A stretch of DNA of 64,000 nucleotides from Elusimicrobiota bacterium (GTDB lineage: Bacteria > Elusimicrobiota > Elusimicrobia > Elusimicrobiales > UBA9959), in NCBI GenBank assembly GCA_036574205.1, contig JAINCQ010000037.1, positions 68,669 to 132,668 of the forward strand, written 5' to 3'. Below, in pieces: positions 1 through 64,000 of this stretch. The notes below the pieces were generated by a model. It did not search any database. It saw only the letters and a list, made by a program, of their open reading frames with translations, and had not been told where the DNA came from. A program made the position numbers and the translations under genes. Position 1 is the stretch's first letter, and each line of letters starts with the position of its first letter.

Positions 1-478
1 TATTACCTTCAAGAATATACTGTGATATCAAAGATTGAATGCAACCAGAGAGGAAAATTATCCCTTTATGATATTTTTCTAGAAGCTCAAAATCTATTCG
101 TGGATGGTAATAAAATCCCTCAATATAAGCCATTGAAAGCATCTCAACTAAATTAAAATAACCTTCATTGTCTTTTACAAGAGCTGTAAGATGTCCCACT
201 TTTTGAGTTGAGTTTTTAGATCTATCTTTTCTGTCATTTTCCGCTATATATAATTCACAGCCTAAAATAGGTTTTAATCCAACTTTTATAGCATTGTTAT
301 AAAATGATATTGCTCCATACATATTACCATGGTCTGTGAAAGCCAGCGCTGGTATTTTCTCTTTTAGAAGTCTGTTTAAAAATCTTGAAGGTTTGCCATC
401 TATCTCTGTAATTCTTAACATTCCATCAAGAAGAGAGTATTCCGAGTGATTGTGGAGATGTATGAATTTTGCCTGCAT
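1..478 (-). CDS. dnaE: DNA polymerase III alpha subunit, N-terminal PHP domain (runs off window edge)
   Basis: Not in the ORF track. The reverse strand from ATG at 478 reads MQAKFIHLHNHSEYSLLDGM...ALAFTDHGNMYGA...KPILGCE, which are classic DnaE PHP motifs. Confidence 0.93.
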   Translation of the reverse strand, partial: MQAKFIHLHNHSEYSLLDGMLRITEIDGKPSRFLNRLLKEKIPALAFTDHGNMYGAISFYNNAIKVGLKPILGCELYIAENDRKDRSKNSTQKVGHLTALVKDNEGYFNLVEMLSMAYIEGFYYHPRIDFELLEKYHKGIIFLSGCIQSLISQYILEGN

Positions 479-625
479 ACATAAATTATATAATAAATAG
501 TCAAACTCGTAAATTTGTTTTTACAAGCTATGATATGGTATAGGCAATAAGGATGATTGGATTTATTAAAATAGAAATTATTTCTTTCTGTTTTTTATTT
601 ATGTTCTATGTTAAAATATATTTGT

Positions 626-1189
626 ATGAAAAAAATTATAGAAAAAAATTATAGAGAAAAAAGAATTTATAAAGGCAAAGCAATATCATTTATGGTTGAT
701 ACTGTCATTTTGCCAAACGGAAAAAAAGCCACCAGAGAATTTATGGACCATCCTGGGGCGGTTGCTGTTTTGGCAGTCAACAAAAAAAATGAAATAATAT
801 TTGTGCAACAATACCGTTATCCTGTAAATAAAATAACTTATGAGATACCTGCTGGAAAGCTCAATTTTAAGGGTGATAACTTTTTAAAAAGAGCAAGAGC
901 TGAGTTAATGGAAGAAACAGGATATACTGCCAGAAGATTAAATCATTTAATAGATTTCTGGCCAACCCCTGCTTTTTCAAATGAGATTTTAAGAATATAT
1001 ATTGCAAGAGATCTTAAAAAGGGGGCTGCATCTCCTGATGAGGATGAATTTTTGAATGTAAAAAAAATAAAAGATGTAGATGCGTTAAAAATGATTAAAA
1101 AAGGAGATATAAAAGATTCTAAAACAATCATAGCAGTTTTCTATTATTTTTTGTTTGTTAAAAAAGTTTCTGATTTATGCGTAAAATAA
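626..1189 (+). CDS. nudF: NUDIX hydrolase, ADP-ribose pyrophosphatase family
   Basis: HPGAVAVL, QYRYP, EIPAG...RAELMEETGY Nudix box, DEDEFL, IKDSKT. Start set at ATG 626 (ORF track starts at 608). Confidence 0.85.
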   Translation: MKKIIEKNYREKRIYKGKAISFMVDTVILPNGKKATREFMDHPGAVAVLAVNKKNEIIFVQQYRYPVNKITYEIPAGKLNFKGDNFLKRARAELMEETGYTARRLNHLIDFWPTPAFSNEILRIYIARDLKKGAASPDEDEFLNVKKIKDVDALKMIKKGDIKDSKTIIAVFYYFLFVKKVSDLCVK

Positions 1190-2478
1190 ATCTTTCTGAT
1201 ATTCCCCATCTTCCAGGCGTTTATATAATGAAGGATATCCATGGACGAATAATATATATAGGCAAAGCAAAAGACCTTAGAAAAAGAGTTGGTTCATATT
1301 TTGGTGAAGGAAGCAAAAATTTTAAAGCTTTTAATATAAGCTTATTTATTCATAGAATAGATTTTATAATTTCAAACAGCGAAAAAGAGGCATTGTTGTT
1401 AGAGAGAAAATTGATAGGCGATATAAAGCCTTTTTTTAACACTGTATGGAAAGATTCAAAATCATATTCGTATCTTGCAATTACGAAGGAGGATTTTCCA
1501 AGGATTTTTTTTACAAGAAATAGAAAAATAAATGCTTATTATTTTGGTCCTTATCCTAAGCTTGAGATTGTAAGGAGGTTTGTAGACGAATTACAATCTA
1601 TAGGCCTTATTAATTTAAGAAGATGCAGATATAATTTTTCGTTTAAAAAACCTCTTAAAAGATCACAATTTGAAAAATGCATATATTATCATACCAAACA
1701 GTGTCCAGCTCCATGTGATGAATTGCGTATTTCAAAGAAGGAATATAAAAAACTTGTTAATAGAGCTATTGATCTTTTTAATGGAAGAAGTAAAAAATTA
1801 ATTGCAGAATTTAAGTCTAAGATGGAAAAAGCAGTAGCAAATCTTGAATATGAAAAAGCAATAAAATATAGAGATTTTATAAAAGCGATAAATCATATAT
1901 ATGAAAGGGTTTCATTATATAAAAGTGATATATGGGATATTGAATCAAAACTAAATATGACTAATACCCTAATTGAACTTAAAAAGATTTTGCATCTTAA
2001 AAAAATTCCATATCATATAGAATCATTTGATATTTCAAATCTTTACAATAAATGGGCAGTAGGTGGATCTGTTTGCTTTATAAATGGAGAAAAAAATTAT
2101 GAGCATTATAGGCGTTATAAAATAAGATTTGATGACTTAAAAGATGGTGGAAATGATTATAAGATGATTTATGAGGTAGTATCAAGAAGGCTTAAGAAAG
2201 CATTGTTAGAGGGTGAAATTCCAGATTTAATCATAATAGATGGTGGCAAAGGCCAGCTATCTATGGCTTTAAAAGCAGCAGATGATATTGGGGTTAAAGT
2301 AGATATTGTATCTATTGCGAAAAAAAATGAAGAGATATATCTTCCCCAATCCAGCAATCCAATAATTCTGCCAAAAGATTCAAAAGAGCTTCTATTTTTG
2401 ATTTCAATCAGGGATGAGACACATAGATTTGCAGTTAGCTATCACAGAAAATTACGAAGTATGGATTTTTTGATATAA
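1177..2478 (+). CDS. uvrC: Excinuclease ABC subunit C (short form, no C-terminal HhH)
   Basis: GIY-YIG (PGVY...IYIGKAKDLRKRV), UVR motif (LEYEKA..YRD), RNase H-like domain (ESFDIS, PDLIIIDGGKGQL, RDETHRFA). Confidence 0.9.
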   Translation: MRKINLSDIPHLPGVYIMKDIHGRIIYIGKAKDLRKRVGSYFGEGSKNFKAFNISLFIHRIDFIISNSEKEALLLERKLIGDIKPFFNTVWKDSKSYSYLAITKEDFPRIFFTRNRKINAYYFGPYPKLEIVRRFVDELQSIGLINLRRCRYNFSFKKPLKRSQFEKCIYYHTKQCPAPCDELRISKKEYKKLVNRAIDLFNGRSKKLIAEFKSKMEKAVANLEYEKAIKYRDFIKAINHIYERVSLYKSDIWDIESKLNMTNTLIELKKILHLKKIPYHIESFDISNLYNKWAVGGSVCFINGEKNYEHYRRYKIRFDDLKDGGNDYKMIYEVVSRRLKKALLEGEIPDLIIIDGGKGQLSMALKAADDIGVKVDIVSIAKKNEEIYLPQSSNPIILPKDSKELLFLISIRDETHRFAVSYHRKLRSMDFLI

Positions 2479-2485
2479 TGCTTGT

Positions 2486-4267
2486 ATGGTAATCTTAGGT
2501 AGTTTTAGAAATATTTCTTTGAGCTTTTTAAATAAAGTAATCTCTAAATTAAATTATTCAAATAGATTTTATAAAATTCCATTTTGTTCTATATATTATT
2601 TGCTTGAAAATGAAGATGAAATCTATTTTGATGAGAAATTACGTGTGGGGGTTATATTTAACGGGGAGTTATATAATTTCTTTGGACAGAAGGTAGCAAA
2701 TACAAATATTTCCAAAAAAATATATTCAATGTATATTGAGAACCAGGTTTTTGAGAAAAAACTAAATGGTTTTTTTAAAATAATTATAATAGATTGGCGT
2801 ATAAAGAATATTATTCTTATTACTGACAGGCTTGGTTTTGGCAGTATGTATTATAGTTTCTGTGATGGATTTTTTTCGGTTTCAACAGAGTTTAGTTTTT
2901 ATTATGATTTTTATCATAATAATTTTGTTGAAAAGCAAATAAATGATAAATTGATTCTGGATTATCTTGTTAATAAGATTGATACTTCTTTATTTTATGG
3001 GAAAACTGTTATAAATAACGTATTTTGTGTGCGTCCTTCAAGCAAAGTTTTTTTAACTTCCAAAGGAATGTTTGAAAAGAAATATTTTATTCCTAAGCTT
3101 AATGATAAAATAGGAAGTTTCAATCCTGCTGATTTTAAAAATAAATCTCTTGAATTTTATGAAATTTTGAAAGATACAGTAAAAGCAAGAATCCCTCAAA
3201 AAGGCAGTTATGGAATTGAACTTTCTGGTGGTATTGATTCAACATCCATTTTATTTGTTATACTTGAGCTTATAAAAAGCGGTGCTAATGACAGGCTGAG
3301 TATATTAAATGTATATCATGAAGATGAAAAAGGGTATATAGATGTGATTGATAGAAAGTTAAAAAGATATGGCTTTTCTTTAACTAAATTAAGTTATAGA
3401 GAACCTGATTTTGAAAAAGTTGTAAGACTTTTGTTAATAAGTTCAAAACTTTACACATCCTATAATTTTCTAAGCAGTTCAATTATCCTCAAAGAAGGAA
3501 AAGAAATGGGAATTAATGTGATGTTTGATGGAGATGGTCCTGATGAAATGATGGGAGGTTATGAGAATAAATACTTTAACCTTTATCTTATGGATTATTA
3601 TAAGGAATTTGGACTAAAAGCTTTTTTAAAAGAATATAAATTTTATAAAGAAAAACTTTTTAATTTTAATCCTACGCTTAAATATAGTAAAAATATAAGT
3701 GATCTTCTTTTCCGGATTGATTATATGAGGCGTTCTCAAATTGATAGATTTGCTGAAAAGATTTTATCACAGCCTTATAAAGGGTATTTTAACGATGATC
3801 TTGTTATGAAAACGCTTACCTCGTCTTTTGTTTTTGATACCTATTATCAAATAGCAGTTGGAAGCGGGATGGAGTTTAAATATCGTCGTCCTTATCTTGA
3901 TAATAAGGTTATTGATTTTATTTTTAGTTTACCTGTTTGTTATAAAATACATAATGGAGTCGGCAAATATATTTTAAAAAGTGCCATACGTTCAAGAATA
4001 CCATTAGAGATAATTTGCAGAGAAAAGTTTGGAGGAATGGTAAATTACAATTTTGTAAAAAATTTTCTTTTAAATAACAAAAATATAATTTTTGAGTTAA
4101 TTAAAGATGGGTATGTGTCAAAATATATAGTTCTAAAACCCTTGATTAAAAACTTTCGATGGTTGATAGACAACAAAAATCCTCATATAATATTGAGAGT
4201 ATTGAATATTGAACTGATTTTAGAAGCATTGAATAAAAAAAGCTTTTATAAAAAATGGGTTGAATGA
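2486..4267 (+). CDS. Asparagine synthetase-like ATP pyrophosphatase (amide ligase/lactam synthetase family) with degenerate glutaminase domain
   Basis: FNGELYN, DRLG, ELSGGIDS PP-loop, GDGPDEMMGGY, RPYLD, KYILK. No N-terminal catalytic Cys. Confidence 0.8.
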   Translation: MVILGSFRNISLSFLNKVISKLNYSNRFYKIPFCSIYYLLENEDEIYFDEKLRVGVIFNGELYNFFGQKVANTNISKKIYSMYIENQVFEKKLNGFFKIIIIDWRIKNIILITDRLGFGSMYYSFCDGFFSVSTEFSFYYDFYHNNFVEKQINDKLILDYLVNKIDTSLFYGKTVINNVFCVRPSSKVFLTSKGMFEKKYFIPKLNDKIGSFNPADFKNKSLEFYEILKDTVKARIPQKGSYGIELSGGIDSTSILFVILELIKSGANDRLSILNVYHEDEKGYIDVIDRKLKRYGFSLTKLSYREPDFEKVVRLLLISSKLYTSYNFLSSSIILKEGKEMGINVMFDGDGPDEMMGGYENKYFNLYLMDYYKEFGLKAFLKEYKFYKEKLFNFNPTLKYSKNISDLLFRIDYMRRSQIDRFAEKILSQPYKGYFNDDLVMKTLTSSFVFDTYYQIAVGSGMEFKYRRPYLDNKVIDFIFSLPVCYKIHNGVGKYILKSAIRSRIPLEIICREKFGGMVNYNFVKNFLLNNKNIIFELIKDGYVSKYIVLKPLIKNFRWLIDNKNPHIILRVLNIELILEALNKKSFYKKWVE

Positions 4268-4587
4268 ATAAAACAAAATTTTTAAAAGAAATTAAAAAAT
4301 ATCCTTTATTTTTTCAAAAAGTCTGGTTTTGTTGTATGAGCATTCCCTGTGGCAAGACCCGAAGTTATAAATGGATAGCTGAAAAAATAGGTCACCCAAA
4401 AGCTTATAGAGCAGTTGCGCTTGCCTTAAAAAGAAATCCTTTTGCCCCATATGTACCCTGTCATAGAGTTATACGATCTGATGGAAAAATTGGTGGATAC
4501 TCCGCAAAAGGTGGAATAAAGAAGAAGAAAGAATTAATTGAGAAAGAAATGTTATTATCCAGAAGGAATAAGAATAAACTCAAATAA
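4264..4587 (+). CDS. ogt: Methylated-DNA-protein-cysteine methyltransferase (MGMT family, C-terminal domain only)
   Basis: IPCGKTRSY, RAVALAL, PCHRV active-site motif, IGGYS. Confidence 0.85.
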   Translation: MNKTKFLKEIKKYPLFFQKVWFCCMSIPCGKTRSYKWIAEKIGHPKAYRAVALALKRNPFAPYVPCHRVIRSDGKIGGYSAKGGIKKKKELIEKEMLLSRRNKNKLK

Positions 4588-5471
4588 AAATTGTGGCTCT
4601 TTTATTTCTCTATTGTCGGATATTATTTTTTTTGTTTTATTTATCTTACTTATAATCTCTTTATCAAGGAAGGTTTTTGGAGCCTGCAGTATTCTTGGAG
4701 TTTCAAGTAAAAATTGAAATCCCTTTTTAGAAAAAATCTTTTTGCACTCAATTGGGGCAAATTCAAAGTCATCTTTAAAAATAAAATATTTTGATAGTAT
4801 TGTTTTTCTTATATAAGCGATTTTTGGTATATACATATTCATAAAGTTGTATATATTTTCACCTCTTTTTATACTTTTTTTGCAGTCATATGAACATGGA
4901 TGCCAGGTAATAAATGGCTCAAAGCTATCCCTTTTTCAAAAAATGGCATATTATCATCAATATATTTTTTTAACATATCCCTTGTTCCATAATTTTCATT
5001 AGGGATCCTTGAATAAAAATTTGTAATATTATTAAGCCAGAAAGGAATGTTTTCTGTTTTTTTAGTTTTTGAGAAAATGTGTTTTATAAGAGGGTAGTAT
5101 CCCTTAAAAGTATTATCCTTCCATATCTTATATTCCTTTACGCAGCAATCAGGATATCCTAAATGAACCCCCCATTCTATAATCTTATTGTTAAGAAACA
5201 TTTTCTTTGCAGCATTCATTCTTTTTAAATTGGTTCCTATAAGTATATCTGAATGTTCTTCCTTAAAAACATTTTTACCATCTTCTTTCATCAAAAGCAT
5301 CTTAAACCCAAACTTATCACAAAGTTCAGTCATGGCTTTCATATCTTCTTTTGTTTGAACTGCCGTATAAACCACATCCTTATCCTGACAAAGAAGCGAT
5401 ACCAGATCGTTTATCTGAATGGTCCTTGGTCTTTTTTCTATAAGATACTTTTTTATCGTTTCTTTATCCAT
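4555..5471 (-). pseudogene. Cys-motif protein (DUF483-like), split by one frameshift
   Basis: ORF 4869-5471 has LGYPDCC. A -1 shift at about 4935 continues RDSFEPFITWHPCSYDCKKSIKRGENIYNF directly into ORF 4555-4842. Confidence 0.6.
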
Positions 5472-5474
5472 TTT

Positions 5475-6470
5475 TTAAAACTCCGATTTTAATCTTCTTG
5501 ACATAAGCGATTTTAACGCATCTTCTGGTTTTTTAGAATGATAGATTACATAATAAACCTCATTTGTTATTGGCATCTCTATTCCGATTTTTTTTGAAAG
5601 TTCATAAACTGCCTTGCTTGTCTTAATACCTTCTGCTATATGAGTTGTATTTTGAATAAATTCTTTTAATTTTTTACCTTTACCTAAGTTATATCCGACT
5701 GAGTAGTTCCTTGAAATTTTTGAGTTACAGGTAAGAAGCAGATCTCCTATTCCACTAAGTCCAAGAAATGTTATATCTTTTGCTCCAAATTTTTTACCAA
5801 ATTTCCTTATTTCGTTTAATCCTCTTGTTATCAATGCAGCTTTTGTATTGTTACCAAGACCAAGTGCGTCGCACATCCCTGCTGCTATTGCAATGACATT
5901 TTTTAATGCTCCAGATAACTCAGTTCCTACAATGTCATCATTTTCATAAACTCTAAAATATTTGCAATTAAGAATTTTCTGTAGTTTTTTCCTTTCAGCT
6001 CTATCTGGTCCAGCTATTGTTGTCGCAGCTGGCATTTTGTTTGCTATTTCTATCGCAAAATTTGGTCCTGAAAGAACATATGTTGGTTTTTTAAATATTT
6101 GGTATAAAATCTCTGACGGCCTTTCAAATGTCTTTAATTCTATTCCTTTTGAAAGACTTAATATAATATTCCCTTTAAATGCTATCCCATATGAAGTAAG
6201 TGTAGTTCTGATATATTGAGTTGGGACTGCATTTATAAGTAATTTAGATTCGCTAATTGCATCGCTTATATTATGTACTGCTTTTAGTTTTTTTGGCAGT
6301 TTTATACCTTTAAGAAAAATCTCGTTTTCGTGTTTTAAATTAATACTGTTTATTACCTCGGCTTCTCTTGCCCATATAACTACATTAAATCCTTTTTCTG
6401 AAAGTATTTTTGCAACAGTTGTTCCCCATGTCCCCGCGCCAATAACTGAAATTTTATTTATTTTACTCAT
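5475..6470 (-). CDS. gpsA: NAD(P)H-dependent glycerol-3-phosphate dehydrogenase
   Basis: GAGTWGT, SKGIE, LSGPNFA, GALKNVIAIAAG, GLSGIGDLLLTC, SRN. Confidence 0.95.
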   Translation of the reverse strand: MSKINKISVIGAGTWGTTVAKILSEKGFNVVIWAREAEVINSINLKHENEIFLKGIKLPKKLKAVHNISDAISESKLLINAVPTQYIRTTLTSYGIAFKGNIILSLSKGIELKTFERPSEILYQIFKKPTYVLSGPNFAIEIANKMPAATTIAGPDRAERKKLQKILNCKYFRVYENDDIVGTELSGALKNVIAIAAGMCDALGLGNNTKAALITRGLNEIRKFGKKFGAKDITFLGLSGIGDLLLTCNSKISRNYSVGYNLGKGKKLKEFIQNTTHIAEGIKTSKAVYELSKKIGIEMPITNEVYYVIYHSKKPEDALKSLMSRRLKSEF

Positions 6471-6516
6471 AAAACTATTATATAAAATATGATTAATTAA
6501 AAACCTTAATTGAATA

Positions 6517-7128
6517 TTAGCCTTTTATATATTTTATGTAATCCTGACGAGTATCTATGTCTTTTAATATATTTTTATCTGATACAACCAAATCCATTAC
6601 CTTAACCTTCGGATGATGTGTTACCCAGTGCAACCCTTTTTTATATGGCGCATTAATAATGAGGGAAAGGTATTTAGCTGGTATTATTATTGGGTGCCCG
6701 CGTTTGAAATAAAAATTATCTTTTCCCTCCTGTATTTTTACTTTTGGAATTATTATAGAATTTTTATTTTTTTTATAAAAATTTATTATTTTTTTATAAG
6801 TTGATAATTTTATTAAAGGCTGGTCTACAAGATTTATCATAATTGGAGTTTTAATATTTTTTGATTGTAAATATCTAACTGCAACTTTAAGCGAATTAAG
6901 TTGCTTTGAAAAATATTTAGGATTTAAAAGGATAATTGCATTTTCTATATTTAAAGAAGTTATCTTTTTTATATTTTGTTTTCCAGCTACTATTATGAGT
7001 TTATCTGAAACTTTTCTTAACTTCAGGGATATTTCTTCAATAAATGTTTTGTCTTTTATTTTTAATAATGCTTTATCTTTTTCTCCCATTCTTAGAGATT
7101 TTCCAGCTGCAAGTATTATGGAAATCAT
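6517..7128 (-). CDS. MocA/MobA-like nucleotidyltransferase
   Basis: ILAAGKSLRMG, LVDQP, GHP, DIDT motifs; lies in a purine-catabolism operon. Confidence 0.8.
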   Translation of the reverse strand: MISIILAAGKSLRMGEKDKALLKIKDKTFIEEISLKLRKVSDKLIIVAGKQNIKKITSLNIENAIILLNPKYFSKQLNSLKVAVRYLQSKNIKTPIMINLVDQPLIKLSTYKKIINFYKKNKNSIIIPKVKIQEGKDNFYFKRGHPIIIPAKYLSLIINAPYKKGLHWVTHHPKVKVMDLVVSDKNILKDIDTRQDYIKYIKG

Positions 7129-7129
7129 C

Positions 7130-8491
7130 TTATATTTTTGAGATTATTTTATTTACTATTTTATCAGCTTGATGTCTTAAATTTTCTTCATCTATCGTAG
7201 TTAACCTACCGTCTTTTACAATTATTTTTCCATTAACAATCGTATATTTAGCTTTCTGAGAAATTCCACAAAAAAGGGTGGAGGCTATTGTATCATAAGT
7301 AGAACCAGCATATTCAATTCCGCTTAAATCAAATATGGCTATATCCGCAGCTTTACCAACAGATATTTCTCCTATATCATTTCTCCCCAAAACAGTTGCT
7401 CCACCTTTAGTTGCAAGATATAAAGCATCTTTAACAGGCATTGAGGCAACTCCATCCTTAACCCTTGAGACGAGCATAGCCATTCTTGCTTCCATAAGCG
7501 CATTTGAGGTGTCATTTGAAGCTGAACCATCAACTCCTATTGAAACTGGAACTTTATGTTTTAAGAACATTCTTATTGGGGCAATTCCAGAACCAAGCCT
7601 TAAATTAGAGGAAGGGCAGTGTGAAACTCCAGTATTTGTTTTTCCCATCTTTTTGGCTTCTTCTTCATTTATATATACGCAGTGAGCAAACCATGAATTT
7701 CCATTTTCAACCCATCCTACGCTTTCCATATATTCAAGTGGCTTCATTTTATAAACTTTTAAACAATATTCTTCTTCATCAATTGTTTCAGCAAGATGTG
7801 TGTGCATCTTTACCCCCCATTTTCTTGCCATTTCAGCCGTTAGTTTAAGAAGCTCAGTAGTTACTGAAAATGGTGAACACGGGGCAAGAGCTACCTGGGT
7901 CATAGCAAATTTTTCATTTGAGTGATATTTTTTTACAACTCTTTCTGAGTCCTTCATAATTGTGTTTTCATCCTGTATTACATCATCTGGAGGAAGCCCA
8001 CCTTTACTTTTTCCTCTGCTCATAGAACCTCTTGTAGCAACAAATCTTAAACCGACTTCTTTTGCAGATTCTATTTCTCTATCTATTAAAAATTTAGATG
8101 ATTTTTTTGGAAAAAGGTATAGATGATCTGAGGTTGTTGTGCATCCTGTTAATGCAAGCTCTGAAAGTCCTACTTTCGTTGAAATATCAACCCATTCCTC
8201 ATCAAGGTTTCTCCATATTTCGTATAAAAAAACAAGCCAATCAAAGAGCTTTGCATCTTGAACGGCCGGAATATTTCTTGTAAGTGTTTGAAATAGATGG
8301 TGATGTGTATTAACAAATCCTGGCAAAACCACACAGTTTTTTGCGTTTATAATATAATCTGCGTTTGCTTTTATATTTTTACCTATTTTCTTAATTTCTG
8401 GACCTTCTATATATATATCACAATTTTTTAATTCTCTTTTTTTATCATCAGCGCAAAATATATCACCGTTTTTTATTAATATAGATTTCAT
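7130..8491 (-). CDS. Metal-dependent amidohydrolase, 8-oxoguanine deaminase/AtzB-like
   Basis: PGFVNTHHHLFQ, APCSPFSV, HTHLAET, AHCV, HCPSSNLRLGSG, GVDGSASND. Confidence 0.85.
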   Translation of the reverse strand: MKSILIKNGDIFCADDKKRELKNCDIYIEGPEIKKIGKNIKANADYIINAKNCVVLPGFVNTHHHLFQTLTRNIPAVQDAKLFDWLVFLYEIWRNLDEEWVDISTKVGLSELALTGCTTTSDHLYLFPKKSSKFLIDREIESAKEVGLRFVATRGSMSRGKSKGGLPPDDVIQDENTIMKDSERVVKKYHSNEKFAMTQVALAPCSPFSVTTELLKLTAEMARKWGVKMHTHLAETIDEEEYCLKVYKMKPLEYMESVGWVENGNSWFAHCVYINEEEAKKMGKTNTGVSHCPSSNLRLGSGIAPIRMFLKHKVPVSIGVDGSASNDTSNALMEARMAMLVSRVKDGVASMPVKDALYLATKGGATVLGRNDIGEISVGKAADIAIFDLSGIEYAGSTYDTIASTLFCGISQKAKYTIVNGKIIVKDGRLTTIDEENLRHQADKIVNKIISKI

Positions 8492-8504
8492 AATATCTCC
8501 ATTG

Positions 8505-10964
8505 TTACTTTTTTACTATTTCTCCCTTTTTTCTTTTTCTCATAAATATTGCCTGTGAAGGGCATTTTTTAGAGCATATGGAACATCCTACACATCTTTT
8601 AGAATCAAATTCCGGAATTTTTTCACTATTAAGTTTAACAGCTAAATATCCGCAGGTTGTACAGTTCCCGCAATGTATGCATTTTTCTTTATCAACATCA
8701 GGGATCATTTTTATAGAATTTAATTTTTCAAAAGGAGTTATTATCTCCGGTAAAGCACAACCTATAAATTCTTCTACTGATTTATATCCTTTGTATTCAA
8801 GAAGGGAGGATAAACCCCATTCTAAATGATTTATTATATCATATCCATATTTCATTAATATTGTGCAAAACTGGACATTTTTTGCTCCCATCGCCAGAAA
8901 ATGAGCGGCACTTTTATAATCCATTGCGCCTCCATTTGCAGATATTGGTATTCCTATTTTTACTGCCTTAGCCACAGTAAGATAACTTATTGGGGCTATA
9001 CCAGCTCCACTTAATCCAATAACTACTCCTTCATCCCATTTGCCTTCTTTTCTTTTGTGCCATCCAAGCGCAGGAAAAGAATTTGCAAGGGTTATCCCCG
9101 CTTTTTTATGGGGATATTTATCTAAAACATCCTTTATTGCTTTAACAATTTGATAAATAGATGTAACTGCTCCTGTTAATTTAAATAGTTTTGGTATTTC
9201 TGGGTTAGATATTTCCATTATCCAGTCTACTATTTTAGCAGATAGCTCTGGATTTTGAGATACTATGTCGCCTTTTGTCCCATCTCCTCCCTGTGGGCAG
9301 GATAGACTATATTCAATAACCATAGCCCCGCAGTCTTCCAATTTTTTTGTGTTTGACTGCCATACTGATTTATCGCGTTCTTCATTTCCTGTTACAGGGC
9401 CTCCGGTTGAAGCGCCGGTTATTCTGTCTGGATAAAGTTTTTTAATCTTTTCTATTTCCTTACATACTCTATCAAGTGGATGGTCTGAAACATTATCGCA
9501 GTTTCCATAAGTTGATTTATTAAATAAGAACATATATTCAGATGGAATATGTATATCTACATTGTCAAAAGCGGTTTTCATTATTACACCAGGCCAACCG
9601 TTTTCATATGCTTTTTTAACTTGATCAAAACCATCTGAGTGTGGAGAAGCTGATATCATAAAAGGGGATTTCATCTTATAACCAAAAAAATCTGTTTCAA
9701 GGTCTATTGGTTTCATATTTCTTGAAGCAAGTACTGTATTATTTTTTTTATTGTCTTTAATATTTACTTTTTCCCCTTTAAGATATGCATCTACGCTAAT
9801 TGCTGCATTTTTCCCACTTGCAACACATTCTACAACAGTTGAAGCTCCATTTAAAACATCTCCACAATAAAAGAGTCCTTTTTCTTTTTCTATTTTTATT
9901 GAATTTACGTTTTTAATTGCAAGGATTATAAAATCCGCATCTGGCCTTAATTGTTGTGAGTTTTTTATTTCGTTGCCTTCCTTATCAAGTTTTACAAAAA
10001 CAGCTCCGCAAACCTTTCTGTTTTTAACTATAATTTCTTTTATTTTCATCCTACCGTTTATATTTATTTTTTTATTAAATAGCTCTTTTATTTCCTTTTC
10101 TGGAATCTGAATCTCTGAAGAATTTTTCCTTGTGAAAATCTCAACAGATTTCGCTCCATTTTTAAGAGCTGTAATAGCACAATCACAAGCTACTGCTCCT
10201 CCGCCAGATATTAAAACAGTTTTATTTTTGAGATTATATTTTTTTTGATTTTTTAGATATTCTATCCCTTTAATAGCAAAGTCTTCATTTGGTATTCCAA
10301 GTTGTAATTGTTTGTCCACTCCAGTTGAAACTATGACAGCGTCATATGAAGAAAGCAATTTTTTAGGATTTTTTATTTCTGATGAAAAGTAAAATTTTAT
10401 ATCTCCAAGATTTTTAATGAATTCAATATCAGTTTTAAGTATCTTTTTATCAAGTCTTTCTTCTGGAATAATATTAATAGATCCTCCCGCTTCTTTACTG
10501 CTTTCATAAATATCAATAGAATATCCAAGAGGTGCAAGTGTTGCCGCCGCGCCCAGACCAGAAGCGCCACAACCTATAATGGCAACCTTCTTACCATTTG
10601 GAGTTAAAGGTTCAAAGTGTGGCATAAGATTTAGATCCTTTGCTTTTTGTATTATGGTTGCCTGAACTGCTGGTATGTTTATAGGTTTATCTAAAAGTTT
10701 TCTTGAACATGCATCCATGCAAAACCAATCAGGGCATACAGCTCCACATACACCTCCTAATGGGTTAGACCCCATTATTATTTTCGCTGAAGTTTTAAAA
10801 TCTGATTTTTCTCTTGTCCTTATAGCCATTATAAAATCAGCTGGTGAACATCCGCTAGGGCATGCCTTTGCGCATGGTTTTTCCTGACAATAAAGGCACC
10901 TATCAACCTCATTATATAATTCTCCATCGCTTAAAAAAATCTTTCCTTCCATAAAAGCCTCCAT
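8505..10964 (-). CDS. Dihydropyrimidine dehydrogenase-like flavo-Fe-S protein, PreT-PreA fusion
   Basis: N-terminal CxxC...CP and NPLGGVCGAVCP, FAD and NAD(P) glycine motifs, FMN barrel with SLSCPQG, C-terminal 2x[4Fe-4S] motifs. Confidence 0.8.
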   Translation of the reverse strand: MEAFMEGKIFLSDGELYNEVDRCLYCQEKPCAKACPSGCSPADFIMAIRTREKSDFKTSAKIIMGSNPLGGVCGAVCPDWFCMDACSRKLLDKPINIPAVQATIIQKAKDLNLMPHFEPLTPNGKKVAIIGCGASGLGAAATLAPLGYSIDIYESSKEAGGSINIIPEERLDKKILKTDIEFIKNLGDIKFYFSSEIKNPKKLLSSYDAVIVSTGVDKQLQLGIPNEDFAIKGIEYLKNQKKYNLKNKTVLISGGGAVACDCAITALKNGAKSVEIFTRKNSSEIQIPEKEIKELFNKKININGRMKIKEIIVKNRKVCGAVFVKLDKEGNEIKNSQQLRPDADFIILAIKNVNSIKIEKEKGLFYCGDVLNGASTVVECVASGKNAAISVDAYLKGEKVNIKDNKKNNTVLASRNMKPIDLETDFFGYKMKSPFMISASPHSDGFDQVKKAYENGWPGVIMKTAFDNVDIHIPSEYMFLFNKSTYGNCDNVSDHPLDRVCKEIEKIKKLYPDRITGASTGGPVTGNEERDKSVWQSNTKKLEDCGAMVIEYSLSCPQGGDGTKGDIVSQNPELSAKIVDWIMEISNPEIPKLFKLTGAVTSIYQIVKAIKDVLDKYPHKKAGITLANSFPALGWHKRKEGKWDEGVVIGLSGAGIAPISYLTVAKAVKIGIPISANGGAMDYKSAAHFLAMGAKNVQFCTILMKYGYDIINHLEWGLSSLLEYKGYKSVEEFIGCALPEIITPFEKLNSIKMIPDVDKEKCIHCGNCTTCGYLAVKLNSEKIPEFDSKRCVGCSICSKKCPSQAIFMRKRKKGEIVKK

Positions 10965-11039
10965 TTTAAAGACAACATTATCATTTTATAATTTAATTAA
11001 TTTATTGTAAAATTGTATTTAATTTAAGGAGGAATTTTT

Positions 11040-12368
11040 ATGTCAAAGAGTTTACTTATAAAAAACGCTGTTGTTTTTACAGGACCTTTATCTTTAAAAC
11101 TCTTGAAAGGATATAACATATATATTAAGGATGGAATTATATGTGATATTTTTAAAACATCTAATCTAAAAAATATCAAAGCTGAAAGGGTTATAGATGC
11201 AAAGGGTGGGCTGGTTATGCCCGGGTTTATAAATGTTCATATGCATTTTTATTCTACTTTTGCGCGTGGACTTTCTAAAATAAAACCTTCAAAAAATTTT
11301 GTTGAGGTTTTAAAAAATCTGTGGTGGAAACTTGATAAAAAACTTGGATATGAGGCTATATATTATAGTGCTTTATCATCTGCTATCTCAGCAATTAGAA
11401 AAGGGACTACGACATTTATAGATCATCATGCTAGCCCTTTTTCAATAACTGGATCATTATTTGAAATAGAGAAGGCTATAAAAAAAGCTGGGTTAAGGGC
11501 ATCATTATGTTATGAGGTTTCAGATAGAGATGGAGAAAAAAAAGCTGAAGAAGGTTTGAAAGAAAATTATGAATTTATAAAATATGTTAGAAAAAATGGC
11601 GGAAATAAAATAAAAGCGCTTTTTGGATTGCACGCATCTTTTACTTTATCAAATAAAACCCTTGAAATAGCAAGTGATCTTGGAAATAGCTTAGATGCTG
11701 GATTTCATGTCCATTGCGCAGAAGCTGATAGTGATGAAAAAGACTGTGTTAAAAAACATAAGATGAGAGTAGTTGAAAGATTTGATAAATTTAAAATACT
11801 TGGACCAAAAACAATACTGGCTCATTGTGTTCATATAAATGAAGATGAAATTGAGTTAATAAGAAAAAGCGCTACTGTAGTAGCTATAAATCCTCAATCC
11901 AATGCAAATAATGCTGTTGGGATATCTGATATAATAGGATTTGCCAGAAAAGCTATCCTCTATGGTCTTGGAACTGATGCAATGACTGTTAATATGCTTG
12001 AAGAGTTGCGCTTTGCTTTGTGGCTGTGCCATTTAAAAAACTCAAATCCTTCAGTAGGATTTAATGAAGTTTCAGCTCTTATAGCCAATAATGTTAAGAT
12101 AGCGTTGAGACATTTTGAAAAAATAGGTGAAATACAAAAAGGATATTATGCTGATATGGTTATTTTTAATTATTTTCCTCCAACACCTTTTGAAACAACC
12201 AATTTCTATGGCCATCTTATATTTGGAATATCCGCAATTGAGCCATCCTGTGTTATAGTAGATGGAAACGTTTTGATGGAGGATAAAAAATTGAATTTAG
12301 ATATTGATGAAAGAGAAATATCCCGTAAATCTATTGAGATATCTAAGAAAATCTGGAAGAATTTTTAA
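11040..12368 (+). CDS. ssnA: SsnA-family amidohydrolase
   Basis: HMHFYSTFARG, LWWKLDK, DHHASP, LCYEVSDRDG, GLHASFTLS, NPQSNANNAVG. Confidence 0.85.
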   Translation: MSKSLLIKNAVVFTGPLSLKLLKGYNIYIKDGIICDIFKTSNLKNIKAERVIDAKGGLVMPGFINVHMHFYSTFARGLSKIKPSKNFVEVLKNLWWKLDKKLGYEAIYYSALSSAISAIRKGTTTFIDHHASPFSITGSLFEIEKAIKKAGLRASLCYEVSDRDGEKKAEEGLKENYEFIKYVRKNGGNKIKALFGLHASFTLSNKTLEIASDLGNSLDAGFHVHCAEADSDEKDCVKKHKMRVVERFDKFKILGPKTILAHCVHINEDEIELIRKSATVVAINPQSNANNAVGISDIIGFARKAILYGLGTDAMTVNMLEELRFALWLCHLKNSNPSVGFNEVSALIANNVKIALRHFEKIGEIQKGYYADMVIFNYFPPTPFETTNFYGHLIFGISAIEPSCVIVDGNVLMEDKKLNLDIDEREISRKSIEISKKIWKNF

Positions 12369-12438
12369 CCATCAAGTTTTGATAAAATATATTTTGTTTT
12401 TCTTGTTTATTTGAGTCCTCTTTGAATTTTAAATCAAA

Positions 12439-13770
12439 TTACATATACCATTCTATTTGAAGTGGATTTGGACCTATTTCTTTTTCAGAATTTATGAATC
12501 TTTTAACCAGATCTTTGATTACAACTTCATTTTTATCTATTTCGAATTCAAAAATCTCATCCAATTTTATTTCTGATTCTGGCACAATCAGAATTGAGTT
12601 TTTGGCAAACTTACCCTTTATTGAAAAGTTTAATCTTATAATAACACCTGTTAATAAGTTAGTATAATTTTTTTTAGAAGTTAAAAAATCAATTGAAAGA
12701 ATTTTAAAGTCATATATCTCAAAAATTATATTTTTGTCATTTTTTATTTTAAGTCTTTCCTGTTTTATTTTTTTAAATAGTTCCTGATTTATTTTAAATT
12801 TTTGCAGGGTTGTTGGATCTTTCCACCAGGAGTATAATCCAAAAATGTTTTCAGCTATAAGAATCTGAAGTTTTGCTTTTGAAAACTCATCTTGAGTTTT
12901 TGATTCTTTAGAAGATAAGTTTGTGAACTCTGATGTATTAGAATCTATTTGAAAAATATTTTGAAGATTTGCAACATAAGATTCTCCGTTATTTTCTATC
13001 AAAGATAATCTCCAGTTTCCATTGTCCATTATAAATGTTAAAAATAAAATCCTTTTAACCGGAAAATGGTCTTTAGAAATAAAACTTCCGTTTTTAGAGT
13101 TAAGATAATAATATTTTGAAGAAAACATTATATATACTGAAATGGCTTTTTCATAATTGGTATATCTTACATTGACTATCTTAATGTCCTCTATTGAAAA
13201 GTCTTTAATCTCAGTTCGTATTCCTCTTTGATAAAGTTCTATAGATTGTTTCTCATATAGTTCGTAGAGATATTTTGTCGCTATATCCTTAAAATTATTT
13301 TCTTGACCAGTTAAAAAAAGGAAATATTGTTTAAGACAATATCCTGCAAATTCTTTTATATCATCTGGATTTATATTGATCTGATTTAAAATATTTATTG
13401 CTTCATTTTCCATTTCATAGAAGTTTTTGTTAGTAGTATTCTTAAAATTCTTTTCAGATTTTTTCCAAAATAATATTAGTATACTTTTTATAATTTGAAA
13501 TAAAAGTGGTGGATCTATATGATTGGAATATCTGTATCTCTGAGGAAAAAGCAAAACTACTATAAGGATTATTATAATAAAGATTGCATTATTCCCTCTA
13601 TAATATTCTTCTGGCTTAGAATAATCAGGGTTTGAGTAATTATCTGGATATGAGTTTAAGCTATCATTATATGAAAATGGACTAGCGAGTCTGTCAATAA
13701 GATTAAAATTCGCCATCACAAGCGAATCTAACGTAAAAATAGCAAATATAAATATAATTCTTTTTTTCAT
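12439..13770 (-). CDS. Membrane protein with Tim44-like domain
   Basis: N-terminal signal plus TM segment, then a Tim44-like pattern (IEDIKIVNVR...FLTF...WRLSLIE). Confidence 0.5.
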   Translation of the reverse strand: MKKRIIFIFAIFTLDSLVMANFNLIDRLASPFSYNDSLNSYPDNYSNPDYSKPEEYYRGNNAIFIIIILIVVLLFPQRYRYSNHIDPPLLFQIIKSILILFWKKSEKNFKNTTNKNFYEMENEAINILNQININPDDIKEFAGYCLKQYFLFLTGQENNFKDIATKYLYELYEKQSIELYQRGIRTEIKDFSIEDIKIVNVRYTNYEKAISVYIMFSSKYYYLNSKNGSFISKDHFPVKRILFLTFIMDNGNWRLSLIENNGESYVANLQNIFQIDSNTSEFTNLSSKESKTQDEFSKAKLQILIAENIFGLYSWWKDPTTLQKFKINQELFKKIKQERLKIKNDKNIIFEIYDFKILSIDFLTSKKNYTNLLTGVIIRLNFSIKGKFAKNSILIVPESEIKLDEIFEFEIDKNEVVIKDLVKRFINSEKEIGPNPLQIEWYM

Positions 13771-14024
13771 TTCATAAGCGAAAAAGATATTATCAAAATA
13801 ACTGAGAATATTATGCTTATCCCTATTATCGTAGCTGATATAATCCTTGAAAAATATTCGCTTACCGCTACATTGCCTCTTAGGATTTCTTTTATCTCGT
13901 CTATATCCGGGGTTATAGCGTTTATTATATTAAAGGCTTTTTTTATTATAGTCATAAAAAAAGCAATTGAAACAGCTGATATTATGATAGATATTATGAT
14001 AATTCCTATTATCTTTATAAACAT
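13767..14024 (-). CDS. Small membrane protein, DUF350-like
   Basis: Two TM helices around ITPDIDEIKEILRGNVAV. Confidence 0.55.
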   Translation of the reverse strand: MFIKIIGIIIISIIISAVSIAFFMTIIKKAFNIINAITPDIDEIKEILRGNVAVSEYFSRIISATIIGISIIFSVILIISFSLMK

Positions 14025-14041
14025 AATTCCTCCTTTAAAAC

Positions 14042-15472
14042 TTAAAAATGCTTGAAATGCCTTTTTTTAGTAAAGAAAAGGGATATATTTGTTGAATTAC
14101 ATATTTTAATACATTCTTCATCTTCTTTATTTCCCCCAGTTTCTATTATTATTTTTATCGGTAACTTTGTTAATTCGTTTAATGAATTTATATCAAGGGA
14201 TCCATCTACGGCTATCATAAGCTCGCTTCTATCCAATTTTATTATATTTTGATAATTCATTTTGTAGATTGAAGTTTTTATAGCGTCTAATATAGTAGTT
14301 TCACTCTGTGATATAGATAACATTTTGTTGTGAGACATTATAATGGAGCTAAAAGTTTTTGAATGTTTTGACAACGCAGTCAAAAAACTTATATTTTTTA
14401 TTTCCTCTATTGAGGGTTTCCTTTTTGTCATGAGTTTTATGTTTTGAGACTCATCAAATATATCTTTGTCTTGAAAAACAAAATCACCATTGAAATAAAA
14501 GATATCATTTTCCTGCGGTGGATTTATTATGTCTGGCATTTTTATTATTTTTAATTTTATATTTCTATCTTTTATAAACTTATATACATCCTGGGAATAT
14601 GAGCTGGCTATTACGGCTTCGGCGTTTAAAGAATTAAGTTTATTTATAATTTTTGAATCTATTTCACAGTTAAAAACAAATATTTCTCTTTCGCATTTTT
14701 TATTTGAAATCATATCATAAAAAGCTTCATAAATATTATCTGAGCTTGCAAATCCTGATATATTTGAGTGTCTTATTGAAAAACAAGCTGGATATCGTAT
14801 ATCTGTTTTTAATTCTGCCGCTTTGTTTATATCTATTATGTGATTAAGATTTAAACTTCCATTTAATATTTCTATATTTTCCCATAGTTTTTTAGTTTTT
14901 ATTAAGCTTGAGAATAAAAAGGCTCTTTGATGGGGATTTTCCCCACAATCAAGTTTCGTAATTCTTTTCAATGGAATAGTTATTTCTTCGGATGTAATAT
15001 TAAGATATGGAAAAATTTCATAGCTTTTTTTAGAAATTCCAAATGCGATCGCGCTATATAAATTAAACATAAGTTCTTTTTTAAGATTATTTCCTATCTC
15101 GCCAAAAAGTTTTAAATTTTCTTTCACTTTTTCATAATCAGTGTATTTACATATAGCAGGTATTCCGCTTTTAGCTGCAGAGATCAGTAAAATTAAATTA
15201 TATGTGTCATCTATTTCATCTTGCAATATATCGGCTATTATAAGCGACGGTTTTGAAGGTAATGACTTACTTTTTTTGCCTAATAGAAAAGATGATATCG
15301 CGATGTTTGGATGGTAGACATCGGATTTTACTTCTTCTGCCTCTATCCCATTTCTAAGCAGATAAGAAAAGGTTGAACCCTGTGAAAATATTCTATATTT
15401 TAAATCTGCTAAAATTTTTAACAGTTCAATGATTCTTTCCTTATTATAAAGATTTACATAGACCAGATTCAT
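14042..15472 (-). CDS. PurH-like protein (IMP cyclohydrolase/AICAR transformylase fold), highly degenerate
   Basis: GENPHQ and C-terminal RHFKH retained with collinear architecture; most other PurH motifs are eroded. Confidence 0.7.
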   Translation of the reverse strand: MNLVYVNLYNKERIIELLKILADLKYRIFSQGSTFSYLLRNGIEAEEVKSDVYHPNIAISSFLLGKKSKSLPSKPSLIIADILQDEIDDTYNLILLISAAKSGIPAICKYTDYEKVKENLKLFGEIGNNLKKELMFNLYSAIAFGISKKSYEIFPYLNITSEEITIPLKRITKLDCGENPHQRAFLFSSLIKTKKLWENIEILNGSLNLNHIIDINKAAELKTDIRYPACFSIRHSNISGFASSDNIYEAFYDMISNKKCEREIFVFNCEIDSKIINKLNSLNAEAVIASSYSQDVYKFIKDRNIKLKIIKMPDIINPPQENDIFYFNGDFVFQDKDIFDESQNIKLMTKRKPSIEEIKNISFLTALSKHSKTFSSIIMSHNKMLSISQSETTILDAIKTSIYKMNYQNIIKLDRSELMIAVDGSLDINSLNELTKLPIKIIIETGGNKEDEECIKICNSTNISLFFTKKRHFKHF

Positions 15473-17469
15473 TTTAAACCTATAAGTTTTATAAATTCTT
15501 CTTCGTTTATTATCTTTACTCCAATTTTTTTAGCTTTTTCAGACTTTGACCCCGGGTTTATACCAACTACAACATAAGAGGTTTTTGGAGACACAGATGA
15601 AGATGTCTTGCCCCCAAGTTCTTCAACCATTTTTTGCGCCTCTGTTCTGGTCATTGAATTCAATTCTCCTGTAAAAACAAAGGTTAAACCTTCAAGCTTT
15701 TTATTTTTAAGCTCCTGGTGATATATGGTGTTTACCCCTGATTTTTTAAGGGACTCAATCATTTCCACTATCTCATTTTGGCTAAAAAAATTATATATGG
15801 ACTCAGCTATTACCGGACCAATCTCATTTATGTTTGATAGTTCTTCTTTATTTGCTTTCATAAGTTTTGTTATATCTTTGTATGTTTGTGCTAGTATTTT
15901 TGCTGTTTTTTCTCCAACATGTCTTATCCCAAGAGCATATATGAGTTTATCCAGATTTTGCTTTTTTGATCTTTCTATTTGAAAAATTAAATTATCTGCT
16001 TTTTTGTCTTTAAAAAGATCTAATTTAAATAAATCCTCTTTTTTTAAGTTATATATATCGCTTAGCTTTCTTATAATATTCTTGTCAATGAGTCCATCCA
16101 CAGTGCTTTCTCCCATCCCTTCTATATTCATAGCATTTCTTGAAGCAAAATGTAGGATATTTCTTTTTATTTGCTGTGGACAGTTAGGATTTATGCACCT
16201 TATATATACTTCATTACTTTCTTTAAAAAGCTTAGCCCCACAACTTGGACAGTTATATGGAATTTCTATATCCTTTTCATTGCCAGTTCTTTCTTCAATA
16301 ACAACCCTTGATATTTTCGGTATAACATCTCCTGCTCTTTCTACTATTACAGTATCTGATATCTTTATGCCAAGACGTTTTATTTCATCAAAGTTATGAA
16401 GGGTAGAACTTGAGATAATTACACCACCGCATTTTACTGGAGTTAATTTTGCAATGGGTGTGATTATCCCGGTCCTTCCTACTGAAAAGATAACGTTCTC
16501 AAGTTTAGTTTTTGCCTGATGAGCTTTAAATTTAAATGCGATTGCCCATTTGGGGCTTTTTGCGGTAAATCCAAGAATTTTCTGTTGCTCAAAAGAATTC
16601 ACCTTTATAACTATTCCATCTATTTCAAAATCAAGTTTTTCTCTTGATTTTTCAATTTCTTCATAAAACTTTAAAACATCTTCTATGTTTAAACATAATT
16701 TCCTGATAGAATTTGTAGGTATTCTAAGCTTTTCACATAACTCTAAATATTCTATCTGAGTTTCTGGCTTTTTTATCCCTTCTATTACAGCATATGAATG
16801 TGCCATAAATTTAAGGTTTCTCAAAGCGCTAACTTTTGGATCTTTTTGTCTAAGCGAACCACTTGCAGCATTTCTTGGATTTGAAAACGGTGTTTCTCCT
16901 TCATCAATCTGCTTTAGATTGAGTTTGAGAAAATCTTTTTTATCCATATAAACTTCGCCTCGTATCTCAATAGCAGAATTTTCAGGCATATTGATTTTTA
17001 AGGGTACTGATTTAATTGTTTTTACATTTAATGTTATATCTTCACCAATTTCCCCATCTCCTCTTGTTGATGCCCTTTTTAAAATTCCATTTTCATATTC
17101 AATTGAGCATGATAGACCGTCTATTTTTGCTTCTGCAAGCATCTCAAAGTTTTTCCCTATTGTTTTTTCAATTCTATTATACCACTTAATAAATTCATTT
17201 TGCGAATAGCAGTTGTCAAGCGAAAGCATAGGAAGGGTATGTTTTACTGGTTTAAATTCTGATGAAGCAGTCCCTCCGACTCTTTGTGTTGGAGAATCTA
17301 GCGTGATATAATCTGGATATTTTTCTTCAAGAGATTTTAATTCGTTCATTAGTTTATCAAATTCAGCATCTGTTATTTGGGGAGAATTTAATACATAATA
17401 TAAATATTCATGTTTTCTTATTTCTTCTTTTAATTTTTCTATTTTCTGTTTAATGAAGGGATCGCTCAT
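15469..17469 (-). CDS. ligA: NAD-dependent DNA ligase
   Basis: KIDG active site, TRGDG, NPRNAASGSLRQ, Zn finger, HhH, C-terminal BRCT. Confidence 0.97.
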   Translation of the reverse strand: MSDPFIKQKIEKLKEEIRKHEYLYYVLNSPQITDAEFDKLMNELKSLEEKYPDYITLDSPTQRVGGTASSEFKPVKHTLPMLSLDNCYSQNEFIKWYNRIEKTIGKNFEMLAEAKIDGLSCSIEYENGILKRASTRGDGEIGEDITLNVKTIKSVPLKINMPENSAIEIRGEVYMDKKDFLKLNLKQIDEGETPFSNPRNAASGSLRQKDPKVSALRNLKFMAHSYAVIEGIKKPETQIEYLELCEKLRIPTNSIRKLCLNIEDVLKFYEEIEKSREKLDFEIDGIVIKVNSFEQQKILGFTAKSPKWAIAFKFKAHQAKTKLENVIFSVGRTGIITPIAKLTPVKCGGVIISSSTLHNFDEIKRLGIKISDTVIVERAGDVIPKISRVVIEERTGNEKDIEIPYNCPSCGAKLFKESNEVYIRCINPNCPQQIKRNILHFASRNAMNIEGMGESTVDGLIDKNIIRKLSDIYNLKKEDLFKLDLFKDKKADNLIFQIERSKKQNLDKLIYALGIRHVGEKTAKILAQTYKDITKLMKANKEELSNINEIGPVIAESIYNFFSQNEIVEMIESLKKSGVNTIYHQELKNKKLEGLTFVFTGELNSMTRTEAQKMVEELGGKTSSSVSPKTSYVVVGINPGSKSEKAKKIGVKIINEEEFIKLIGLK

Positions 17470-17900
17470 TTTATAATATTTGTTTTTGCTATTGTGTCCA
17501 AAACCCCATTTATAAAATCTGGGCCTTTGTCAAAATTTGGTGAATACATTTTTGATATTTCCACTGCTTCGTCTATTACTATAGGCACTTCATTTTTCAT
17601 ATAAATCATTTCAGCTGTTGACATTCTTAAAATTGCTTTATCGGTAGGAAATATTCCTTCAAAATCCCATTTTCTTGAAGCATTTTTTATTATTTCATCT
17701 ATTTCTTTAATGTGTTCTATGGTAATTGAAAAAAGATTTTTGTAAAATTCCATCACAGATGGGTCATTCATCATACCTATATTTTCGCTGTTAGGAACAT
17801 AAGTGGCAAGTATTTCATCTTTCGGAATCTTCCCAACATCATAAAGATAAAGAGATATAAAGCAGTTTATTCTGGCAAGCCTTCTTCTTCCGATATTCAT
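17466..17900 (-). CDS. nusB: Transcription antitermination factor NusB
   Basis: RRRLAR, DKAILR, IDEAVEISK, FINGVLD. Confidence 0.9.
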   Translation of the reverse strand: MNIGRRRLARINCFISLYLYDVGKIPKDEILATYVPNSENIGMMNDPSVMEFYKNLFSITIEHIKEIDEIIKNASRKWDFEGIFPTDKAILRMSTAEMIYMKNEVPIVIDEAVEISKMYSPNFDKGPDFINGVLDTIAKTNIIK

Positions 17901-17993
17901 ACTTACCTCTAAAAAGAACTATATCAATATATATTATTATACATTTTTTAATTCAAAAACTCTAAATTAATTAAATTTTACATCTAAGGGTTT

Positions 17994-19954
17994 CTAATGT
18001 TTTGTGCAACTTAATTTTATTTGATTTTTGAAGTTTTCAATTTCTTTCTGGTTATAAATTTGATAAAGCGATCTTTCGTCTATGGATATAATCCTTGCTT
18101 TTTCGCATATATTTCTTTTCTCTTTTTCGTTTTTTTCTCCATAAATATATATAAGCCCAAGATATGCGTTAATACAATAGGGGTCCTTTTTAATTAGAAC
18201 TAAAAAATCTTTTTCAGCGTTAGTTTTGTCATTTTCAATAAGATAAATCACAGCTCTATCGCTTAATAATCTTGAATCCTCGTTATTCTTAAGCTTTTGA
18301 TTAAGATATAAAATGGCTTGTTTATAATTTTTTTCTGACATATACTTTAAAAATAATGGATCATCTTGCTTTTTATTGCATGAATTTGCGTATATTAATT
18401 TAAAATATTTTTTTTCGGTTTCTATGAATATTTTATTTTTTTCGGGTATATAATATATTTCAAATTCGTCAGATTTTGTAATAAAATTGGACTGAGCTAT
18501 TATAAAATTGGCAATTTCAATGTAGCTTTTCACTATCCTGTTATAAAAATCTGAAATATTTTTAGGGTGAATATAATATATTTTTTTACCTGAAATACTA
18601 ATAGCATTATGTGAAACAATAGCAAGTTTTCCTTTTTCCTGTTTAAAATCCTCAAAGGAAAAAGAATTAATATTAGAGGTAAATTTTATTTCTTCAGCAG
18701 CTTCCTTATAGGGAAATATCAAAACTGTATCCTTTTCGTCTTTGATTCCATATGCAATTATTTTATCGAGTAGTGATCTATAATAGGCATTAGTAAAATA
18801 AGCGAATTTCATCTTTGAAAAAATGATTGGCGATAAAAGGATAAGAACAAAGAAAGATTTGTATTTTATTTTTTTAAATATCTCATAAAAAGCCTGAGCA
18901 AAAACAATAAACAATATAGGTGATAAAGGAGCAATGTATCTTTCTTCTAAATGATATATATTTGAAGGATAAAAAATATAAGTTAGTGTCATAATAATAG
19001 ATGAAAAAATAAGAATGATTTCTTCTTTTTTAAATTTTAAAACACACCCCTTGATGATTATAAATAATAATACAACAATTTCAAAAGGAAGAAAAAATAT
19101 CTGAAATAAATCTATAAATCTGTTTTTAACATATATGATATACTGTGGAAAGTTAGAAATTATTTCCCAGTAACCAAGATTTTTCCCCCTCCCATAAAAA
19201 TGCAGAATGGCCGGTGATAGAATAATTATAATTACAATAAAAATCCCTGTTTCAAATTTTGAAAAATCATTATGTATGTTTTTTATTGAGACTACTGTGT
19301 ATAATATTACAGGCAAAGCATAGATTACAAATTCAGTTCTAAAAAGAGAAGCTAAAATTATTGAACTCAAACAGAATATAAGAGAAGAAATTTTGTTATT
19401 TGAGATGAATAAACTTATGCTGAAAAGTATTAGAGAGTTTATCATAGTTGCAAAAGAAACCATTCCTTTATGATATAAAAAATATCCAAAAAAAAATTTT
19501 GAAGAAATATAGAAAACGATTGCAAGAAAACCTATCTCTGTCTTTTTATAAATTAATCTGGAACTCTCAAAAATCAGGAAAAGAGAAATAAAACCACAAG
19601 ATATACTTATAAACGTTGCTACTGAAGTTGAATTCCCAAAAATATTTTGAAAAAAACTGCATTAACATATGGATATATTATGCCATGCCTGTGATAAGTA
19701 AAAAAATCCTTTAAATTTCCGCTTGCCAGTAAATTTGCCATATTCAGCTCTTCAAAATCATCTGAAATGCCTATAAATTTAAGCCTTAAAATAAAAGATA
19801 AGAGGATTAAAATAGCGAATAAAACAATCGTGGCTATTAAATATTTCTTATCATCATATCCTCTAAAAATCTTATTTTTGTTTGTGATAGAAAATAAAGA
19901 AAACAGATATATTATTATAAATAGGGTTATGCTTATAACGTAAAAAAATTCCAT
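17994..19954 (-). pseudogene. Multi-TM GT-C-fold (ArnT/PMT-like) glycosyltransferase candidate with C-terminal TPR, one frameshift
   Basis: ORF 19619-19972 (ATG 19954; DDFEE, HGIIYP) joins ORF 17994-19463 via a shift in a T-run near 19640 (FGNSTSVATF...YHKGMVSF is open). Also FRTE, ERYIAP and TPR-like helices. Confidence 0.6.
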
Positions 19955-19955
19955 C

Positions 19956-20632
19956 TTATCTTTTTTTCCCAACTATTAGTATAGTGGTAGTATTATCAAG
20001 CTTTGAGATTTCACTAAAAATTTCTTTGCCTTTATAGCTTTTAAGAAATTCTCCATCTGAAACATAACTTTTTATTTTATAAAATCTAAAGTCTTTCCCA
20101 TATATTTGTTTTATTCTTTTTATATGTTCTCTTTTTAAAAAATTTGGATAGAATATCAGTAAGTGATTTGATTGCGCTTTCTTAGCTAAAGCGTATATGT
20201 TTTTAGGTTCAAATATTGGGTAATATCTCTTGTGACAATCTTTAATTCCCTTAAAATCTTATCTATTAAAAAATCAAAACTTGAAACTGATGGTTCAACT
20301 ATTACGCTGGCAACTCTTGAAAATTTCCAGAATATCTTTTCAACTATGGAATTTAAAAATAGAGGATTTCCGCTTGTCAGAAAAACAATGTTTTTATATT
20401 TTTTTAAGTTTTTTTTAATTGTTAAATAAATACTTTTAATAAGAGATTTTTCATCAAACTCTTTTTTTTCGGGAAGAATGAATTTTTTGGGATTTAACCA
20501 TAAGAAATCTTTTTCTTCCGCCACATCACTTATAACAATATCAGCTTGTTTTATTATCTCTTCAGTTTTATATGAAATATTAAATGGATTTAAGCCAAAA
20601 GAGCATATAAAAAGCTTTTTTTTTACTTCCAT
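19956..20632 (-). pseudogene. Tetrapyrrole-methylase-family SAM methyltransferase, frameshifted paralog of 27512-28171
   Basis: KKLFICSFGL, TSGNPLF, PSVSSFD. An alternative frame from about 20230 continues to TAA at 19956 (IYGKDFRFY matches TYGKKYSFY of the paralog). Confidence 0.65.
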
Positions 20633-21337
20633 TTATTTGCTTTCTAAAATCTCTGTGGATATAATATAATCCAATTTTGGAAAATTCTCTTTTAAATATT
20701 TATTTCCTTCAGACTGGATATGCGCCTGAGATGGTCCTCTGCCGTATGGCTCTCCTTCTCCGTAGCCGGAATATAGGTTATCTGCTACTTCCATACCATC
20801 AATTACTTTTGCAAATGGAGAAAATCCAATAGAATCTAACCTTGAATTATCTTTAAAATTTATGAAAAGTTGTGTAGTTCTTGTATTTGCTCCAGCTGTT
20901 GCAAAGGATATTGTTCCCCTTGTGTTTGAAAGTTTTACAGGATCATCTTCTATGGTGGCATTTAACCATTTTTCTGAAACTTTTGGATCAGGGTTTATTC
21001 CAAATTGCGCCACAAAATCAGGTATTACCCTGAAGAAAGCCGCGTCATTATAAAAACCGTTTTTAACAAGGTTGTAAAACCTATCAACCCCTTTTGGCGC
21101 CCATTCTCTTTTAACTTCTACTACAAAAACGCCTTTTGTTGTAGTGAATCTTACTTTAAAGGCATCAGGGGCTGTTTCATTCATTGTTTGCGGATTTAAT
21201 AATTTTTCCATATTCACTCCATTTAATTTATAATTTTCACTTTCAATTTTTATAATGCTTTTTTCTTTATATTCTTTGCAGGCAAAAAAAGATAATATTA
21301 AAACAGCGATTGCTATTTTTCTCATATTATCCTCCAA
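20633..21337 (-). CDS. Cyclophilin-type peptidyl-prolyl isomerase (probably exported/lipoprotein)
   Basis: FFRVIPDFVAQFG, NTRGTISFA, RTTQLFIN; hydrophobic N-terminus ending FFAC. Confidence 0.88.
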   Translation of the reverse strand: MEDNMRKIAIAVLILSFFACKEYKEKSIIKIESENYKLNGVNMEKLLNPQTMNETAPDAFKVRFTTTKGVFVVEVKREWAPKGVDRFYNLVKNGFYNDAAFFRVIPDFVAQFGINPDPKVSEKWLNATIEDDPVKLSNTRGTISFATAGANTRTTQLFINFKDNSRLDSIGFSPFAKVIDGMEVADNLYSGYGEGEPYGRGPSQAHIQSEGNKYLKENFPKLDYIISTEILESK

Positions 21338-21353
21338 TTATTTTAAAGCATAT

Positions 21354-22565
21354 TCAATTTTTATTTAAGTCTTTATGTTCTACTATAAAACTTCCAATTA
21401 CAGAATAAAAGACAGTTGCCTTAATAAGGTCCGATATCGGCATTTGTTCATTCACGCTATGCGCGTATATTTCATTAGCAGGGCCAAATCCAACAGATGG
21501 TATTCCGAGCCGTCCAGCTGATGCTACACCATTTGTTGAGAATACCCATTTACCAACTTTAGGTTTTTTCTCAAGCGCAAAATTTGCAGCTTTTATTGCT
21601 GACTGAACAAGATGATGTTTTTCTTCTAAAACCCATGTCGGAAAATATTTCTCCTGCTTTACCTTTAATCCTTTCCAGCTTGTTGCCTCATAATTTAGTA
21701 TTTCTACCTTTGCCTTATACTTTTTTACAGAAGGTAGATTTTTTATTTGCTTTATTGCAAGATCTTTATCCTCACCTTTTGTAAGTCTTCTATCTAAATA
21801 TATTACAGCTTCATCTGGAATAGCATTTAAGGATGGAGTCTTAGATTCTTCATATGTTACAGCAATGGTTCCTTTTCCAAGAAAGTGGTCATTTTTTAAT
21901 TTTTCATTTAATTTTGTTACTTCTTGAATAATATGGCTCATTTTAAATAGAGCATTATCTCCTCTTTCTGGCGCTGAAGCATGGCAGGATTTCCCCTTTA
22001 CCGTTATTTTTATTTCCATCCTTCCCCTGTGTCCTCTATAAACCGAAAGATTTGTCGGTTCAGTTAATATTACATAATCGGGTTTTATTTTTTCTTTATT
22101 TACTATGTGAAGAATTGGAAGTCCATCACAATCTTCTTCCTGAACCGAACCTACAGCTATGTAGGTATATTTATTTGCAAGTCCAAGCTCTTTAATTATT
22201 TTTCCAGCATAAACCATTGAAACCATTGAAAGCTTTTGATCACTTGCTCCCCTTCCCCAGATTTTGTTATCTTTTATAATTCCTTCAAATGGCTTTATTT
22301 TCCACTCTTTAGGATCTCCAACGCCAACTGTGTCTATATGAGCGTCTAACATTACTTTCATTTTTCCATTTCCAATAAATCCGAGAATGTTTCCCATTTT
22401 ATCTATTTTTACTTTATCAAAACCACAGATTATCATTTCTTTTTCAATTAATCTGACAAGGTCCCCTTCTTTTGTTGAAAAACTTGGAGTTTTAATCATT
22501 TTAACAGCAAAATTAATTATGTCTTTTTTATATTTTTCAGCTAATTCTTTTACTTTTTTATCCAT
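21354..22565 (-). CDS. ygeY: YgeY-family M20 metallohydrolase
   Basis: DAHIDTV, GRGASDQ, VQEEDCDG, TEPT, GHRGRMEI, FSTNGV. Confidence 0.85.
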   Translation of the reverse strand: MDKKVKELAEKYKKDIINFAVKMIKTPSFSTKEGDLVRLIEKEMIICGFDKVKIDKMGNILGFIGNGKMKVMLDAHIDTVGVGDPKEWKIKPFEGIIKDNKIWGRGASDQKLSMVSMVYAGKIIKELGLANKYTYIAVGSVQEEDCDGLPILHIVNKEKIKPDYVILTEPTNLSVYRGHRGRMEIKITVKGKSCHASAPERGDNALFKMSHIIQEVTKLNEKLKNDHFLGKGTIAVTYEESKTPSLNAIPDEAVIYLDRRLTKGEDKDLAIKQIKNLPSVKKYKAKVEILNYEATSWKGLKVKQEKYFPTWVLEEKHHLVQSAIKAANFALEKKPKVGKWVFSTNGVASAGRLGIPSVGFGPANEIYAHSVNEQMPISDLIKATVFYSVIGSFIVEHKDLNKN

Positions 22566-22606
22566 TTGATTCCTCCATATATTCTTATGTTATTATACTA
22601 AATTTG

Positions 22607-22674
22607 TTTGATATAATTTTTATTGATGAAATCAATAAGATTTGATATAATTTTTATTGATGAGATCAATAAGG
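22607..22674 (+). repeat. Tandem 34-bp duplication containing an extended -10 box and an 8-3-8 palindrome
   Basis: TTTGATATAATTTTTATTGATGAAATCAATAAGA (22607-22640) and TTTGATATAATTTTTATTGATGAGATCAATAAGG (22641-22674); 2 mismatches. Confidence 0.9.
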
Positions 22675-25128
22675 ATAGCTTTTTTTGGAAAAGGTGGAAT
22701 AGGAAAAACGACTATAGCCGCAAATTTTTCTGCATATATTGCAAGTCTCGGCAAAAAGGTTCTTGTAGTTGGTTGTGATCCCAAAATGGATAGTACAAAG
22801 CTACTTATGGGAAAAGAATTCATATCTCCCTTTATGGAGAAAATGAATCCTCACTCTACAAAAAACGATATAATTTCTAATATATATAAATCTCCGATTA
22901 TTAAAAATCTTGATTGTATTGAGGTCGGTGGTCCAAAGCCCGGGGTAGGTTGTGCTGGTGTAGGGATAGGTATGATGATAGATATGCTTGGCAAATATAG
23001 TATAGCTGATGAATATGATTTTGTTATTTTTGATGTGCTTGGAGATATAGTATGTGGTGGTTTCGCAGGTCCTTTAAGAAGTGGGTTTGCTGATATTATG
23101 ATTATAGTAACATCTGATGAAATTTCTTCACTTTATGCTGCAAATAGACTTATCAGTATGGCTCAAAAGTATAAAGAAAATGGTATAAAAAGAGTTTGTT
23201 TGATAGCTAATTTAAAAGAGGGAGGGGATGTAAAAAAAATTACAGCTTTCTCAGAGCTTTGCAATGTTGATGTAATATCAACAATAAATTATGATATTAA
23301 AGTAAGGACACTTTCCGATAAAAATAAACTTGCGGTATTTTTCTTAAAGGAGAGCGGATTTTATCGCGAAATTAAAAGAATTTACAATGAGGTATCTAAT
23401 AGAAAAATAAAAAATATTGATTTCAAATCCCTTGATTCCTCTACTTTTACAGAACTTTCTATTAATAATTTTGAAGTTTTAAGCAATAAAGTTCATCAGT
23501 TAAAAGAAAACTTTTTTAATTATTCATCTATTGATGAGGTGGTGAAAAAAAATAAAATATCTTTTCGTGGAATTTATGCTGAAGGTCAACTATTGTTTTC
23601 ATTCAATTATGGCTTTCAAAAAATAAGCTTTATCATTATGTCCTATTCAGTTAGCAAAGGTAAATTAGATTATAAAGACTGGTTTATCTGCTTTTCCCCT
23701 GGAACACCATATAATCAACAGATAAGATTTTCAGAAAAACTTAATGAGATCAAAAAATCCTTCTCAAATTTTAAATATGAAGAAATAGAAAAACATTTTA
23801 TTGGTAACAAAATGCATTTCAGGAAAAATCTGGAAAAGGATAATATTTCAGTGAAGATTATCTCATCAAGACCGTTAACAGTCGGCGAAAAATGGCATAA
23901 GTTTATATATACTGAGGGCTTTACTAAGATATTTATTCCTCCGGGAGTAGTTATTATAGAACATGGAGATATAGAATGTAAATTTAGCGATGGCGTTGGA
24001 GGTAATCTTGGAATGTTTTGTAAAAAAGACATTCAGTTTCCTTCTATGCCAAAATGGATGGTAAGGATATTGAATGATGAGATAGATGATAACGATATTA
24101 TATATGGCGATGAAGAGAAGATTAAATCCTGTATTAAGACAGTTCCTGGGTTTAGAAAAAAAGGACTTATAGAGATATATAACTGTTGTACCCCTCTGCT
24201 AACTGCTGCGGACAAAAGTTCAATTTCAAAACTTAAATCTGTTTATATGGAAAATCTTAATAGCTTTAATGAAAATACTTCTTATGAAAAAATAGAAAAG
24301 CGTATAAAATATATGTTAGATAGGATAAAAATTATAGATAAAAAAGATAGATATGATTTTAATTTTATAAATTTTAATTTTAATGATGAAATTTCCAAAT
24401 ATCTTAAAAGTGCGAAAGTAAGATTTATCGAGACTGGAGAACATACTGATGAATTCGTTTTTTATAGCGCTATTAAAGGCTCAAAATGGCAAATATTATT
24501 TAATGATGATCTGGTTTTAAAAGGATGTTTTGAAAAAGCTGGAATTAATTATAAAATTTTTCCCCCTCCTTTCGGTTTAAAAAATAGTATTAATTTGTTA
24601 AAGAATTTAAGTTTATTATCTGATAGAAATATTATGGATTTTGTTACGGCTGAAAAAGAAATTATAAAGGAGTTGTTTAGTTTAAAAAAAGATAATAAGA
24701 ATATTAAAATAGGCATAATAATTAATGTTAATGAACTTCAAGCTTTTTTAGTAAATAAGATAGGAAAGGAAATACCAATTTTTGATTTTTTATCTGAAGC
24801 TGGTTTTGATATAAATATGTTTTTATATTTAGACCAAAGTAAATCTTCGGATATTTTAAAGTTACCTAGAAAAGAAAATCTTAAGATAATATTTTTTAAA
24901 GATCCTAAAGAACTTTCATCCGTGCTTTTGAAAAGTAAAGTTAGGCTTGTTTATTCTGATGTAAGAACGGATAGGAGACTTATAGAACTTGGTATAACTC
25001 CATTTTCGGAGGATATTTTTGAAATGGGTATTGAGGGTTTTTTTGAAACAATAAAAAGGATAAGAAGGCTTAATGAGTGGAAGTTTTATGAAAAATACGC
25101 TGGATATAAATATAAAGGAAAGAACTGA
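22657..25128 (+). CDS. NifH/BchL-like Fe protein fused to a nitrogenase component-1-like domain
   Basis: GKGGIGKTT, GCDPKMDST, EVGGPKPGVGCAG, DVLGDIVCGGFA. C-terminal half has HGDIEC, DIIYGDEEKI, YNCCTPLL, PPFG, MGIEG. Confidence 0.85.
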   Translation: MMRSIRIAFFGKGGIGKTTIAANFSAYIASLGKKVLVVGCDPKMDSTKLLMGKEFISPFMEKMNPHSTKNDIISNIYKSPIIKNLDCIEVGGPKPGVGCAGVGIGMMIDMLGKYSIADEYDFVIFDVLGDIVCGGFAGPLRSGFADIMIIVTSDEISSLYAANRLISMAQKYKENGIKRVCLIANLKEGGDVKKITAFSELCNVDVISTINYDIKVRTLSDKNKLAVFFLKESGFYREIKRIYNEVSNRKIKNIDFKSLDSSTFTELSINNFEVLSNKVHQLKENFFNYSSIDEVVKKNKISFRGIYAEGQLLFSFNYGFQKISFIIMSYSVSKGKLDYKDWFICFSPGTPYNQQIRFSEKLNEIKKSFSNFKYEEIEKHFIGNKMHFRKNLEKDNISVKIISSRPLTVGEKWHKFIYTEGFTKIFIPPGVVIIEHGDIECKFSDGVGGNLGMFCKKDIQFPSMPKWMVRILNDEIDDNDIIYGDEEKIKSCIKTVPGFRKKGLIEIYNCCTPLLTAADKSSISKLKSVYMENLNSFNENTSYEKIEKRIKYMLDRIKIIDKKDRYDFNFINFNFNDEISKYLKSAKVRFIETGEHTDEFVFYSAIKGSKWQILFNDDLVLKGCFEKAGINYKIFPPPFGLKNSINLLKNLSLLSDRNIMDFVTAEKEIIKELFSLKKDNKNIKIGIIINVNELQAFLVNKIGKEIPIFDFLSEAGFDINMFLYLDQSKSSDILKLPRKENLKIIFFKDPKELSSVLLKSKVRLVYSDVRTDRRLIELGITPFSEDIFEMGIEGFFETIKRIRRLNEWKFYEKYAGYKYKGKN

Positions 25129-26359
25129 AAACTCAAGCATGCTTCCATTTTTACTCGGAGTTATGCTTGGAATTAATTCTTTTGACGATGTTCTTTTAAT
25201 AGTTGACGGGCTTAATTGTATTATGTCAAGGGTTGAGTACATATTTGGTAATCACGATTTATATTCTACGCTTCTTTTGCCATCAGGTAAACACAGAATA
25301 ACATACACTATGAATGGTCCATTTACTACAGCAAATTCCGAAGAAAGGCTTATCTCAATTATAAAAAAAAATCTAGAAGATAGAAAATATTCTGCTATTT
25401 TTATTACGTCTTTGCCATTTCAAAAATTGATGAGACCTGATTATGAAAGAATCATAAAAAGTATAAAATCAGATATCCCTATTATATACATTGATCAGAA
25501 AAAGACTGATGATGATTGGATTGAAGGATATTCTGCATTTTTATCCTCTATTATAAGTTATATATTTTCAAAAGGAAGTAAGAAAACTAAAAGAAAAAAT
25601 ACTATTGCTATCCTTGGTAATATGTATGACAGAAATGAATATGATACAAAGGCTAATATAAGTGAGATTTGCAGATTGGTTGATATATGCGGCTATGAGC
25701 CGATTTATGTATTTCCTTCTGGCGGAAGTTTTATTGATGTATGGAAAATTATGGAAGCTGAACATATAGTTGTTCTTCCATATATTAAAGACTTGCTTCC
25801 TCAAATTAGCAAAAGCACATCTGCAAAAGTTTATGAAATGTGTTTGCCTTTAGGAATAGAAGCCTCCATAAGATGGGTTTACGAATTAAATAAAAAACAT
25901 GTTAAGTTCGCCCAAAAAATAGCCTTAGAAAGCATGGAAAGAGTAATGCCAATTATAAGTGTTATGTCTGGGAAAAATATTGTTTATTTTGGAGAACCAT
26001 ATATGCTTGATTCACTTTCTTATTTTTTTGATGATCTTAATATTTCAGTGGAATCTGCATTTTTAAATACAAACCCTAAGAAAATTGATAATATAAGAAT
26101 ATTTAAAAGACTTTTGTTTAATTATGATATAAATAAAGTAGATAGAGAGTTGGGAAAAATTATAGATGAAAAGCATATTAATCTTATTGTTGGCAATTGC
26201 TTTTCAAAGAAGCTTGTGTCTGGAAAAAATATTCCTTTCCTTGAATTTGGTTTCCCATCATATGGATTTCATTGCCTTTCTGATCAACCTTATTTTGGAT
26301 TTGAGGGTTTTGTATCATTTGCAAATAGAATTGCAAACTCCATACTTTCAACAATTTGA
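25073..26359 (+). CDS. Nitrogenase component-1-like (NifD/K, BchN/B-type oxidoreductase) subunit
   Basis: IVDGLNC, DWIEGY, PLGIEAS, EFGFPSY, PYFGFEG. The real start may be ATG 25088. Confidence 0.75.
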   Translation: MSGSFMKNTLDINIKERTENSSMLPFLLGVMLGINSFDDVLLIVDGLNCIMSRVEYIFGNHDLYSTLLLPSGKHRITYTMNGPFTTANSEERLISIIKKNLEDRKYSAIFITSLPFQKLMRPDYERIIKSIKSDIPIIYIDQKKTDDDWIEGYSAFLSSIISYIFSKGSKKTKRKNTIAILGNMYDRNEYDTKANISEICRLVDICGYEPIYVFPSGGSFIDVWKIMEAEHIVVLPYIKDLLPQISKSTSAKVYEMCLPLGIEASIRWVYELNKKHVKFAQKIALESMERVMPIISVMSGKNIVYFGEPYMLDSLSYFFDDLNISVESAFLNTNPKKIDNIRIFKRLLFNYDINKVDRELGKIIDEKHINLIVGNCFSKKLVSGKNIPFLEFGFPSYGFHCLSDQPYFGFEGFVSFANRIANSILSTI

Positions 26360-26763
26360 ATATGAAAATACTTTCCTGTATAACAGATATAGAAGAGATA
26401 AGATATCTTAAAAAAGCGGGGGCTGATGAGGTTAATATAGATGCATATGAAGAGATTTTTGAGAGCTTAAAAGTTCTTGTTAATTGTGGAATAGATTCCA
26501 TGATAGTTTCTAATATTGGTTTTGCGTCTTTTTTAAATAAGGTATTCCCTTCTTTAAATATTCATTTGAGTTCAATAAACCCTGTTTTTAACTCTGAGGC
26601 TTTTTCTTTTTTAAGATCCAGAATAAGGTTTTCAAGGCTTATACTTCCAAACCAGCTGTCTGCTAAAGAAGCCCAAGGATTGGTAAGAACCTGCAAAAGT
26701 AAAAAAGTTGAAGCTAAAATATTTTTTCAAATTTTTGGGTTGTCTATATATAATGCATTGTGA
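26356..26763 (+). pseudogene. U32-family protein remnant (paralog of 59487-60404)
   Basis: Shares AGADE, NCGID, HLSS.NPVFNS, ILPNQLSA with the intact paralog. It has an internal deletion, a frameshift at FKF.GC and a 3' truncation. Confidence 0.8.
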
Positions 26764-27510
26764 TCTGTTAGTATCGTTTAAATATATGTCAAATATTCTT
26801 GTTATATATTCTTTTAAAAAACAAGCCTGAAGATGTTCATAAAAAAATGGATATCCACCTTTTTTAAGCATTAATTCTGATGCCTTTATAAAATAAGGTA
26901 TTGTATCTGAAACTTTAACTTTAATTTCATTTTTTGATAGCTTTGCCCTACCTATATATTGAAGAAATTGAATGATTATTAATTTCAACCCTATTTTAGA
27001 AAAGAAATTTACATATCCATCTATATATTTTTAATTAAGATCATTGACAATGAATATTGAAGATAAAGGTATCTTTGCTTCTATTATGTTGTTAACTGCC
27101 TTAATCATTGTTTTATAAGAATTTTTAAAACCTGTGAGAAACTCATATTCTTTTTCCCTGTAATCAGGAATATTTAGAGCAAGGGAATCAACCTGTATTT
27201 CGGAAACTATTTTTGTAAATTTTTCATCGGAAAAGGCAAGTCCATTTGTGAATATATGAATATAATATACTAATTTTTTTGCCAATAGCAATGTTTTGAT
27301 AAAATCTTTGTGAATAGTTGGTTCTCCGTCGACAAGAGTTAGGTAATTAAATCCATTTTTTTTGCCAGAATAAAGCGTATTTGATATTGTTTTAAAATCT
27401 ATATCTATTTGATATGATTGGCTATTTCTTCTGTCTTTTGCAAAACAGTAAACGCAGCTCCTATTGCATCTATATGTCAGATAGAGTTCAATCCTTTTAA
27501 TTTCATTCAT
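26760..27510 (-). pseudogene. HxsC-type radical SAM pseudogene
   Basis: CNRSCVYC; GGEP changed to DGEP; in-frame TAA at 27031-27033 (LN*KY) between two same-frame ORFs; C-terminal Cys domain missing. Confidence 0.75.
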
Positions 27511-27511
27511 T

Positions 27512-28171
27512 TTATTTTTCAGGGATATATATTGTAAGCATTTTTTTCTCATTTATAAATTTATGAAAACAATTAATGTTTGTTTTTATTATTTCTGTTT
27601 CAAACGATATATCTTTTATATGTGTTATATAAAATGAATATTTTTTGCCATAGGTTGAATTAAAAATTTTTTTAAAAAACTTTGAGATTTTTTTATTTGA
27701 CAAATTTTCAGCGCCAAATATAAGAGTATTAATATCAGAGTTCAGATTAAAATTTATATCTTCTGGATCTTTTGGTATATTTATTATCAATAAATCATTT
27801 TTCAAAAGGTTTAATTCTAAAAAAACAGAAAAAATTCCATCTAAGGAAGAGACAGCCGGAATAAGTAATATCTCAAATCCTTTAAGTTTTGTGAATATTT
27901 CATCTGTTACACTATTAAGAAATGCTGGGTTACCATAAGTTATAAAAGAGATATTATCATAATGCGCAAATTTTTCCTTTATTATCTCTACTATTTGTGA
28001 TGGAGTGTTTTTTCTTATATTTTCAAATTTTTTAAGACCTAGTTTGAGAGCATCTTTTTTGTTAAGTGCGTCTGAAAGAACAATATCTGAGTTTTTTATT
28101 ATATGGAGTGTTTGTAATGTAATTTCTTCTGGTTTAAGTCCATATCCGCAAATAAAAAGTTTCTTTTTCAT
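27512..28171 (-). CDS. Tetrapyrrole-methylase-family SAM-dependent methyltransferase
   Basis: LFICGYGL..EEITLQT, SDIV, ITYGNPAF, IPAVSSLD. Confidence 0.75.
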   Translation of the reverse strand: MKKKLFICGYGLKPEEITLQTLHIIKNSDIVLSDALNKKDALKLGLKKFENIRKNTPSQIVEIIKEKFAHYDNISFITYGNPAFLNSVTDEIFTKLKGFEILLIPAVSSLDGIFSVFLELNLLKNDLLIINIPKDPEDINFNLNSDINTLIFGAENLSNKKISKFFKKIFNSTYGKKYSFYITHIKDISFETEIIKTNINCFHKFINEKKMLTIYIPEK

Positions 28172-29322
28172 ATATCAGTTTTCAATTTAAAAAAATATTT
28201 TCCATTTTTAAATTCCATTTCTATTATTTTCTTTGTCACAAGCCTTGCAGCTGCATTTATTACATTGTTTCCATCAGAACAATCTTTGCATAATGGAATT
28301 TTACTTGCCATCTTAATAACAGTCTCTGTAGGAATATTGTTTTTTATTTTAAGTATTTCTATAAGGCATTTTTCATTGTCTGTCAAATACTTTGAAGAAA
28401 AATCCTTTTTAGTATCCTTCTCTTGGTTAATTGGAATAATTCCTTTAAAACCAAAAATTGAAGCATAATTTGCGTTTATACCTGAACATTTTGAGTTTAA
28501 AATACAGTTTTTGCAGACTTTACTTTTCTTTTTATTTAAATTTGAACTTTCATCAAGATTTATCGTCTTTCCATCTGGAGATGTTACAAGTGTGTTAAAT
28601 GGATTAAGCCCTATGGCACTTTGCCAGTATTTTTTTAGAAAACAAGGAGGAACGTTTAAAAATAAAATTTCATCTCCAAGTCCTTTTTTTTCAAGATACT
28701 CAACAATATCTATAAAATATCTGGAACACCTATTTAATGGAACTCCGATTTTTTTGTTTAAAAACATGTTCCCTATATATATAGGATATATGACAACGAA
28801 ATTTGAAACTCCTTTATTAAGTAAAAAATTAACTAATCTTTTAAGTTTGTTATAATTGAATTTGTTTATTAGTATATTATTGCCAAGCCTAATTTTTAAT
28901 CGATTAATATTTTCAAGCCCTTTTACCGCATCTTCCCATGCTCCCAAACGAGAAACAAGCATATTATGTATTTTAGGATTTTCTGATACAAAAGAAAATT
29001 TACAAAAAGTTAATCCACTTTCTTTAAGTTTTTTTGCATAATTAAAATCTGCCAGCCTTATACCATTTGTTTGGATCCTTATAGATTTAAATCCTATTTT
29101 TGAAGCTACTTTTATTATCTCAGGTAAATCTTCTCTTATAGTTGGTTCGCCGCCGCTTAATCCAAGTTTTGTATAACCCATTTTCTTCGCTTTATAGATT
29201 TCTTTAACTATTTGGGTAAAAGGTGCATTTTTAGATTTATCAAAATCTCCCTGTGAACAAAAAAGACATCTCGCATTGCAACTATAGGTTAATAAAATCT
29301 CATAACAAAGATTATTATTCAT
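28168..29322 (-). CDS. Radical SAM protein (HxsC-type) with C-terminal extension
   Basis: CNARCLFC, SGGEPT, QTNG, VPPCFL, CxxC-x5-C; extra ~75 aa tail containing CKDC. Confidence 0.85.
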   Translation of the reverse strand: MNNNLCYEILLTYSCNARCLFCSQGDFDKSKNAPFTQIVKEIYKAKKMGYTKLGLSGGEPTIREDLPEIIKVASKIGFKSIRIQTNGIRLADFNYAKKLKESGLTFCKFSFVSENPKIHNMLVSRLGAWEDAVKGLENINRLKIRLGNNILINKFNYNKLKRLVNFLLNKGVSNFVVIYPIYIGNMFLNKKIGVPLNRCSRYFIDIVEYLEKKGLGDEILFLNVPPCFLKKYWQSAIGLNPFNTLVTSPDGKTINLDESSNLNKKKSKVCKNCILNSKCSGINANYASIFGFKGIIPINQEKDTKKDFSSKYLTDNEKCLIEILKIKNNIPTETVIKMASKIPLCKDCSDGNNVINAAARLVTKKIIEMEFKNGKYFFKLKTDI

Positions 29323-30404
29323 ATATTATGTAGTTTTCTAAATTGGGGAAGTTTAAAAAATAAAGCTATATATTTTTTCATCGAGTTTTTAAAAGTATTT
29401 TGCATTTTCGTGGCAATTTTAAACCTTTTTTTAAGTTCACTATCTTTTATAGCTAAAATATATTTAAAATAAAGATATAAGCCTATTTTACAAAAAAGTT
29501 GCTTATCAACTAAACCTTTTTTTCTCATTTTATTAAAAAATTTCCTTCTTTTGCTTAAAATATTTCCTTTCAATATAAATTTTTTAATAGTCTTTGGATC
29601 AGATGATATTATTTTATCGCATGGATAAAAGTTTCCATCAGGCATAAGAATTAAATTTGAGCAGTAAGGAATTTTTTCTCCTTTAAGAGAATAAAGGATT
29701 TCATAAATGTTAGAGAATTTATACATTTCACCTCTTTTTATAAGTTGCGCGTAATCTCTAAAAATTCTATTGATCTGCTCTTTTAATATTTTAATATCGT
29801 TTTCTTTCCATAGTTCGCCATAATTTATATTAAATCCAAAAGAATTAAATCCAATTTTTTTTAGGTGAATTATATTTCTTGAAAGGTTTTTTATGTTTTT
29901 TCTCGTAACAACCATATTTACAGAAGAATATGGTATAAGTTCAAATTTTTTAAGATTTGAGATAGCTAACTCATAATGAGATTTTTTGAAATATTTTTTT
30001 GAAAAATCATTTATATCTTTATCTCCATCTAAGCTTACAACAAGATTTATATTTTCTTCTTTTATAAATTTTGAAAGGTTTTTGTTTAGATGAGTCCCAT
30101 TTGTAAATATGGTTATAGGAATATTTTTAATTTTTTCCCTTGCCTTTTTAATATATGAGACAAGAGCTTTTGTATCAAGTGTCGGCTCTCCGCCGAGAAA
30201 AGTTATTCTGGGATTTTTTGAAATTTTTAAAAATATAGATAATGCTTTGTCAAATTTTTTTTGAGACAGTTTTTCACTTCTTTCTTTCCAGTAATAGCAG
30301 TAGGAGCATCTTATGTTGCAGTTAAAGAAAGGATAGACGACAAGGTGTTCTATTTTACCTTCATAAGCTCTTTGTCGCCGTAATGTTTTATATATTCTTT
30401 CCAT
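29319..30404 (-). CDS. Radical SAM protein
   Basis: CNIRCSYC, FLGGEPT, FTNG, SLDG, C...PDGNFYPC. Confidence 0.85.
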   Translation of the reverse strand: MERIYKTLRRQRAYEGKIEHLVVYPFFNCNIRCSYCYYWKERSEKLSQKKFDKALSIFLKISKNPRITFLGGEPTLDTKALVSYIKKAREKIKNIPITIFTNGTHLNKNLSKFIKEENINLVVSLDGDKDINDFSKKYFKKSHYELAISNLKKFELIPYSSVNMVVTRKNIKNLSRNIIHLKKIGFNSFGFNINYGELWKENDIKILKEQINRIFRDYAQLIKRGEMYKFSNIYEILYSLKGEKIPYCSNLILMPDGNFYPCDKIISSDPKTIKKFILKGNILSKRRKFFNKMRKKGLVDKQLFCKIGLYLYFKYILAIKDSELKKRFKIATKMQNTFKNSMKKYIALFFKLPQFRKLHNI

Positions 30405-31270
30405 ATTCCTTCACATAACGAATAAAGAGCGCATCCTATGCACCTTTTCGTTTTTGTTCTTGCTATTTTTTTTCTTGACTCTACCACATCTTCATTTATA
30501 AAATCAGGCGCCCAGTGTTTTGTAAAAAAAAGTCTTGCTTCGTTTATTTCGCTAATCTGTTCAATGTAATCTCTAAAATAACAGAGAGGCACATACCTGA
30601 GTTTCCATTGGAAAAAACCAGCGTTATTTCCGATATCAAGCGCGGCTCTCATATATGGCGCGGCTTTAGAAATCCTTGGGACCATACTAAAAAAATTTTT
30701 ATGAGCGCCTCCATACTGAGGATCAACAAAAATGTATTCCACATTTTTTATTCCTAATTTTACATGAAGTTTAGCTATATCAGGCAGTTTTTTATAATTT
30801 TGCTTTACTATTGTTGTGTTTCCATTTATATTTTGAAATCCTATTTTCCTTAAGTTATATATCCCCTCAATCATTTGCTTAAAAGAGCCTTTTGACCTTG
30901 TAAGATTATCATGGAGTCTTGAATTATGTCCGTGTATTGAAAATATTATAGAAGTAAGCCCGGCTTCTATTGCCTTTTTTGCAAAAGAGATATCTGAAAA
31001 CATCCTTCCGTTTGTCGCTATAAGTATATCTTTGATTTTGAGGTTTCTGGCTGTCTTTATTATTTTCAGAAAATCTGAGCGTATTGTTGTCTCACCGCCT
31101 ATTAACTCAAGTATATCTATTTTCTCTTTTTTTGCGGCAAGATATATCTCTTTTATAATTTCTTGAGTGTTTTTTTCTTTTATTTTCCTTTTATCACTAT
31201 TTATACAAAACACACAATTATTATTACATCTATAGCCTGTAAGTATAACTATTTTCTTTTTTTTATTCAT
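30350..31270 (-). CDS. Radical SAM protein (HxsC-type)
   Basis: CNNNCVFC, GGET, TNGR, VPLCY, CIGC-x5-CEG. Confidence 0.87.
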   Translation of the reverse strand: MNKKKKIVILTGYRCNNNCVFCINSDKRKIKEKNTQEIIKEIYLAAKKEKIDILELIGGETTIRSDFLKIIKTARNLKIKDILIATNGRMFSDISFAKKAIEAGLTSIIFSIHGHNSRLHDNLTRSKGSFKQMIEGIYNLRKIGFQNINGNTTIVKQNYKKLPDIAKLHVKLGIKNVEYIFVDPQYGGAHKNFFSMVPRISKAAPYMRAALDIGNNAGFFQWKLRYVPLCYFRDYIEQISEINEARLFFTKHWAPDFINEDVVESRKKIARTKTKRCIGCALYSLCEGIWKEYIKHYGDKELMKVK

Positions 31271-32472
31271 TTTAATAAAGATACAAGATTTATATTAAAT
31301 ATTATTTCAAAAAGGCATCCTAAAAAAATACCTTCAGCAAATGGTCTTGCTTTTACAAATTTAAGCTTTATGTTCTTATCAGGGTGGTTTTCCATCCATT
31401 TTTTTAATGCATCAACCTGTTCTTCATTTAGACCATCTTTGAACATATCATCAAAAAGTCCTTTAAAAACTTCATTTGTCCTGAGTATCTCAAGTTCATT
31501 TGAGGATAGTACCATTCCAGGTTTTATATCACTAGCTGTAACATAATATGTATTATGAGTTTCTATTATTTGCTCAAATATTATTTTTCCTAAGAAAAAA
31601 ATACTTCCAAATTTAAAGGTATTTTTTATCGCAGTTAACAAGATGTCATAAATAAATTGAAGTGGATTTGAAACTACAAAAACAGCTAAAATCATAATTG
31701 CATACATCAATATCATTATATATTTCCACAGTCTTGTTCTTAAAAACTGGGAAATTTTTGGCCATAAGAAAAACATCAGGAAAAAAAATATATCGGTTCT
31801 GTGAAAAATGTTGAAAACATATCTTCCCAGAATAAGATTAAACATTTGTTTATATGCAAATATTGATAAAATGCCAAAGATAGAAAAAAGAGCTGAAGGA
31901 GAATTCCATTTTATTTTTTTTATTTTGTTAAGATAAAATTCTTTTATTTCCTTAAAAGCATTATTATCTCCAGCTTTTAAAAGTGCTATATTGTCTTTCA
32001 GATAATAAAATACAGAGAAAAATGCTGAAAATACAAATATGTTTATAAGGGTTGTTATCCATATATAGTTTGGAAATCCTTTCAGGTCATATCTTATTAG
32101 GGGAAGAAATAAAATATTAGCTATAAAAAATTTAGAATCTCCTGCTGGCCATATCTCTCCATACCATAAAACTAATGAAAATATAATAGAATAGAATATG
32201 TGAATCATATATTGCTTGTAAAAAATGAAGTTTAAGTAATTTGAGCTCTTTCCATAATATCCCACTACAGTGTTTATAAGGTTAGCAAAAATAAGTATTC
32301 CTGTTATTTTAAACGCAAGAAGTATTTTTGAATTTTTTATTTTGCCGGTCTCTCTATCTTCTTTTATAACAGAGACACCCCATAGAAGATATGCCGCAAG
32401 GGAAATATAGGAAATCAAATTAAGGATATTATTTGAGTATTGGTTTAAGTTCATAATCTCCATATAACTCAT
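31267..32472 (-). CDS. A24-family (prepilin/preflagellin peptidase-like) membrane aspartic peptidase
   Basis: Multi-TM; first Asp motif EDRETGKIKN, second WPAGDSK (GxGD-type); FlaK-like C-terminal insert (IKPGMVL) and PFA...FLG end. Confidence 0.65.
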   Translation of the reverse strand: MSYMEIMNLNQYSNNILNLISYISLAAYLLWGVSVIKEDRETGKIKNSKILLAFKITGILIFANLINTVVGYYGKSSNYLNFIFYKQYMIHIFYSIIFSLVLWYGEIWPAGDSKFFIANILFLPLIRYDLKGFPNYIWITTLINIFVFSAFFSVFYYLKDNIALLKAGDNNAFKEIKEFYLNKIKKIKWNSPSALFSIFGILSIFAYKQMFNLILGRYVFNIFHRTDIFFFLMFFLWPKISQFLRTRLWKYIMILMYAIMILAVFVVSNPLQFIYDILLTAIKNTFKFGSIFFLGKIIFEQIIETHNTYYVTASDIKPGMVLSSNELEILRTNEVFKGLFDDMFKDGLNEEQVDALKKWMENHPDKNIKLKFVKARPFAEGIFLGCLFEIIFNINLVSLLK

Positions 32473-33319
32473 AATATCTTTTCATCAGCCCCAGGCATTT
32501 TCTTTTTATCTTGCATTTATAGCACTTTGAAGTATATATTCTTTCTTCTTTTGGTAAAGTTATCCATGCGTATTTCCTTAAGTTTTCTGAAAGAACGCAA
32601 AGTGGAAAATGATATAATCTGATAAAACCATCTAAAAACATATCTTCTATTTCAGAAATTTTTTTTGCGCTATCTGACAGACTCAAAAATAATTTATTTT
32701 TATTTATTTCAGCTATACCCTCTATTTCGTAGTGTATTATAGTAATATAAAAATCACAGGCAATAAGTATGTTTTTTATAAATGTTATAGTTTGCGGAAG
32801 ATCATCTATATTTAATCTGTGTATAACAACCCTTATTTCTATGGTACCTGAAAAATATTTTGCAAGATTTACTATCCCTGAAAGAGTTTGTTTATATGAA
32901 CCTTTTACTTTAGATATCCTTTCAAAGTTTTTTTCATTACAGGTATAAAAACTTATGGCCGTTGTAAATGGATTTTTAGCAAGTGATGCAAACCTTTTTG
33001 TAAATTCTACATTAGAAAATTTTCTTCCATTTGTAAGAAGGGTTATCGGGATATCAGGGAGTTTTTCCCTCAAATAAACAAGAAATTTGAAAAAATCAGG
33101 ATGAAGAGTCGGCTCTCCACCAGTTATGTTTATATAGTTTTTTTTATTATGATTTGAAAAGTAAACTTTTTCCCCTTTTTCAATATATAGTTTTAGTTTC
33201 TTTACCTGAGTTTTGAGATCATAATTGCCACTAGGTGTTGAGGTAGAATACTCTTTGGGATTTGTGCACATTATGCATTTGTTGTTGCATTTATTCCAGA
33301 GAGATATATCAGGCATCAA
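32429..33319 (-). CDS. His-Xaa-Ser system radical SAM maturase, HxsC-like
   Basis: CNNKCIMC, ITGGEPTL, LLTNGR, IEIRVVIH, LYHFPLCVL, CYKC-x5-CLG. Confidence 0.85.
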   Translation of the reverse strand: MMPDISLWNKCNNKCIMCTNPKEYSTSTPSGNYDLKTQVKKLKLYIEKGEKVYFSNHNKKNYINITGGEPTLHPDFFKFLVYLREKLPDIPITLLTNGRKFSNVEFTKRFASLAKNPFTTAISFYTCNEKNFERISKVKGSYKQTLSGIVNLAKYFSGTIEIRVVIHRLNIDDLPQTITFIKNILIACDFYITIIHYEIEGIAEINKNKLFLSLSDSAKKISEIEDMFLDGFIRLYHFPLCVLSENLRKYAWITLPKEERIYTSKCYKCKIKRKCLGLMKRYYELYGDYELKPILK

Positions 33320-34685
33320 ACCACCTTAAAAATATTTTATAATTTTCCTTTTTTGATAGTTTTTTTATTAAGATTTTAAATATTCCTTTTTCAATCTCAC
33401 ACCAGTATTGTGATTTATATGAGCCGTATGGAGTTTTTGAGGTTTCATAATTAAATACTGGACATATCCCGCAGTATGGTTTGAAAGCGCATCTAAAACA
33501 TTTTGGCTGATTCTCAAGACAGGAAGCCATAGCGCATACCCTGGCTGGACCTGAATTTATTATCTCATAATAGCTTGAATTAAAAACATTTCCAATCCTA
33601 AATGAGAAATCTCCATATGCTCCAAGCATCCTTCCTTCATCGCATGTATATATATCACCATCATAATTGTAAGCAATCTGTCCTATAGCTCCTCCGCATG
33701 GGCTTCTTAGATCAAGATAATTCGGGTCTTCATTAAATATAATTTTTTTGAGTTTTATAGCGGCATTTCTTTCTATAAACTTTTCGCTATAATTTATTTT
33801 AATTATATAATCAAGCGATTTTTCATAAAAATCCAAAAAATCTTTTGCGTTATAGCCTATTTCACTCCATTTGTATTTAGCATATCCTATTGGAGAAAGT
33901 GGCCTTATAAATATTCCACCAATTCCTAAGTTAAGATATTCTTCTATTATAGCTTGGGGGTTTGAAAGCGAAAATTTAGTTGTTGTCATAAGCGCTTGTG
34001 GAAGAGAATCTTTTTCTCCTTTTGAACGGCTATCTACAAGTTTTTTTATTTTTTTTAGCCAGTATATAGTTTTCTGATAAGAGGATCCTCCGTTATAAGG
34101 CCTGTTTGCATTGTGGATTTTTTCTGGACCGTCAAGGGATGTGCATATTGATACATTGTTTAACAATAAAAATTTTAATTTATCATCATCCATTAAACTA
34201 AGGTTGGTTACTATACTTAGTTTGATATCCTTATCACTTTTTTTGCTTTTTATATAATCTATGGACATTTTAAAGGTTTTCCAGTTTAAAAGAGGCTCTC
34301 CTCCTTGAAATTCTATAGCAATGTTTTGTGATGGAGTATTTAAGATGAAATCTATTGTTTTTCTAGCAGTTTCCTCAGACATTTCGCTTGATGCTCCAAA
34401 ATTTTGCGTTCTACAATATTTACACAGATGATTGCATCTTAAGGTAATTACCATAATATGCAAAGATGGAGAAGAAAAGACATATGAGGTAAGGTTTTTA
34501 TATTTTTTAATTAGTTCATTTTGAATTTTAAGGTTTTCTTTTTTTTTCTTTTTTTTATTAAGTAATTTCTCAAATTCATTTTTTTTAACAATGGAACATT
34601 CCCCAAAGTCATTTGAGATAAAATAGCCATCTTCAAGTTTTTCAAAGTAAAAGCCACAAATATCTTTAAAATTTTTTACTATCAT
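33309..34685 (-). CDS. hxsB: His-Xaa-Ser system radical SAM maturase HxsB (paralog 2)
   Basis: SLHIMVITLRCNHLCKYC, IEFQGGEPL, TSLDGP, FIRPLSPIG, DLRSPCG, YTCDEGRM, SPASM cysteines. Confidence 0.85.
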   Translation of the reverse strand: MIVKNFKDICGFYFEKLEDGYFISNDFGECSIVKKNEFEKLLNKKKKKKENLKIQNELIKKYKNLTSYVFSSPSLHIMVITLRCNHLCKYCRTQNFGASSEMSEETARKTIDFILNTPSQNIAIEFQGGEPLLNWKTFKMSIDYIKSKKSDKDIKLSIVTNLSLMDDDKLKFLLLNNVSICTSLDGPEKIHNANRPYNGGSSYQKTIYWLKKIKKLVDSRSKGEKDSLPQALMTTTKFSLSNPQAIIEEYLNLGIGGIFIRPLSPIGYAKYKWSEIGYNAKDFLDFYEKSLDYIIKINYSEKFIERNAAIKLKKIIFNEDPNYLDLRSPCGGAIGQIAYNYDGDIYTCDEGRMLGAYGDFSFRIGNVFNSSYYEIINSGPARVCAMASCLENQPKCFRCAFKPYCGICPVFNYETSKTPYGSYKSQYWCEIEKGIFKILIKKLSKKENYKIFLRWFDA

Positions 34686-35611
34686 TTCTTTAAAACTGGT
34701 TTAAATTCTTCCCATCCATAAATTTCAGGATATTCACGCCAGGGTCCTTCGCAACGAGAAAAATAAATGCATTTTTTGCATTTTTCAGCTTTAGTTTTTC
34801 CCTCATTTCTTCTGTATTCCCCATAATTTTCTACAAAAACATCTGCGTCTACAACGGGACCATCTGGGATAATTTTTTCCGCAACACATTCCTCATAGCC
34901 TTTCATAAAGCAGTAGGGAATAGCTTCTGTATAGCATTTAACTCTGGCTTTTCTCCCTTCATCAAGCGCTTTTTTAACATATGGAATAACATCCGACTTT
35001 TTGGGAACTATCCATTTCCTGTTTTCCCAAGCTGTGCCTATTATATGAATAAAAGCGAGTTGAAATTGATTAACATTAAGATATATAAGAAGCTTTGCTA
35101 TTTGTGGAAGATATTTGTAATTGACTGAATTTATAACAGTATTTGTTAGAACATAAAGTCCAAGTTTTCTTGCATTTATAATTCCCATTACAGTTTGATT
35201 AAAACTTCCTTTAGAATTTGTCAGCTTATCATGTATTTCTGGATTAGGACCGTGAAGTGCGGGGCTTATCTCAGTAGCACCTGCATTTTTCAATTTTTTT
35301 AAAAAATCTATAGAAGAAAGCGTTCTTCCATTGGTCTGTATTTGTATTTGTCTGTATTTAAGTTGTCTTGCTGCTTTGACTATTTTTATTATATCAGGAT
35401 GAATTGTTGGTTCTCCTCCGGTAAAAACTACTTGTTCTATTTTCTTTTTCGCTCCATCTTTAAGGGCTGAGACTATTTCATTATAATCTTTAGTTTTTAT
35501 TATGGATCTTTTTTCTCCTTGAGCGCAGAAGTCGCATTTATTATTACAGTTAAACGTTATTTTGATATCTAATTTTGATTTAATTGCCATATAACTTAAG
35601 CCACTTCTCAA
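34682..35611 (-). CDS. Radical SAM protein (HxsC-type)
   Basis: CNNKCDFC, FTGGEPT, QTNGR, IPYCF, CKKC-x5-CEG. Confidence 0.87.
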   Translation of the reverse strand: MRSGLSYMAIKSKLDIKITFNCNNKCDFCAQGEKRSIIKTKDYNEIVSALKDGAKKKIEQVVFTGGEPTIHPDIIKIVKAARQLKYRQIQIQTNGRTLSSIDFLKKLKNAGATEISPALHGPNPEIHDKLTNSKGSFNQTVMGIINARKLGLYVLTNTVINSVNYKYLPQIAKLLIYLNVNQFQLAFIHIIGTAWENRKWIVPKKSDVIPYVKKALDEGRKARVKCYTEAIPYCFMKGYEECVAEKIIPDGPVVDADVFVENYGEYRRNEGKTKAEKCKKCIYFSRCEGPWREYPEIYGWEEFKPVLKK

Positions 35612-36953
35612 AAATCCTTAAATTATTTTTATTTTCAATCATTTTAAATATCATATCAAAAATTTTTATAAATAATTTACATCTTTTGTTTATAGCCATA
35701 TTCCCCCATACGTTTTTTTGGGATATATAGTTATAGTATGGATGTATAATGCAATAAGGGGCATAAACACATCTTGCACATGATGGATGAACAAGGTATT
35801 TGAATCTATATAAAAGGATGGCTTTAAATTTTTCAGAATTAAGTATGTCTTTGAATGAAGTTTTTCTTACATTTGCAATTTTGAAAAAAAAGTCTCCACG
35901 ATCTCCTATCATTCTCCCTTCATCACTTGGATATATCCATCCATTTACATCGTAGGCAAATCTATGAAAAAGATCTACACTTCTTGACTCAAAATCATGG
36001 TTTTTAAATATGGAATGAATAAGCAGAAAAAGACCTTTTTCATAAATATCAAGTCCTTTCTTAATATTTAACTCAAGTATATAATCTATAGATCTTTTAT
36101 AAAAATCAAAATACTCATTTTCATCATAACCAATTTCTTTCCATATTTCTTCCTCCTTTGCTCTTCCCATTTGCTCAAGTATTCCAAGCTGTACCCTGTT
36201 AATTTTAAGTTCGATATAATTATCTATTATCTCTTTTTCTTTTGTCAAAAGTGGTCTGGTTATGGTCGTTATAATATTTGGAGTTTCTATATTTGCCTGT
36301 TGAAATTTTTTTAGTGCTTTTTTAAAATTGGAAATAGTTTTTTCATAACCCCCACGCATTACGTTATGAATACTTTTAGTAGCATCAATGGAAACACACA
36401 GGGATATTTTGTTTTTTATAATATAATCTAAATGTTCTTCATTTAATAAAGTCAAGTTTGAAACAACTGAATAGTGAATTTTTTTAAACATTTTTTCAGC
36501 TTTTTTATTAGCGTAGTCAATAAGAAATTTCATAGTTTCAAAATTTTTAAATGGTTCCCCACCTGTAAGTTCTATATAATATTTGTCTAATGGTAATGAT
36601 AATATAAAGTCTACTATGCTTTGAGCCGTTTCTTTTGTCATATCTGCTGAATTTGAGGGGTTGGCAAAGCAATAATGGCATTTAAGGTTACATTTATTGG
36701 TAAGGGATATAATATGGTCTCGAGGACCTTTATAATCAAGATAAAATTTTCTCCGTGATATCTCACAGATATAATCAAAATCAAGATTGTTAGCGATAAA
36801 TTGCCTATCTTTTAACTCAAAGCTTTTTTTACCAGCAATTTTCTTGCCTGATATAAAATTATTGAATTGTTTTAAATTAAGGAATGAATAAAACCCATAG
36901 TCATTTGTTATAAGATATTTATTATTTGAAAATTTTCTAAAATTAAAAAACAT
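35580..36953 (-). CDS. HxsB-like radical SAM protein (divergent paralog 3)
   Basis: YLITNDYG N-terminus, CNLKCHYC, IELTGGEP, IYPSDEGRM, CARC-x5-C. Confidence 0.8.
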   Translation of the reverse strand: MFFNFRKFSNNKYLITNDYGFYSFLNLKQFNNFISGKKIAGKKSFELKDRQFIANNLDFDYICEISRRKFYLDYKGPRDHIISLTNKCNLKCHYCFANPSNSADMTKETAQSIVDFILSLPLDKYYIELTGGEPFKNFETMKFLIDYANKKAEKMFKKIHYSVVSNLTLLNEEHLDYIIKNKISLCVSIDATKSIHNVMRGGYEKTISNFKKALKKFQQANIETPNIITTITRPLLTKEKEIIDNYIELKINRVQLGILEQMGRAKEEEIWKEIGYDENEYFDFYKRSIDYILELNIKKGLDIYEKGLFLLIHSIFKNHDFESRSVDLFHRFAYDVNGWIYPSDEGRMIGDRGDFFFKIANVRKTSFKDILNSEKFKAILLYRFKYLVHPSCARCVYAPYCIIHPYYNYISQKNVWGNMAINKRCKLFIKIFDMIFKMIENKNNLRIFEKWLKLYGN

Positions 36954-36954
36954 T

Positions 36955-37977
36955 TTAATGCCTATAAAAACAGTTTATCCCTTTTGGCCTTGATGGCTTT
37001 TTAATAGGTTTAAATTCTTCTCCACCAAAAGTTTTAAAATATTCCTTTTCAAATCCAGCACATATTTTACTATAAATGCAAAGTTTACAACTTTCCTGTT
37101 TCATCTTTAACATTGAATTTATTGTTGTATACATTTTGCCAGTGTAGCTTTTTTCTGGAAGATACATATCGTCATCTGAAAAAGGAATTTTCCAATCTGA
37201 TATCGTATCCTCATATCCTGTTGCCACACAAGGTGGGATATTACTTAAGATAGGAGATATTGGAAGAGCGTTTTTTAATAAAAGATAATCAATAGTTTTT
37301 GTCAAATATGGGAGCATTTGTGAGTATTTAAGCTTTAATCTATCCTTATTTCTTCCGGCAAGACCAATAAAATGAGTTGCAATGAGATTATATGTTTCTA
37401 TGCCGTATCTTTCATTCAAAAACTTTACTAATAATAGGATATCTTTGTAATTTATTATTGTTATTGCAGTGCTGATTGTAATATATACTCCATTTTCAAT
37501 AGCATTTTCAATAGCTTTTATTGTTTTTCTAAAAGCTCCTTTTATACCAACTATTTTATCATGTAATCTTTCATTATGAGAATGAACTGAAAAAGTAATG
37601 CTATTAAGTCCGCTTCTAAAAAGTTTCTTTGAAAATTCAGGATCTGACATCTTCTGTCCATTTGTAACCATTTGTATTATTTTAAATCCAATCTTTTTAG
37701 CTCCAATGATAGCATTTTCTATTTCTGGATATATTGATGGTTCTCCTCCTATAAATTGAATTATACGGCTTCCATTTCTATATGAATCTTTCATATGTTT
37801 CAGGATTAAGTAAAGTGGCATTGGAGGCTTTGTTTTCCATTCAGTCATTTGGGGAGAGCTATAGCAGAATATACATCTAGCATTACAATCATAATGAAGT
37901 GTTATCTCGCAAATATTAGTTCTTGTTTTCGGCCAATCATATTTTTCTATTGCTTTAAGTGTGGTTATTGCTTTCAT
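36955..37977 (-). CDS. Radical SAM protein (HxsC-type)
   Basis: CNARCIFC, FIGGEP, VTNG, IPPCV, CKLC-x5-CAG. Confidence 0.85.
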   Translation of the reverse strand: MKAITTLKAIEKYDWPKTRTNICEITLHYDCNARCIFCYSSPQMTEWKTKPPMPLYLILKHMKDSYRNGSRIIQFIGGEPSIYPEIENAIIGAKKIGFKIIQMVTNGQKMSDPEFSKKLFRSGLNSITFSVHSHNERLHDKIVGIKGAFRKTIKAIENAIENGVYITISTAITIINYKDILLLVKFLNERYGIETYNLIATHFIGLAGRNKDRLKLKYSQMLPYLTKTIDYLLLKNALPISPILSNIPPCVATGYEDTISDWKIPFSDDDMYLPEKSYTGKMYTTINSMLKMKQESCKLCIYSKICAGFEKEYFKTFGGEEFKPIKKPSRPKGINCFYRH

Positions 37978-37979
37978 AA

Positions 37980-39626
37980 TTATATTTTATATATTTTATC
38001 TACATCAATTATTACCTTCTCTCCATTTTTGAAAAAATCCATACATCCTTCAACAGCCACAATAGTTGGGATTTTCAGCTCTCTTGCTATAATAAGCGCA
38101 TGACTTGTAAAGACACCATTTTCAAGTATAAGCCCTTTTGCTTTTAAAAGTAGTTTGATATTTTTACCAAGGTTTTTAGCACATATTATCTCTCCTTTAA
38201 TGTCATTTTCAATATCTGTGTCGTTTATCAAAAAAATCTTTCCCTTTACTTTGCCGGGATATATGGTAATTCCTTTCAAAAAATTTTTGCTAAGATTTTT
38301 TCCTCTCATATATGTCTTTAAATTTTTTTTTCTTAACGATGATATCATCTTTTTTTTCAAGTCTTCATATTCTTTGATTAATTGGCTTATCTCAAGCGAA
38401 AAAGAATTGTATAACCTGTGGTTTTTATTGCCAAGATATTTAAAGAGAGTAGAATATATTTTTGTTTCAAATTTTTTTTCTCCTCTTATTTTACCTATTG
38501 CAAGTGTTGTAGTTGCCTCAAAAGGTTGCCTTATTCTATTTAAAAGGTCCATAACACAGTCATAGAAAGCGAACTTTGTGTTTATTGGTTCTATATCTTT
38601 TTTTTCTATATTATTAACTTTAAAATATTTCCTAATGTTTTTTTTGACATTTTCTATTATTCCTTTCCCCTCTTTAATTTTTCTTAATATTTCTTTATTA
38701 AGATTGTATATGTTTTTGAGTATAAATACTTCAGAGTTCTTTGATATAAAAGAAGTTTTTAGACCAAGAGATAAAAGCTCTTTGTTGATAAATTTAACTA
38801 TTTTAAAGTTGTTAGTAGCATTATATGGCGAGTAGAGAGTCTTTAAGTTTACATTTAATGGTAAGAAATCTATAGAAAAGTTTGGCGGCAAACTTCGGTA
38901 CTGAACTAATTTGAATTTCAGGTTAATGTCTATAAGAAATTCTATATCAGTTTTATTAAATGTTTTTCCACAGTTTTTTAGTTTATTGAATATCTGGCTG
39001 AAGAAAAGATAAAGAAAATAAAATTCATCAGTATTTTCTATTATCAGATCTTTTTTTACTGCAATAGTATATGGTTTTTTTATTCTTCCTTGCTCTATTG
39101 CGTCATGTCTCCCACCATCTGAATATTCTATATAAAATGATGGTTTTTCTATATCTTCCATAAAAATTACGCCGCTTACTATTGGTTTTATAAATTTTTG
39201 GATTATTATTGACATTGGTTGAATACCTAAAGTATAAGGAATAAGGTCTTTTTTATACTGACTTAACAGAACTTTTCTAATATCGTTAAAAATATTTTTT
39301 CTGTCTGAGATAATGGATTTAAAAAGTCCAGCATAAGATTTATTTTTTGAATCTTCTATTTCAACTGATGATCTTATTATAAATCTATCATAAAATATAT
39401 TAAGTTTAATTAGATTTTTAATTATATCTTTCATTACCGAAGAAGGTATTTTAGAATGTTTTATTTTTTCTATTATTAAGTCAAAGGAATCTTTTGACGT
39501 AACTCCAAAAGATTTGGATATAAAATCGGAGCCGATTATCAAAAAATCAGGGGTAAGTGACAAAGAATCAAGCTTTAAAAGATTTTTAGCTTTATTACCA
39601 GTTTCTTTTCCTATTATTATATGCAT
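37980..39626 (-). CDS. PEP-utilising enzyme: PPDK/PEP-synthase-type ATP-binding domain plus C-terminal phospho-His swivel domain
   Basis: IRSS..EDS..SYAGLF, IIQKFI...SGV, DIEF, VQYR; TSHALIIARELKIP His motif. Confidence 0.8.
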   Translation of the reverse strand: MHIIIGKETGNKAKNLLKLDSLSLTPDFLIIGSDFISKSFGVTSKDSFDLIIEKIKHSKIPSSVMKDIIKNLIKLNIFYDRFIIRSSVEIEDSKNKSYAGLFKSIISDRKNIFNDIRKVLLSQYKKDLIPYTLGIQPMSIIIQKFIKPIVSGVIFMEDIEKPSFYIEYSDGGRHDAIEQGRIKKPYTIAVKKDLIIENTDEFYFLYLFFSQIFNKLKNCGKTFNKTDIEFLIDINLKFKLVQYRSLPPNFSIDFLPLNVNLKTLYSPYNATNNFKIVKFINKELLSLGLKTSFISKNSEVFILKNIYNLNKEILRKIKEGKGIIENVKKNIRKYFKVNNIEKKDIEPINTKFAFYDCVMDLLNRIRQPFEATTTLAIGKIRGEKKFETKIYSTLFKYLGNKNHRLYNSFSLEISQLIKEYEDLKKKMISSLRKKNLKTYMRGKNLSKNFLKGITIYPGKVKGKIFLINDTDIENDIKGEIICAKNLGKNIKLLLKAKGLILENGVFTSHALIIARELKIPTIVAVEGCMDFFKNGEKVIIDVDKIYKI

Positions 39627-40330
39627 CAGACAAACCTGTATTTTTTAATTTTTAATAAAATGGAGGTTGTTCTTTGAAACCCATCAACTATCTCGCTGGA
39701 TTTTATCAAAAGTCTTTTTTTCATAATTGGACTTTCAGTTACAAGGGTTTGAAAGTCGTTTGCAGTTATGGTATTTCCTTTCCTTTTTTCATCTTTTAAA
39801 TATCTTATAAATCCTTCATCAATAACTTTGCCAAGCCAGTTATAGGATACATTTTTTTCTACAGCTGTTATAATATAGCGTATCCCCTTTGAAAGGGTTT
39901 TTTCTATAATATCAAACATATCATTTCCTTTTACTACTGAAATATATTTTATTCCCATTTTTCTTATACCCGAAATTATGTTATTGGTTATTTTTCTATC
40001 TTGTTTAGTTAAATCATAATCCATGCTGGATATAAAAATAGTTTTTTCTTCATGCCCGATGATTTTTACCGATTTTCTGATTGCGTCCAGAAAAGGTATT
40101 TCCATTTTATTATATTTATATTCATAACACCTAATTCCCATAAGATTTGCTTGCTTTTTTATTATATCTGATTTAGGAAACTCATTAAATATTTCATGAT
40201 GCAATTTACCAGCGTTAAATGTAAAGAGAAGTTTTAGATTGTATCCAAGTTCAATAGCCTTTATTATAGCAAAGTGAGAATCTTTTCCTCCACTATAGTT
40301 TGTAAAAGCAATTTTACTTTTCTCAGTCAT
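39626..40330 (-). CDS. Diphthine-ammonia ligase (Dph6)-like PP-loop ATPase
   Basis: YSGGKDSH, QANLMGI, WLGKVID, DFQTLVTESP (compare EFETLVxDxP). Confidence 0.7.
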   Translation of the reverse strand: MTEKSKIAFTNYSGGKDSHFAIIKAIELGYNLKLLFTFNAGKLHHEIFNEFPKSDIIKKQANLMGIRCYEYKYNKMEIPFLDAIRKSVKIIGHEEKTIFISSMDYDLTKQDRKITNNIISGIRKMGIKYISVVKGNDMFDIIEKTLSKGIRYIITAVEKNVSYNWLGKVIDEGFIRYLKDEKRKGNTITANDFQTLVTESPIMKKRLLIKSSEIVDGFQRTTSILLKIKKYRFV

Positions 40331-42293
40331 AGCATATATATAAGTTTATCTCTCCTATTAGGTTAAAAGAATTTATTTTTTTGAAACGTTTTTTTATTAA
40401 AGCAAAATCTTCATTATTTAAGGAATCAATTATATTTATTGAATTGACCTTGCTTAGTAATTCTTTTTTAATATCGTCACCAAACCATGAAAAGACATTC
40501 CATATTACTGTAACTTTTTTAAAAAAGTTTTTTGGTATAAAGTCAGTTATTGAGAAGATAGGGATTGAAAAATCCATGCGACTTTTATCACAGTATTTGT
40601 CTGTAATATTTATCCCATTTTTAAAATCTTTTCCAAAAAAATCAAGCCATTTTATATGAAAAGAATTTTTTATGTCTATAAATTCTGATGATATTTCAAC
40701 TAAGCTGTTGAAATTATATTGTATAAAAAGCCGTTTCTTTGATATAGTTAAAAAATTTGAAATATCAAATAAGATATATCTATCTTTTATTGAGGTGCTT
40801 TTCTTTATTTCGTTGGATATGAATTTTAAGACCTCACTGTATAAAGTAAGTCTTAAAGCATAGTTTTCAGGATTTATGAGATAACCAAACTTATTTTTAG
40901 TAAGGATAGATTCAATTTTATTTTTGTCAAAGTTTACATTTTTAAGGTAGGTAGAAAATTTTTTATAGGTTGTAAGATATGGATTTTGATGTTTTATTAT
41001 AGAAGAGCATTTTAAAAGTAAAGTATGAAAAAATCTGTCCATTTCACAGAGCTTTGCTATTGGCTTTATTTCGGAAAGTATTTCCTCTGTTTTTTTTATT
41101 TCATTCGCTGTATAAGTTTTAGTTGATAAAACTTTATAGGGATATTTTTTTGAATATTTTATACTTAATTTTTTTGAGTTTATTTCAAAAAATGTGTTTT
41201 TCCATATCATAAGACGAAAAAAATCTAACTTTGCACCAGATGATAACGCATAATCTATTGTTTTTTTGAAATTTTTTAAATTATCACCCGGAAGTCCATA
41301 AATAAATGATAATGTAAAAGGATATGAGTATTCAAGCATCTTTGGAGAGTATTTAAGAAAATGATCCTTTAGTTCTTTTATATCAAATATCCTATTTGCT
41401 TGTTTTAGAGCTTTTTTTGTCAGAGTTTGAACTCCAAATCCAAAAGTTATTCTTGGATCTAATATATATTTAAGTATATCTGGATTAAACTTATTTATCT
41501 CGCTATTAAAATTAAAAAAAACATTTCTTTTAATAGTTTTTATATATTCAAATATTTTTTTTGCTTTTTGAATGTCAAGAAATATATCGCTGTCGCAAAA
41601 TTCTATGCTTTTTACTTTGGGGTTTTGTGAGAGTATAAAAGCTACTTCTAATTTTAGCCTTTTAAAGTCAAATCCCCTGTATTTTATTATCCTGTTGGTT
41701 ACAGCACAATATCCACAGTTGTATAAACATCCTCTTGAGCCTTCTATGTAAAACTCGGAGTAATTTTTTACATCAAATATTTTGTTAAGATATGGAGAAG
41801 GTATCTTATTAAGGTCTTTAATAGGAGGTCTTGGAGGATTTATTTTGTACTTTTTACCATTTCTATAGATAAGCCCTTTAATTTTTTCAAACATCAAGTC
41901 CTTTCTGATAATAGAATAAACAAGTTCAAAAAATGTCTCTTCTCCTTCACCATAGACTATAAAATCTACTGGATAAAAATTAATTTTATCATAAAAGGAA
42001 GTATTTATTGCTGGTCCTACTAAAACTATATTAACTCTTTTAATTTTCTTCTTTATTTTTTTAGAGAGATTTATAAATATCTGTGGGTCATTATAGCAAG
42101 AAAATCCTATTAAGTTGGGTTGCCCTTTATCATAAAATTTTTTATCAATAGTACTTTCAAAATCTTCTACAGATTTAATAATGACATTTATGCCTTTTTT
42201 TAAGTTTTTTAAAAGGAAAGCCTTAAGATACCCAAGCTCAAGGGGAGGATGTTCAGTTTTCTCTGCTATAAGGTATATGTTATATGAATTCAT
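40323..42293 (-). CDS. Cobalamin-binding radical SAM protein (class B methyltransferase-like)
   Basis: PPLELGYL, GFSCY, GEGEETF, PSPY, EGSRGCLYNCGYC, GVQT, IYGLPGD. Confidence 0.85.
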   Translation of the reverse strand: MNSYNIYLIAEKTEHPPLELGYLKAFLLKNLKKGINVIIKSVEDFESTIDKKFYDKGQPNLIGFSCYNDPQIFINLSKKIKKKIKRVNIVLVGPAINTSFYDKINFYPVDFIVYGEGEETFFELVYSIIRKDLMFEKIKGLIYRNGKKYKINPPRPPIKDLNKIPSPYLNKIFDVKNYSEFYIEGSRGCLYNCGYCAVTNRIIKYRGFDFKRLKLEVAFILSQNPKVKSIEFCDSDIFLDIQKAKKIFEYIKTIKRNVFFNFNSEINKFNPDILKYILDPRITFGFGVQTLTKKALKQANRIFDIKELKDHFLKYSPKMLEYSYPFTLSFIYGLPGDNLKNFKKTIDYALSSGAKLDFFRLMIWKNTFFEINSKKLSIKYSKKYPYKVLSTKTYTANEIKKTEEILSEIKPIAKLCEMDRFFHTLLLKCSSIIKHQNPYLTTYKKFSTYLKNVNFDKNKIESILTKNKFGYLINPENYALRLTLYSEVLKFISNEIKKSTSIKDRYILFDISNFLTISKKRLFIQYNFNSLVEISSEFIDIKNSFHIKWLDFFGKDFKNGINITDKYCDKSRMDFSIPIFSITDFIPKNFFKKVTVIWNVFSWFGDDIKKELLSKVNSINIIDSLNNEDFALIKKRFKKINSFNLIGEINLYICYD

Positions 42294-43392
42294 AGGTAAA
42301 AGTAGTTTTAAACTTTTGTTTTGGAATTTTTTTTATCGGGTTTATTTTCTTTATATCTATCTGATCAATATATTCTATATTAAATCCTCTACATCTTTCG
42401 TTTAGAATGCATTTCCCACAAATTCCCTTTATTTTTGCACTTCTATTTCTTAAAATAGTTTTCATATCACTTATTTTTTCCTCCGGTATAAGAACTACCT
42501 CGTCGACTTTTTGATTAGTTTCCCAGTCAGCTATTATATTTAAATATTCAGGAAGTAGACATGGAGGAAAATTTATCAAGATTCTTGTGAAAAAAGGAAA
42601 ACCGTAAGCTTCGGCTATTTTAAGCCCTCTTCGTATTTCCACTGCCAGGTCAGATATTTCACATAATAATTCCTTATTTATTCTCATAGCGCCACTTGAG
42701 TTTGCTGCTATTATGTTAAAATAATTTATTTGAAGTTTGTTATAGGTAAGATTAAAGAAATTCACAAAATCTTTATAATTAAGTTTATTTAAAACGATAG
42801 CAGTAGCAAGCTCAGCACCTAATTCCTTTATATTTTCCATTGCCTTCATCGTTTCTTTAAAAGCGCCCTTTCTTCCTACAAGAGTATCATGGATATTACT
42901 TTTTGAAGAATGAAGAGAAATATCAAAGGAGTTAAAACCTGCGTCTATGAGTCTTTTTGCGTATTTTATATCTGAAAGTCTCCTTCCATTTGTACAAAGC
43001 TTTATACATTCATAACCCAATTTCCTTGCAAACTCTGATATCTTGAATATATCTTCTCTTAGTGTCGGTTCCCCTCCTATTATAGATGCTATCCAGCATC
43101 CTTGTTTTTTACCTATATAAAGCACCTTGCATATTTTTTCAAATGATATATTTTGATTGTGGTTTAGAAGTTTGGGATCATTATAACAAAAAAGGCATCT
43201 GTTATTACATGTGGTATTAACTGTGACCTCTGCAGAATATGGTTTTAATGAGAGGTCCCATTCAATAGCTTTTATTCTTTTTTCTATTTCTGCTTTTGGG
43301 AGTTTTGGGTTAAGTCTTTTAATTAGTTTAAAGTTATTTTCAAACCTAAGTCTTTCACATACCATATATCTCTCTTTCAAATCTGACTGCAT
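42280..43392 (-). CDS. Radical SAM protein (HxsC-type)
   Basis: CNNRCLFC, IGGEPT, CTNGR, FPPCLL, CGKC-x5-CRG. Confidence 0.85.
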   Translation of the reverse strand: MQSDLKERYMVCERLRFENNFKLIKRLNPKLPKAEIEKRIKAIEWDLSLKPYSAEVTVNTTCNNRCLFCYNDPKLLNHNQNISFEKICKVLYIGKKQGCWIASIIGGEPTLREDIFKISEFARKLGYECIKLCTNGRRLSDIKYAKRLIDAGFNSFDISLHSSKSNIHDTLVGRKGAFKETMKAMENIKELGAELATAIVLNKLNYKDFVNFFNLTYNKLQINYFNIIAANSSGAMRINKELLCEISDLAVEIRRGLKIAEAYGFPFFTRILINFPPCLLPEYLNIIADWETNQKVDEVVLIPEEKISDMKTILRNRSAKIKGICGKCILNERCRGFNIEYIDQIDIKKINPIKKIPKQKFKTTFTYEFI

Positions 43393-44419
43393 TTTTTATG
43401 TAATCTCTAAAAAGAGGCTCTTTGTTTTTTTTCATTATTTTACTAAAAAAATCTTTGATTAATCTGTCTCTTATATTCAAAGCAATTCCACCATCTTTTA
43501 ACTCTTCTTTATAATAATAATTTTTGATGCAACTTTCACATTTTCGCCTGTTATATTTACATGTTTCATATTTTTTATAAAATCCATTTTTTACATCTCC
43601 TATTACTACTTTGTCTCTGTCTTTTGAGTATTTTATGAAAGAATATGGATAGAAACCAAATTTTCCGTCGGGGTATAATTCAATGTCAGAGTAAAATGGA
43701 CAAAATTCTTCTACTCTTTCTTTATCTAAATAACTAAAAAAAGATTCATGGTATATGTAATTTCTTTTTTTAATTGATTTTAATATGTATTCATTTATTT
43801 TCTTCATGTTTTTTTCAAAAATATTATATCTTTCCTCATTCCACTTTCCCGAACCACTGACACACTCTATATTTATTATTTTGAATCCAAGTAGTACTAT
43901 CTTTTTGAAATCTTCTATCATATTTTCTACAAAATCCGGAGATACGCAATATATGGCTATAATCTTATCCTTCAACCTTTTTATAGCTTTAATTATGTTT
44001 TGCTTTACAATTTTATAACTACCAGTTCCATCTAAGTATACCCTGTTTAAATTATGACTTTTCAAAGAACCTGAAAAGCTTATGGCAAGATATATATTAT
44101 TTTTTTCTATAAAATCCAGTATCTTTTTGTTTATTATAGTACCATTCGACGCGATAAATATTGCAGAGTTTTCATATCCTTTTATTTTCCTTATTGTATT
44201 GACAGATTTTTTTAAGACTTCAAAGTTTAAAAATGGTTCTCCTCCATAAAATTCTATCTTTATTTTTTTCTCTTTATATTTTTTAATTAATAAGAGGGCT
44301 TTCTTTATGTCTGAATGAGATATATTTATAGCTAAATCCTTTTCTACGTTACAGTGCAAACATCTAAGGTTGCATCTGGAAGTGACAGCAATCTTAATTT
44401 TTTTAATTTTAGATTGCAT
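43355..44419 (-). CDS. Radical SAM protein, directly downstream of the precursor
   Basis: CNLRCLHC, FYGGEPF, ASNG, CPF...PDG, CESC. Confidence 0.85.
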   Translation of the reverse strand: MQSKIKKIKIAVTSRCNLRCLHCNVEKDLAINISHSDIKKALLLIKKYKEKKIKIEFYGGEPFLNFEVLKKSVNTIRKIKGYENSAIFIASNGTIINKKILDFIEKNNIYLAISFSGSLKSHNLNRVYLDGTGSYKIVKQNIIKAIKRLKDKIIAIYCVSPDFVENMIEDFKKIVLLGFKIINIECVSGSGKWNEERYNIFEKNMKKINEYILKSIKKRNYIYHESFFSYLDKERVEEFCPFYSDIELYPDGKFGFYPYSFIKYSKDRDKVVIGDVKNGFYKKYETCKYNRRKCESCIKNYYYKEELKDGGIALNIRDRLIKDFFSKIMKKNKEPLFRDYIKNAVRFEREIYGM

Positions 44420-44428
44420 ATCATATGG

Positions 44429-44740
44429 TCAGCACCATCCTCCCCTTGAATGAGAGCCATGAGAACCGTGCGAACCATGCGAACCATGCGAACCATGCGA
44501 ACCATGCGAACCATGTGAACCATGTGAGGAGTGTGAACCATGAGAAGTGTGACTTGTATGACTTGTTCCATCAAAATAGTTTGTATGAACATATTGTGCG
44601 GATGCTTCTTGTGGAAGAGATGTTCCAATTATCCCAAGGGCTATTGCGGTTTTGACTATATCACTATCTAAAATTTTACCTTCTTCACTATTTAGATAAG
44701 TTTTTATTTGTTTTTTTATGGTCTTTTTATTATTCTTCAT
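44429..44740 (-). CDS. hxsA: His-Xaa-Ser repeat peptide (HxsA-type RiPP precursor)
   Basis: Leader followed by 12 tandem HxS triplets, then HSRGGWC; ATG 44740 follows a GGAGGGG RBS; surrounded by hxsB/C/D homologs. Confidence 0.9.
   Translation of the reverse strand: MKNNKKTIKKQIKTYLNSEEGKILDSDIVKTAIALGIIGTSLPQEASAQYVHTNYFDGTSHTSHTSHGSHSSHGSHGSHGSHGSHGSHGSHGSHGSHSRGGWC
44453..44560 (-). repeat. 12 x 9-bp coding tandem repeat (HxS codons)
   Basis: Five identical CGAACCATG units at 44471-44515, flanked by synonymous or variant units. Confidence 0.95.
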
Positions 44741-45737
44741 CTTCCCCTCCACTTAAGGTTTTCTTTTGTTTTTGAATTAATTCCTTTGCTCTTTTTATTA
44801 TCTCTTCTTCCTTCTTTTTTTCTTCTTCTCTTTTTATTTTCTCCATTAGTTTTTGATAATAATTACAATAAGTAAGAGTTAATTTGTTTAATAGTTCAGC
44901 GCAGGCAGTTTCTCCAATATTTGATATTTTACATTGTTCTTGAGTTTTTGGATTACGAAAGATATTGCAATCAAAACTCCCTGTTTCTCTATATCTTTTG
45001 GCAGCCTCAAGAAGATCTGATTTTTTATTGTCATTACATTCACTTAATGATTTATTATTGCATAGCTTATCTATTCCTAATTTCATTTTCTGGCACAAAG
45101 TAAAATAATCATTAACACCTAATGCTTTAAGTACCTCTCCTTTTTGTCTTCCGGTTTCCTCTTCAATTTTATAATAACCCAAGCAATTGTTTATATTTGT
45201 GTCTTTGCCTATTAAATATTCCTTCATCTTATAGGTATAATAACTCTCAACACACATTTTTCTCATTTCTTCTGGCAGAGTGTTACAATATGCTACATCC
45301 TTTTTTGCGATTGCAACACATGTGATGTAATCAGTTAAAAGAGTTATTATATTGTTTGTTTCTTCTTGAGAAAATGTGTATGACATCTTTTTGCTTTTTT
45401 TTGTTCCCGGTCCCCATATATTTCCATAATCTTCTATTATATTTTTTGGTGTTTTGTTACATCCTGTAACTTGTATATAAGTGGGCGTAAGAGTGGTGTT
45501 CAAAGAATTCTGTAGATAAGTAGTTGAAAGAAGGGGTAGCAAAGCATCCTGAGATGGTGGATTTTTTGTTTCTCTATCTACTTCTTTATTTGCTTCTCTC
45601 GGTATCTCCCTCCCAAACGGGATTTCCTGTTTGAGCGGTTGCGGAACAATTGGTTTCTCTTTTGGTTTTGTTAAAAATTTTATTACTATTAAAATCGCTA
45701 TTAAGACTACTGTAATAAGAACGATATATTTTCTCAT
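44730..45737 (-). CDS. Membrane-anchored Cys-rich extracytoplasmic protein
   Basis: Single N-terminal TM helix, Pro/Thr linker, many spaced Cys, charged helical tail; ATG 45737 follows GGAGG. Confidence 0.7.
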   Translation of the reverse strand: MRKYIVLITVVLIAILIVIKFLTKPKEKPIVPQPLKQEIPFGREIPREANKEVDRETKNPPSQDALLPLLSTTYLQNSLNTTLTPTYIQVTGCNKTPKNIIEDYGNIWGPGTKKSKKMSYTFSQEETNNIITLLTDYITCVAIAKKDVAYCNTLPEEMRKMCVESYYTYKMKEYLIGKDTNINNCLGYYKIEEETGRQKGEVLKALGVNDYFTLCQKMKLGIDKLCNNKSLSECNDNKKSDLLEAAKRYRETGSFDCNIFRNPKTQEQCKISNIGETACAELLNKLTLTYCNYYQKLMEKIKREEEKKKEEEIIKRAKELIQKQKKTLSGGEDEE

Positions 45738-45738
45738 C

Positions 45739-46017
45739 CTACCTCCATTTATCTTCGCCAAGTGCTGATATAAGAGCTTTTGTTACTATCAACTGAGATA
45801 TCCTGAAATTTTTTTTGGCAAGATCTATTCTGCATTGTTCGTTCAAAGCCTCATTCATTAGCTTATCAAAAATATTTTCGCAGTCATTGCCTTTTATTTC
45901 GGCTATAATAGTTTTTTTATTATCATAAAGTTTTATCTGTCCAGTATTATCTATTATATTCTTTGCTATATTTAAAGCTTCATAACTATAAACCTTCTTA
46001 TCTATTTCAAACCTCAT
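45739..46017 (-). CDS. HxsD-like protein
   Basis: IDKKVYSYEAL...LMNEALNEQCR...LIVTKAL pattern; ATGA overlap with the hxsB stop. Confidence 0.65.
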   Translation of the reverse strand: MRFEIDKKVYSYEALNIAKNIIDNTGQIKLYDNKKTIIAEIKGNDCENIFDKLMNEALNEQCRIDLAKKNFRISQLIVTKALISALGEDKWR

Positions 46018-47504
46018 ATGTTCATCTCCTCTTTTTCTCTTGCCCATCGCTCTAAAAATTTCGCTTTTTTATTATCGTTTAAGAACTCAAAAATAATATC
46101 CATTATCCCCATAAATATTTTACATCTTTCAGATGTAGCATTATTCCCCCAGATATTATTTTGGGCTTCATAATTTATGACCGGACACACGCCACAGTAA
46201 GGTTTATAAACACACCTTGAGCATTGAATCTGATTTTCAAGATTAGATGATATAGCGCAAACTTTTGTTGTAGGAGAGGATATAATTTGTTTATATGAGT
46301 TTTTATTTAGATTTCCAAGTTTAAAAAAATCATTTCCTTCCCATCCAAGCATTCTCCCTTCATCGCAGGTATATATATCTCCATTGTAATTATACGCTAA
46401 TTGTCCCAAACCTGCTCCACATGGACATCTTAAATCCACAAAACCGCTATCTTTGCTATTTATTATTTTATGGACAATCATCTGGGCGGTTTTTTCCTTT
46501 ATTTCAACGCCTTTTGCGTTAAGTTCTATTATATATAAAAGTGCTGTTTTATAGAATTTCAGAAATGATTCTGAATCATATCCTATCTTATCCCATAATT
46601 TTCTGGCAAAACCTATTGGGGAAAGCGGTCTTATAAATATAGTCTCAAGCCCATTTTTTACGTACTCATCTAATATTTCTTGGGGATATTTGAGTGATTC
46701 TCTTGAGACTGTTGTCAGAGCAGAGGGCTTAAAAATTCTGTAAGCTAAATTATGTTGTGTGTCATGTTTTTGATTGAAATATTTAATCCATTTTACTGCA
46801 ATATCGTATGAACTAGCTGCAGTGTATATTCTGTTTTTATTATGGAGTTCTTTCGGTCCGTCCAGCGATGTGCATAAAGAGACCTCATTTTCAAGCAAAA
46901 ATTCTGCTTTTTCCTCGTCCATAAGTGAAAAATTGGTTACCACAGAAAGATTTAACCTCTTGTCTTTTTTCTTTTCTATATCTCTTGAATATTTTATAGT
47001 TTTTTTCACAATCTCCCAGTTATATAGTGGCTCGCCCCCTTGAAACTCTATAGTTATTGTTGGGGAAGTTGATGAAAAAGCCATATCCACTGCTTTTTTA
47101 GCCGTAGTATAATTCATATCGGTTTTTGTGTCTTTTTCTCCAATAGCCTGGCTCTGGCAATAAACGCATTTATGGTTACACCTTAAAGTTGCCACTATTA
47201 TATGCAAAGCAGGTCCAAAAAATAGATATGAGTTTGAATTCTTCCACCTTGAAAATATATCCTCAAAATCTAAATTGTCGCTTATAAATCCTTTTGACGC
47301 AAGTTCGTTGTATATTGCTTCCCCTTTCTTGATCTTTCCGTCAACAAATTTTTTAAATTCTGACTCTTTTAGCATAACGTAATACCCAAAATCGTTTGTC
47401 ACAAGTATTTTATCTTTTATTTTTTTCCATCTTATATGAATTATATCTGATTTACTTTTTTGATTTGTTTCCGTATTTTTCTTCCCATGTTTTTTTGATT
47501 TCAT
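46014..47504 (-). CDS. hxsB: His-Xaa-Ser system radical SAM maturase HxsB
   Basis: LHIIVATLRCNHKCVYCQ, IEFQGGEPL, TSLDGP, FIRPLSPIG, DLRCPCGAG, YTCDEGRM, CxxC-x5-CxxCP. Confidence 0.9.
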   Translation of the reverse strand: MKSKKHGKKNTETNQKSKSDIIHIRWKKIKDKILVTNDFGYYVMLKESEFKKFVDGKIKKGEAIYNELASKGFISDNLDFEDIFSRWKNSNSYLFFGPALHIIVATLRCNHKCVYCQSQAIGEKDTKTDMNYTTAKKAVDMAFSSTSPTITIEFQGGEPLYNWEIVKKTIKYSRDIEKKKDKRLNLSVVTNFSLMDEEKAEFLLENEVSLCTSLDGPKELHNKNRIYTAASSYDIAVKWIKYFNQKHDTQHNLAYRIFKPSALTTVSRESLKYPQEILDEYVKNGLETIFIRPLSPIGFARKLWDKIGYDSESFLKFYKTALLYIIELNAKGVEIKEKTAQMIVHKIINSKDSGFVDLRCPCGAGLGQLAYNYNGDIYTCDEGRMLGWEGNDFFKLGNLNKNSYKQIISSPTTKVCAISSNLENQIQCSRCVYKPYCGVCPVINYEAQNNIWGNNATSERCKIFMGIMDIIFEFLNDNKKAKFLERWAREKEEMNI

Positions 47505-47898
47505 TTGATTTCTCCTCTTCCATTTCCTTTTTTAATTCTTCCTCAACCTCTTTTATCAGTTTTTCTAACTCCTTTTCTTCCTCTGTCGATAGTGTATCCG
47601 GCGAAACAGGGGTTTGAGGCGAGTATGTTATAGCTTTTCGTATAAGATATTCTCTAAGTTTTAAGCTATCATTCATTATCCTTTGTCTTAAAATCTCATC
47701 TCTTAACTCAAGTTCTATATTTTTCTTAAGTTTTTTTATATCAATCTTTGAATCAGATATTGGTTTCAACTCCGCTTTTATAAAATTCTTTTCCGTTGAA
47801 AGTAAAACATAGAATTGAGAAGTAAGTGTATAAAAAACATATCTTACTGCCTCAATTGGATATTTATTTAAATCATACTTTAGTGTTATTTTATTCAA
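47452..47898 (-). CDS. hxsD: HxsD-like protein with acidic C-terminal extension
   Basis: YPIEAV..Y...ELRDEILRQRI...LREYLIRKA; TTG start after AGGAGG; first gene before hxsB. Confidence 0.7.
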   Translation of the reverse strand: MNKITLKYDLNKYPIEAVRYVFYTLTSQFYVLLSTEKNFIKAELKPISDSKIDIKKLKKNIELELRDEILRQRIMNDSLKLREYLIRKAITYSPQTPVSPDTLSTEEEKELEKLIKEVEEELKKEMEEEKSNEIKKTWEEKYGNKSKK

Positions 47899-47908
47899 TA
47901 TTCCTCCT

Positions 47909-48012
47909 AATTAGGCATACCAAATCTGCAGCACACAAGCCATCCTGCTATACATTTAATCCCTCCACGATTACCAATTAGGCATACCAAATCTGCAGCA
48001 CACAAGCCATCC
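47909..48012. repeat. Exact 37-bp direct repeat, two copies, 30-bp spacer
   Basis: AATTAGGCATACCAAATCTGCAGCACACAAGCCATCC at 47909-47945 and 47976-48012. Confidence 0.95.
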
Positions 48013-48627
48013 CCTTTCAGATGACTGAACAGTTGTAACTGTCCATTGTTGGCTTGGATATGATTGAACCATGATATGAGTTCCTTCTGCCCTAGGAATA
48101 AATCCGACCACCCGAAAACCTGATCTGCATATTGTGACTCCGTTATTGTCATAGAAATGATAGTAGCAAAGACCTAAAAGCCTACCGTTTACTCTTAGAT
48201 TTCCATCTATGCTGACGTTACCATTATTAAATGTGTCTCCATATATTATGACGTTACGATTATTAAATGTGACCATATCATCACCCGTATCCCAATCCCA
48301 AAATCTTAATTCATTAAATGCCACCCTGTGGAAGGTGTTTTGCGTCTCAAACTGCACGCTGTCTCTTCCTCCTGTGCCAATTCTTGTCCATCCATTTACG
48401 TGCAATTTCACCCATGGCGAGCTCGTCCCTATGCCAACCTTACCTCCGTCTCTTGCAAGCCAGGTATTGTTTGTGGTTAAAAGGCTTACATATCCACCAT
48501 ATGGAGCAGGGTAATATGTTGTTATTTGCAATGTTTCGCTTTCAATTAATTTTGAGAATGAAATAATATAAACCGTTGTAACAACTAATAGATTAATGAC
48601 TTTTTTAAAATATTCTTTAATACTCAT
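47971..48627 (-). CDS. Exported beta-rich protein with TTYYPAPYG motif (fibre/adhesin-like)
   Basis: Signal-like N-terminus, TTYYPAPYGGY, GKVGIGTSSP..KLHVNG repeat, Cys-rich C-terminus; ATG 48627 follows GGGGGAG. Confidence 0.6.
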   Translation of the reverse strand: MSIKEYFKKVINLLVVTTVYIISFSKLIESETLQITTYYPAPYGGYVSLLTTNNTWLARDGGKVGIGTSSPWVKLHVNGWTRIGTGGRDSVQFETQNTFHRVAFNELRFWDWDTGDDMVTFNNRNVIIYGDTFNNGNVSIDGNLRVNGRLLGLCYYHFYDNNGVTICRSGFRVVGFIPRAEGTHIMVQSYPSQQWTVTTVQSSERGWLVCCRFGMPNW

Positions 48628-48730
48628 AACTCCCCCTTTTTTGCAGAAGCACAATCTACCATATTTCAATATAATATTATAATATATAAAACTTATATTT
48701 TCAAGTATATGTATAAATAAGCCATATAAA

Positions 48731-49684
48731 TTAAATGAAATATATTAATCTTTTTATTATTTCAGATCTTTTTTCAGATGCCTTTTGATAAGTTTTTGCC
48801 AGATTTTTGTCCCCTAACTCAAAAAAATTTTCTATTAACATCCGATAATCAGATTTAATTATGCCAGCGTTTTTCCCCCATAAAAATTTTGAGATTAATG
48901 ATAGAAATTCGTTATAATCTAACTTTTTTGCATATTTTAATGTCCCACAGCTTTTAAAAACCATATCTATAAAATTTTCATGTTTTTTTGATATATAAAA
49001 TTCGCTGTTTTTTTTCTCCATTTCTTCAATTGCTTTAGCAGTTTCATTAACCCGCTTGATAAACCTATGTATTGATTCATCTTTTTGGGGAATAAATGAT
49101 GTTTCAATAAATCCATAAGACAGAGGCAACAACCCGCCATTTAAAGCGCTTATATTATTTAAATTTGGTTTAAAGGTTTCATAGAACTCTTCTATGAGGT
49201 TTGAATAATATATTGCAGGTATAGAAAAGACAAGTTTTATCTCTATCTGATGTGGTATTTTTAATAGGTCTGTTCCAAGAAAACCAAATTTTTTGCTCCA
49301 GGAAAAAATAAGGTGTTTTGAAAGTTTTTTTTCAAAAGTGCTTGCAAGTTTATAGGCATTTTCTATGTTTAATCCATTTTTGATTGATACTATAAGTATA
49401 TGCTCGCTTACACCTGAAAGTAAAAAAAGATTTTTTACTCCTGTTTTAATTATGATTGCATTTTTTATTATTTTATCATCTTTGTCTATTATTTGTTTTT
49501 CAATGAGTTTTTCTGTTTGATTTGATACCGTTTCAATATTTATTTTTTTACCAAAGTCCTCTGTTTCTTTTAGCGCTGAGGTGATTTTTTCTTTTATGAT
49601 AAGAAAATTTTTTTCCGTCTCTTTATTTATAAACTTATATGGGAATATGTTTCTAAAGATTTTGACCTTGGATAGCATTATCAT
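48731..49684 (-). CDS. McsB-like ATP:guanido phosphotransferase-fold protein, degenerate
   Basis: Follows an mcsA-like gene; SKVKIFRNI..YKF, FSWSKKFGFL, TLKYAKKL, KRSEIIK are collinear with McsB. Confidence 0.6.
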   Translation of the reverse strand: MIMLSKVKIFRNIFPYKFINKETEKNFLIIKEKITSALKETEDFGKKINIETVSNQTEKLIEKQIIDKDDKIIKNAIIIKTGVKNLFLLSGVSEHILIVSIKNGLNIENAYKLASTFEKKLSKHLIFSWSKKFGFLGTDLLKIPHQIEIKLVFSIPAIYYSNLIEEFYETFKPNLNNISALNGGLLPLSYGFIETSFIPQKDESIHRFIKRVNETAKAIEEMEKKNSEFYISKKHENFIDMVFKSCGTLKYAKKLDYNEFLSLISKFLWGKNAGIIKSDYRMLIENFFELGDKNLAKTYQKASEKRSEIIKRLIYFI

Positions 49685-50174
49685 CTTTTTTTAATTCCTT
49701 TATTTCTTTTAAAGTTTTCCTTATAAGGCTGATATCTTCAAAGTTTGAGTATATTTTAAGTTTTAAACGCAAATTTTCCAGTTTTTCTTTTAAATCCATA
49801 GCAAAAAGTTTTTCTATAGGATGAAGATTTTCATTTTTTTTATAAACATTTTTCATTTTTTTAATAAAAAGATTTTTAAGCAGTTTGGAGAAAGTTATAT
49901 AACAATAAGGGCATCCAACAGAGAAATGCTTTTTTAAATAATAATAGTCAGTTTTGCAACTTGGGCATATCAGTTTCTTCCTTGAACCTGGCATCTCATC
50001 TATTATTGCATTAAGATATATTTCAAAAGCGGATTTTTCTGAAAAATTTTCAGTCGTTGAATATCTTAATTCTTTAAGACATTCTTCACATAGAAATAAT
50101 CTGGTTATTTTACCGTTCACAGCTGCTTTGGCTATGATAGTTGCTTGTTTTTCATTGCATCTTTCGCATTTCAT
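49653..50174 (-). CDS. mcsA: McsA-like protein
   Basis: CERC, LCEEC, CPSC, GCPYCY and a UVR-like tail. Confidence 0.75.
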   Translation of the reverse strand: MKCERCNEKQATIIAKAAVNGKITRLFLCEECLKELRYSTTENFSEKSAFEIYLNAIIDEMPGSRKKLICPSCKTDYYYLKKHFSVGCPYCYITFSKLLKNLFIKKMKNVYKKNENLHPIEKLFAMDLKEKLENLRLKLKIYSNFEDISLIRKTLKEIKELKKDDNAIQGQNL

Positions 50175-50847
50175 AACTTTTATTAATTAGTTTTTTGTTT
50201 TCAACCAGATATATTTTCTTTGAAAATTCTTCAGCAAGATTTATATTATGAGTTACCATTACTATTGTTGCGCCTTCATCATTTAATTTTTTAAAATCTT
50301 TCATTATTTTAAGAGCATTTTCATTATCAAGATTACCAGTTGGTTCATCGGCTATTATCAAAGATGGAGAGTTTCTGATTGCTCTTAAAAGAGCAATTCT
50401 TTGTTTTTCCCCTCCAGATAATTCCTGAGGCATTTTATAAGCCAATTTTTCTATGGAAAATTTTTTTAAAAATTCCTCAGCTTTTTTCAAGTTTCTTTTA
50501 TTATTTACAATAAAAGCTGGTATGTCTATGTTTTCTATTACAGTAAAATCATCAAGGAGTGAATCAAACTGAAATATAAATCCTATCTCTTTTAATCTTA
50601 TTTTAGATTTTTCAGTTTCATTAATAACAGAGATGTCTTTTCCTTTAAATTTAACAGTTCCTGTATATTTTGAGTCAAGTGTTGATATGATATTTAAGAA
50701 TGTAGTTTTCCCGCTTCCACTTGGTCCGATTATAGAGATAAAATCTCCTCGATATATTTCAAATGAAAGATTTTCAAATATTATTATATCTGCATTTGCC
50801 TGTTTGTAGACCTTTGTGAGATTTTTAACTTCAATTATCTTTTCCAT
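50152..50847 (-). CDS. lolD: ABC transporter ATPase, LolD-like
   Basis: GPSGSGKT, LSGGEKQR, ADEPTGNLD, VTH; follows a lolC/E-like gene. Confidence 0.8.
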   Translation of the reverse strand: MEKIIEVKNLTKVYKQANADIIIFENLSFEIYRGDFISIIGPSGSGKTTFLNIISTLDSKYTGTVKFKGKDISVINETEKSKIRLKEIGFIFQFDSLLDDFTVIENIDIPAFIVNNKRNLKKAEEFLKKFSIEKLAYKMPQELSGGEKQRIALLRAIRNSPSLIIADEPTGNLDNENALKIMKDFKKLNDEGATIVMVTHNINLAEEFSKKIYLVENKKLINKSYEMRKMQ

Positions 50848-50850
50848 ATA

Positions 50851-52056
50851 TTATCCATATCTTATAATATCTATAGGATCCATTTTTGAAGCTTTTTTAG
50901 CCGGATAAATAGAGCTTATAGCCGCAAGCGCCAGGGAAATAATTATTATAAGTATAATATCATAAAATTCTATTTTGACCGGAACTCTGGTTATATAATA
51001 TATGTCTGAAGGAAGTTCTATCACTTTATATGTTTTTATAAACCATAAGATAATATATCCTATCATAATTCCTAATGTAGTTCCCACTATAGATATATAT
51101 ATCCCGCATAAGAAAAAAATTTTTTTTATTTTTAACGGGATACATCCAATAGCTCTCAGTATTCCTATTTCCCTGGATTTTAATATAGTCATCATAAATA
51201 GATTTGAGGTTATAGTAAATGTAGCTATGAGTATTATAAGAGATAGTATAAGTGTCATTAAGAACTTTTCAAGCTTTAACGCAGAAAAGAGATTTTTATT
51301 AATATCAACATAGGTTTTTATAGAAAAGTAAAAAGGAATTTCTTTTCTTAATTTTTTATATATTTCATATGTCTTGTTTATGTCATCAAGTTTTATTGCT
51401 ATGCCATTTGCAAGAAGCTGGGGGTTAAAAAAATCTTTTGCATCATCAATATTTATGAATGCAAATGAGGAATCATACTCGTAATATCCTGTATTTATTA
51501 TCCCCTGAAGTTTGAATTTTTTCATCTTTGGAATTATTCCAGCTGATATGGACTCAAATTTAGGAGATACGAGGATCACATCGTCTCCCACAAAAACTCC
51601 AATATTTTTAGCTAACTCTTCTCCTAAAACTATAGAAGATTTTTTTAAATCCCATGTTCCGTATTTAATTGTTTTTTCAATATTGCTTGTCTTAAATTCT
51701 TTTTCTATATCAATACCTTTTATAACAGCTCCTGATGTCCTTAGTTGGCTTAATAAAATCCCCTGAGAAATAATAAATGGTGATGAATTTTTTATGCCTT
51801 TTGTTTTTGATATTATTGAGTTGAGGTAGTAAAAATCTTTTTTGTATATTTCACCATATATTATTATATGTGATTGTGAGTCCAGTATTTTTTGCTTTAT
51901 TTCAGACTGAAATCCATTTATTACACTAAGCGTTATAAATATAGCCGCTACTGAAAGAGTAACTCCAGAAATTGCTATAAAAGTAGTAATCGAGGTAAAA
52001 AGGCTTTTTCTTGAACTTTTAAGATATCTTAAGGCTATTGATGTTTCAAAATTCAT
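50851..52056 (-). CDS. Lipoprotein-releasing ABC permease, LolC/E family
   Basis: ALRYL, SVINGF, ALKLEK, REIGILRAIG, YPAKKASKMDP; DIYYI motif. Confidence 0.88.
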   Translation of the reverse strand: MNFETSIALRYLKSSRKSLFTSITTFIAISGVTLSVAAIFITLSVINGFQSEIKQKILDSQSHIIIYGEIYKKDFYYLNSIISKTKGIKNSSPFIISQGILLSQLRTSGAVIKGIDIEKEFKTSNIEKTIKYGTWDLKKSSIVLGEELAKNIGVFVGDDVILVSPKFESISAGIIPKMKKFKLQGIINTGYYEYDSSFAFINIDDAKDFFNPQLLANGIAIKLDDINKTYEIYKKLRKEIPFYFSIKTYVDINKNLFSALKLEKFLMTLILSLIILIATFTITSNLFMMTILKSREIGILRAIGCIPLKIKKIFFLCGIYISIVGTTLGIMIGYIILWFIKTYKVIELPSDIYYITRVPVKIEFYDIILIIIISLALAAISSIYPAKKASKMDPIDIIRYG

Positions 52057-53546
52057 TTATTTTGCTCTTCTTTTGGTTTAAGAAGAGGGAATAGGATTAC
52101 TTCTCTTATTGAAGGTTTTTGTGATAAAAGCATTGTAAGTCTGTCTATTCCTATCCCTATTCCACCGGTTGGTGGCATCCCATATTCCATAGCTTGAATA
52201 AAATCTTTATCAAGAATGTCTGCTTCTCCTAGATTTTCTTCAAATTTTTGTTTTAGTTGTTCTAACAGTCTTGATTTCTGATCTAAAGGATCGTTTAGCT
52301 CGGTATATGCATTGGCTATTTCTTGTCCTGCAACATAAAACTCAAACCTTTCCACTATAGATTCATCATTATCTTTTATTTTTGCTAAAGGAGTTATAGC
52401 TGTTGGATAATCCATTATAAAAACCGGATCTTTAGCTTCATCAGCTATAACAGCGTCCATAATCCTTTCAAATATTTTTGCAGAAGGGATTGTATTATCA
52501 ACATCTATTTTCATTTTTTCAGCAAGTTTAAGTAGATGGTTTTTATTAAAAGATTTACCGTTAAGAGAGTTATGAATATCCTCACCAGTTTTTTGAAACC
52601 ATAATTGGGGAAGTGATTTTCTTTTAAAAGGTGGTTTTATGTTTATCTTTATCCCATCGTATTCAATTTCCTGAATCTTAAACTCTTCTGTAAATCTTTC
52701 AAATAGCTTTTCAACTAAATTTGCCATTCCATTGTAATCAGAATAAGCTTTATAAGCCTCAAGAGTTGTAAACTCCGGATTATGTGTTGTATCAACCCCT
52801 TCATTTCTGAAAACTCTTCCTATCTCATAAACCCCATCAAAACCTCCAATTATAAGTTTTTTTAAAGGAAGTTCTGTCGCTATTCTCATATAAAGTTCTA
52901 TTTTAAAAGCGTTATGGAAAGTTATAAAGGGTCTGGCGCTTGCTCCCCCAGCCTGTGAACATAATATAGGAGTTTCTACTTCAAGATATCCATCTTTATT
53001 TAGTGTATCTCTTATTATTGAAATTATTTTACTTCTTTTTATAAAAATCTCTTTTACTTCTTCATTTGAAATTAAATCAAGATATCTTTCCCTGTATCTT
53101 GTTTCGCAATCACTGAGTCCATGCCATTTTTCAGGAAGAGGTCTTATGGATTTTGCCAGTAAACGCATTTCGTTTACATTTATCGTAAGCTCGCCAGTAT
53201 GCGTTTTAAAAGTTTTTCCTTTAACCCATATAAAATCACCAGTAGTTAAATATTTTTTGAATATCTCGTAATTTTCTCCAATAATATCTTTTTTAAAGTA
53301 TATTTGTATTTTACCGGTTCCATCTTTTATGTGAGCAAAGGTAGCTTTTCCCATTACCCTTAATAAAATTATTCTACCAGCAGTTGTTGTTTCAGTTTCA
53401 AGAGGAAGATTTAATATCTCAGCAATTTTATTTTTTATATTGCATCTTGGTGGAAAGGGATCTATCCCTCTTTTTTTTAACTCTTCTATTTTTTCATAAT
53501 TTGTTTTTATTATTTCATCTAGTGTTGTTTTTATTTCCATGTTCAA
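52053..53546 (-). CDS. lysS: Lysine--tRNA ligase (class II)
   Basis: LPEKWHGL, RYRERYLDL, FRNEG, HNPEFT, NAYTELNDP, GMPPTGGIGIGIDRL. Confidence 0.97.
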   Translation of the reverse strand: MNMEIKTTLDEIIKTNYEKIEELKKRGIDPFPPRCNIKNKIAEILNLPLETETTTAGRIILLRVMGKATFAHIKDGTGKIQIYFKKDIIGENYEIFKKYLTTGDFIWVKGKTFKTHTGELTINVNEMRLLAKSIRPLPEKWHGLSDCETRYRERYLDLISNEEVKEIFIKRSKIISIIRDTLNKDGYLEVETPILCSQAGGASARPFITFHNAFKIELYMRIATELPLKKLIIGGFDGVYEIGRVFRNEGVDTTHNPEFTTLEAYKAYSDYNGMANLVEKLFERFTEEFKIQEIEYDGIKINIKPPFKRKSLPQLWFQKTGEDIHNSLNGKSFNKNHLLKLAEKMKIDVDNTIPSAKIFERIMDAVIADEAKDPVFIMDYPTAITPLAKIKDNDESIVERFEFYVAGQEIANAYTELNDPLDQKSRLLEQLKQKFEENLGEADILDKDFIQAMEYGMPPTGGIGIGIDRLTMLLSQKPSIREVILFPLLKPKEEQNK

Positions 53547-53910
53547 TAGCTCCTTTTACAATATTTACAAGATTTTTGGGATCAAATGGTTTTTCAACAA
53601 AGGAATAGACATTACTTGCCATTTCAAATAAGTCTTTTGTTTGTCCTTTTGCGGTAAGAATTATTATTGGTATGTTTTTAAATTCTTCCATTTGCTGTAG
53701 TTTTGTCTGAAAGGTGTAGCCGTCCATTTCTGGCATCATAATATCAAGAACTATAATATCAGGTTTTAATGGATTTTGAGGATCTGTCAATTTATTATAA
53801 GCTTCAAGACCATTTGATGCTTCAATTACCTGATATCCCTCTTTTTCCATTAAGACTTTTAAAAGAAAAAGAACATCTTTCTCATCATCCACTATCATTA
53901 CATTAGGCAT
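53515..53910 (-). CDS. Single-domain response regulator (receiver)
   Basis: IVDDE, LDIMMPEMDG, LTAK, KPF. Confidence 0.9.
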   Translation of the reverse strand: MPNVMIVDDEKDVLFLLKVLMEKEGYQVIEASNGLEAYNKLTDPQNPLKPDIIVLDIMMPEMDGYTFQTKLQQMEEFKNIPIIILTAKGQTKDLFEMASNVYSFVEKPFDPKNLVNIVKGAIEHGNKNNTR

Positions 53911-54145
53911 AAAAGCTCCTCGTAAGGATTGCGGTTTTTTATGTTGCGGAATTTTAGTAGCAATAAGAGAATGAGTATTGCAATTTTCTTATAATCAGAA
54001 GACATTCTTCCCTTTATATAATAAAAGAACACTAACTCCGCTCCGCAAGATCCTAACTTTATCCTTAACTTCTTTAAGAATACTATATAAAATTTTACAA
54101 GATTATCGTTTGTTTAATCAATATTGTATTAGTATAATTTACTAT

Positions 54146-55501
54146 ATGGCAAAGTATTATTTTTGCGGAATAGCGGGATCTGGAATGAGCGCGCTCGCCC
54201 AGATTGTAAGATTTGATGGCAATCAAGTTTCTGGTTCAGATAGATCTTTTGATTCTGGAGATATGAAAGATATAGAAAAGAAACTCAGGAATATGGGAAT
54301 CAATATTTATGCTCAGGATGGATTTAACATTTCAAGGGATATAGATTGCTTTGTTATTTCAACTGCAGTTGAAGACTCTAATCCAGAGATACTTGAAGCG
54401 AAAAAAAAGGCTTTGAATATAATTCATAGATCTAATTTGCTTTCAGAGTATGTAAATAAATTTAAGACCATAGCGGTAGGAGGAACTAGCGGCAAGACCA
54501 CGACAACTGCTATGATATTTGATATTTTAAATTTCTCTGGTTTTTCTCCATCTATTATAAATGGAGGATATCTTAATTCGTTAATTAGTGATAAACTTAT
54601 TGGAAATGCCTTTAAAGGTAATGGCGGTTTTTTGGTTATAGAGGCTGATGAGTCTGATTCAACAATAAAAAAATATTATCCTGAGATAGGTGTTTTACTC
54701 AATATATCAAAAGACCATAAATCTGTGGAAGAGTTAAAAAAAATATTTGAAGAATTCGCATCAAATTGCAATATTGTTTTTGCTAATGAAAGAGATGAGT
54801 TTCTTTTAGATATTTTAAAAGATAAAAAAAATATTAATTTTTTTGGACCTGAGTCCGCTTCTCTTAAAATTATAGAAAGCAGGATGTTTTATTCAAGATT
54901 TCTTGCTTACTCAAATGAATTCTATATTCCTTTTGGTGGGTTTCATAATATTGAAAATGCTCTGGCAGCAATATCTGTTTCAATGCATCTTGGAGTAAAG
55001 CCTTCGCTAATATCAAAAGCGATTGAGCAATTTAAAGGTACGTTTAGAAGATTTAATATAATTGGAAATAAAAACGGGGTTACTGTAATAGATGATTATG
55101 CGCATAATCCCGCAAAGATATCTGCAATGGTAAAAACTTTGACTCAGGATAAACAAAGAAGGCTTATTCTTATATATCAACCTCATGGATTTGCTCCAAC
55201 AAGGATGTTTAAAAACGATCTTATAAATCTTTTCCTATCTTATTTAAGAGAAGATGATATTCTTTTAATGCCTGAAATATATTATGCTGGTGGTAGTGTT
55301 ATTAAAGATATTTCCTCAAAGGATATTGTTGAAGAAATATCTAAATACGGGAAAAATGCGTTTTATTTTAAAAATAGGGATTTAATATTTGATTTTATCA
55401 GAAAAAACCTCAAAGCGCAGGATATAATAGCTGTTATGGGAGCAAGGGATAATAGCCTGAATAAATTTGCCAGAGATATATTTGAAAAATATGTTATTTG
55501 A
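54146..55501 (+). CDS. Mur ligase, MurC/Mpl family
   Basis: GIAGSGMS, GTSGKTTT, EADESD, DDYAHNP, YQPH. Start moved to ATG 54146. Confidence 0.88.
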   Translation: MAKYYFCGIAGSGMSALAQIVRFDGNQVSGSDRSFDSGDMKDIEKKLRNMGINIYAQDGFNISRDIDCFVISTAVEDSNPEILEAKKKALNIIHRSNLLSEYVNKFKTIAVGGTSGKTTTTAMIFDILNFSGFSPSIINGGYLNSLISDKLIGNAFKGNGGFLVIEADESDSTIKKYYPEIGVLLNISKDHKSVEELKKIFEEFASNCNIVFANERDEFLLDILKDKKNINFFGPESASLKIIESRMFYSRFLAYSNEFYIPFGGFHNIENALAAISVSMHLGVKPSLISKAIEQFKGTFRRFNIIGNKNGVTVIDDYAHNPAKISAMVKTLTQDKQRRLILIYQPHGFAPTRMFKNDLINLFLSYLREDDILLMPEIYYAGGSVIKDISSKDIVEEISKYGKNAFYFKNRDLIFDFIRKNLKAQDIIAVMGARDNSLNKFARDIFEKYVI

Positions 55502-55540
55502 AAATATCTATATTATGTTTTTTTGATATTTCTTTTAGTT

Positions 55541-57571
55541 TTAGAATGGCTTTATTATCTTTTTTTTGAGAATATATATAACAATAAGACCATGATAAGG
55601 CTCAATAGCATAGCCGCAAAGACTCAATGCTTTCTCATAATTTAACCGGGCTTCCTCAGGTTTTTTTAATATTAAGTAAATATTACCAAGTTCTGCATAA
55701 GGCTTGTAATAAGCTGGATATAAATTTCTTAAATTTTCCGCTTTTTCAATTGCTTTATTAAATTCCCCTCTTTTTTCAAAATTGACTATTTCCATTATTG
55801 TTTGCTCAATCGTATTAGTTTCAGGATTAAAGCAAAAATCATAAATATATTTTGAAATAATTCTACTATTAAATTCACAGTCAAATTTCTGTTTTTTTCC
55901 TGCTGATTCTATTATAGAATTAAATTCTTTACATGTGGATTTCATTTCAGTTATGCTTGAAGAGATGAGAGCAACATATTTATCTATATTTTGTGTCTTA
56001 GAACAGTTTTTTAATTCAGAATCTAATTGTATTTCTATGGAGTTAGTTGGATTTCTAACATATGAATCAGATATCAAATTCCAGTGATTTTCGATTATTT
56101 CCCTTGCATTATTATAATCTTTATTTTTTATATATTTGAGAGATAACACCAAAGGTATATTGAATAATCTGTAGTTTTTATAATAATGGGGATCTGGTTT
56201 AAAATCGTTTTCCCATGCTGCTTTTACCAGTTTCGAAATCTCCTGCTTTATAGAATTTTCCCTCGATTTTGCAAGAAATATATTAAGTTTTTCTTTTGCT
56301 TTATCTGACTTTAAATATTCAAGATCATCTGTTGCAAGCGCAAGGTATGCAGATGGCAGAAGAATCTTTTTATGAGATAAAATATCATCTAACGGTTTTT
56401 TTAAAAAGGGATATAAAGATATCTTAAAAACTGAAAATCCACAGACAAGAGCTAAGACAAAAAGAATGGTTTTAAATTTTTTATCAATGAGGATTAAGTC
56501 TTTTTCTTCATTTTTTTTAAATAAAACTCCAGATATCGTTAAGATAAATGTTACAGGGAAGAAATATCTCTTTTCAACCGAAAACATAGAATGAAGAAAA
56601 ACAAAATAAACCGAGAATATGGTTATTATTTTTATAACATGGGAGTTTCTATTTTTAATTATAGAAAATAGCGCAAGGGCTAAAATAAAGAAATTTATTT
56701 TAGCAAAAAATAACAGTCTTCTTATGATGGATAAGAAATAATTTAATGGATTTGATAATATGGTTTTTATCGCAAAATCGAAAATATTTATTTCCTCAGT
56801 TCCTGCTATTTTTCCAATATTTCCTTCAACCGTCATATCAATACCAAGAGATCCTGTTATTATATTCATATCAGCTCTTTTATATTCCATAAAAAGCCAT
56901 TTATCTATAAGGTGATGAGAAACAACTGCCCATGGAATTAATAATATATATGATGAGACTAAAAACAATATATTTTTTTTAATTGATACTTTGCTTTTTT
57001 TTTGAGAATATATCAATTAAAACTATAAATATAGGTAAAAACAAGGTTGATGATCTTATCATTATAGTGGTGCTGCAAAAAAAACCAGAGAGAATATCAA
57101 TTAAATAATCTTTAGAACTATAATTTCTTTCTCGCTCATACAAAAGAATAATACATATAAGAATATGGAGAAGAAAAATTATTTGTTCAAAATCTATTGC
57201 ATATCTGTATGTCAGGAATGTATATAATGAAAGAAGGGCAAAAGCAATAGAGAGGATTTGTTTCTTTTAAATTCAGAATCTATGATTTTAATAGTAAGAT
57301 AATAAATCACTGAATAAAATAAAAGCACAAAAGAAAAATATGAAATATGTGAAATATTTGCAATAATAAAATAATAAAACTGAGATAGTGGCATATAAAA
57401 AAAAAGTTTAAAAAAGCAGGATCGCGTTGTATCAATTGCATAGTAGAAATAGTTAAAAGGATATATTCTATCCATTGCATTGTTATTGATAGTGTTGGTT
57501 ATTGTAAAACCAGCGGCTAATATAAAAATAACAAAAGATAATATAAACGGTTTTCTAAATAAAAGCTTCAT
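55541..57571 (-). pseudogene. Multi-TM GT-C-like membrane protein with C-terminal TPR, at least two frameshifts
   Basis: ORFs 57212-57571 and 55541-57016 are bridged by an open hydrophobic frame (QILSIAFALL...DFEQ...IRSSTLFLP), with shifts near 57265 and in the A9 run near 57000; EKRYFFP; TPR motifs. Confidence 0.55.
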
Positions 57572-57631
57572 TCATAAATTTTACAAAAAAGTTTGCCTGT
57601 ATCTTGCACATTATTGTAAAATAAAGTATAT

Positions 57632-57703
57632 GCGCGGTTAGCTCAGTGGCAGAGCACCTCCCTTACAAGGAGGGGGTCGTAGGTTCAAATCCTGCACCGC
57701 GCA
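57632..57703 (+). tRNA. tRNA-Val (TAC)
   Basis: Acceptor stem GCGCGGT/ACCGCGC, D arm GCTC/GAGC, anticodon arm CCTCC-CTTACAA-GGAGG, T loop TTCAAAT; CCA not encoded. Confidence 0.96.
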
Positions 57704-57730
57704 TTTTCCCTCTTGCGCTTTTAGGGAGAT

Positions 57731-58579
57731 TTGAATATGGCTCTTCATCCTATAACGTCAGCATGTAATCAGAGATGCGTTTTTTGTTCTGCATATGGAA
57801 GATTTGATGAGTTTTTTAATATTAGGTCTTTTATAAACGAGTTATCCAAAGACAGAGATTCTCTTGTTGTTATATCTGGAGGAGAGCCTTTTACGGTCGG
57901 AATAGATAACCTTATATATGTAATTAATTATTTGACAAAAAATAATAAAACTGTTGAGCTTCAAACTAATGGCATAATGATAAAAGATTTAGATAGAGAA
58001 AAATTAAAAGCTTTAGTTTTGCTTTTAAATAGAAATGGAGGATATTTTAATGTTAATTTTCCTTCTCATAATAAACAAGTAGATTTTAAAATAACCCGGA
58101 TAAAAAATTCTTTTGATTTTAGATTAAAAGGCATTAATATATTGCATAATCTTGGAGCTATGATAAGAATTACTCATGTTATTAACAAAATAAACTATAG
58201 ATATCTTTCAAATTTTGCAAAATTTGTGGTCAATAACCTTAATTTTATAGACTGGATTCAATTTAGTTTTACTAAAGGTATTGGAAGAGCAAAGCAGAAT
58301 AAGAGAATAATTCCAGAGTATAAAAGAGTTTCACCTTACCTATTGAAAGCTTTTGAAATTTTAGAGAAGAATAATATTTATTTTGAAATAGATCATATTC
58401 CGCTTTGCTTTCTTGGAAGATTTTATGAAAGGCATGTTGATGTTAATAAAATTAAAAATAAAATTAAGGGGGAATATTTAAAAGAAAAAGAAAAGCTTTT
58501 AACCTGCAAAGGGTGTAAATTTTATAAGATATGTTCTGGCCCAAGAAAGGATTATATAGAAATTTATGAAAAATTATGA
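57731..58579 (+). CDS. Radical SAM protein (HxsC-type, satellite)
   Basis: CNQRCVFC, SGGEP, QTNG, IPLCFL, CKGC-x5-CSG. Confidence 0.85.
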   Translation: MNMALHPITSACNQRCVFCSAYGRFDEFFNIRSFINELSKDRDSLVVISGGEPFTVGIDNLIYVINYLTKNNKTVELQTNGIMIKDLDREKLKALVLLLNRNGGYFNVNFPSHNKQVDFKITRIKNSFDFRLKGINILHNLGAMIRITHVINKINYRYLSNFAKFVVNNLNFIDWIQFSFTKGIGRAKQNKRIIPEYKRVSPYLLKAFEILEKNNIYFEIDHIPLCFLGRFYERHVDVNKIKNKIKGEYLKEKEKLLTCKGCKFYKICSGPRKDYIEIYEKL

Positions 58580-59483
58580 AAGAAGATGGATAAGCGAACA
58601 GTTATGTATATCTGAGGCTTCCTTTACATGTAATTTATATTGTAAATATTGTCATAATCCACCAAGCGGAGTGAGAAATACTATTGAAGAGATAATTGAA
58701 AAGGTAAAGGAAGAAAAGCCCTATGCGGTTAGCCTTGAAGGGAGAGGAGAGCCACTTACCAATCCTGATATAGTTAGTCTTATAAAAGAACTTAAAAAGA
58801 TGGGAGTAAATAATATATCAATATCTACAAATGCTATAGCTTTAAGCAATGAGAAGTTGCTTGTCAATATTGCAGATGATGTGGATTTTTTTATAATTAA
58901 TTTCCCCTCTCATATTAAAGAGGTTTACAATTCTATTACAAGGAGTGTTAAGTATGACCTGGCTATTAAGGCTCTTGAAAATATAAAGAAAAATGGGATT
59001 TTAGGAAAAGTGAGGATTTTTCATATAATAAACAAGGAGAATTATAAGTTTCTTGGTCAATTTACAGATTGGGTTAATAAAAATTATAGTTTGGTTTTAT
59101 TACTAAATTTTTGCTTTGTAAGGAATAAAGGAAGAGTAAATAACTCAAAAGAAATAGTTCCAAGATATACGGAGGTATCAAAATACCTTAAGCTTGCACT
59201 GGCAAAAGCAAAATTATATGGTATAAAAGCAGTAATGCAAAATATTCCTTTATGTGTTATGGAAAAATTTGAAGGATTTTCTTTTGAATTTCATAGGTGG
59301 AAGCGTGGAGATAAAGTTTTTGAAAAAGGAGTAGAAGCTCCTTTAAAGTTAGAAAAATGCTTAAAATGTTCGTTAAGGCAAGGATGTTGTGGAGCAAGAA
59401 GAGATTATATCAGGATATATGGCTCTTCTGAAATTAAGTCCTCTAAAATAGATCTCAATTTAATAAAACCTGAGAGATTTTAA
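58566..59483 (+). CDS. Radical SAM protein (HxsC-type, satellite)
   Basis: CNLYCKYC, GRGEP, STNA, IPLCVM, CLKC-x5-CCG. Confidence 0.85.
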   Translation: MKNYERRWISEQLCISEASFTCNLYCKYCHNPPSGVRNTIEEIIEKVKEEKPYAVSLEGRGEPLTNPDIVSLIKELKKMGVNNISISTNAIALSNEKLLVNIADDVDFFIINFPSHIKEVYNSITRSVKYDLAIKALENIKKNGILGKVRIFHIINKENYKFLGQFTDWVNKNYSLVLLLNFCFVRNKGRVNNSKEIVPRYTEVSKYLKLALAKAKLYGIKAVMQNIPLCVMEKFEGFSFEFHRWKRGDKVFEKGVEAPLKLEKCLKCSLRQGCCGARRDYIRIYGSSEIKSSKIDLNLIKPERF

Positions 59484-59486
59484 GTT

Positions 59487-60404
59487 ATGAAGATAATATC
59501 CTGTATAATACATCCGGATGAAATAAATTTAGTAAAAGAAGCTGGTGCTGATGAGATTTATTTTGCTTATTCCCAAGTTTTAAATTTTGGTGAAGCTATG
59601 TCTATACAAAAACTCCGTGACGTCCAAAGATCAATAGAGATAGCGCATAAAAACAAACTTAAAATATATCTTGCAGCAAATGGCTTTGCTTCAAAAAAAC
59701 AGAGTATTACTGTAAAAGGGATGATTAAGGATATAAAAAAAATTATTAATTGTGGTATTGATGGGCTTATAGTTTCAAATCTGGGAGTTTTTGAAGCGAT
59801 AAAAAAATATGGAATAAAGACAGATTTACATTTAAGTTCTGTCAATCCAGTTTTTAATAGTTATACACTTGATTTTTTTTATAGAAAATATGGTATTTCA
59901 AGGGTTATACTTCCAAATCAGCTTTCAGCGATTGAAGCTGAAGGTATAATGGAATATGCTAAAAAAAATATGATAAAAACGGAGATATTTTATTTTAAAT
60001 TTTTTGGTTGTCCTTATATAAATGGTTTTTGTTATATGCATAGTAACAATTTGTGCACAAGAAATATTTCAAGCGAGTATGGTCTTTGTGTTTTAGGAAG
60101 AGGAAAAAATAATGCAGATATTTCTCCTTTTAATATTGTCATTGCTCCTCCCAAAAATATACTTGAAAGAGTAAGTATGCGAATATCAATGGGTGGGAGT
60201 CCAAGAATTTTAAATATTTCGTCCTTTTTTGATTATTGTCTTAAAGGGGTGGATTTTATAAAGTATGGTACAAGAACTGACGATACAAAAACGCGAGTTT
60301 ATAAAGTGAGTCTTATAAAAAGAGCGATAAATGCTTTTAAGGAGCTTACGTCAAAGTACAGCGTTGAGGAAGCAAAAGAAAGGTTTATCAGGGAATTTAA
60401 ATGA
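59487..60404 (+). CDS. U32-family protein (UbiU/TrhP/RlhA-like Fe-S protein)
   Basis: AGADEIY, GIDGLIVSNLG, HLSS, RVILP, GCPYINGFC...C Cys cluster, GVDFIK. Confidence 0.8.
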   Translation: MKIISCIIHPDEINLVKEAGADEIYFAYSQVLNFGEAMSIQKLRDVQRSIEIAHKNKLKIYLAANGFASKKQSITVKGMIKDIKKIINCGIDGLIVSNLGVFEAIKKYGIKTDLHLSSVNPVFNSYTLDFFYRKYGISRVILPNQLSAIEAEGIMEYAKKNMIKTEIFYFKFFGCPYINGFCYMHSNNLCTRNISSEYGLCVLGRGKNNADISPFNIVIAPPKNILERVSMRISMGGSPRILNISSFFDYCLKGVDFIKYGTRTDDTKTRVYKVSLIKRAINAFKELTSKYSVEEAKERFIREFK

Positions 60405-61195
60405 TTGAAAAAGGCATTAAGATTGGTTATACTGATTTAAGAGATATAAAAGGAACAGTAAGAAAAATTAAAAAATATAATTGGGTTTATATTGGTGGAG
60501 AATTTTGCGAAAATTTGCTTGATTTATATCTTAATTCTTATAAAGCATTATCCTTTTTTAACGGGAAAAAAATATGTTTTCTTACCCCTATTATAACAGA
60601 AAAAAATATTCCTAAACTTTTAAAAGTTTTACAAAACATACTTTCTGTTGTCCCTCTTGACAAATTTGAGGTTTCAGTTAATGATTTTGGTGCGCTTAAC
60701 ATAATCAAAAAAACATTTCCTAATTTGATCGTAAATATTGGGCGTCATTTAGCCAAGCATTTTTTTTCATTCCAAAAAAATGCTATAAAATTTCATACTG
60801 AATTCTCTGTTATTGCTGGCATATCTATGAATGAGATTGGAATTGAAAGATATGAATTATCCTATTTTAATCTTATTCCCAAAAATAATTTTTTAGAAGC
60901 GAAGAAAAAAAAGGTAAGGTTTAAATTTTCAATGTTTTATCCATATGTTCTTTTAAGCACGACAAGAACCTGTCTTATAGGTAGTAAAGATATACCTCCA
61001 GAACAAACCATAGACGAAATCAGATGTTTGAAAGAATGTCTTTTTTGCGATTATTTTGTCAAAACTTATAAAATAAAGGAAGAGATGACAGTTTGTGAAA
61101 ACTCAACATTTATAAAGCTTGATTATAATGAAAAACTTGCTACAAGATTTTCCAGCCTTGGAGTAGACAGGCTTATATTCTGTCCAAGACCTTAA
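60401..61195 (+). CDS. U32-like partner protein (UbiV-like)
   Basis: VYIGGEFCE, LTP, VNDFG, GR, STTRTC...C..EC; overlaps the upstream U32 gene. Confidence 0.55.
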   Translation: MIEKGIKIGYTDLRDIKGTVRKIKKYNWVYIGGEFCENLLDLYLNSYKALSFFNGKKICFLTPIITEKNIPKLLKVLQNILSVVPLDKFEVSVNDFGALNIIKKTFPNLIVNIGRHLAKHFFSFQKNAIKFHTEFSVIAGISMNEIGIERYELSYFNLIPKNNFLEAKKKKVRFKFSMFYPYVLLSTTRTCLIGSKDIPPEQTIDEIRCLKECLFCDYFVKTYKIKEEMTVCENSTFIKLDYNEKLATRFSSLGVDRLIFCPRP

Positions 61196-61259
61196 AATAG
61201 TTTTTATTTATATTAGGTGAATTAAAATAATTTAGCATAAATATTAAGAGTTGAGAGTA

Positions 61260-61880
61260 AGTATTATAAACCATCTAAAACATTCACGTTGATTTTCCAG
61301 TATAAGAAGAAAGACCACAAATTTTTGTAAGTAGAGGATTTAATTTGTAATCAGAGCTAAATACATTACCTCTTTTTTAAAAGAAATCATTCTCCCTTAC
61401 CGAAAGCTTTTTCTTCTCATCGCAGATGTGATATCTTATTATAATTCAAATTTCATAAAGAATATTAAAAGCGCATTTTGCCTTGGATAGATAGAAAATT
61501 CTTTTGTCATTTTGTTGCTTTTTAAAATGTTTTATCCATTGTATAGTATTTTATATTATAAAGTTTTTCATGTTCATAAAGAGAAGTATATAACCATACA
61601 TCGTTCTTTATTAAGAAATCTGCTTTTTTTCGTCCATTAGTGAAAGATTTGTGATGATCCCATGTTCAAGGGCTTCTTAAACTTTTTTCTTTTTCTCTGG
61701 CATAGATTATTGTTTTGTTTAAAACTTCCCAGTTTAAAGATTGTTCTCCACCTTGAAATTCTATGGAAAGACCGTCTTTTCTAGGAGTATTGAAAGCAAA
61801 ATCCACACATTTTAAAGCGACGTTTGTTTTCGTGTCAAAATGATTGGTCTTAGATTTTGCCTTTGTCTGCCAGTAAATAC
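61260..61880 (-). pseudogene. Heavily decayed hxsB copy
   Basis: Fragments in shifting frames: SIEFQGGEQSLNWE, KKADFLIKND, ICDE...ENDF, TKICGLSS, LENQRECFR; collinear with 46014-47504. Confidence 0.75.
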
Positions 61881-62123
61881 CTAAGCAACCTTGAAACAAA
61901 ATTATCGTTTGCTGTTTCTGCAACTTTTGAGAGATTTTTTACTTTTATTTTTAATCTGATATTTGATACAGCCGTCTTTTTGGCTTTTTATATGGTTGTA
62001 TTTCCAACTGGTTTTTTATGGAAAATTTTTAATAGAAAAAAATATGATTATTACTTTAAAAACAATAGGGAAAGCTATTTTCAAAATCCTTCTGATTACA
62101 ATAATTTTGAAGATATGTGGTAG
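61857..62123 (+). CDS. SxtJ-like small membrane protein (possibly 5'-truncated)
   Basis: FYMVVFPTGFLWKIF...ESYF...FEDMW resembles the SxtJ-family C-terminus. Confidence 0.45.
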   Translation: MPLSASKYLSNLETKLSFAVSATFERFFTFIFNLIFDTAVFLAFYMVVFPTGFLWKIFNRKKYDYYFKNNRESYFQNPSDYNNFEDMW

Positions 62124-62127
62124 TAAA

Positions 62128-63357
62128 CTATTTTCTTATAAGAATTAAATAATCTTTCAATGCTTTTACAAAAGCATCTGCATCGCTTTTGTCATTATAT
62201 ATAAAAAAGGATAATCTAATAACATTTTCTATGTTGCTATATTTACAGGCAAGATCGGCACATAGTCTTCCATATCTTATAGCAATTGGTTTTTTAAGTG
62301 AGGATAAATATAAGGCAAAATCAGGGTATGAGATTCTTGTGTCTTTAAATCTAAATGAAACAATAGATCCTTTTTCAAGATTTTTTCCAACTATCTCTAT
62401 TTCTTTTATTTGAGATAGCTCTTTAACTGTATATCTTATAAGATCTGATATATGTTTTCTTATGTTGTCAAATCCTATTTCATTTAATTTTTGATATGTC
62501 AGAGCCATTGCAAACTGTCCAGCGTAATTTTGTATGCCTGCTTCAAAAGACTTGTATCCTTGCAGAAAATCCACTTTTATGTCTCCATCTTTAAATATTA
62601 ATTCCTTTATTGTTCCCCCACCCACTTTAGATGAATCAAGATGTTTATATAGTTCTTTTTTTAGGTATAAAACTCCAGTCCCATATGGAGCACCAATTTT
62701 ATGACCAGAAAAAGCTGCCGCATCTATATTCAATTCTTTAACATTTACCTTATGTGTTGGAGCATATTGTGCCAGATCCATAAATACTTTTATATTATTT
62801 TTTTTAGCATGATTTATTATTTTTTCAGTTTCAACAACACCACCAAAAAAATTTGATGCTTTTGATATACATAAAATCCTTGTTTTTGAGGTGATTAGTT
62901 TTTTAAATTCTTCGAAATCTGGATTGTAGTCTTTTAATGGTATTATTTTAAGTTTTATATTGTTTTTTTTAGAAACCTTATAAAATGGCAGAAAAACGCT
63001 GTTATGTTCAAGTCCGGAAATTATCATTTCATCATTTCTATTGAACTTAAAAGAATTAGCAAGTATATTGAAAGATTCTGTTGTTCCAGATGTAAAAACT
63101 ATTTCTTCATATGAAGCATTTATAAGTTTTGAGATTATTTCCCTTGCTTTGTTGTAAAATTCTTCGGTTTTAGAAGCTAAAATATGTATTGCCCTTTCTC
63201 CTCCACAGCTCCCATATCTTTCCATCATGCTTTTTTGTTCTTTTAGAGCAAATCTAAATTTTAGTGCACTACAAGCACTATCAAGGTATATGATTTTATT
63301 TTGTTTAAACCAGTTTTTTCTTTGTATCAGGTCGTTAATATGGACCATAGAAACCAT
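62128..63357 (-). CDS. Class V PLP enzyme, SufS/CsdA-like cysteine desulfurase
   Basis: YLDSA, FTSGTTES, EHNS, DLAQ, FSGHK, FEAG, IRYGRLCA (catalytic Cys position), RLSF.IYN. Confidence 0.8.
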   Translation of the reverse strand: MVSMVHINDLIQRKNWFKQNKIIYLDSACSALKFRFALKEQKSMMERYGSCGGERAIHILASKTEEFYNKAREIISKLINASYEEIVFTSGTTESFNILANSFKFNRNDEMIISGLEHNSVFLPFYKVSKKNNIKLKIIPLKDYNPDFEEFKKLITSKTRILCISKASNFFGGVVETEKIINHAKKNNIKVFMDLAQYAPTHKVNVKELNIDAAAFSGHKIGAPYGTGVLYLKKELYKHLDSSKVGGGTIKELIFKDGDIKVDFLQGYKSFEAGIQNYAGQFAMALTYQKLNEIGFDNIRKHISDLIRYTVKELSQIKEIEIVGKNLEKGSIVSFRFKDTRISYPDFALYLSSLKKPIAIRYGRLCADLACKYSNIENVIRLSFFIYNDKSDADAFVKALKDYLILIRK

Positions 63358-63699
63358 CTAATGTGTTATCTTTTTTTTTTCTTCCTTCTTTTTTTGACTT
63401 TTTCTTTTATCATAATATAATATCTTCATTATCTCCCGGAACAGTCGTATATTTTTTGCTCTATTCCTTTATATTACAAAAATATATTTTATTATTTTAC
63501 GAAATTATATTTGCAAGGGTATTTGGTATTTCATTCTTTTCTTTGGAGAATAAATTCCGTTTACAAACTTAGAACACTCTCTCTTTTTGCCATTTACCAC
63601 TATCAATTTTTAGAAACCTGAGCGTTTTATAATATAGGTAAATGCAAAATTTCAGAAACATATTGGACAGATTTAAGGTCAGTCAGCCACAAAACAACA

Positions 63700-64000
63700 T
63701 TCACTAATTTTCTACGGTCGTGGTTAAACTGTGGATAATTGTTTTTAGGAAAATTGTTTATTAACTTAAAATAAGATATTGAAAACGTTCATAAAAGCTT
63801 AATCAGAGAATCGCCATTTAAGTATTTTTGAGACAAAGTCATGAAAAGTTCAATATGTATAGATATCTTACATATTACCTGTCAACTCATCTAAGAATGT
63901 AACCATATTAGTTATCCACATGAATAGTTTTTGTGTGTGCCAATAATCTCATAATTCTGTGGATAATTACTAATATTTTTTATATTAGAAAGATCTTTTA
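63700..64000. promoter_or_regulatory. DnaA-box cluster, probable oriC region
   Basis: Perfect boxes TGTGGATAA 63730-63738, TTATCCACA 63912-63920 and TGTGGATAA 63958-63966 in non-coding AT-rich DNA. Confidence 0.75.

Follow-up and report, generated by a model that had tools for sequence, protein, structure and literature searches.

An HxsA4-type His-Xaa-Ser precursor peptide in a large radical-SAM gene cluster of an Elusimicrobiota bacterium

What kind of peptide is made from a short gene that ends in a run of His-Xaa-Ser triplets and stands within a large block of radical-SAM genes, and how would it be processed? The His-Xaa-Ser (Hxs) system was reportedly predicted in 2011. The link between its four-gene form and phage defence dates only from 2026 (PMC13128918). 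The gene described here lies in the window, i.e. the whole stretch of 64,000 nucleotides from contig JAINCQ010000037.1 that was analysed. It belongs to a larger Hxs form that is common in Elusimicrobiota, a real and unstudied variant of the known system, and the large block of radical-SAM enzymes around it probably modifies the histidine-rich peptide.

Precursor gene and repeat run

The translated precursor has 103 residues, and its C-terminal part reads ...DGTS-(HTS)2-HGS-HSS-(HGS)8-HSRGGWC (Table 1). The start codon is ATG 44740, with GGAGG 6-10 bases 5' of it, and an alternative GTG at 44752 falls within this ribosome-binding site. Against the NCBIfam model NF038313 (His-Xaa-Ser repeat protein HxsA4) the precursor scores 77.5 bits (E 1.1e-21, cut-off 55). 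The genome has no other copy of the gene (genome search, 76.6 bits with the same model), and the closest database relative of the precursor is a protein from an Elusimicrobiales bacterium that NCBI has named HxsA4. By this match the gene is of the HxsA4 type, a named but unstudied branch of the Hxs family; the literature searched contained no paper on NF038313 or on the large HxsA4 form. The model of canonical HxsA, TIGR03979, was not among the four families matched at E ≤0.01, and no domain was found in the precursor beyond a sub-threshold collagen-repeat match. The features described are real and far beyond chance, because the NF038313 score exceeds its cut-off and each feature recurs in relatives.

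Table 1 Features of the precursor and of the surrounding gene cluster in the window
Feature	Coordinates	Strand	Remarks
Downstream co-directional genes	27031..44419	(-)	12 more radical-SAM ORFs, B12 domain in one
401-aa polytopic membrane protein, divergent A24 (prepilin-peptidase-like) aspartyl protease	31267..32472	(-)	
hxsA4-type precursor gene	44429..44740	(-)	103 codons + TGA stop; ORF, ribosome-binding site, NF038313 77.5 bits
C-terminal cap H-S-R-G-G-W-C, residues 97-103	44432..44452	(-)	
12 H-x-S triplets, residues 61-96	44453..44560	(-)	relatives 5-39 units
H-T-N-Y box, residues 52-55	44576..44587	(-)	start of core
A-S-A, residues 46-48, signal-peptidase-I-like -3/-1 site	44597..44605	(-)	second candidate cut before Q49; Pro (P43) at -6
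Hydrophobic segment T-A-I-A-L-G-I-I-G-T-S-L-P (TAIALGIIGTSLP), residues 31-43	44612..44650	(-)	K30 just before
Box Y-L-N-S-E-E-G-K, residues 15-22	44675..44698	(-)	first candidate cut after G21
Lys-rich N-terminus, residues 1-14	44699..44740	(-)	
343-aa membrane-anchored Cys-rich protein	44730..45761	(-)	one N-terminal transmembrane segment; stop overlaps precursor start
HxsD-like protein 2, 102 aa	45739..46047	(-)	TIGR03976 17.3 bits, weak match
HxsB radical SAM/SPASM maturase	46014..47504	(-)	TIGR03978 510.3 bits, cut-off 370
HxsD-like protein 1, 148 aa	47452..47898	(-)	TIGR03976 41.1 bits, under cut-off 50
232-aa exported protein, first gene of locus type	47971..48669	(-)	ends ...GWLVCCRFGMPNW

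The antisense frame of the precursor is also open (44425..44655 (+), 76 aa), as it might be if the stretch were not a gene at all and a low-complexity 9-base DNA repeat happened to be open by chance. Conservation of the leader, which is not repetitive, refutes this: a profile built from the relatives gives the leader alone 101.6 bits. The NF038313 match, the ribosome-binding site and the retention of amino acids across different codons also speak against it. A word-indexed protein search with residues 1-60 had returned 2 matches among 3 candidates, and an index-free profile search was used instead.

Five consecutive repeat units (residues 76-90, 44471..44515) are the identical 9-mer CATGGTTCG, and the HGS units flanking them use CATGGTTCA, CACGGTTCT and CATGGCTCT. 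Tandem Repeats Finder reported a period of 9 with 7.6 copies and 93 % matches. In 69 relatives the run comprises 5-39 units (median 14), its number differs strongly among close relatives, and a run of at least five identical units occurs in only three of the 69. The rarity of such runs fits the recent slippage expansion that an earlier, sequence-only reading of this DNA had proposed. That reading had also claimed selection on the protein, and this is borne out: HGS is retained from 30 % to 67 % G+C by differing codons, including switches between TCN and AGY serine codons. Judged by these codons, it is the protein, not the DNA, that is under selection in the HGS repeats.

The locus was found in only one public run (X1, a hot-spring metagenome and possibly the source of this DNA), and only as DNA contigs. 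These break off and resume within the repeat, at 44498 and 44486; as no contig crosses it, no length variant is callable from the reads. Three other runs match the repeat alone (44442..44537), with X2 additionally matching 44802..44849; one of the three is an RNA library, but matches to the repeat cannot attest transcription of the precursor gene. A promoter and terminator scan of 43800..49000 gave counts not above those of shuffles, with no terminator after the precursor.

Conserved leader layout and end motifs

Conservation of the modules was counted over the 69 relatives, all of the same phylum. The order is fixed: a Lys-rich start, F-L-x-S-E-E-G-K, a hydrophobic segment, an A-x-A-type site, H-x-N, the repeats and one of a few end motifs, which closes the peptide. 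E19 and E20 are invariant (69/69), the position of G21 holds Gly in 67 relatives and Ala in two, and that of K22 holds Lys in 64. G36 of the hydrophobic segment is likewise invariant, while K30, L35, G39, H52 and N54 are each retained in at least 90 % of the relatives. A site obeying the -3/-1 rule is present 0-5 residues before the H-x-N box in 69/69, a count that overstates the support because the site was picked by the rule itself within an Ala-rich stretch, which makes this a weak test. At this site Ala occupies -1 in 63 relatives, Ala (47) or Leu (15) occupies -3, and Gln occupies +1 in 42. The spacing between the Gly and the A-x-A site is 27 (n=30) or 29 residues (n=28) in 58 of the 69. 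With the layout fixed in this way, both candidate cut sites are therefore conserved. Both had been named in the sequence-only reading, whose anatomy agrees with the translation throughout: 12 in-frame H-x-S triplets, an HSR and GGWC end, and the EEG (residues 19-21) and ASA-Q (residues 46-49) sites.

Nine polar or charged residues, K-I-L-D-S-D-I-V-K, stand between G21 and the hydrophobic stretch of the precursor. Within the stretch itself all 13 residues are uncharged, and the Kyte-Doolittle value stays under 1.6 in every 19-residue window. Of the features of a Sec signal peptide with a signal peptidase I site, the precursor has a hydrophobic core of 13 residues, where 7-15 are expected, a helix breaker (P43) at -6, and small residues at -3 and -1 (A46 and A48); thirty residues including the acidic box precede the core, in the place of a short N-terminal stretch of positive charge. 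Behind the second candidate cut, the 55 residues from Q49 to C103 include 14 His and a single Cys; this core carries one basic and one acidic residue, and its pI was computed as 7.4.

F-L-x-S-E-E-G presumably resembles the leaders of Flp prepilins. None of the 69 leaders matched the Flp_Fap (Flp/Fap pilin) model, even at E ≤10, and membership of the leader in the Flp pilins was rejected. The best match of the leader profile to PDB sequences had an E of 0.53.

A profile of the leader alone found 285 representatives at E ≤0.001 among 1.84 billion. In this wider leader family the same leader precedes His-rich cores that differ in design, and other ligand-rich cores as well, namely H-x-D repeats and Cys-rich cores. 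Among 150 of its representatives the box reads EEG in 118, EDG in 11 and EEA in nine. RGGWC ends 24 of the 69 relatives and CRGGWC[N/C]PRC ends 13; in the wider family, 16 of the 108 representatives that look complete terminate in GGWC.

Comparison of the relatives thus separates the fixed from the variable parts of the peptide. It leaves three options for the end of the leader (after G21, after A48, or both) and singles out E19, E20, G21, G36, A48, H52, N54, W102 and C103, whereas the number of repeats may be freely trimmable.

Gene cluster, locus types and the A24-like protease

The genes are ordered p232, D, B, D, p343, A, and then 12 radical-SAM genes. Matches to PF04055 occur in 13 cluster ORFs, all on the same strand, with ends that overlap or abut. 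HxsB stands two genes upstream of the precursor, and a second HxsB copy is found at 33309..34685 (TIGR03978, 461.2 bits). Neither of the two HxsD-like proteins reaches the cut-off of TIGR03976 (Table 1). As for the HxsC4 partner (NF038332), no cluster protein attains the cut-off of 500; the best score is 146.3 (30350..31270) and further scores are 141.8, 98.3, 94.9 and 91.5 bits. HxsC (TIGR03977) has no protein at its cut-off of 267.9 either, the best being 169.0. The 343-aa protein matched no Pfam or NCBIfam family; in both locus types described below, weak relatives of it are encoded immediately 5' of the precursor. Orthologues of the 232-aa exported protein end G-x-M-L-C-C-R-I-x.

The downstream genes also include a Dph6-like ATP pyrophosphatase, a PEP-utilising enzyme and a TP-methylase-fold protein. 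Genes of a group VI nitrogenase-like reductase adjoin the cluster; such genes are uncharacterised, and the literature proposes a tetrapyrrole substrate for them with no mention of an HxsA4-type peptide. No metal transporter or metalloenzyme partner was found among the annotated neighbours.

A structure model of HxsD-like protein 1 (pLDDT 82.8) had no Foldseek match in the PDB at E ≤0.001, and the proposal that HxsD is a PqqD-like leader-binding domain was dropped. Its best match was 3ueb_F (E 0.034), and Pcc1-type small alpha/beta folds were found at E 0.065-0.095. A complex prediction for this protein with the leader (alignments A3 and A2) scored 0.01 against a mark of 0.32, which gives no verdict.

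Of 401 sampled Elusimicrobiota genomes, 96 encode an HxsA4-type peptide; within its own taxonomic family the share is 42 of 46 sampled genomes. Peptides with a C-tail and those with a Y-tail occupy two different locus types. With orthology by locus defined as a reciprocal best hit to the window, and the genomes compared being kin, the 232-aa protein has orthologues in 20 of 23 C-tail loci versus one of 14 Y-tail loci, and the HxsD-like proteins 1 and 2 have them in 21 and 23 of the 23 C-tail loci. Two PapB-like radical-SAM genes occur in 14 and 15 of the 23, respectively, and in none of the 14 Y-tail loci. No single enzyme is assignable to GGWC, because the C-tail and Y-tail peptides sit in different locus types; a tie of the GGWC end to one enzyme was rejected, most other cluster genes of the window sharing the C-tail-only pattern. 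GGWC is a recurring end motif that marks one of the two locus types.

The A24-like membrane protein of the cluster is about 400 residues long, with an extra conserved C-terminal part. In 15 orthologues D39 and W-P-A-G-D112-x-K are invariant. PF01478 is matched by seven of the 15 at E ≤0.01 (best 1.4e-7), and the copy in the window has no Pfam match. Of 47 genomes in the taxonomic family, 40 have a member of this protease family, and so do 32 of the 35 HxsA4-bearing genomes among the 36 that both searches covered. A membrane protease of this kind suits the EEG site. At 14 of 23 C-tail loci, against none of 14 Y-tail loci, its gene is found no more than 20 kb away. As a marker of C-tail loci it was rejected, being found also in genomes that have Y-tail peptides only, for example in G122, G212 and G339, where it lies on the same contig, 13-20 kb away.

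Probable maturation and comparison with known systems

We consider it quite probable that an expanded His-Xaa-Ser maturation system of the radical-SAM type has the product of this gene as its substrate peptide, which is built of five modules and would be cut twice in the course of export. Family and context count for this explanation because the precursor passes NF038313, HxsB scores 510 bits and 13 radical-SAM ORFs lie on the same strand. So do the conservation of the modules in the 69 relatives, the wider leader family, the A24-like protease and the retention of residues but not of codons. We infer that the peptide would be synthesised in the cytoplasm, where radical-SAM enzymes would alter the His and Ser of the repeats. 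The Lys-rich start and the F-L-x-S-E-E-G-K box would most likely serve as the handle for the cytoplasmic maturases (HxsB and the HxsD-like proteins). The peptide would then be inserted with its N-terminus inside, cut on both faces of the membrane and released outside it. The A24-like membrane protease is the probable cutter after the Gly of the EEG box, and the 13-residue hydrophobic segment ending in P-x-x-A-x-A would be an export signal with a signal-peptidase-I-type site. The third module is the H-x-N-Y box. It precedes an (H-G-S)n core, whose residues selection maintains while slippage presumably changes the number of copies, and the last module is a C-terminal cap, either GGWC or a terminal Trp or Tyr. 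The expected product is a modified peptide of ~55 residues with 14 His (Q49 to C103). Some points speak against this explanation. A Sec signal peptide would not usually have 30 residues with an acidic box ahead of its hydrophobic segment, and in known A24 substrates the hydrophobic stretch follows the Gly directly, without nine polar or charged residues in between. The window's A24-like copy also lacks a Pfam match, and no HxsC-like protein reaches its cut-off.

Our best guess for the role of the mature peptide, a tentative one, is the binding or handling of metals. It is possible, though doubtful, that the peptide is chiefly a metal-binding store, buffer or carrier which acts through its 14 imidazoles and terminal Cys, the modifications tuning or pre-organising the ligands. 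The composition of the core, the H-x-D and Cys-rich cores of the wider leader family, and the near-universal presence in the taxonomic family, which suggests a housekeeping role, agree with this, but composition alone is weak evidence and the annotated neighbours include no metal partner. A rather unlikely alternative concerns the chemistry of the repeats: a bond between His-C2 and Ser-C-beta could close each H-x-S into a three-residue cyclophane, and the peptide would become a stiff ladder, 2 Da lighter per triplet. Three-residue cyclophane synthases acting on His motifs are established: HaaB (on HAA), YhhB (on HNR) and HtkB (on HTK) each join His-C2 to the C-beta of residue 3 (PMC11499958). 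The sequence-only reading had named aromatic-X-X triplets as substrates of such enzymes, with a rigid rod or a metal-binding polymer as possible products, and the His-X-X cases agree with it as to the substrates; several SPASM-type enzymes are also present in the cluster. The -2 Da chemistry which it had predicted for each triplet fared less well. The SPASM enzymes of the window score only 42-64 bits against cyclophane families with cut-offs of 310-450 (score/cut-off: YhhB 52-64/445, GrrM 42-64/310, XyeB 44/450, FxsB 46/370, AmcB 45-55/425). The sole experimental datum on Hxs modification is a single +8 Da on an SHRSS motif (PMC13128918). The number of radical-SAM genes, thirteen and all different, also points to more than a single reaction carried out repeatedly.

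An unlikely reading would give the peptide the role of the canonical system, that of a periplasmic effector which binds phage DNA as it arrives and prevents it from entering. Precursor and maturases belong to the same superfamily as those of the canonical system, and close relatives differ strongly in their number of repeats, a pattern of loci under conflict. The core, however, has one basic and one acidic residue (pI 7.4), whereas the E. coli repeats are rich in basic residues, and no peptidoglycan-binding domain was found in the precursor. The peptide is present in 42 of 46 family genomes, compared to 27.2 % of Klebsiella genomes for the canonical system, and thirteen radical-SAM genes with an adjacent nitrogenase-like reductase stand against two maturases. 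Quite unlikely is a pilin-like fate, in which an A24-like peptidase makes the sole cut, after E-E-G, and the hydrophobic segment stays as a membrane anchor or assembly helix; the His repeat would therefore be placed on the cell surface or in a fibre. In favour of this, the system comes with an A24-like peptidase of its own, 67/69 relatives have Gly at -1, and the hydrophobic segment is conserved beyond the need of an ordinary signal peptide (G36 invariant; L35 and G39 in at least 90 %). Yet nine polar or charged residues part the Gly from the stretch, its 13 residues are too short for a stable membrane helix, no leader matches the Flp/Fap model, and a textbook P-x-x-A-x-A end follows. Improbable as a whole is a hybrid peptide of a previously undescribed kind, in which the leader unites a maturase handle, a dedicated prepilin-type protease site and an export signal of the Sec type. 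Its His-Gly-Ser core would be rebuilt by roughly a dozen radical-SAM enzymes, possibly with the group VI nitrogenase-like reductase, into a covalently laddered imidazole polymer for metals or redox, with the Cys of GGWC tied to the co-encoded exported C-C-R protein. If this were true, an orphan nitrogenase-like family would gain a peptide substrate.

Among known systems, the NF038313 model is a curated name without described function, cleavage site or modification, and its likeness to the precursor extends to the gene beside it, which encodes an HxsB-type maturase (510.3 bits versus 370). The precursor resembles triceptides in that aromatic-X-X triplets (12 H-x-S) follow a leader and radical SAM/SPASM enzymes are encoded nearby. 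The triceptide precursors HaaA, YhhA and HtkA, however, carry one to few motifs compared to 12 here; the enzymes here score far under the triceptide-family cut-offs, and a crosslink on H-x-S is a candidate feature. With class III (prepilin-type) signal peptides, which are cut by PilD, TadV or FlaK, it shares a charged leader ending in Gly before a hydrophobic segment and a co-encoded A24-family peptidase, whereas the nine polar residues between Gly and hydrophobic stretch and the A-x-A site after it are different.

The canonical HXS system is a four-gene HxsD-HxsB-HxsC-HxsA antiphage system of Pseudomonadota (models TIGR03976-03979; Li et al., Nat Commun 2026, PMC13128918). It offers a precedent for the proposed course, since there, too, radical-SAM maturation goes together with export and with an N-terminal processing step that depends on HxsB, C and D (PMC13128918). 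Matured E. coli HxsA blocks DNA entry, and every HxS repeat is required (PMC13128918). In both systems the H-x-S repeat protein has as neighbours an HxsB-type SPASM enzyme, radical-SAM enzymes that are HxsC-like and small HxsD-like proteins, and the export with an N-terminal cut known from the canonical protein is predicted for the HxsA4-type precursor as well. The precursor differs in its 103 residues, its leader of a box followed by a hydrophobic segment, its 12 mostly H-G-S repeats with no folded domain, and its GGWC end. The canonical gene order is D-B-C-A, while here it is D-B-D-x-A with 12 more radical-SAM genes.

The HxsA4-type precursor and its gene cluster

The precursor scored 77.5 bits against the NCBIfam model NF038313, 'His-Xaa-Ser repeat protein HxsA4' (cut-off 55), remained sub-threshold with the HxsA3 model (32.8 bits, cut-off 65) and gave no match to the canonical HxsA model. 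It is the sole such gene in the 1.85-Mb genome according to the family model, and the leader-only profile agrees. The nearest database relative (85 % identity across the leader) comes from an Elusimicrobiales bacterium and is named HxsA4 by NCBI. The 103-residue product consists of MKNNKKTIKKQIKTYLNSEEGKILDSDIVKTAIALGIIGTSLPQEASAQYVHTNYFDGTS, followed by (HTS)2-HGS-HSS-(HGS)8 and the end HSRGGWC; the 12 H-x-S triplets counted in the translation agree with the number given in the sequence-only reading. A GTG at 44752 lies inside the GGAGG ribosome-binding site of the gene.

The upstream 343-aa gene ends within the first codons of the precursor and 9 bases separate the precursor stop from the next gene start, so the precursor is embedded in an operon-like string. 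A promoter and terminator scan found no terminator-like site after the precursor, and promoter counts in its region were not above those of shuffles. The radical-SAM Pfam model was matched by 13 ORFs of the cluster.

Features of the precursor region, with the occurrence of orthologues in related loci sorted by precursor end
Feature	Position	Strand	Remarks	RGGWC loci	GSY loci
232-aa exported protein	47971-48669	-	first in upstream-to-downstream order	20/23	1/14
81-aa ORF	47907-48152				
37-base direct repeat	47909-47945, 47976-48012		exact; copies 67 bases apart		
HxsD-like protein 1	47452-47898	-	second in order; 41.1 bits, cut-off 50	21/23	1/14
HxsB		-	third in order; 510.3 bits, cut-off 370		
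HxsD-like protein 2		-	fourth in order, after HxsB	23/23	1/14
343-aa membrane-anchored Cys-rich protein		-	directly upstream of precursor		
Precursor	44429-44740	-	ATG start at 44740, GGAGG ahead		
12 further radical-SAM ORFs		-	downstream of precursor; one with B12 domain		
Second HxsB		-	over cut-off; among the 12		
PapB-like radical-SAM gene	43355-44419			14/23	0/14
PPDK_N-type PEP-utilising enzyme (548 aa) and Dph6-like ATP pyrophosphatase	37980-40330	-	inside radical-SAM string		
401-aa polytopic membrane protein	32472-31267	-	in cluster		
TP-methylase-fold protein		-	in cluster		
PapB-like radical-SAM gene	29319-30404			15/23	0/14
Last radical-SAM ORF	27031-27552	-	173 residues		
118-aa ORF	26632-26988	-	no family; after last radical-SAM ORF		
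NifH fused to NifD-like (823 aa) and NifK-like (428 aa)	22657-26359	+	adjoin cluster		

The last radical-SAM ORF covers no more than the first half of the models of its relatives and is followed by an ORF of no family; it may therefore be split or decaying. The 38 related loci yielded no orthologue of the 548-aa enzyme. Beyond its TIGR03976-like part, HxsD-like protein 1 has a conserved C-terminal extension (L-T-P-E-Q-E-K-E-L ... T-W-E-E-K-Y-G) common to 20 orthologues; its structure model comprises a small beta-alpha-beta-beta-alpha domain and long helices, for which no clear structural relative was found.

A common precursor plan with two candidate cut sites

Of the 401 genomes sampled in the phylum, 96 gave a match to the HxsA4 model and 78 of these exceeded the cut-off; within the window's taxonomic family, 42 of 46 genomes gave a match. 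The comparison drew on 70 precursor genes, i.e. the 30 best-scoring loci and 40 picked ones (35 from the window's family, 5 from two other families), with other family-model matches outside it; one gene contained masked bases, so 69 were used. All 69 follow a common plan. E19 and E20 are invariant, residue 21 is Gly in all but two, which have Ala (67 Gly), and residue 22 is Lys in 64; the E-E-G box is the best-conserved part of the precursor. G36, in the hydrophobic segment, is also invariant, and at least 90 % of the precursors retain K30, L35, G39, H52 and N54.

The sequence-only reading had placed a signal-peptidase-I-like site, ASA-Q, behind the hydrophobic stretch, and this was borne out: 13 uncharged residues with K30 ahead lead into P-Q-E-A-S-A and then Q, a textbook end with Pro at -6 and Ala at -3 and -1. 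In 69/69 relatives the H-x-N box is preceded, at a distance of 0-5 residues, by a site fitting the -3/-1 rule, a count that is weak alone because the site was picked by that rule within an Ala-rich stretch. Ala occupies -1 in 63 and -3 in 47 (Leu at -3 in 15), and Gln occupies +1 in 42. Stronger support comes from the recurring A-Q pair and from the fixed spacing, the distance from the Gly being 27 residues in 30 precursors and 29 in 28 of the 69. We consider the predicted A-x-A cut probable.

A candidate protease for the E-E-G site is the 401-aa membrane protein. It has no family match of its own, even at E <=10. The window copy was aligned with its reciprocal-best-hit orthologues (14, after one 673-aa ORF had been excluded from the 15), and D39 and W-P-A-G-D112-x-K are invariant; Pfam Peptidase_A24 matched 7 of the 15 aligned sequences at E <=0.01 (best 1.4e-7), and in a genome search orthologues from four sampled genomes (G372, G218, G321 and G122) exceeded its cut-off. 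Forty of the 47 genomes from the window's taxonomic family encode a member of this protein family. The peptide and protease searches had 36 genomes in common, of which 32 have both, three the peptide only, none the protease only and one neither; as the genomes are kin, these counts are no statistical test. The E-E-G site suits A24 peptidases, in that these cleave behind a Gly on the cytoplasmic side of the membrane. The nine polar or charged residues that follow the leader Gly make the substrate atypical for A24, and the Flp/Fap pilin model matched none of the 69 leaders. The predicted E-E-G cut falls just short of probable. It is compatible with the A-x-A cut, and in our reading both sites would be used, one per membrane face. 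The E-E-G box may also serve as a maturase docking site, in addition to or instead of being a cut site.

The leader is shared more widely. A search of 1.84 billion representatives with the leader-only profile, run with no word index, gave 285 proteins at E <=0.001 and 32 at <=1e-10. Among the best 150 of the 285 matches, 146 carry an E-E-G-type box (EEG 118, EDG 11, EEA 9, other variants 8) and four do not; the box is followed by Lys in 114 and by Arg in 13, and the cores behind the leader are H-x-S repeats, H-x-D repeats or Cys-rich. No match to the leader profile was found among PDB sequences.

Repeats, C-terminal ends and locus types

Repeat number varies among relatives, a point the sequence-only reading had asked for: the uninterrupted run ranges from 5 to 39 units in the 69 precursors (median 14), with 12 in the window and, in the same genus, 11 in genome G286 and 17 in each of two genes of G060. 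The middle residue of the triplet is Gly in 880 of 1134 cases. In the window gene (period 9, 7.6 copies by Tandem Repeats Finder) the 9-mer CATGGTTCG occurs five times in direct succession, and three other codon sets encode the outer HGS units. The claimed recent slippage expansion, local and at the DNA level, is supported by dominant units that are specific to each gene (CATGGTTCG in the window, CATGGCTCT in G286) and by runs of at least five identical units in only 3 of the 69 genes. In G+C-rich relatives the unit is CACGGCAGC or CACGGCTCG, i.e. the serine codon family switches while H-G-S is kept, which supports the selection on the protein that had been proposed. The one public run that contains the locus is available as contigs that break inside the repeat.

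The 69 precursors end in RGGWC (24), CRGGWC[N/C]PRC (13), GSY (17), G[S/Q/A]W (8), GSGT (4) or otherwise (3). Within the leader family, 108 proteins appeared complete (at least 4 His past residue 55 and at most 260 residues), and their ends were GGWC in 16, Trp or Tyr in 44, G-x-C-x-W-type in 6, another GGW motif in 3, Phe in 3 and other in 36. GGWC is thus a real, recurrent C-terminal motif and no quirk of the window's gene. In two leader-family proteins, P0118 (258 aa) and P0096 (168 aa), a Hint-type autoprocessing domain follows directly behind the His-rich core, from a C-C-F motif; P0118 scored 34.8 bits against PT-HINT (cut-off 27.7), and the Hint matches of P0096 were sub-threshold only. 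The core C-terminus may be a processing or attachment site in some relatives.

From the window's taxonomic family, up to 20 kb around each of 38 precursors was compared (23 RGGWC, 14 GSY, 1 GQW), and orthologues were assigned by reciprocal best hit to the window proteins. The two types differ in gene content, and the end motif is therefore a marker of the subsystem. GSY loci contain HxsB, a 343-aa-like protein, the precursor and an unrelated ~390-aa protein, with radical-SAM genes on the other strand. One same-genus genome has both types on the same contig, ~55 kb apart, with differing enzyme sets (loci L074 and L075). As the comparison is biased towards the window's locus type and the genomes are kin, no single enzyme is tied to the terminal Cys.

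The 232-aa protein is the first gene in 20/23 RGGWC-type loci and its family has no Pfam or NCBIfam match. Its orthologues (related loci L073-L107) share the start S-E-T-L-T-L-T-T-Y-Y-P-A-P-Y-G-G-Y, and all end in G-x-M-L-C-C-R-I-x. That the Cys end of the precursor is linked to this Cys end is a testable idea, no more. The 37-base repeat places a copy of the last codons of the 232-aa gene, GWLVCCRFGMPN, just past its stop, and through this duplication the 81-aa ORF shares the end motif.

Role and comparison with known systems

Full-text search found no paper on HxsA4, HxsC4, HxsA3 or His-Gly-Ser repeats (HGSHGSHGS). Among the listed literature matching His-Xaa-Ser or HxsB, only an E. coli study, in two versions, is on an Hxs system itself; PMC9062424 only mentions the system. 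The paper in which the group VI nitrogenase-like genes were named for Elusimicrobia remarks on many radical-SAM neighbours, and a term search of its main text did not find 'peptide' (10.1101/765248). Neither 'His-Xaa-Ser' nor 'RiPP' was found by term search in a 2026 review (PMC13474568). The present analysis adds a comparative view of precursor anatomy, with a fixed spacing between the two sites, a leader family that reaches beyond HxsA4-type precursors, recurrent GGWC ends and two types of locus.

We read the precursor product as a predicted exported, enzymatically modified His-rich peptide. Its occurrence in nearly all genomes of the taxonomic family points to a standing role in physiology, for which metal binding is the leading, though tentative and rather unlikely, guess. 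Cyclophane cross-links had also been proposed for the triplets. His-X-X three-residue cyclophanes are established for HaaB, YhhB and HtkB (PMC11499958). The window enzymes score far below the cut-offs of the cyclophane-forming families.

In the E. coli system, as described in PMC13128918, HxsB, HxsC and HxsD are each required for a non-canonical N-terminal cut of HxsA, and its periplasmic accumulation also requires them; a +8 Da change was mapped to an SHRSS motif, and defence needs each H-x-S repeat. The window core, from Q49, contains 14 His, one Arg and one Asp, with a computed pI of 7.4, and a domain search found no folded domain in it. Being near-neutral and without such a domain, this core fits the DNA-binding model of the canonical HXS system poorly.
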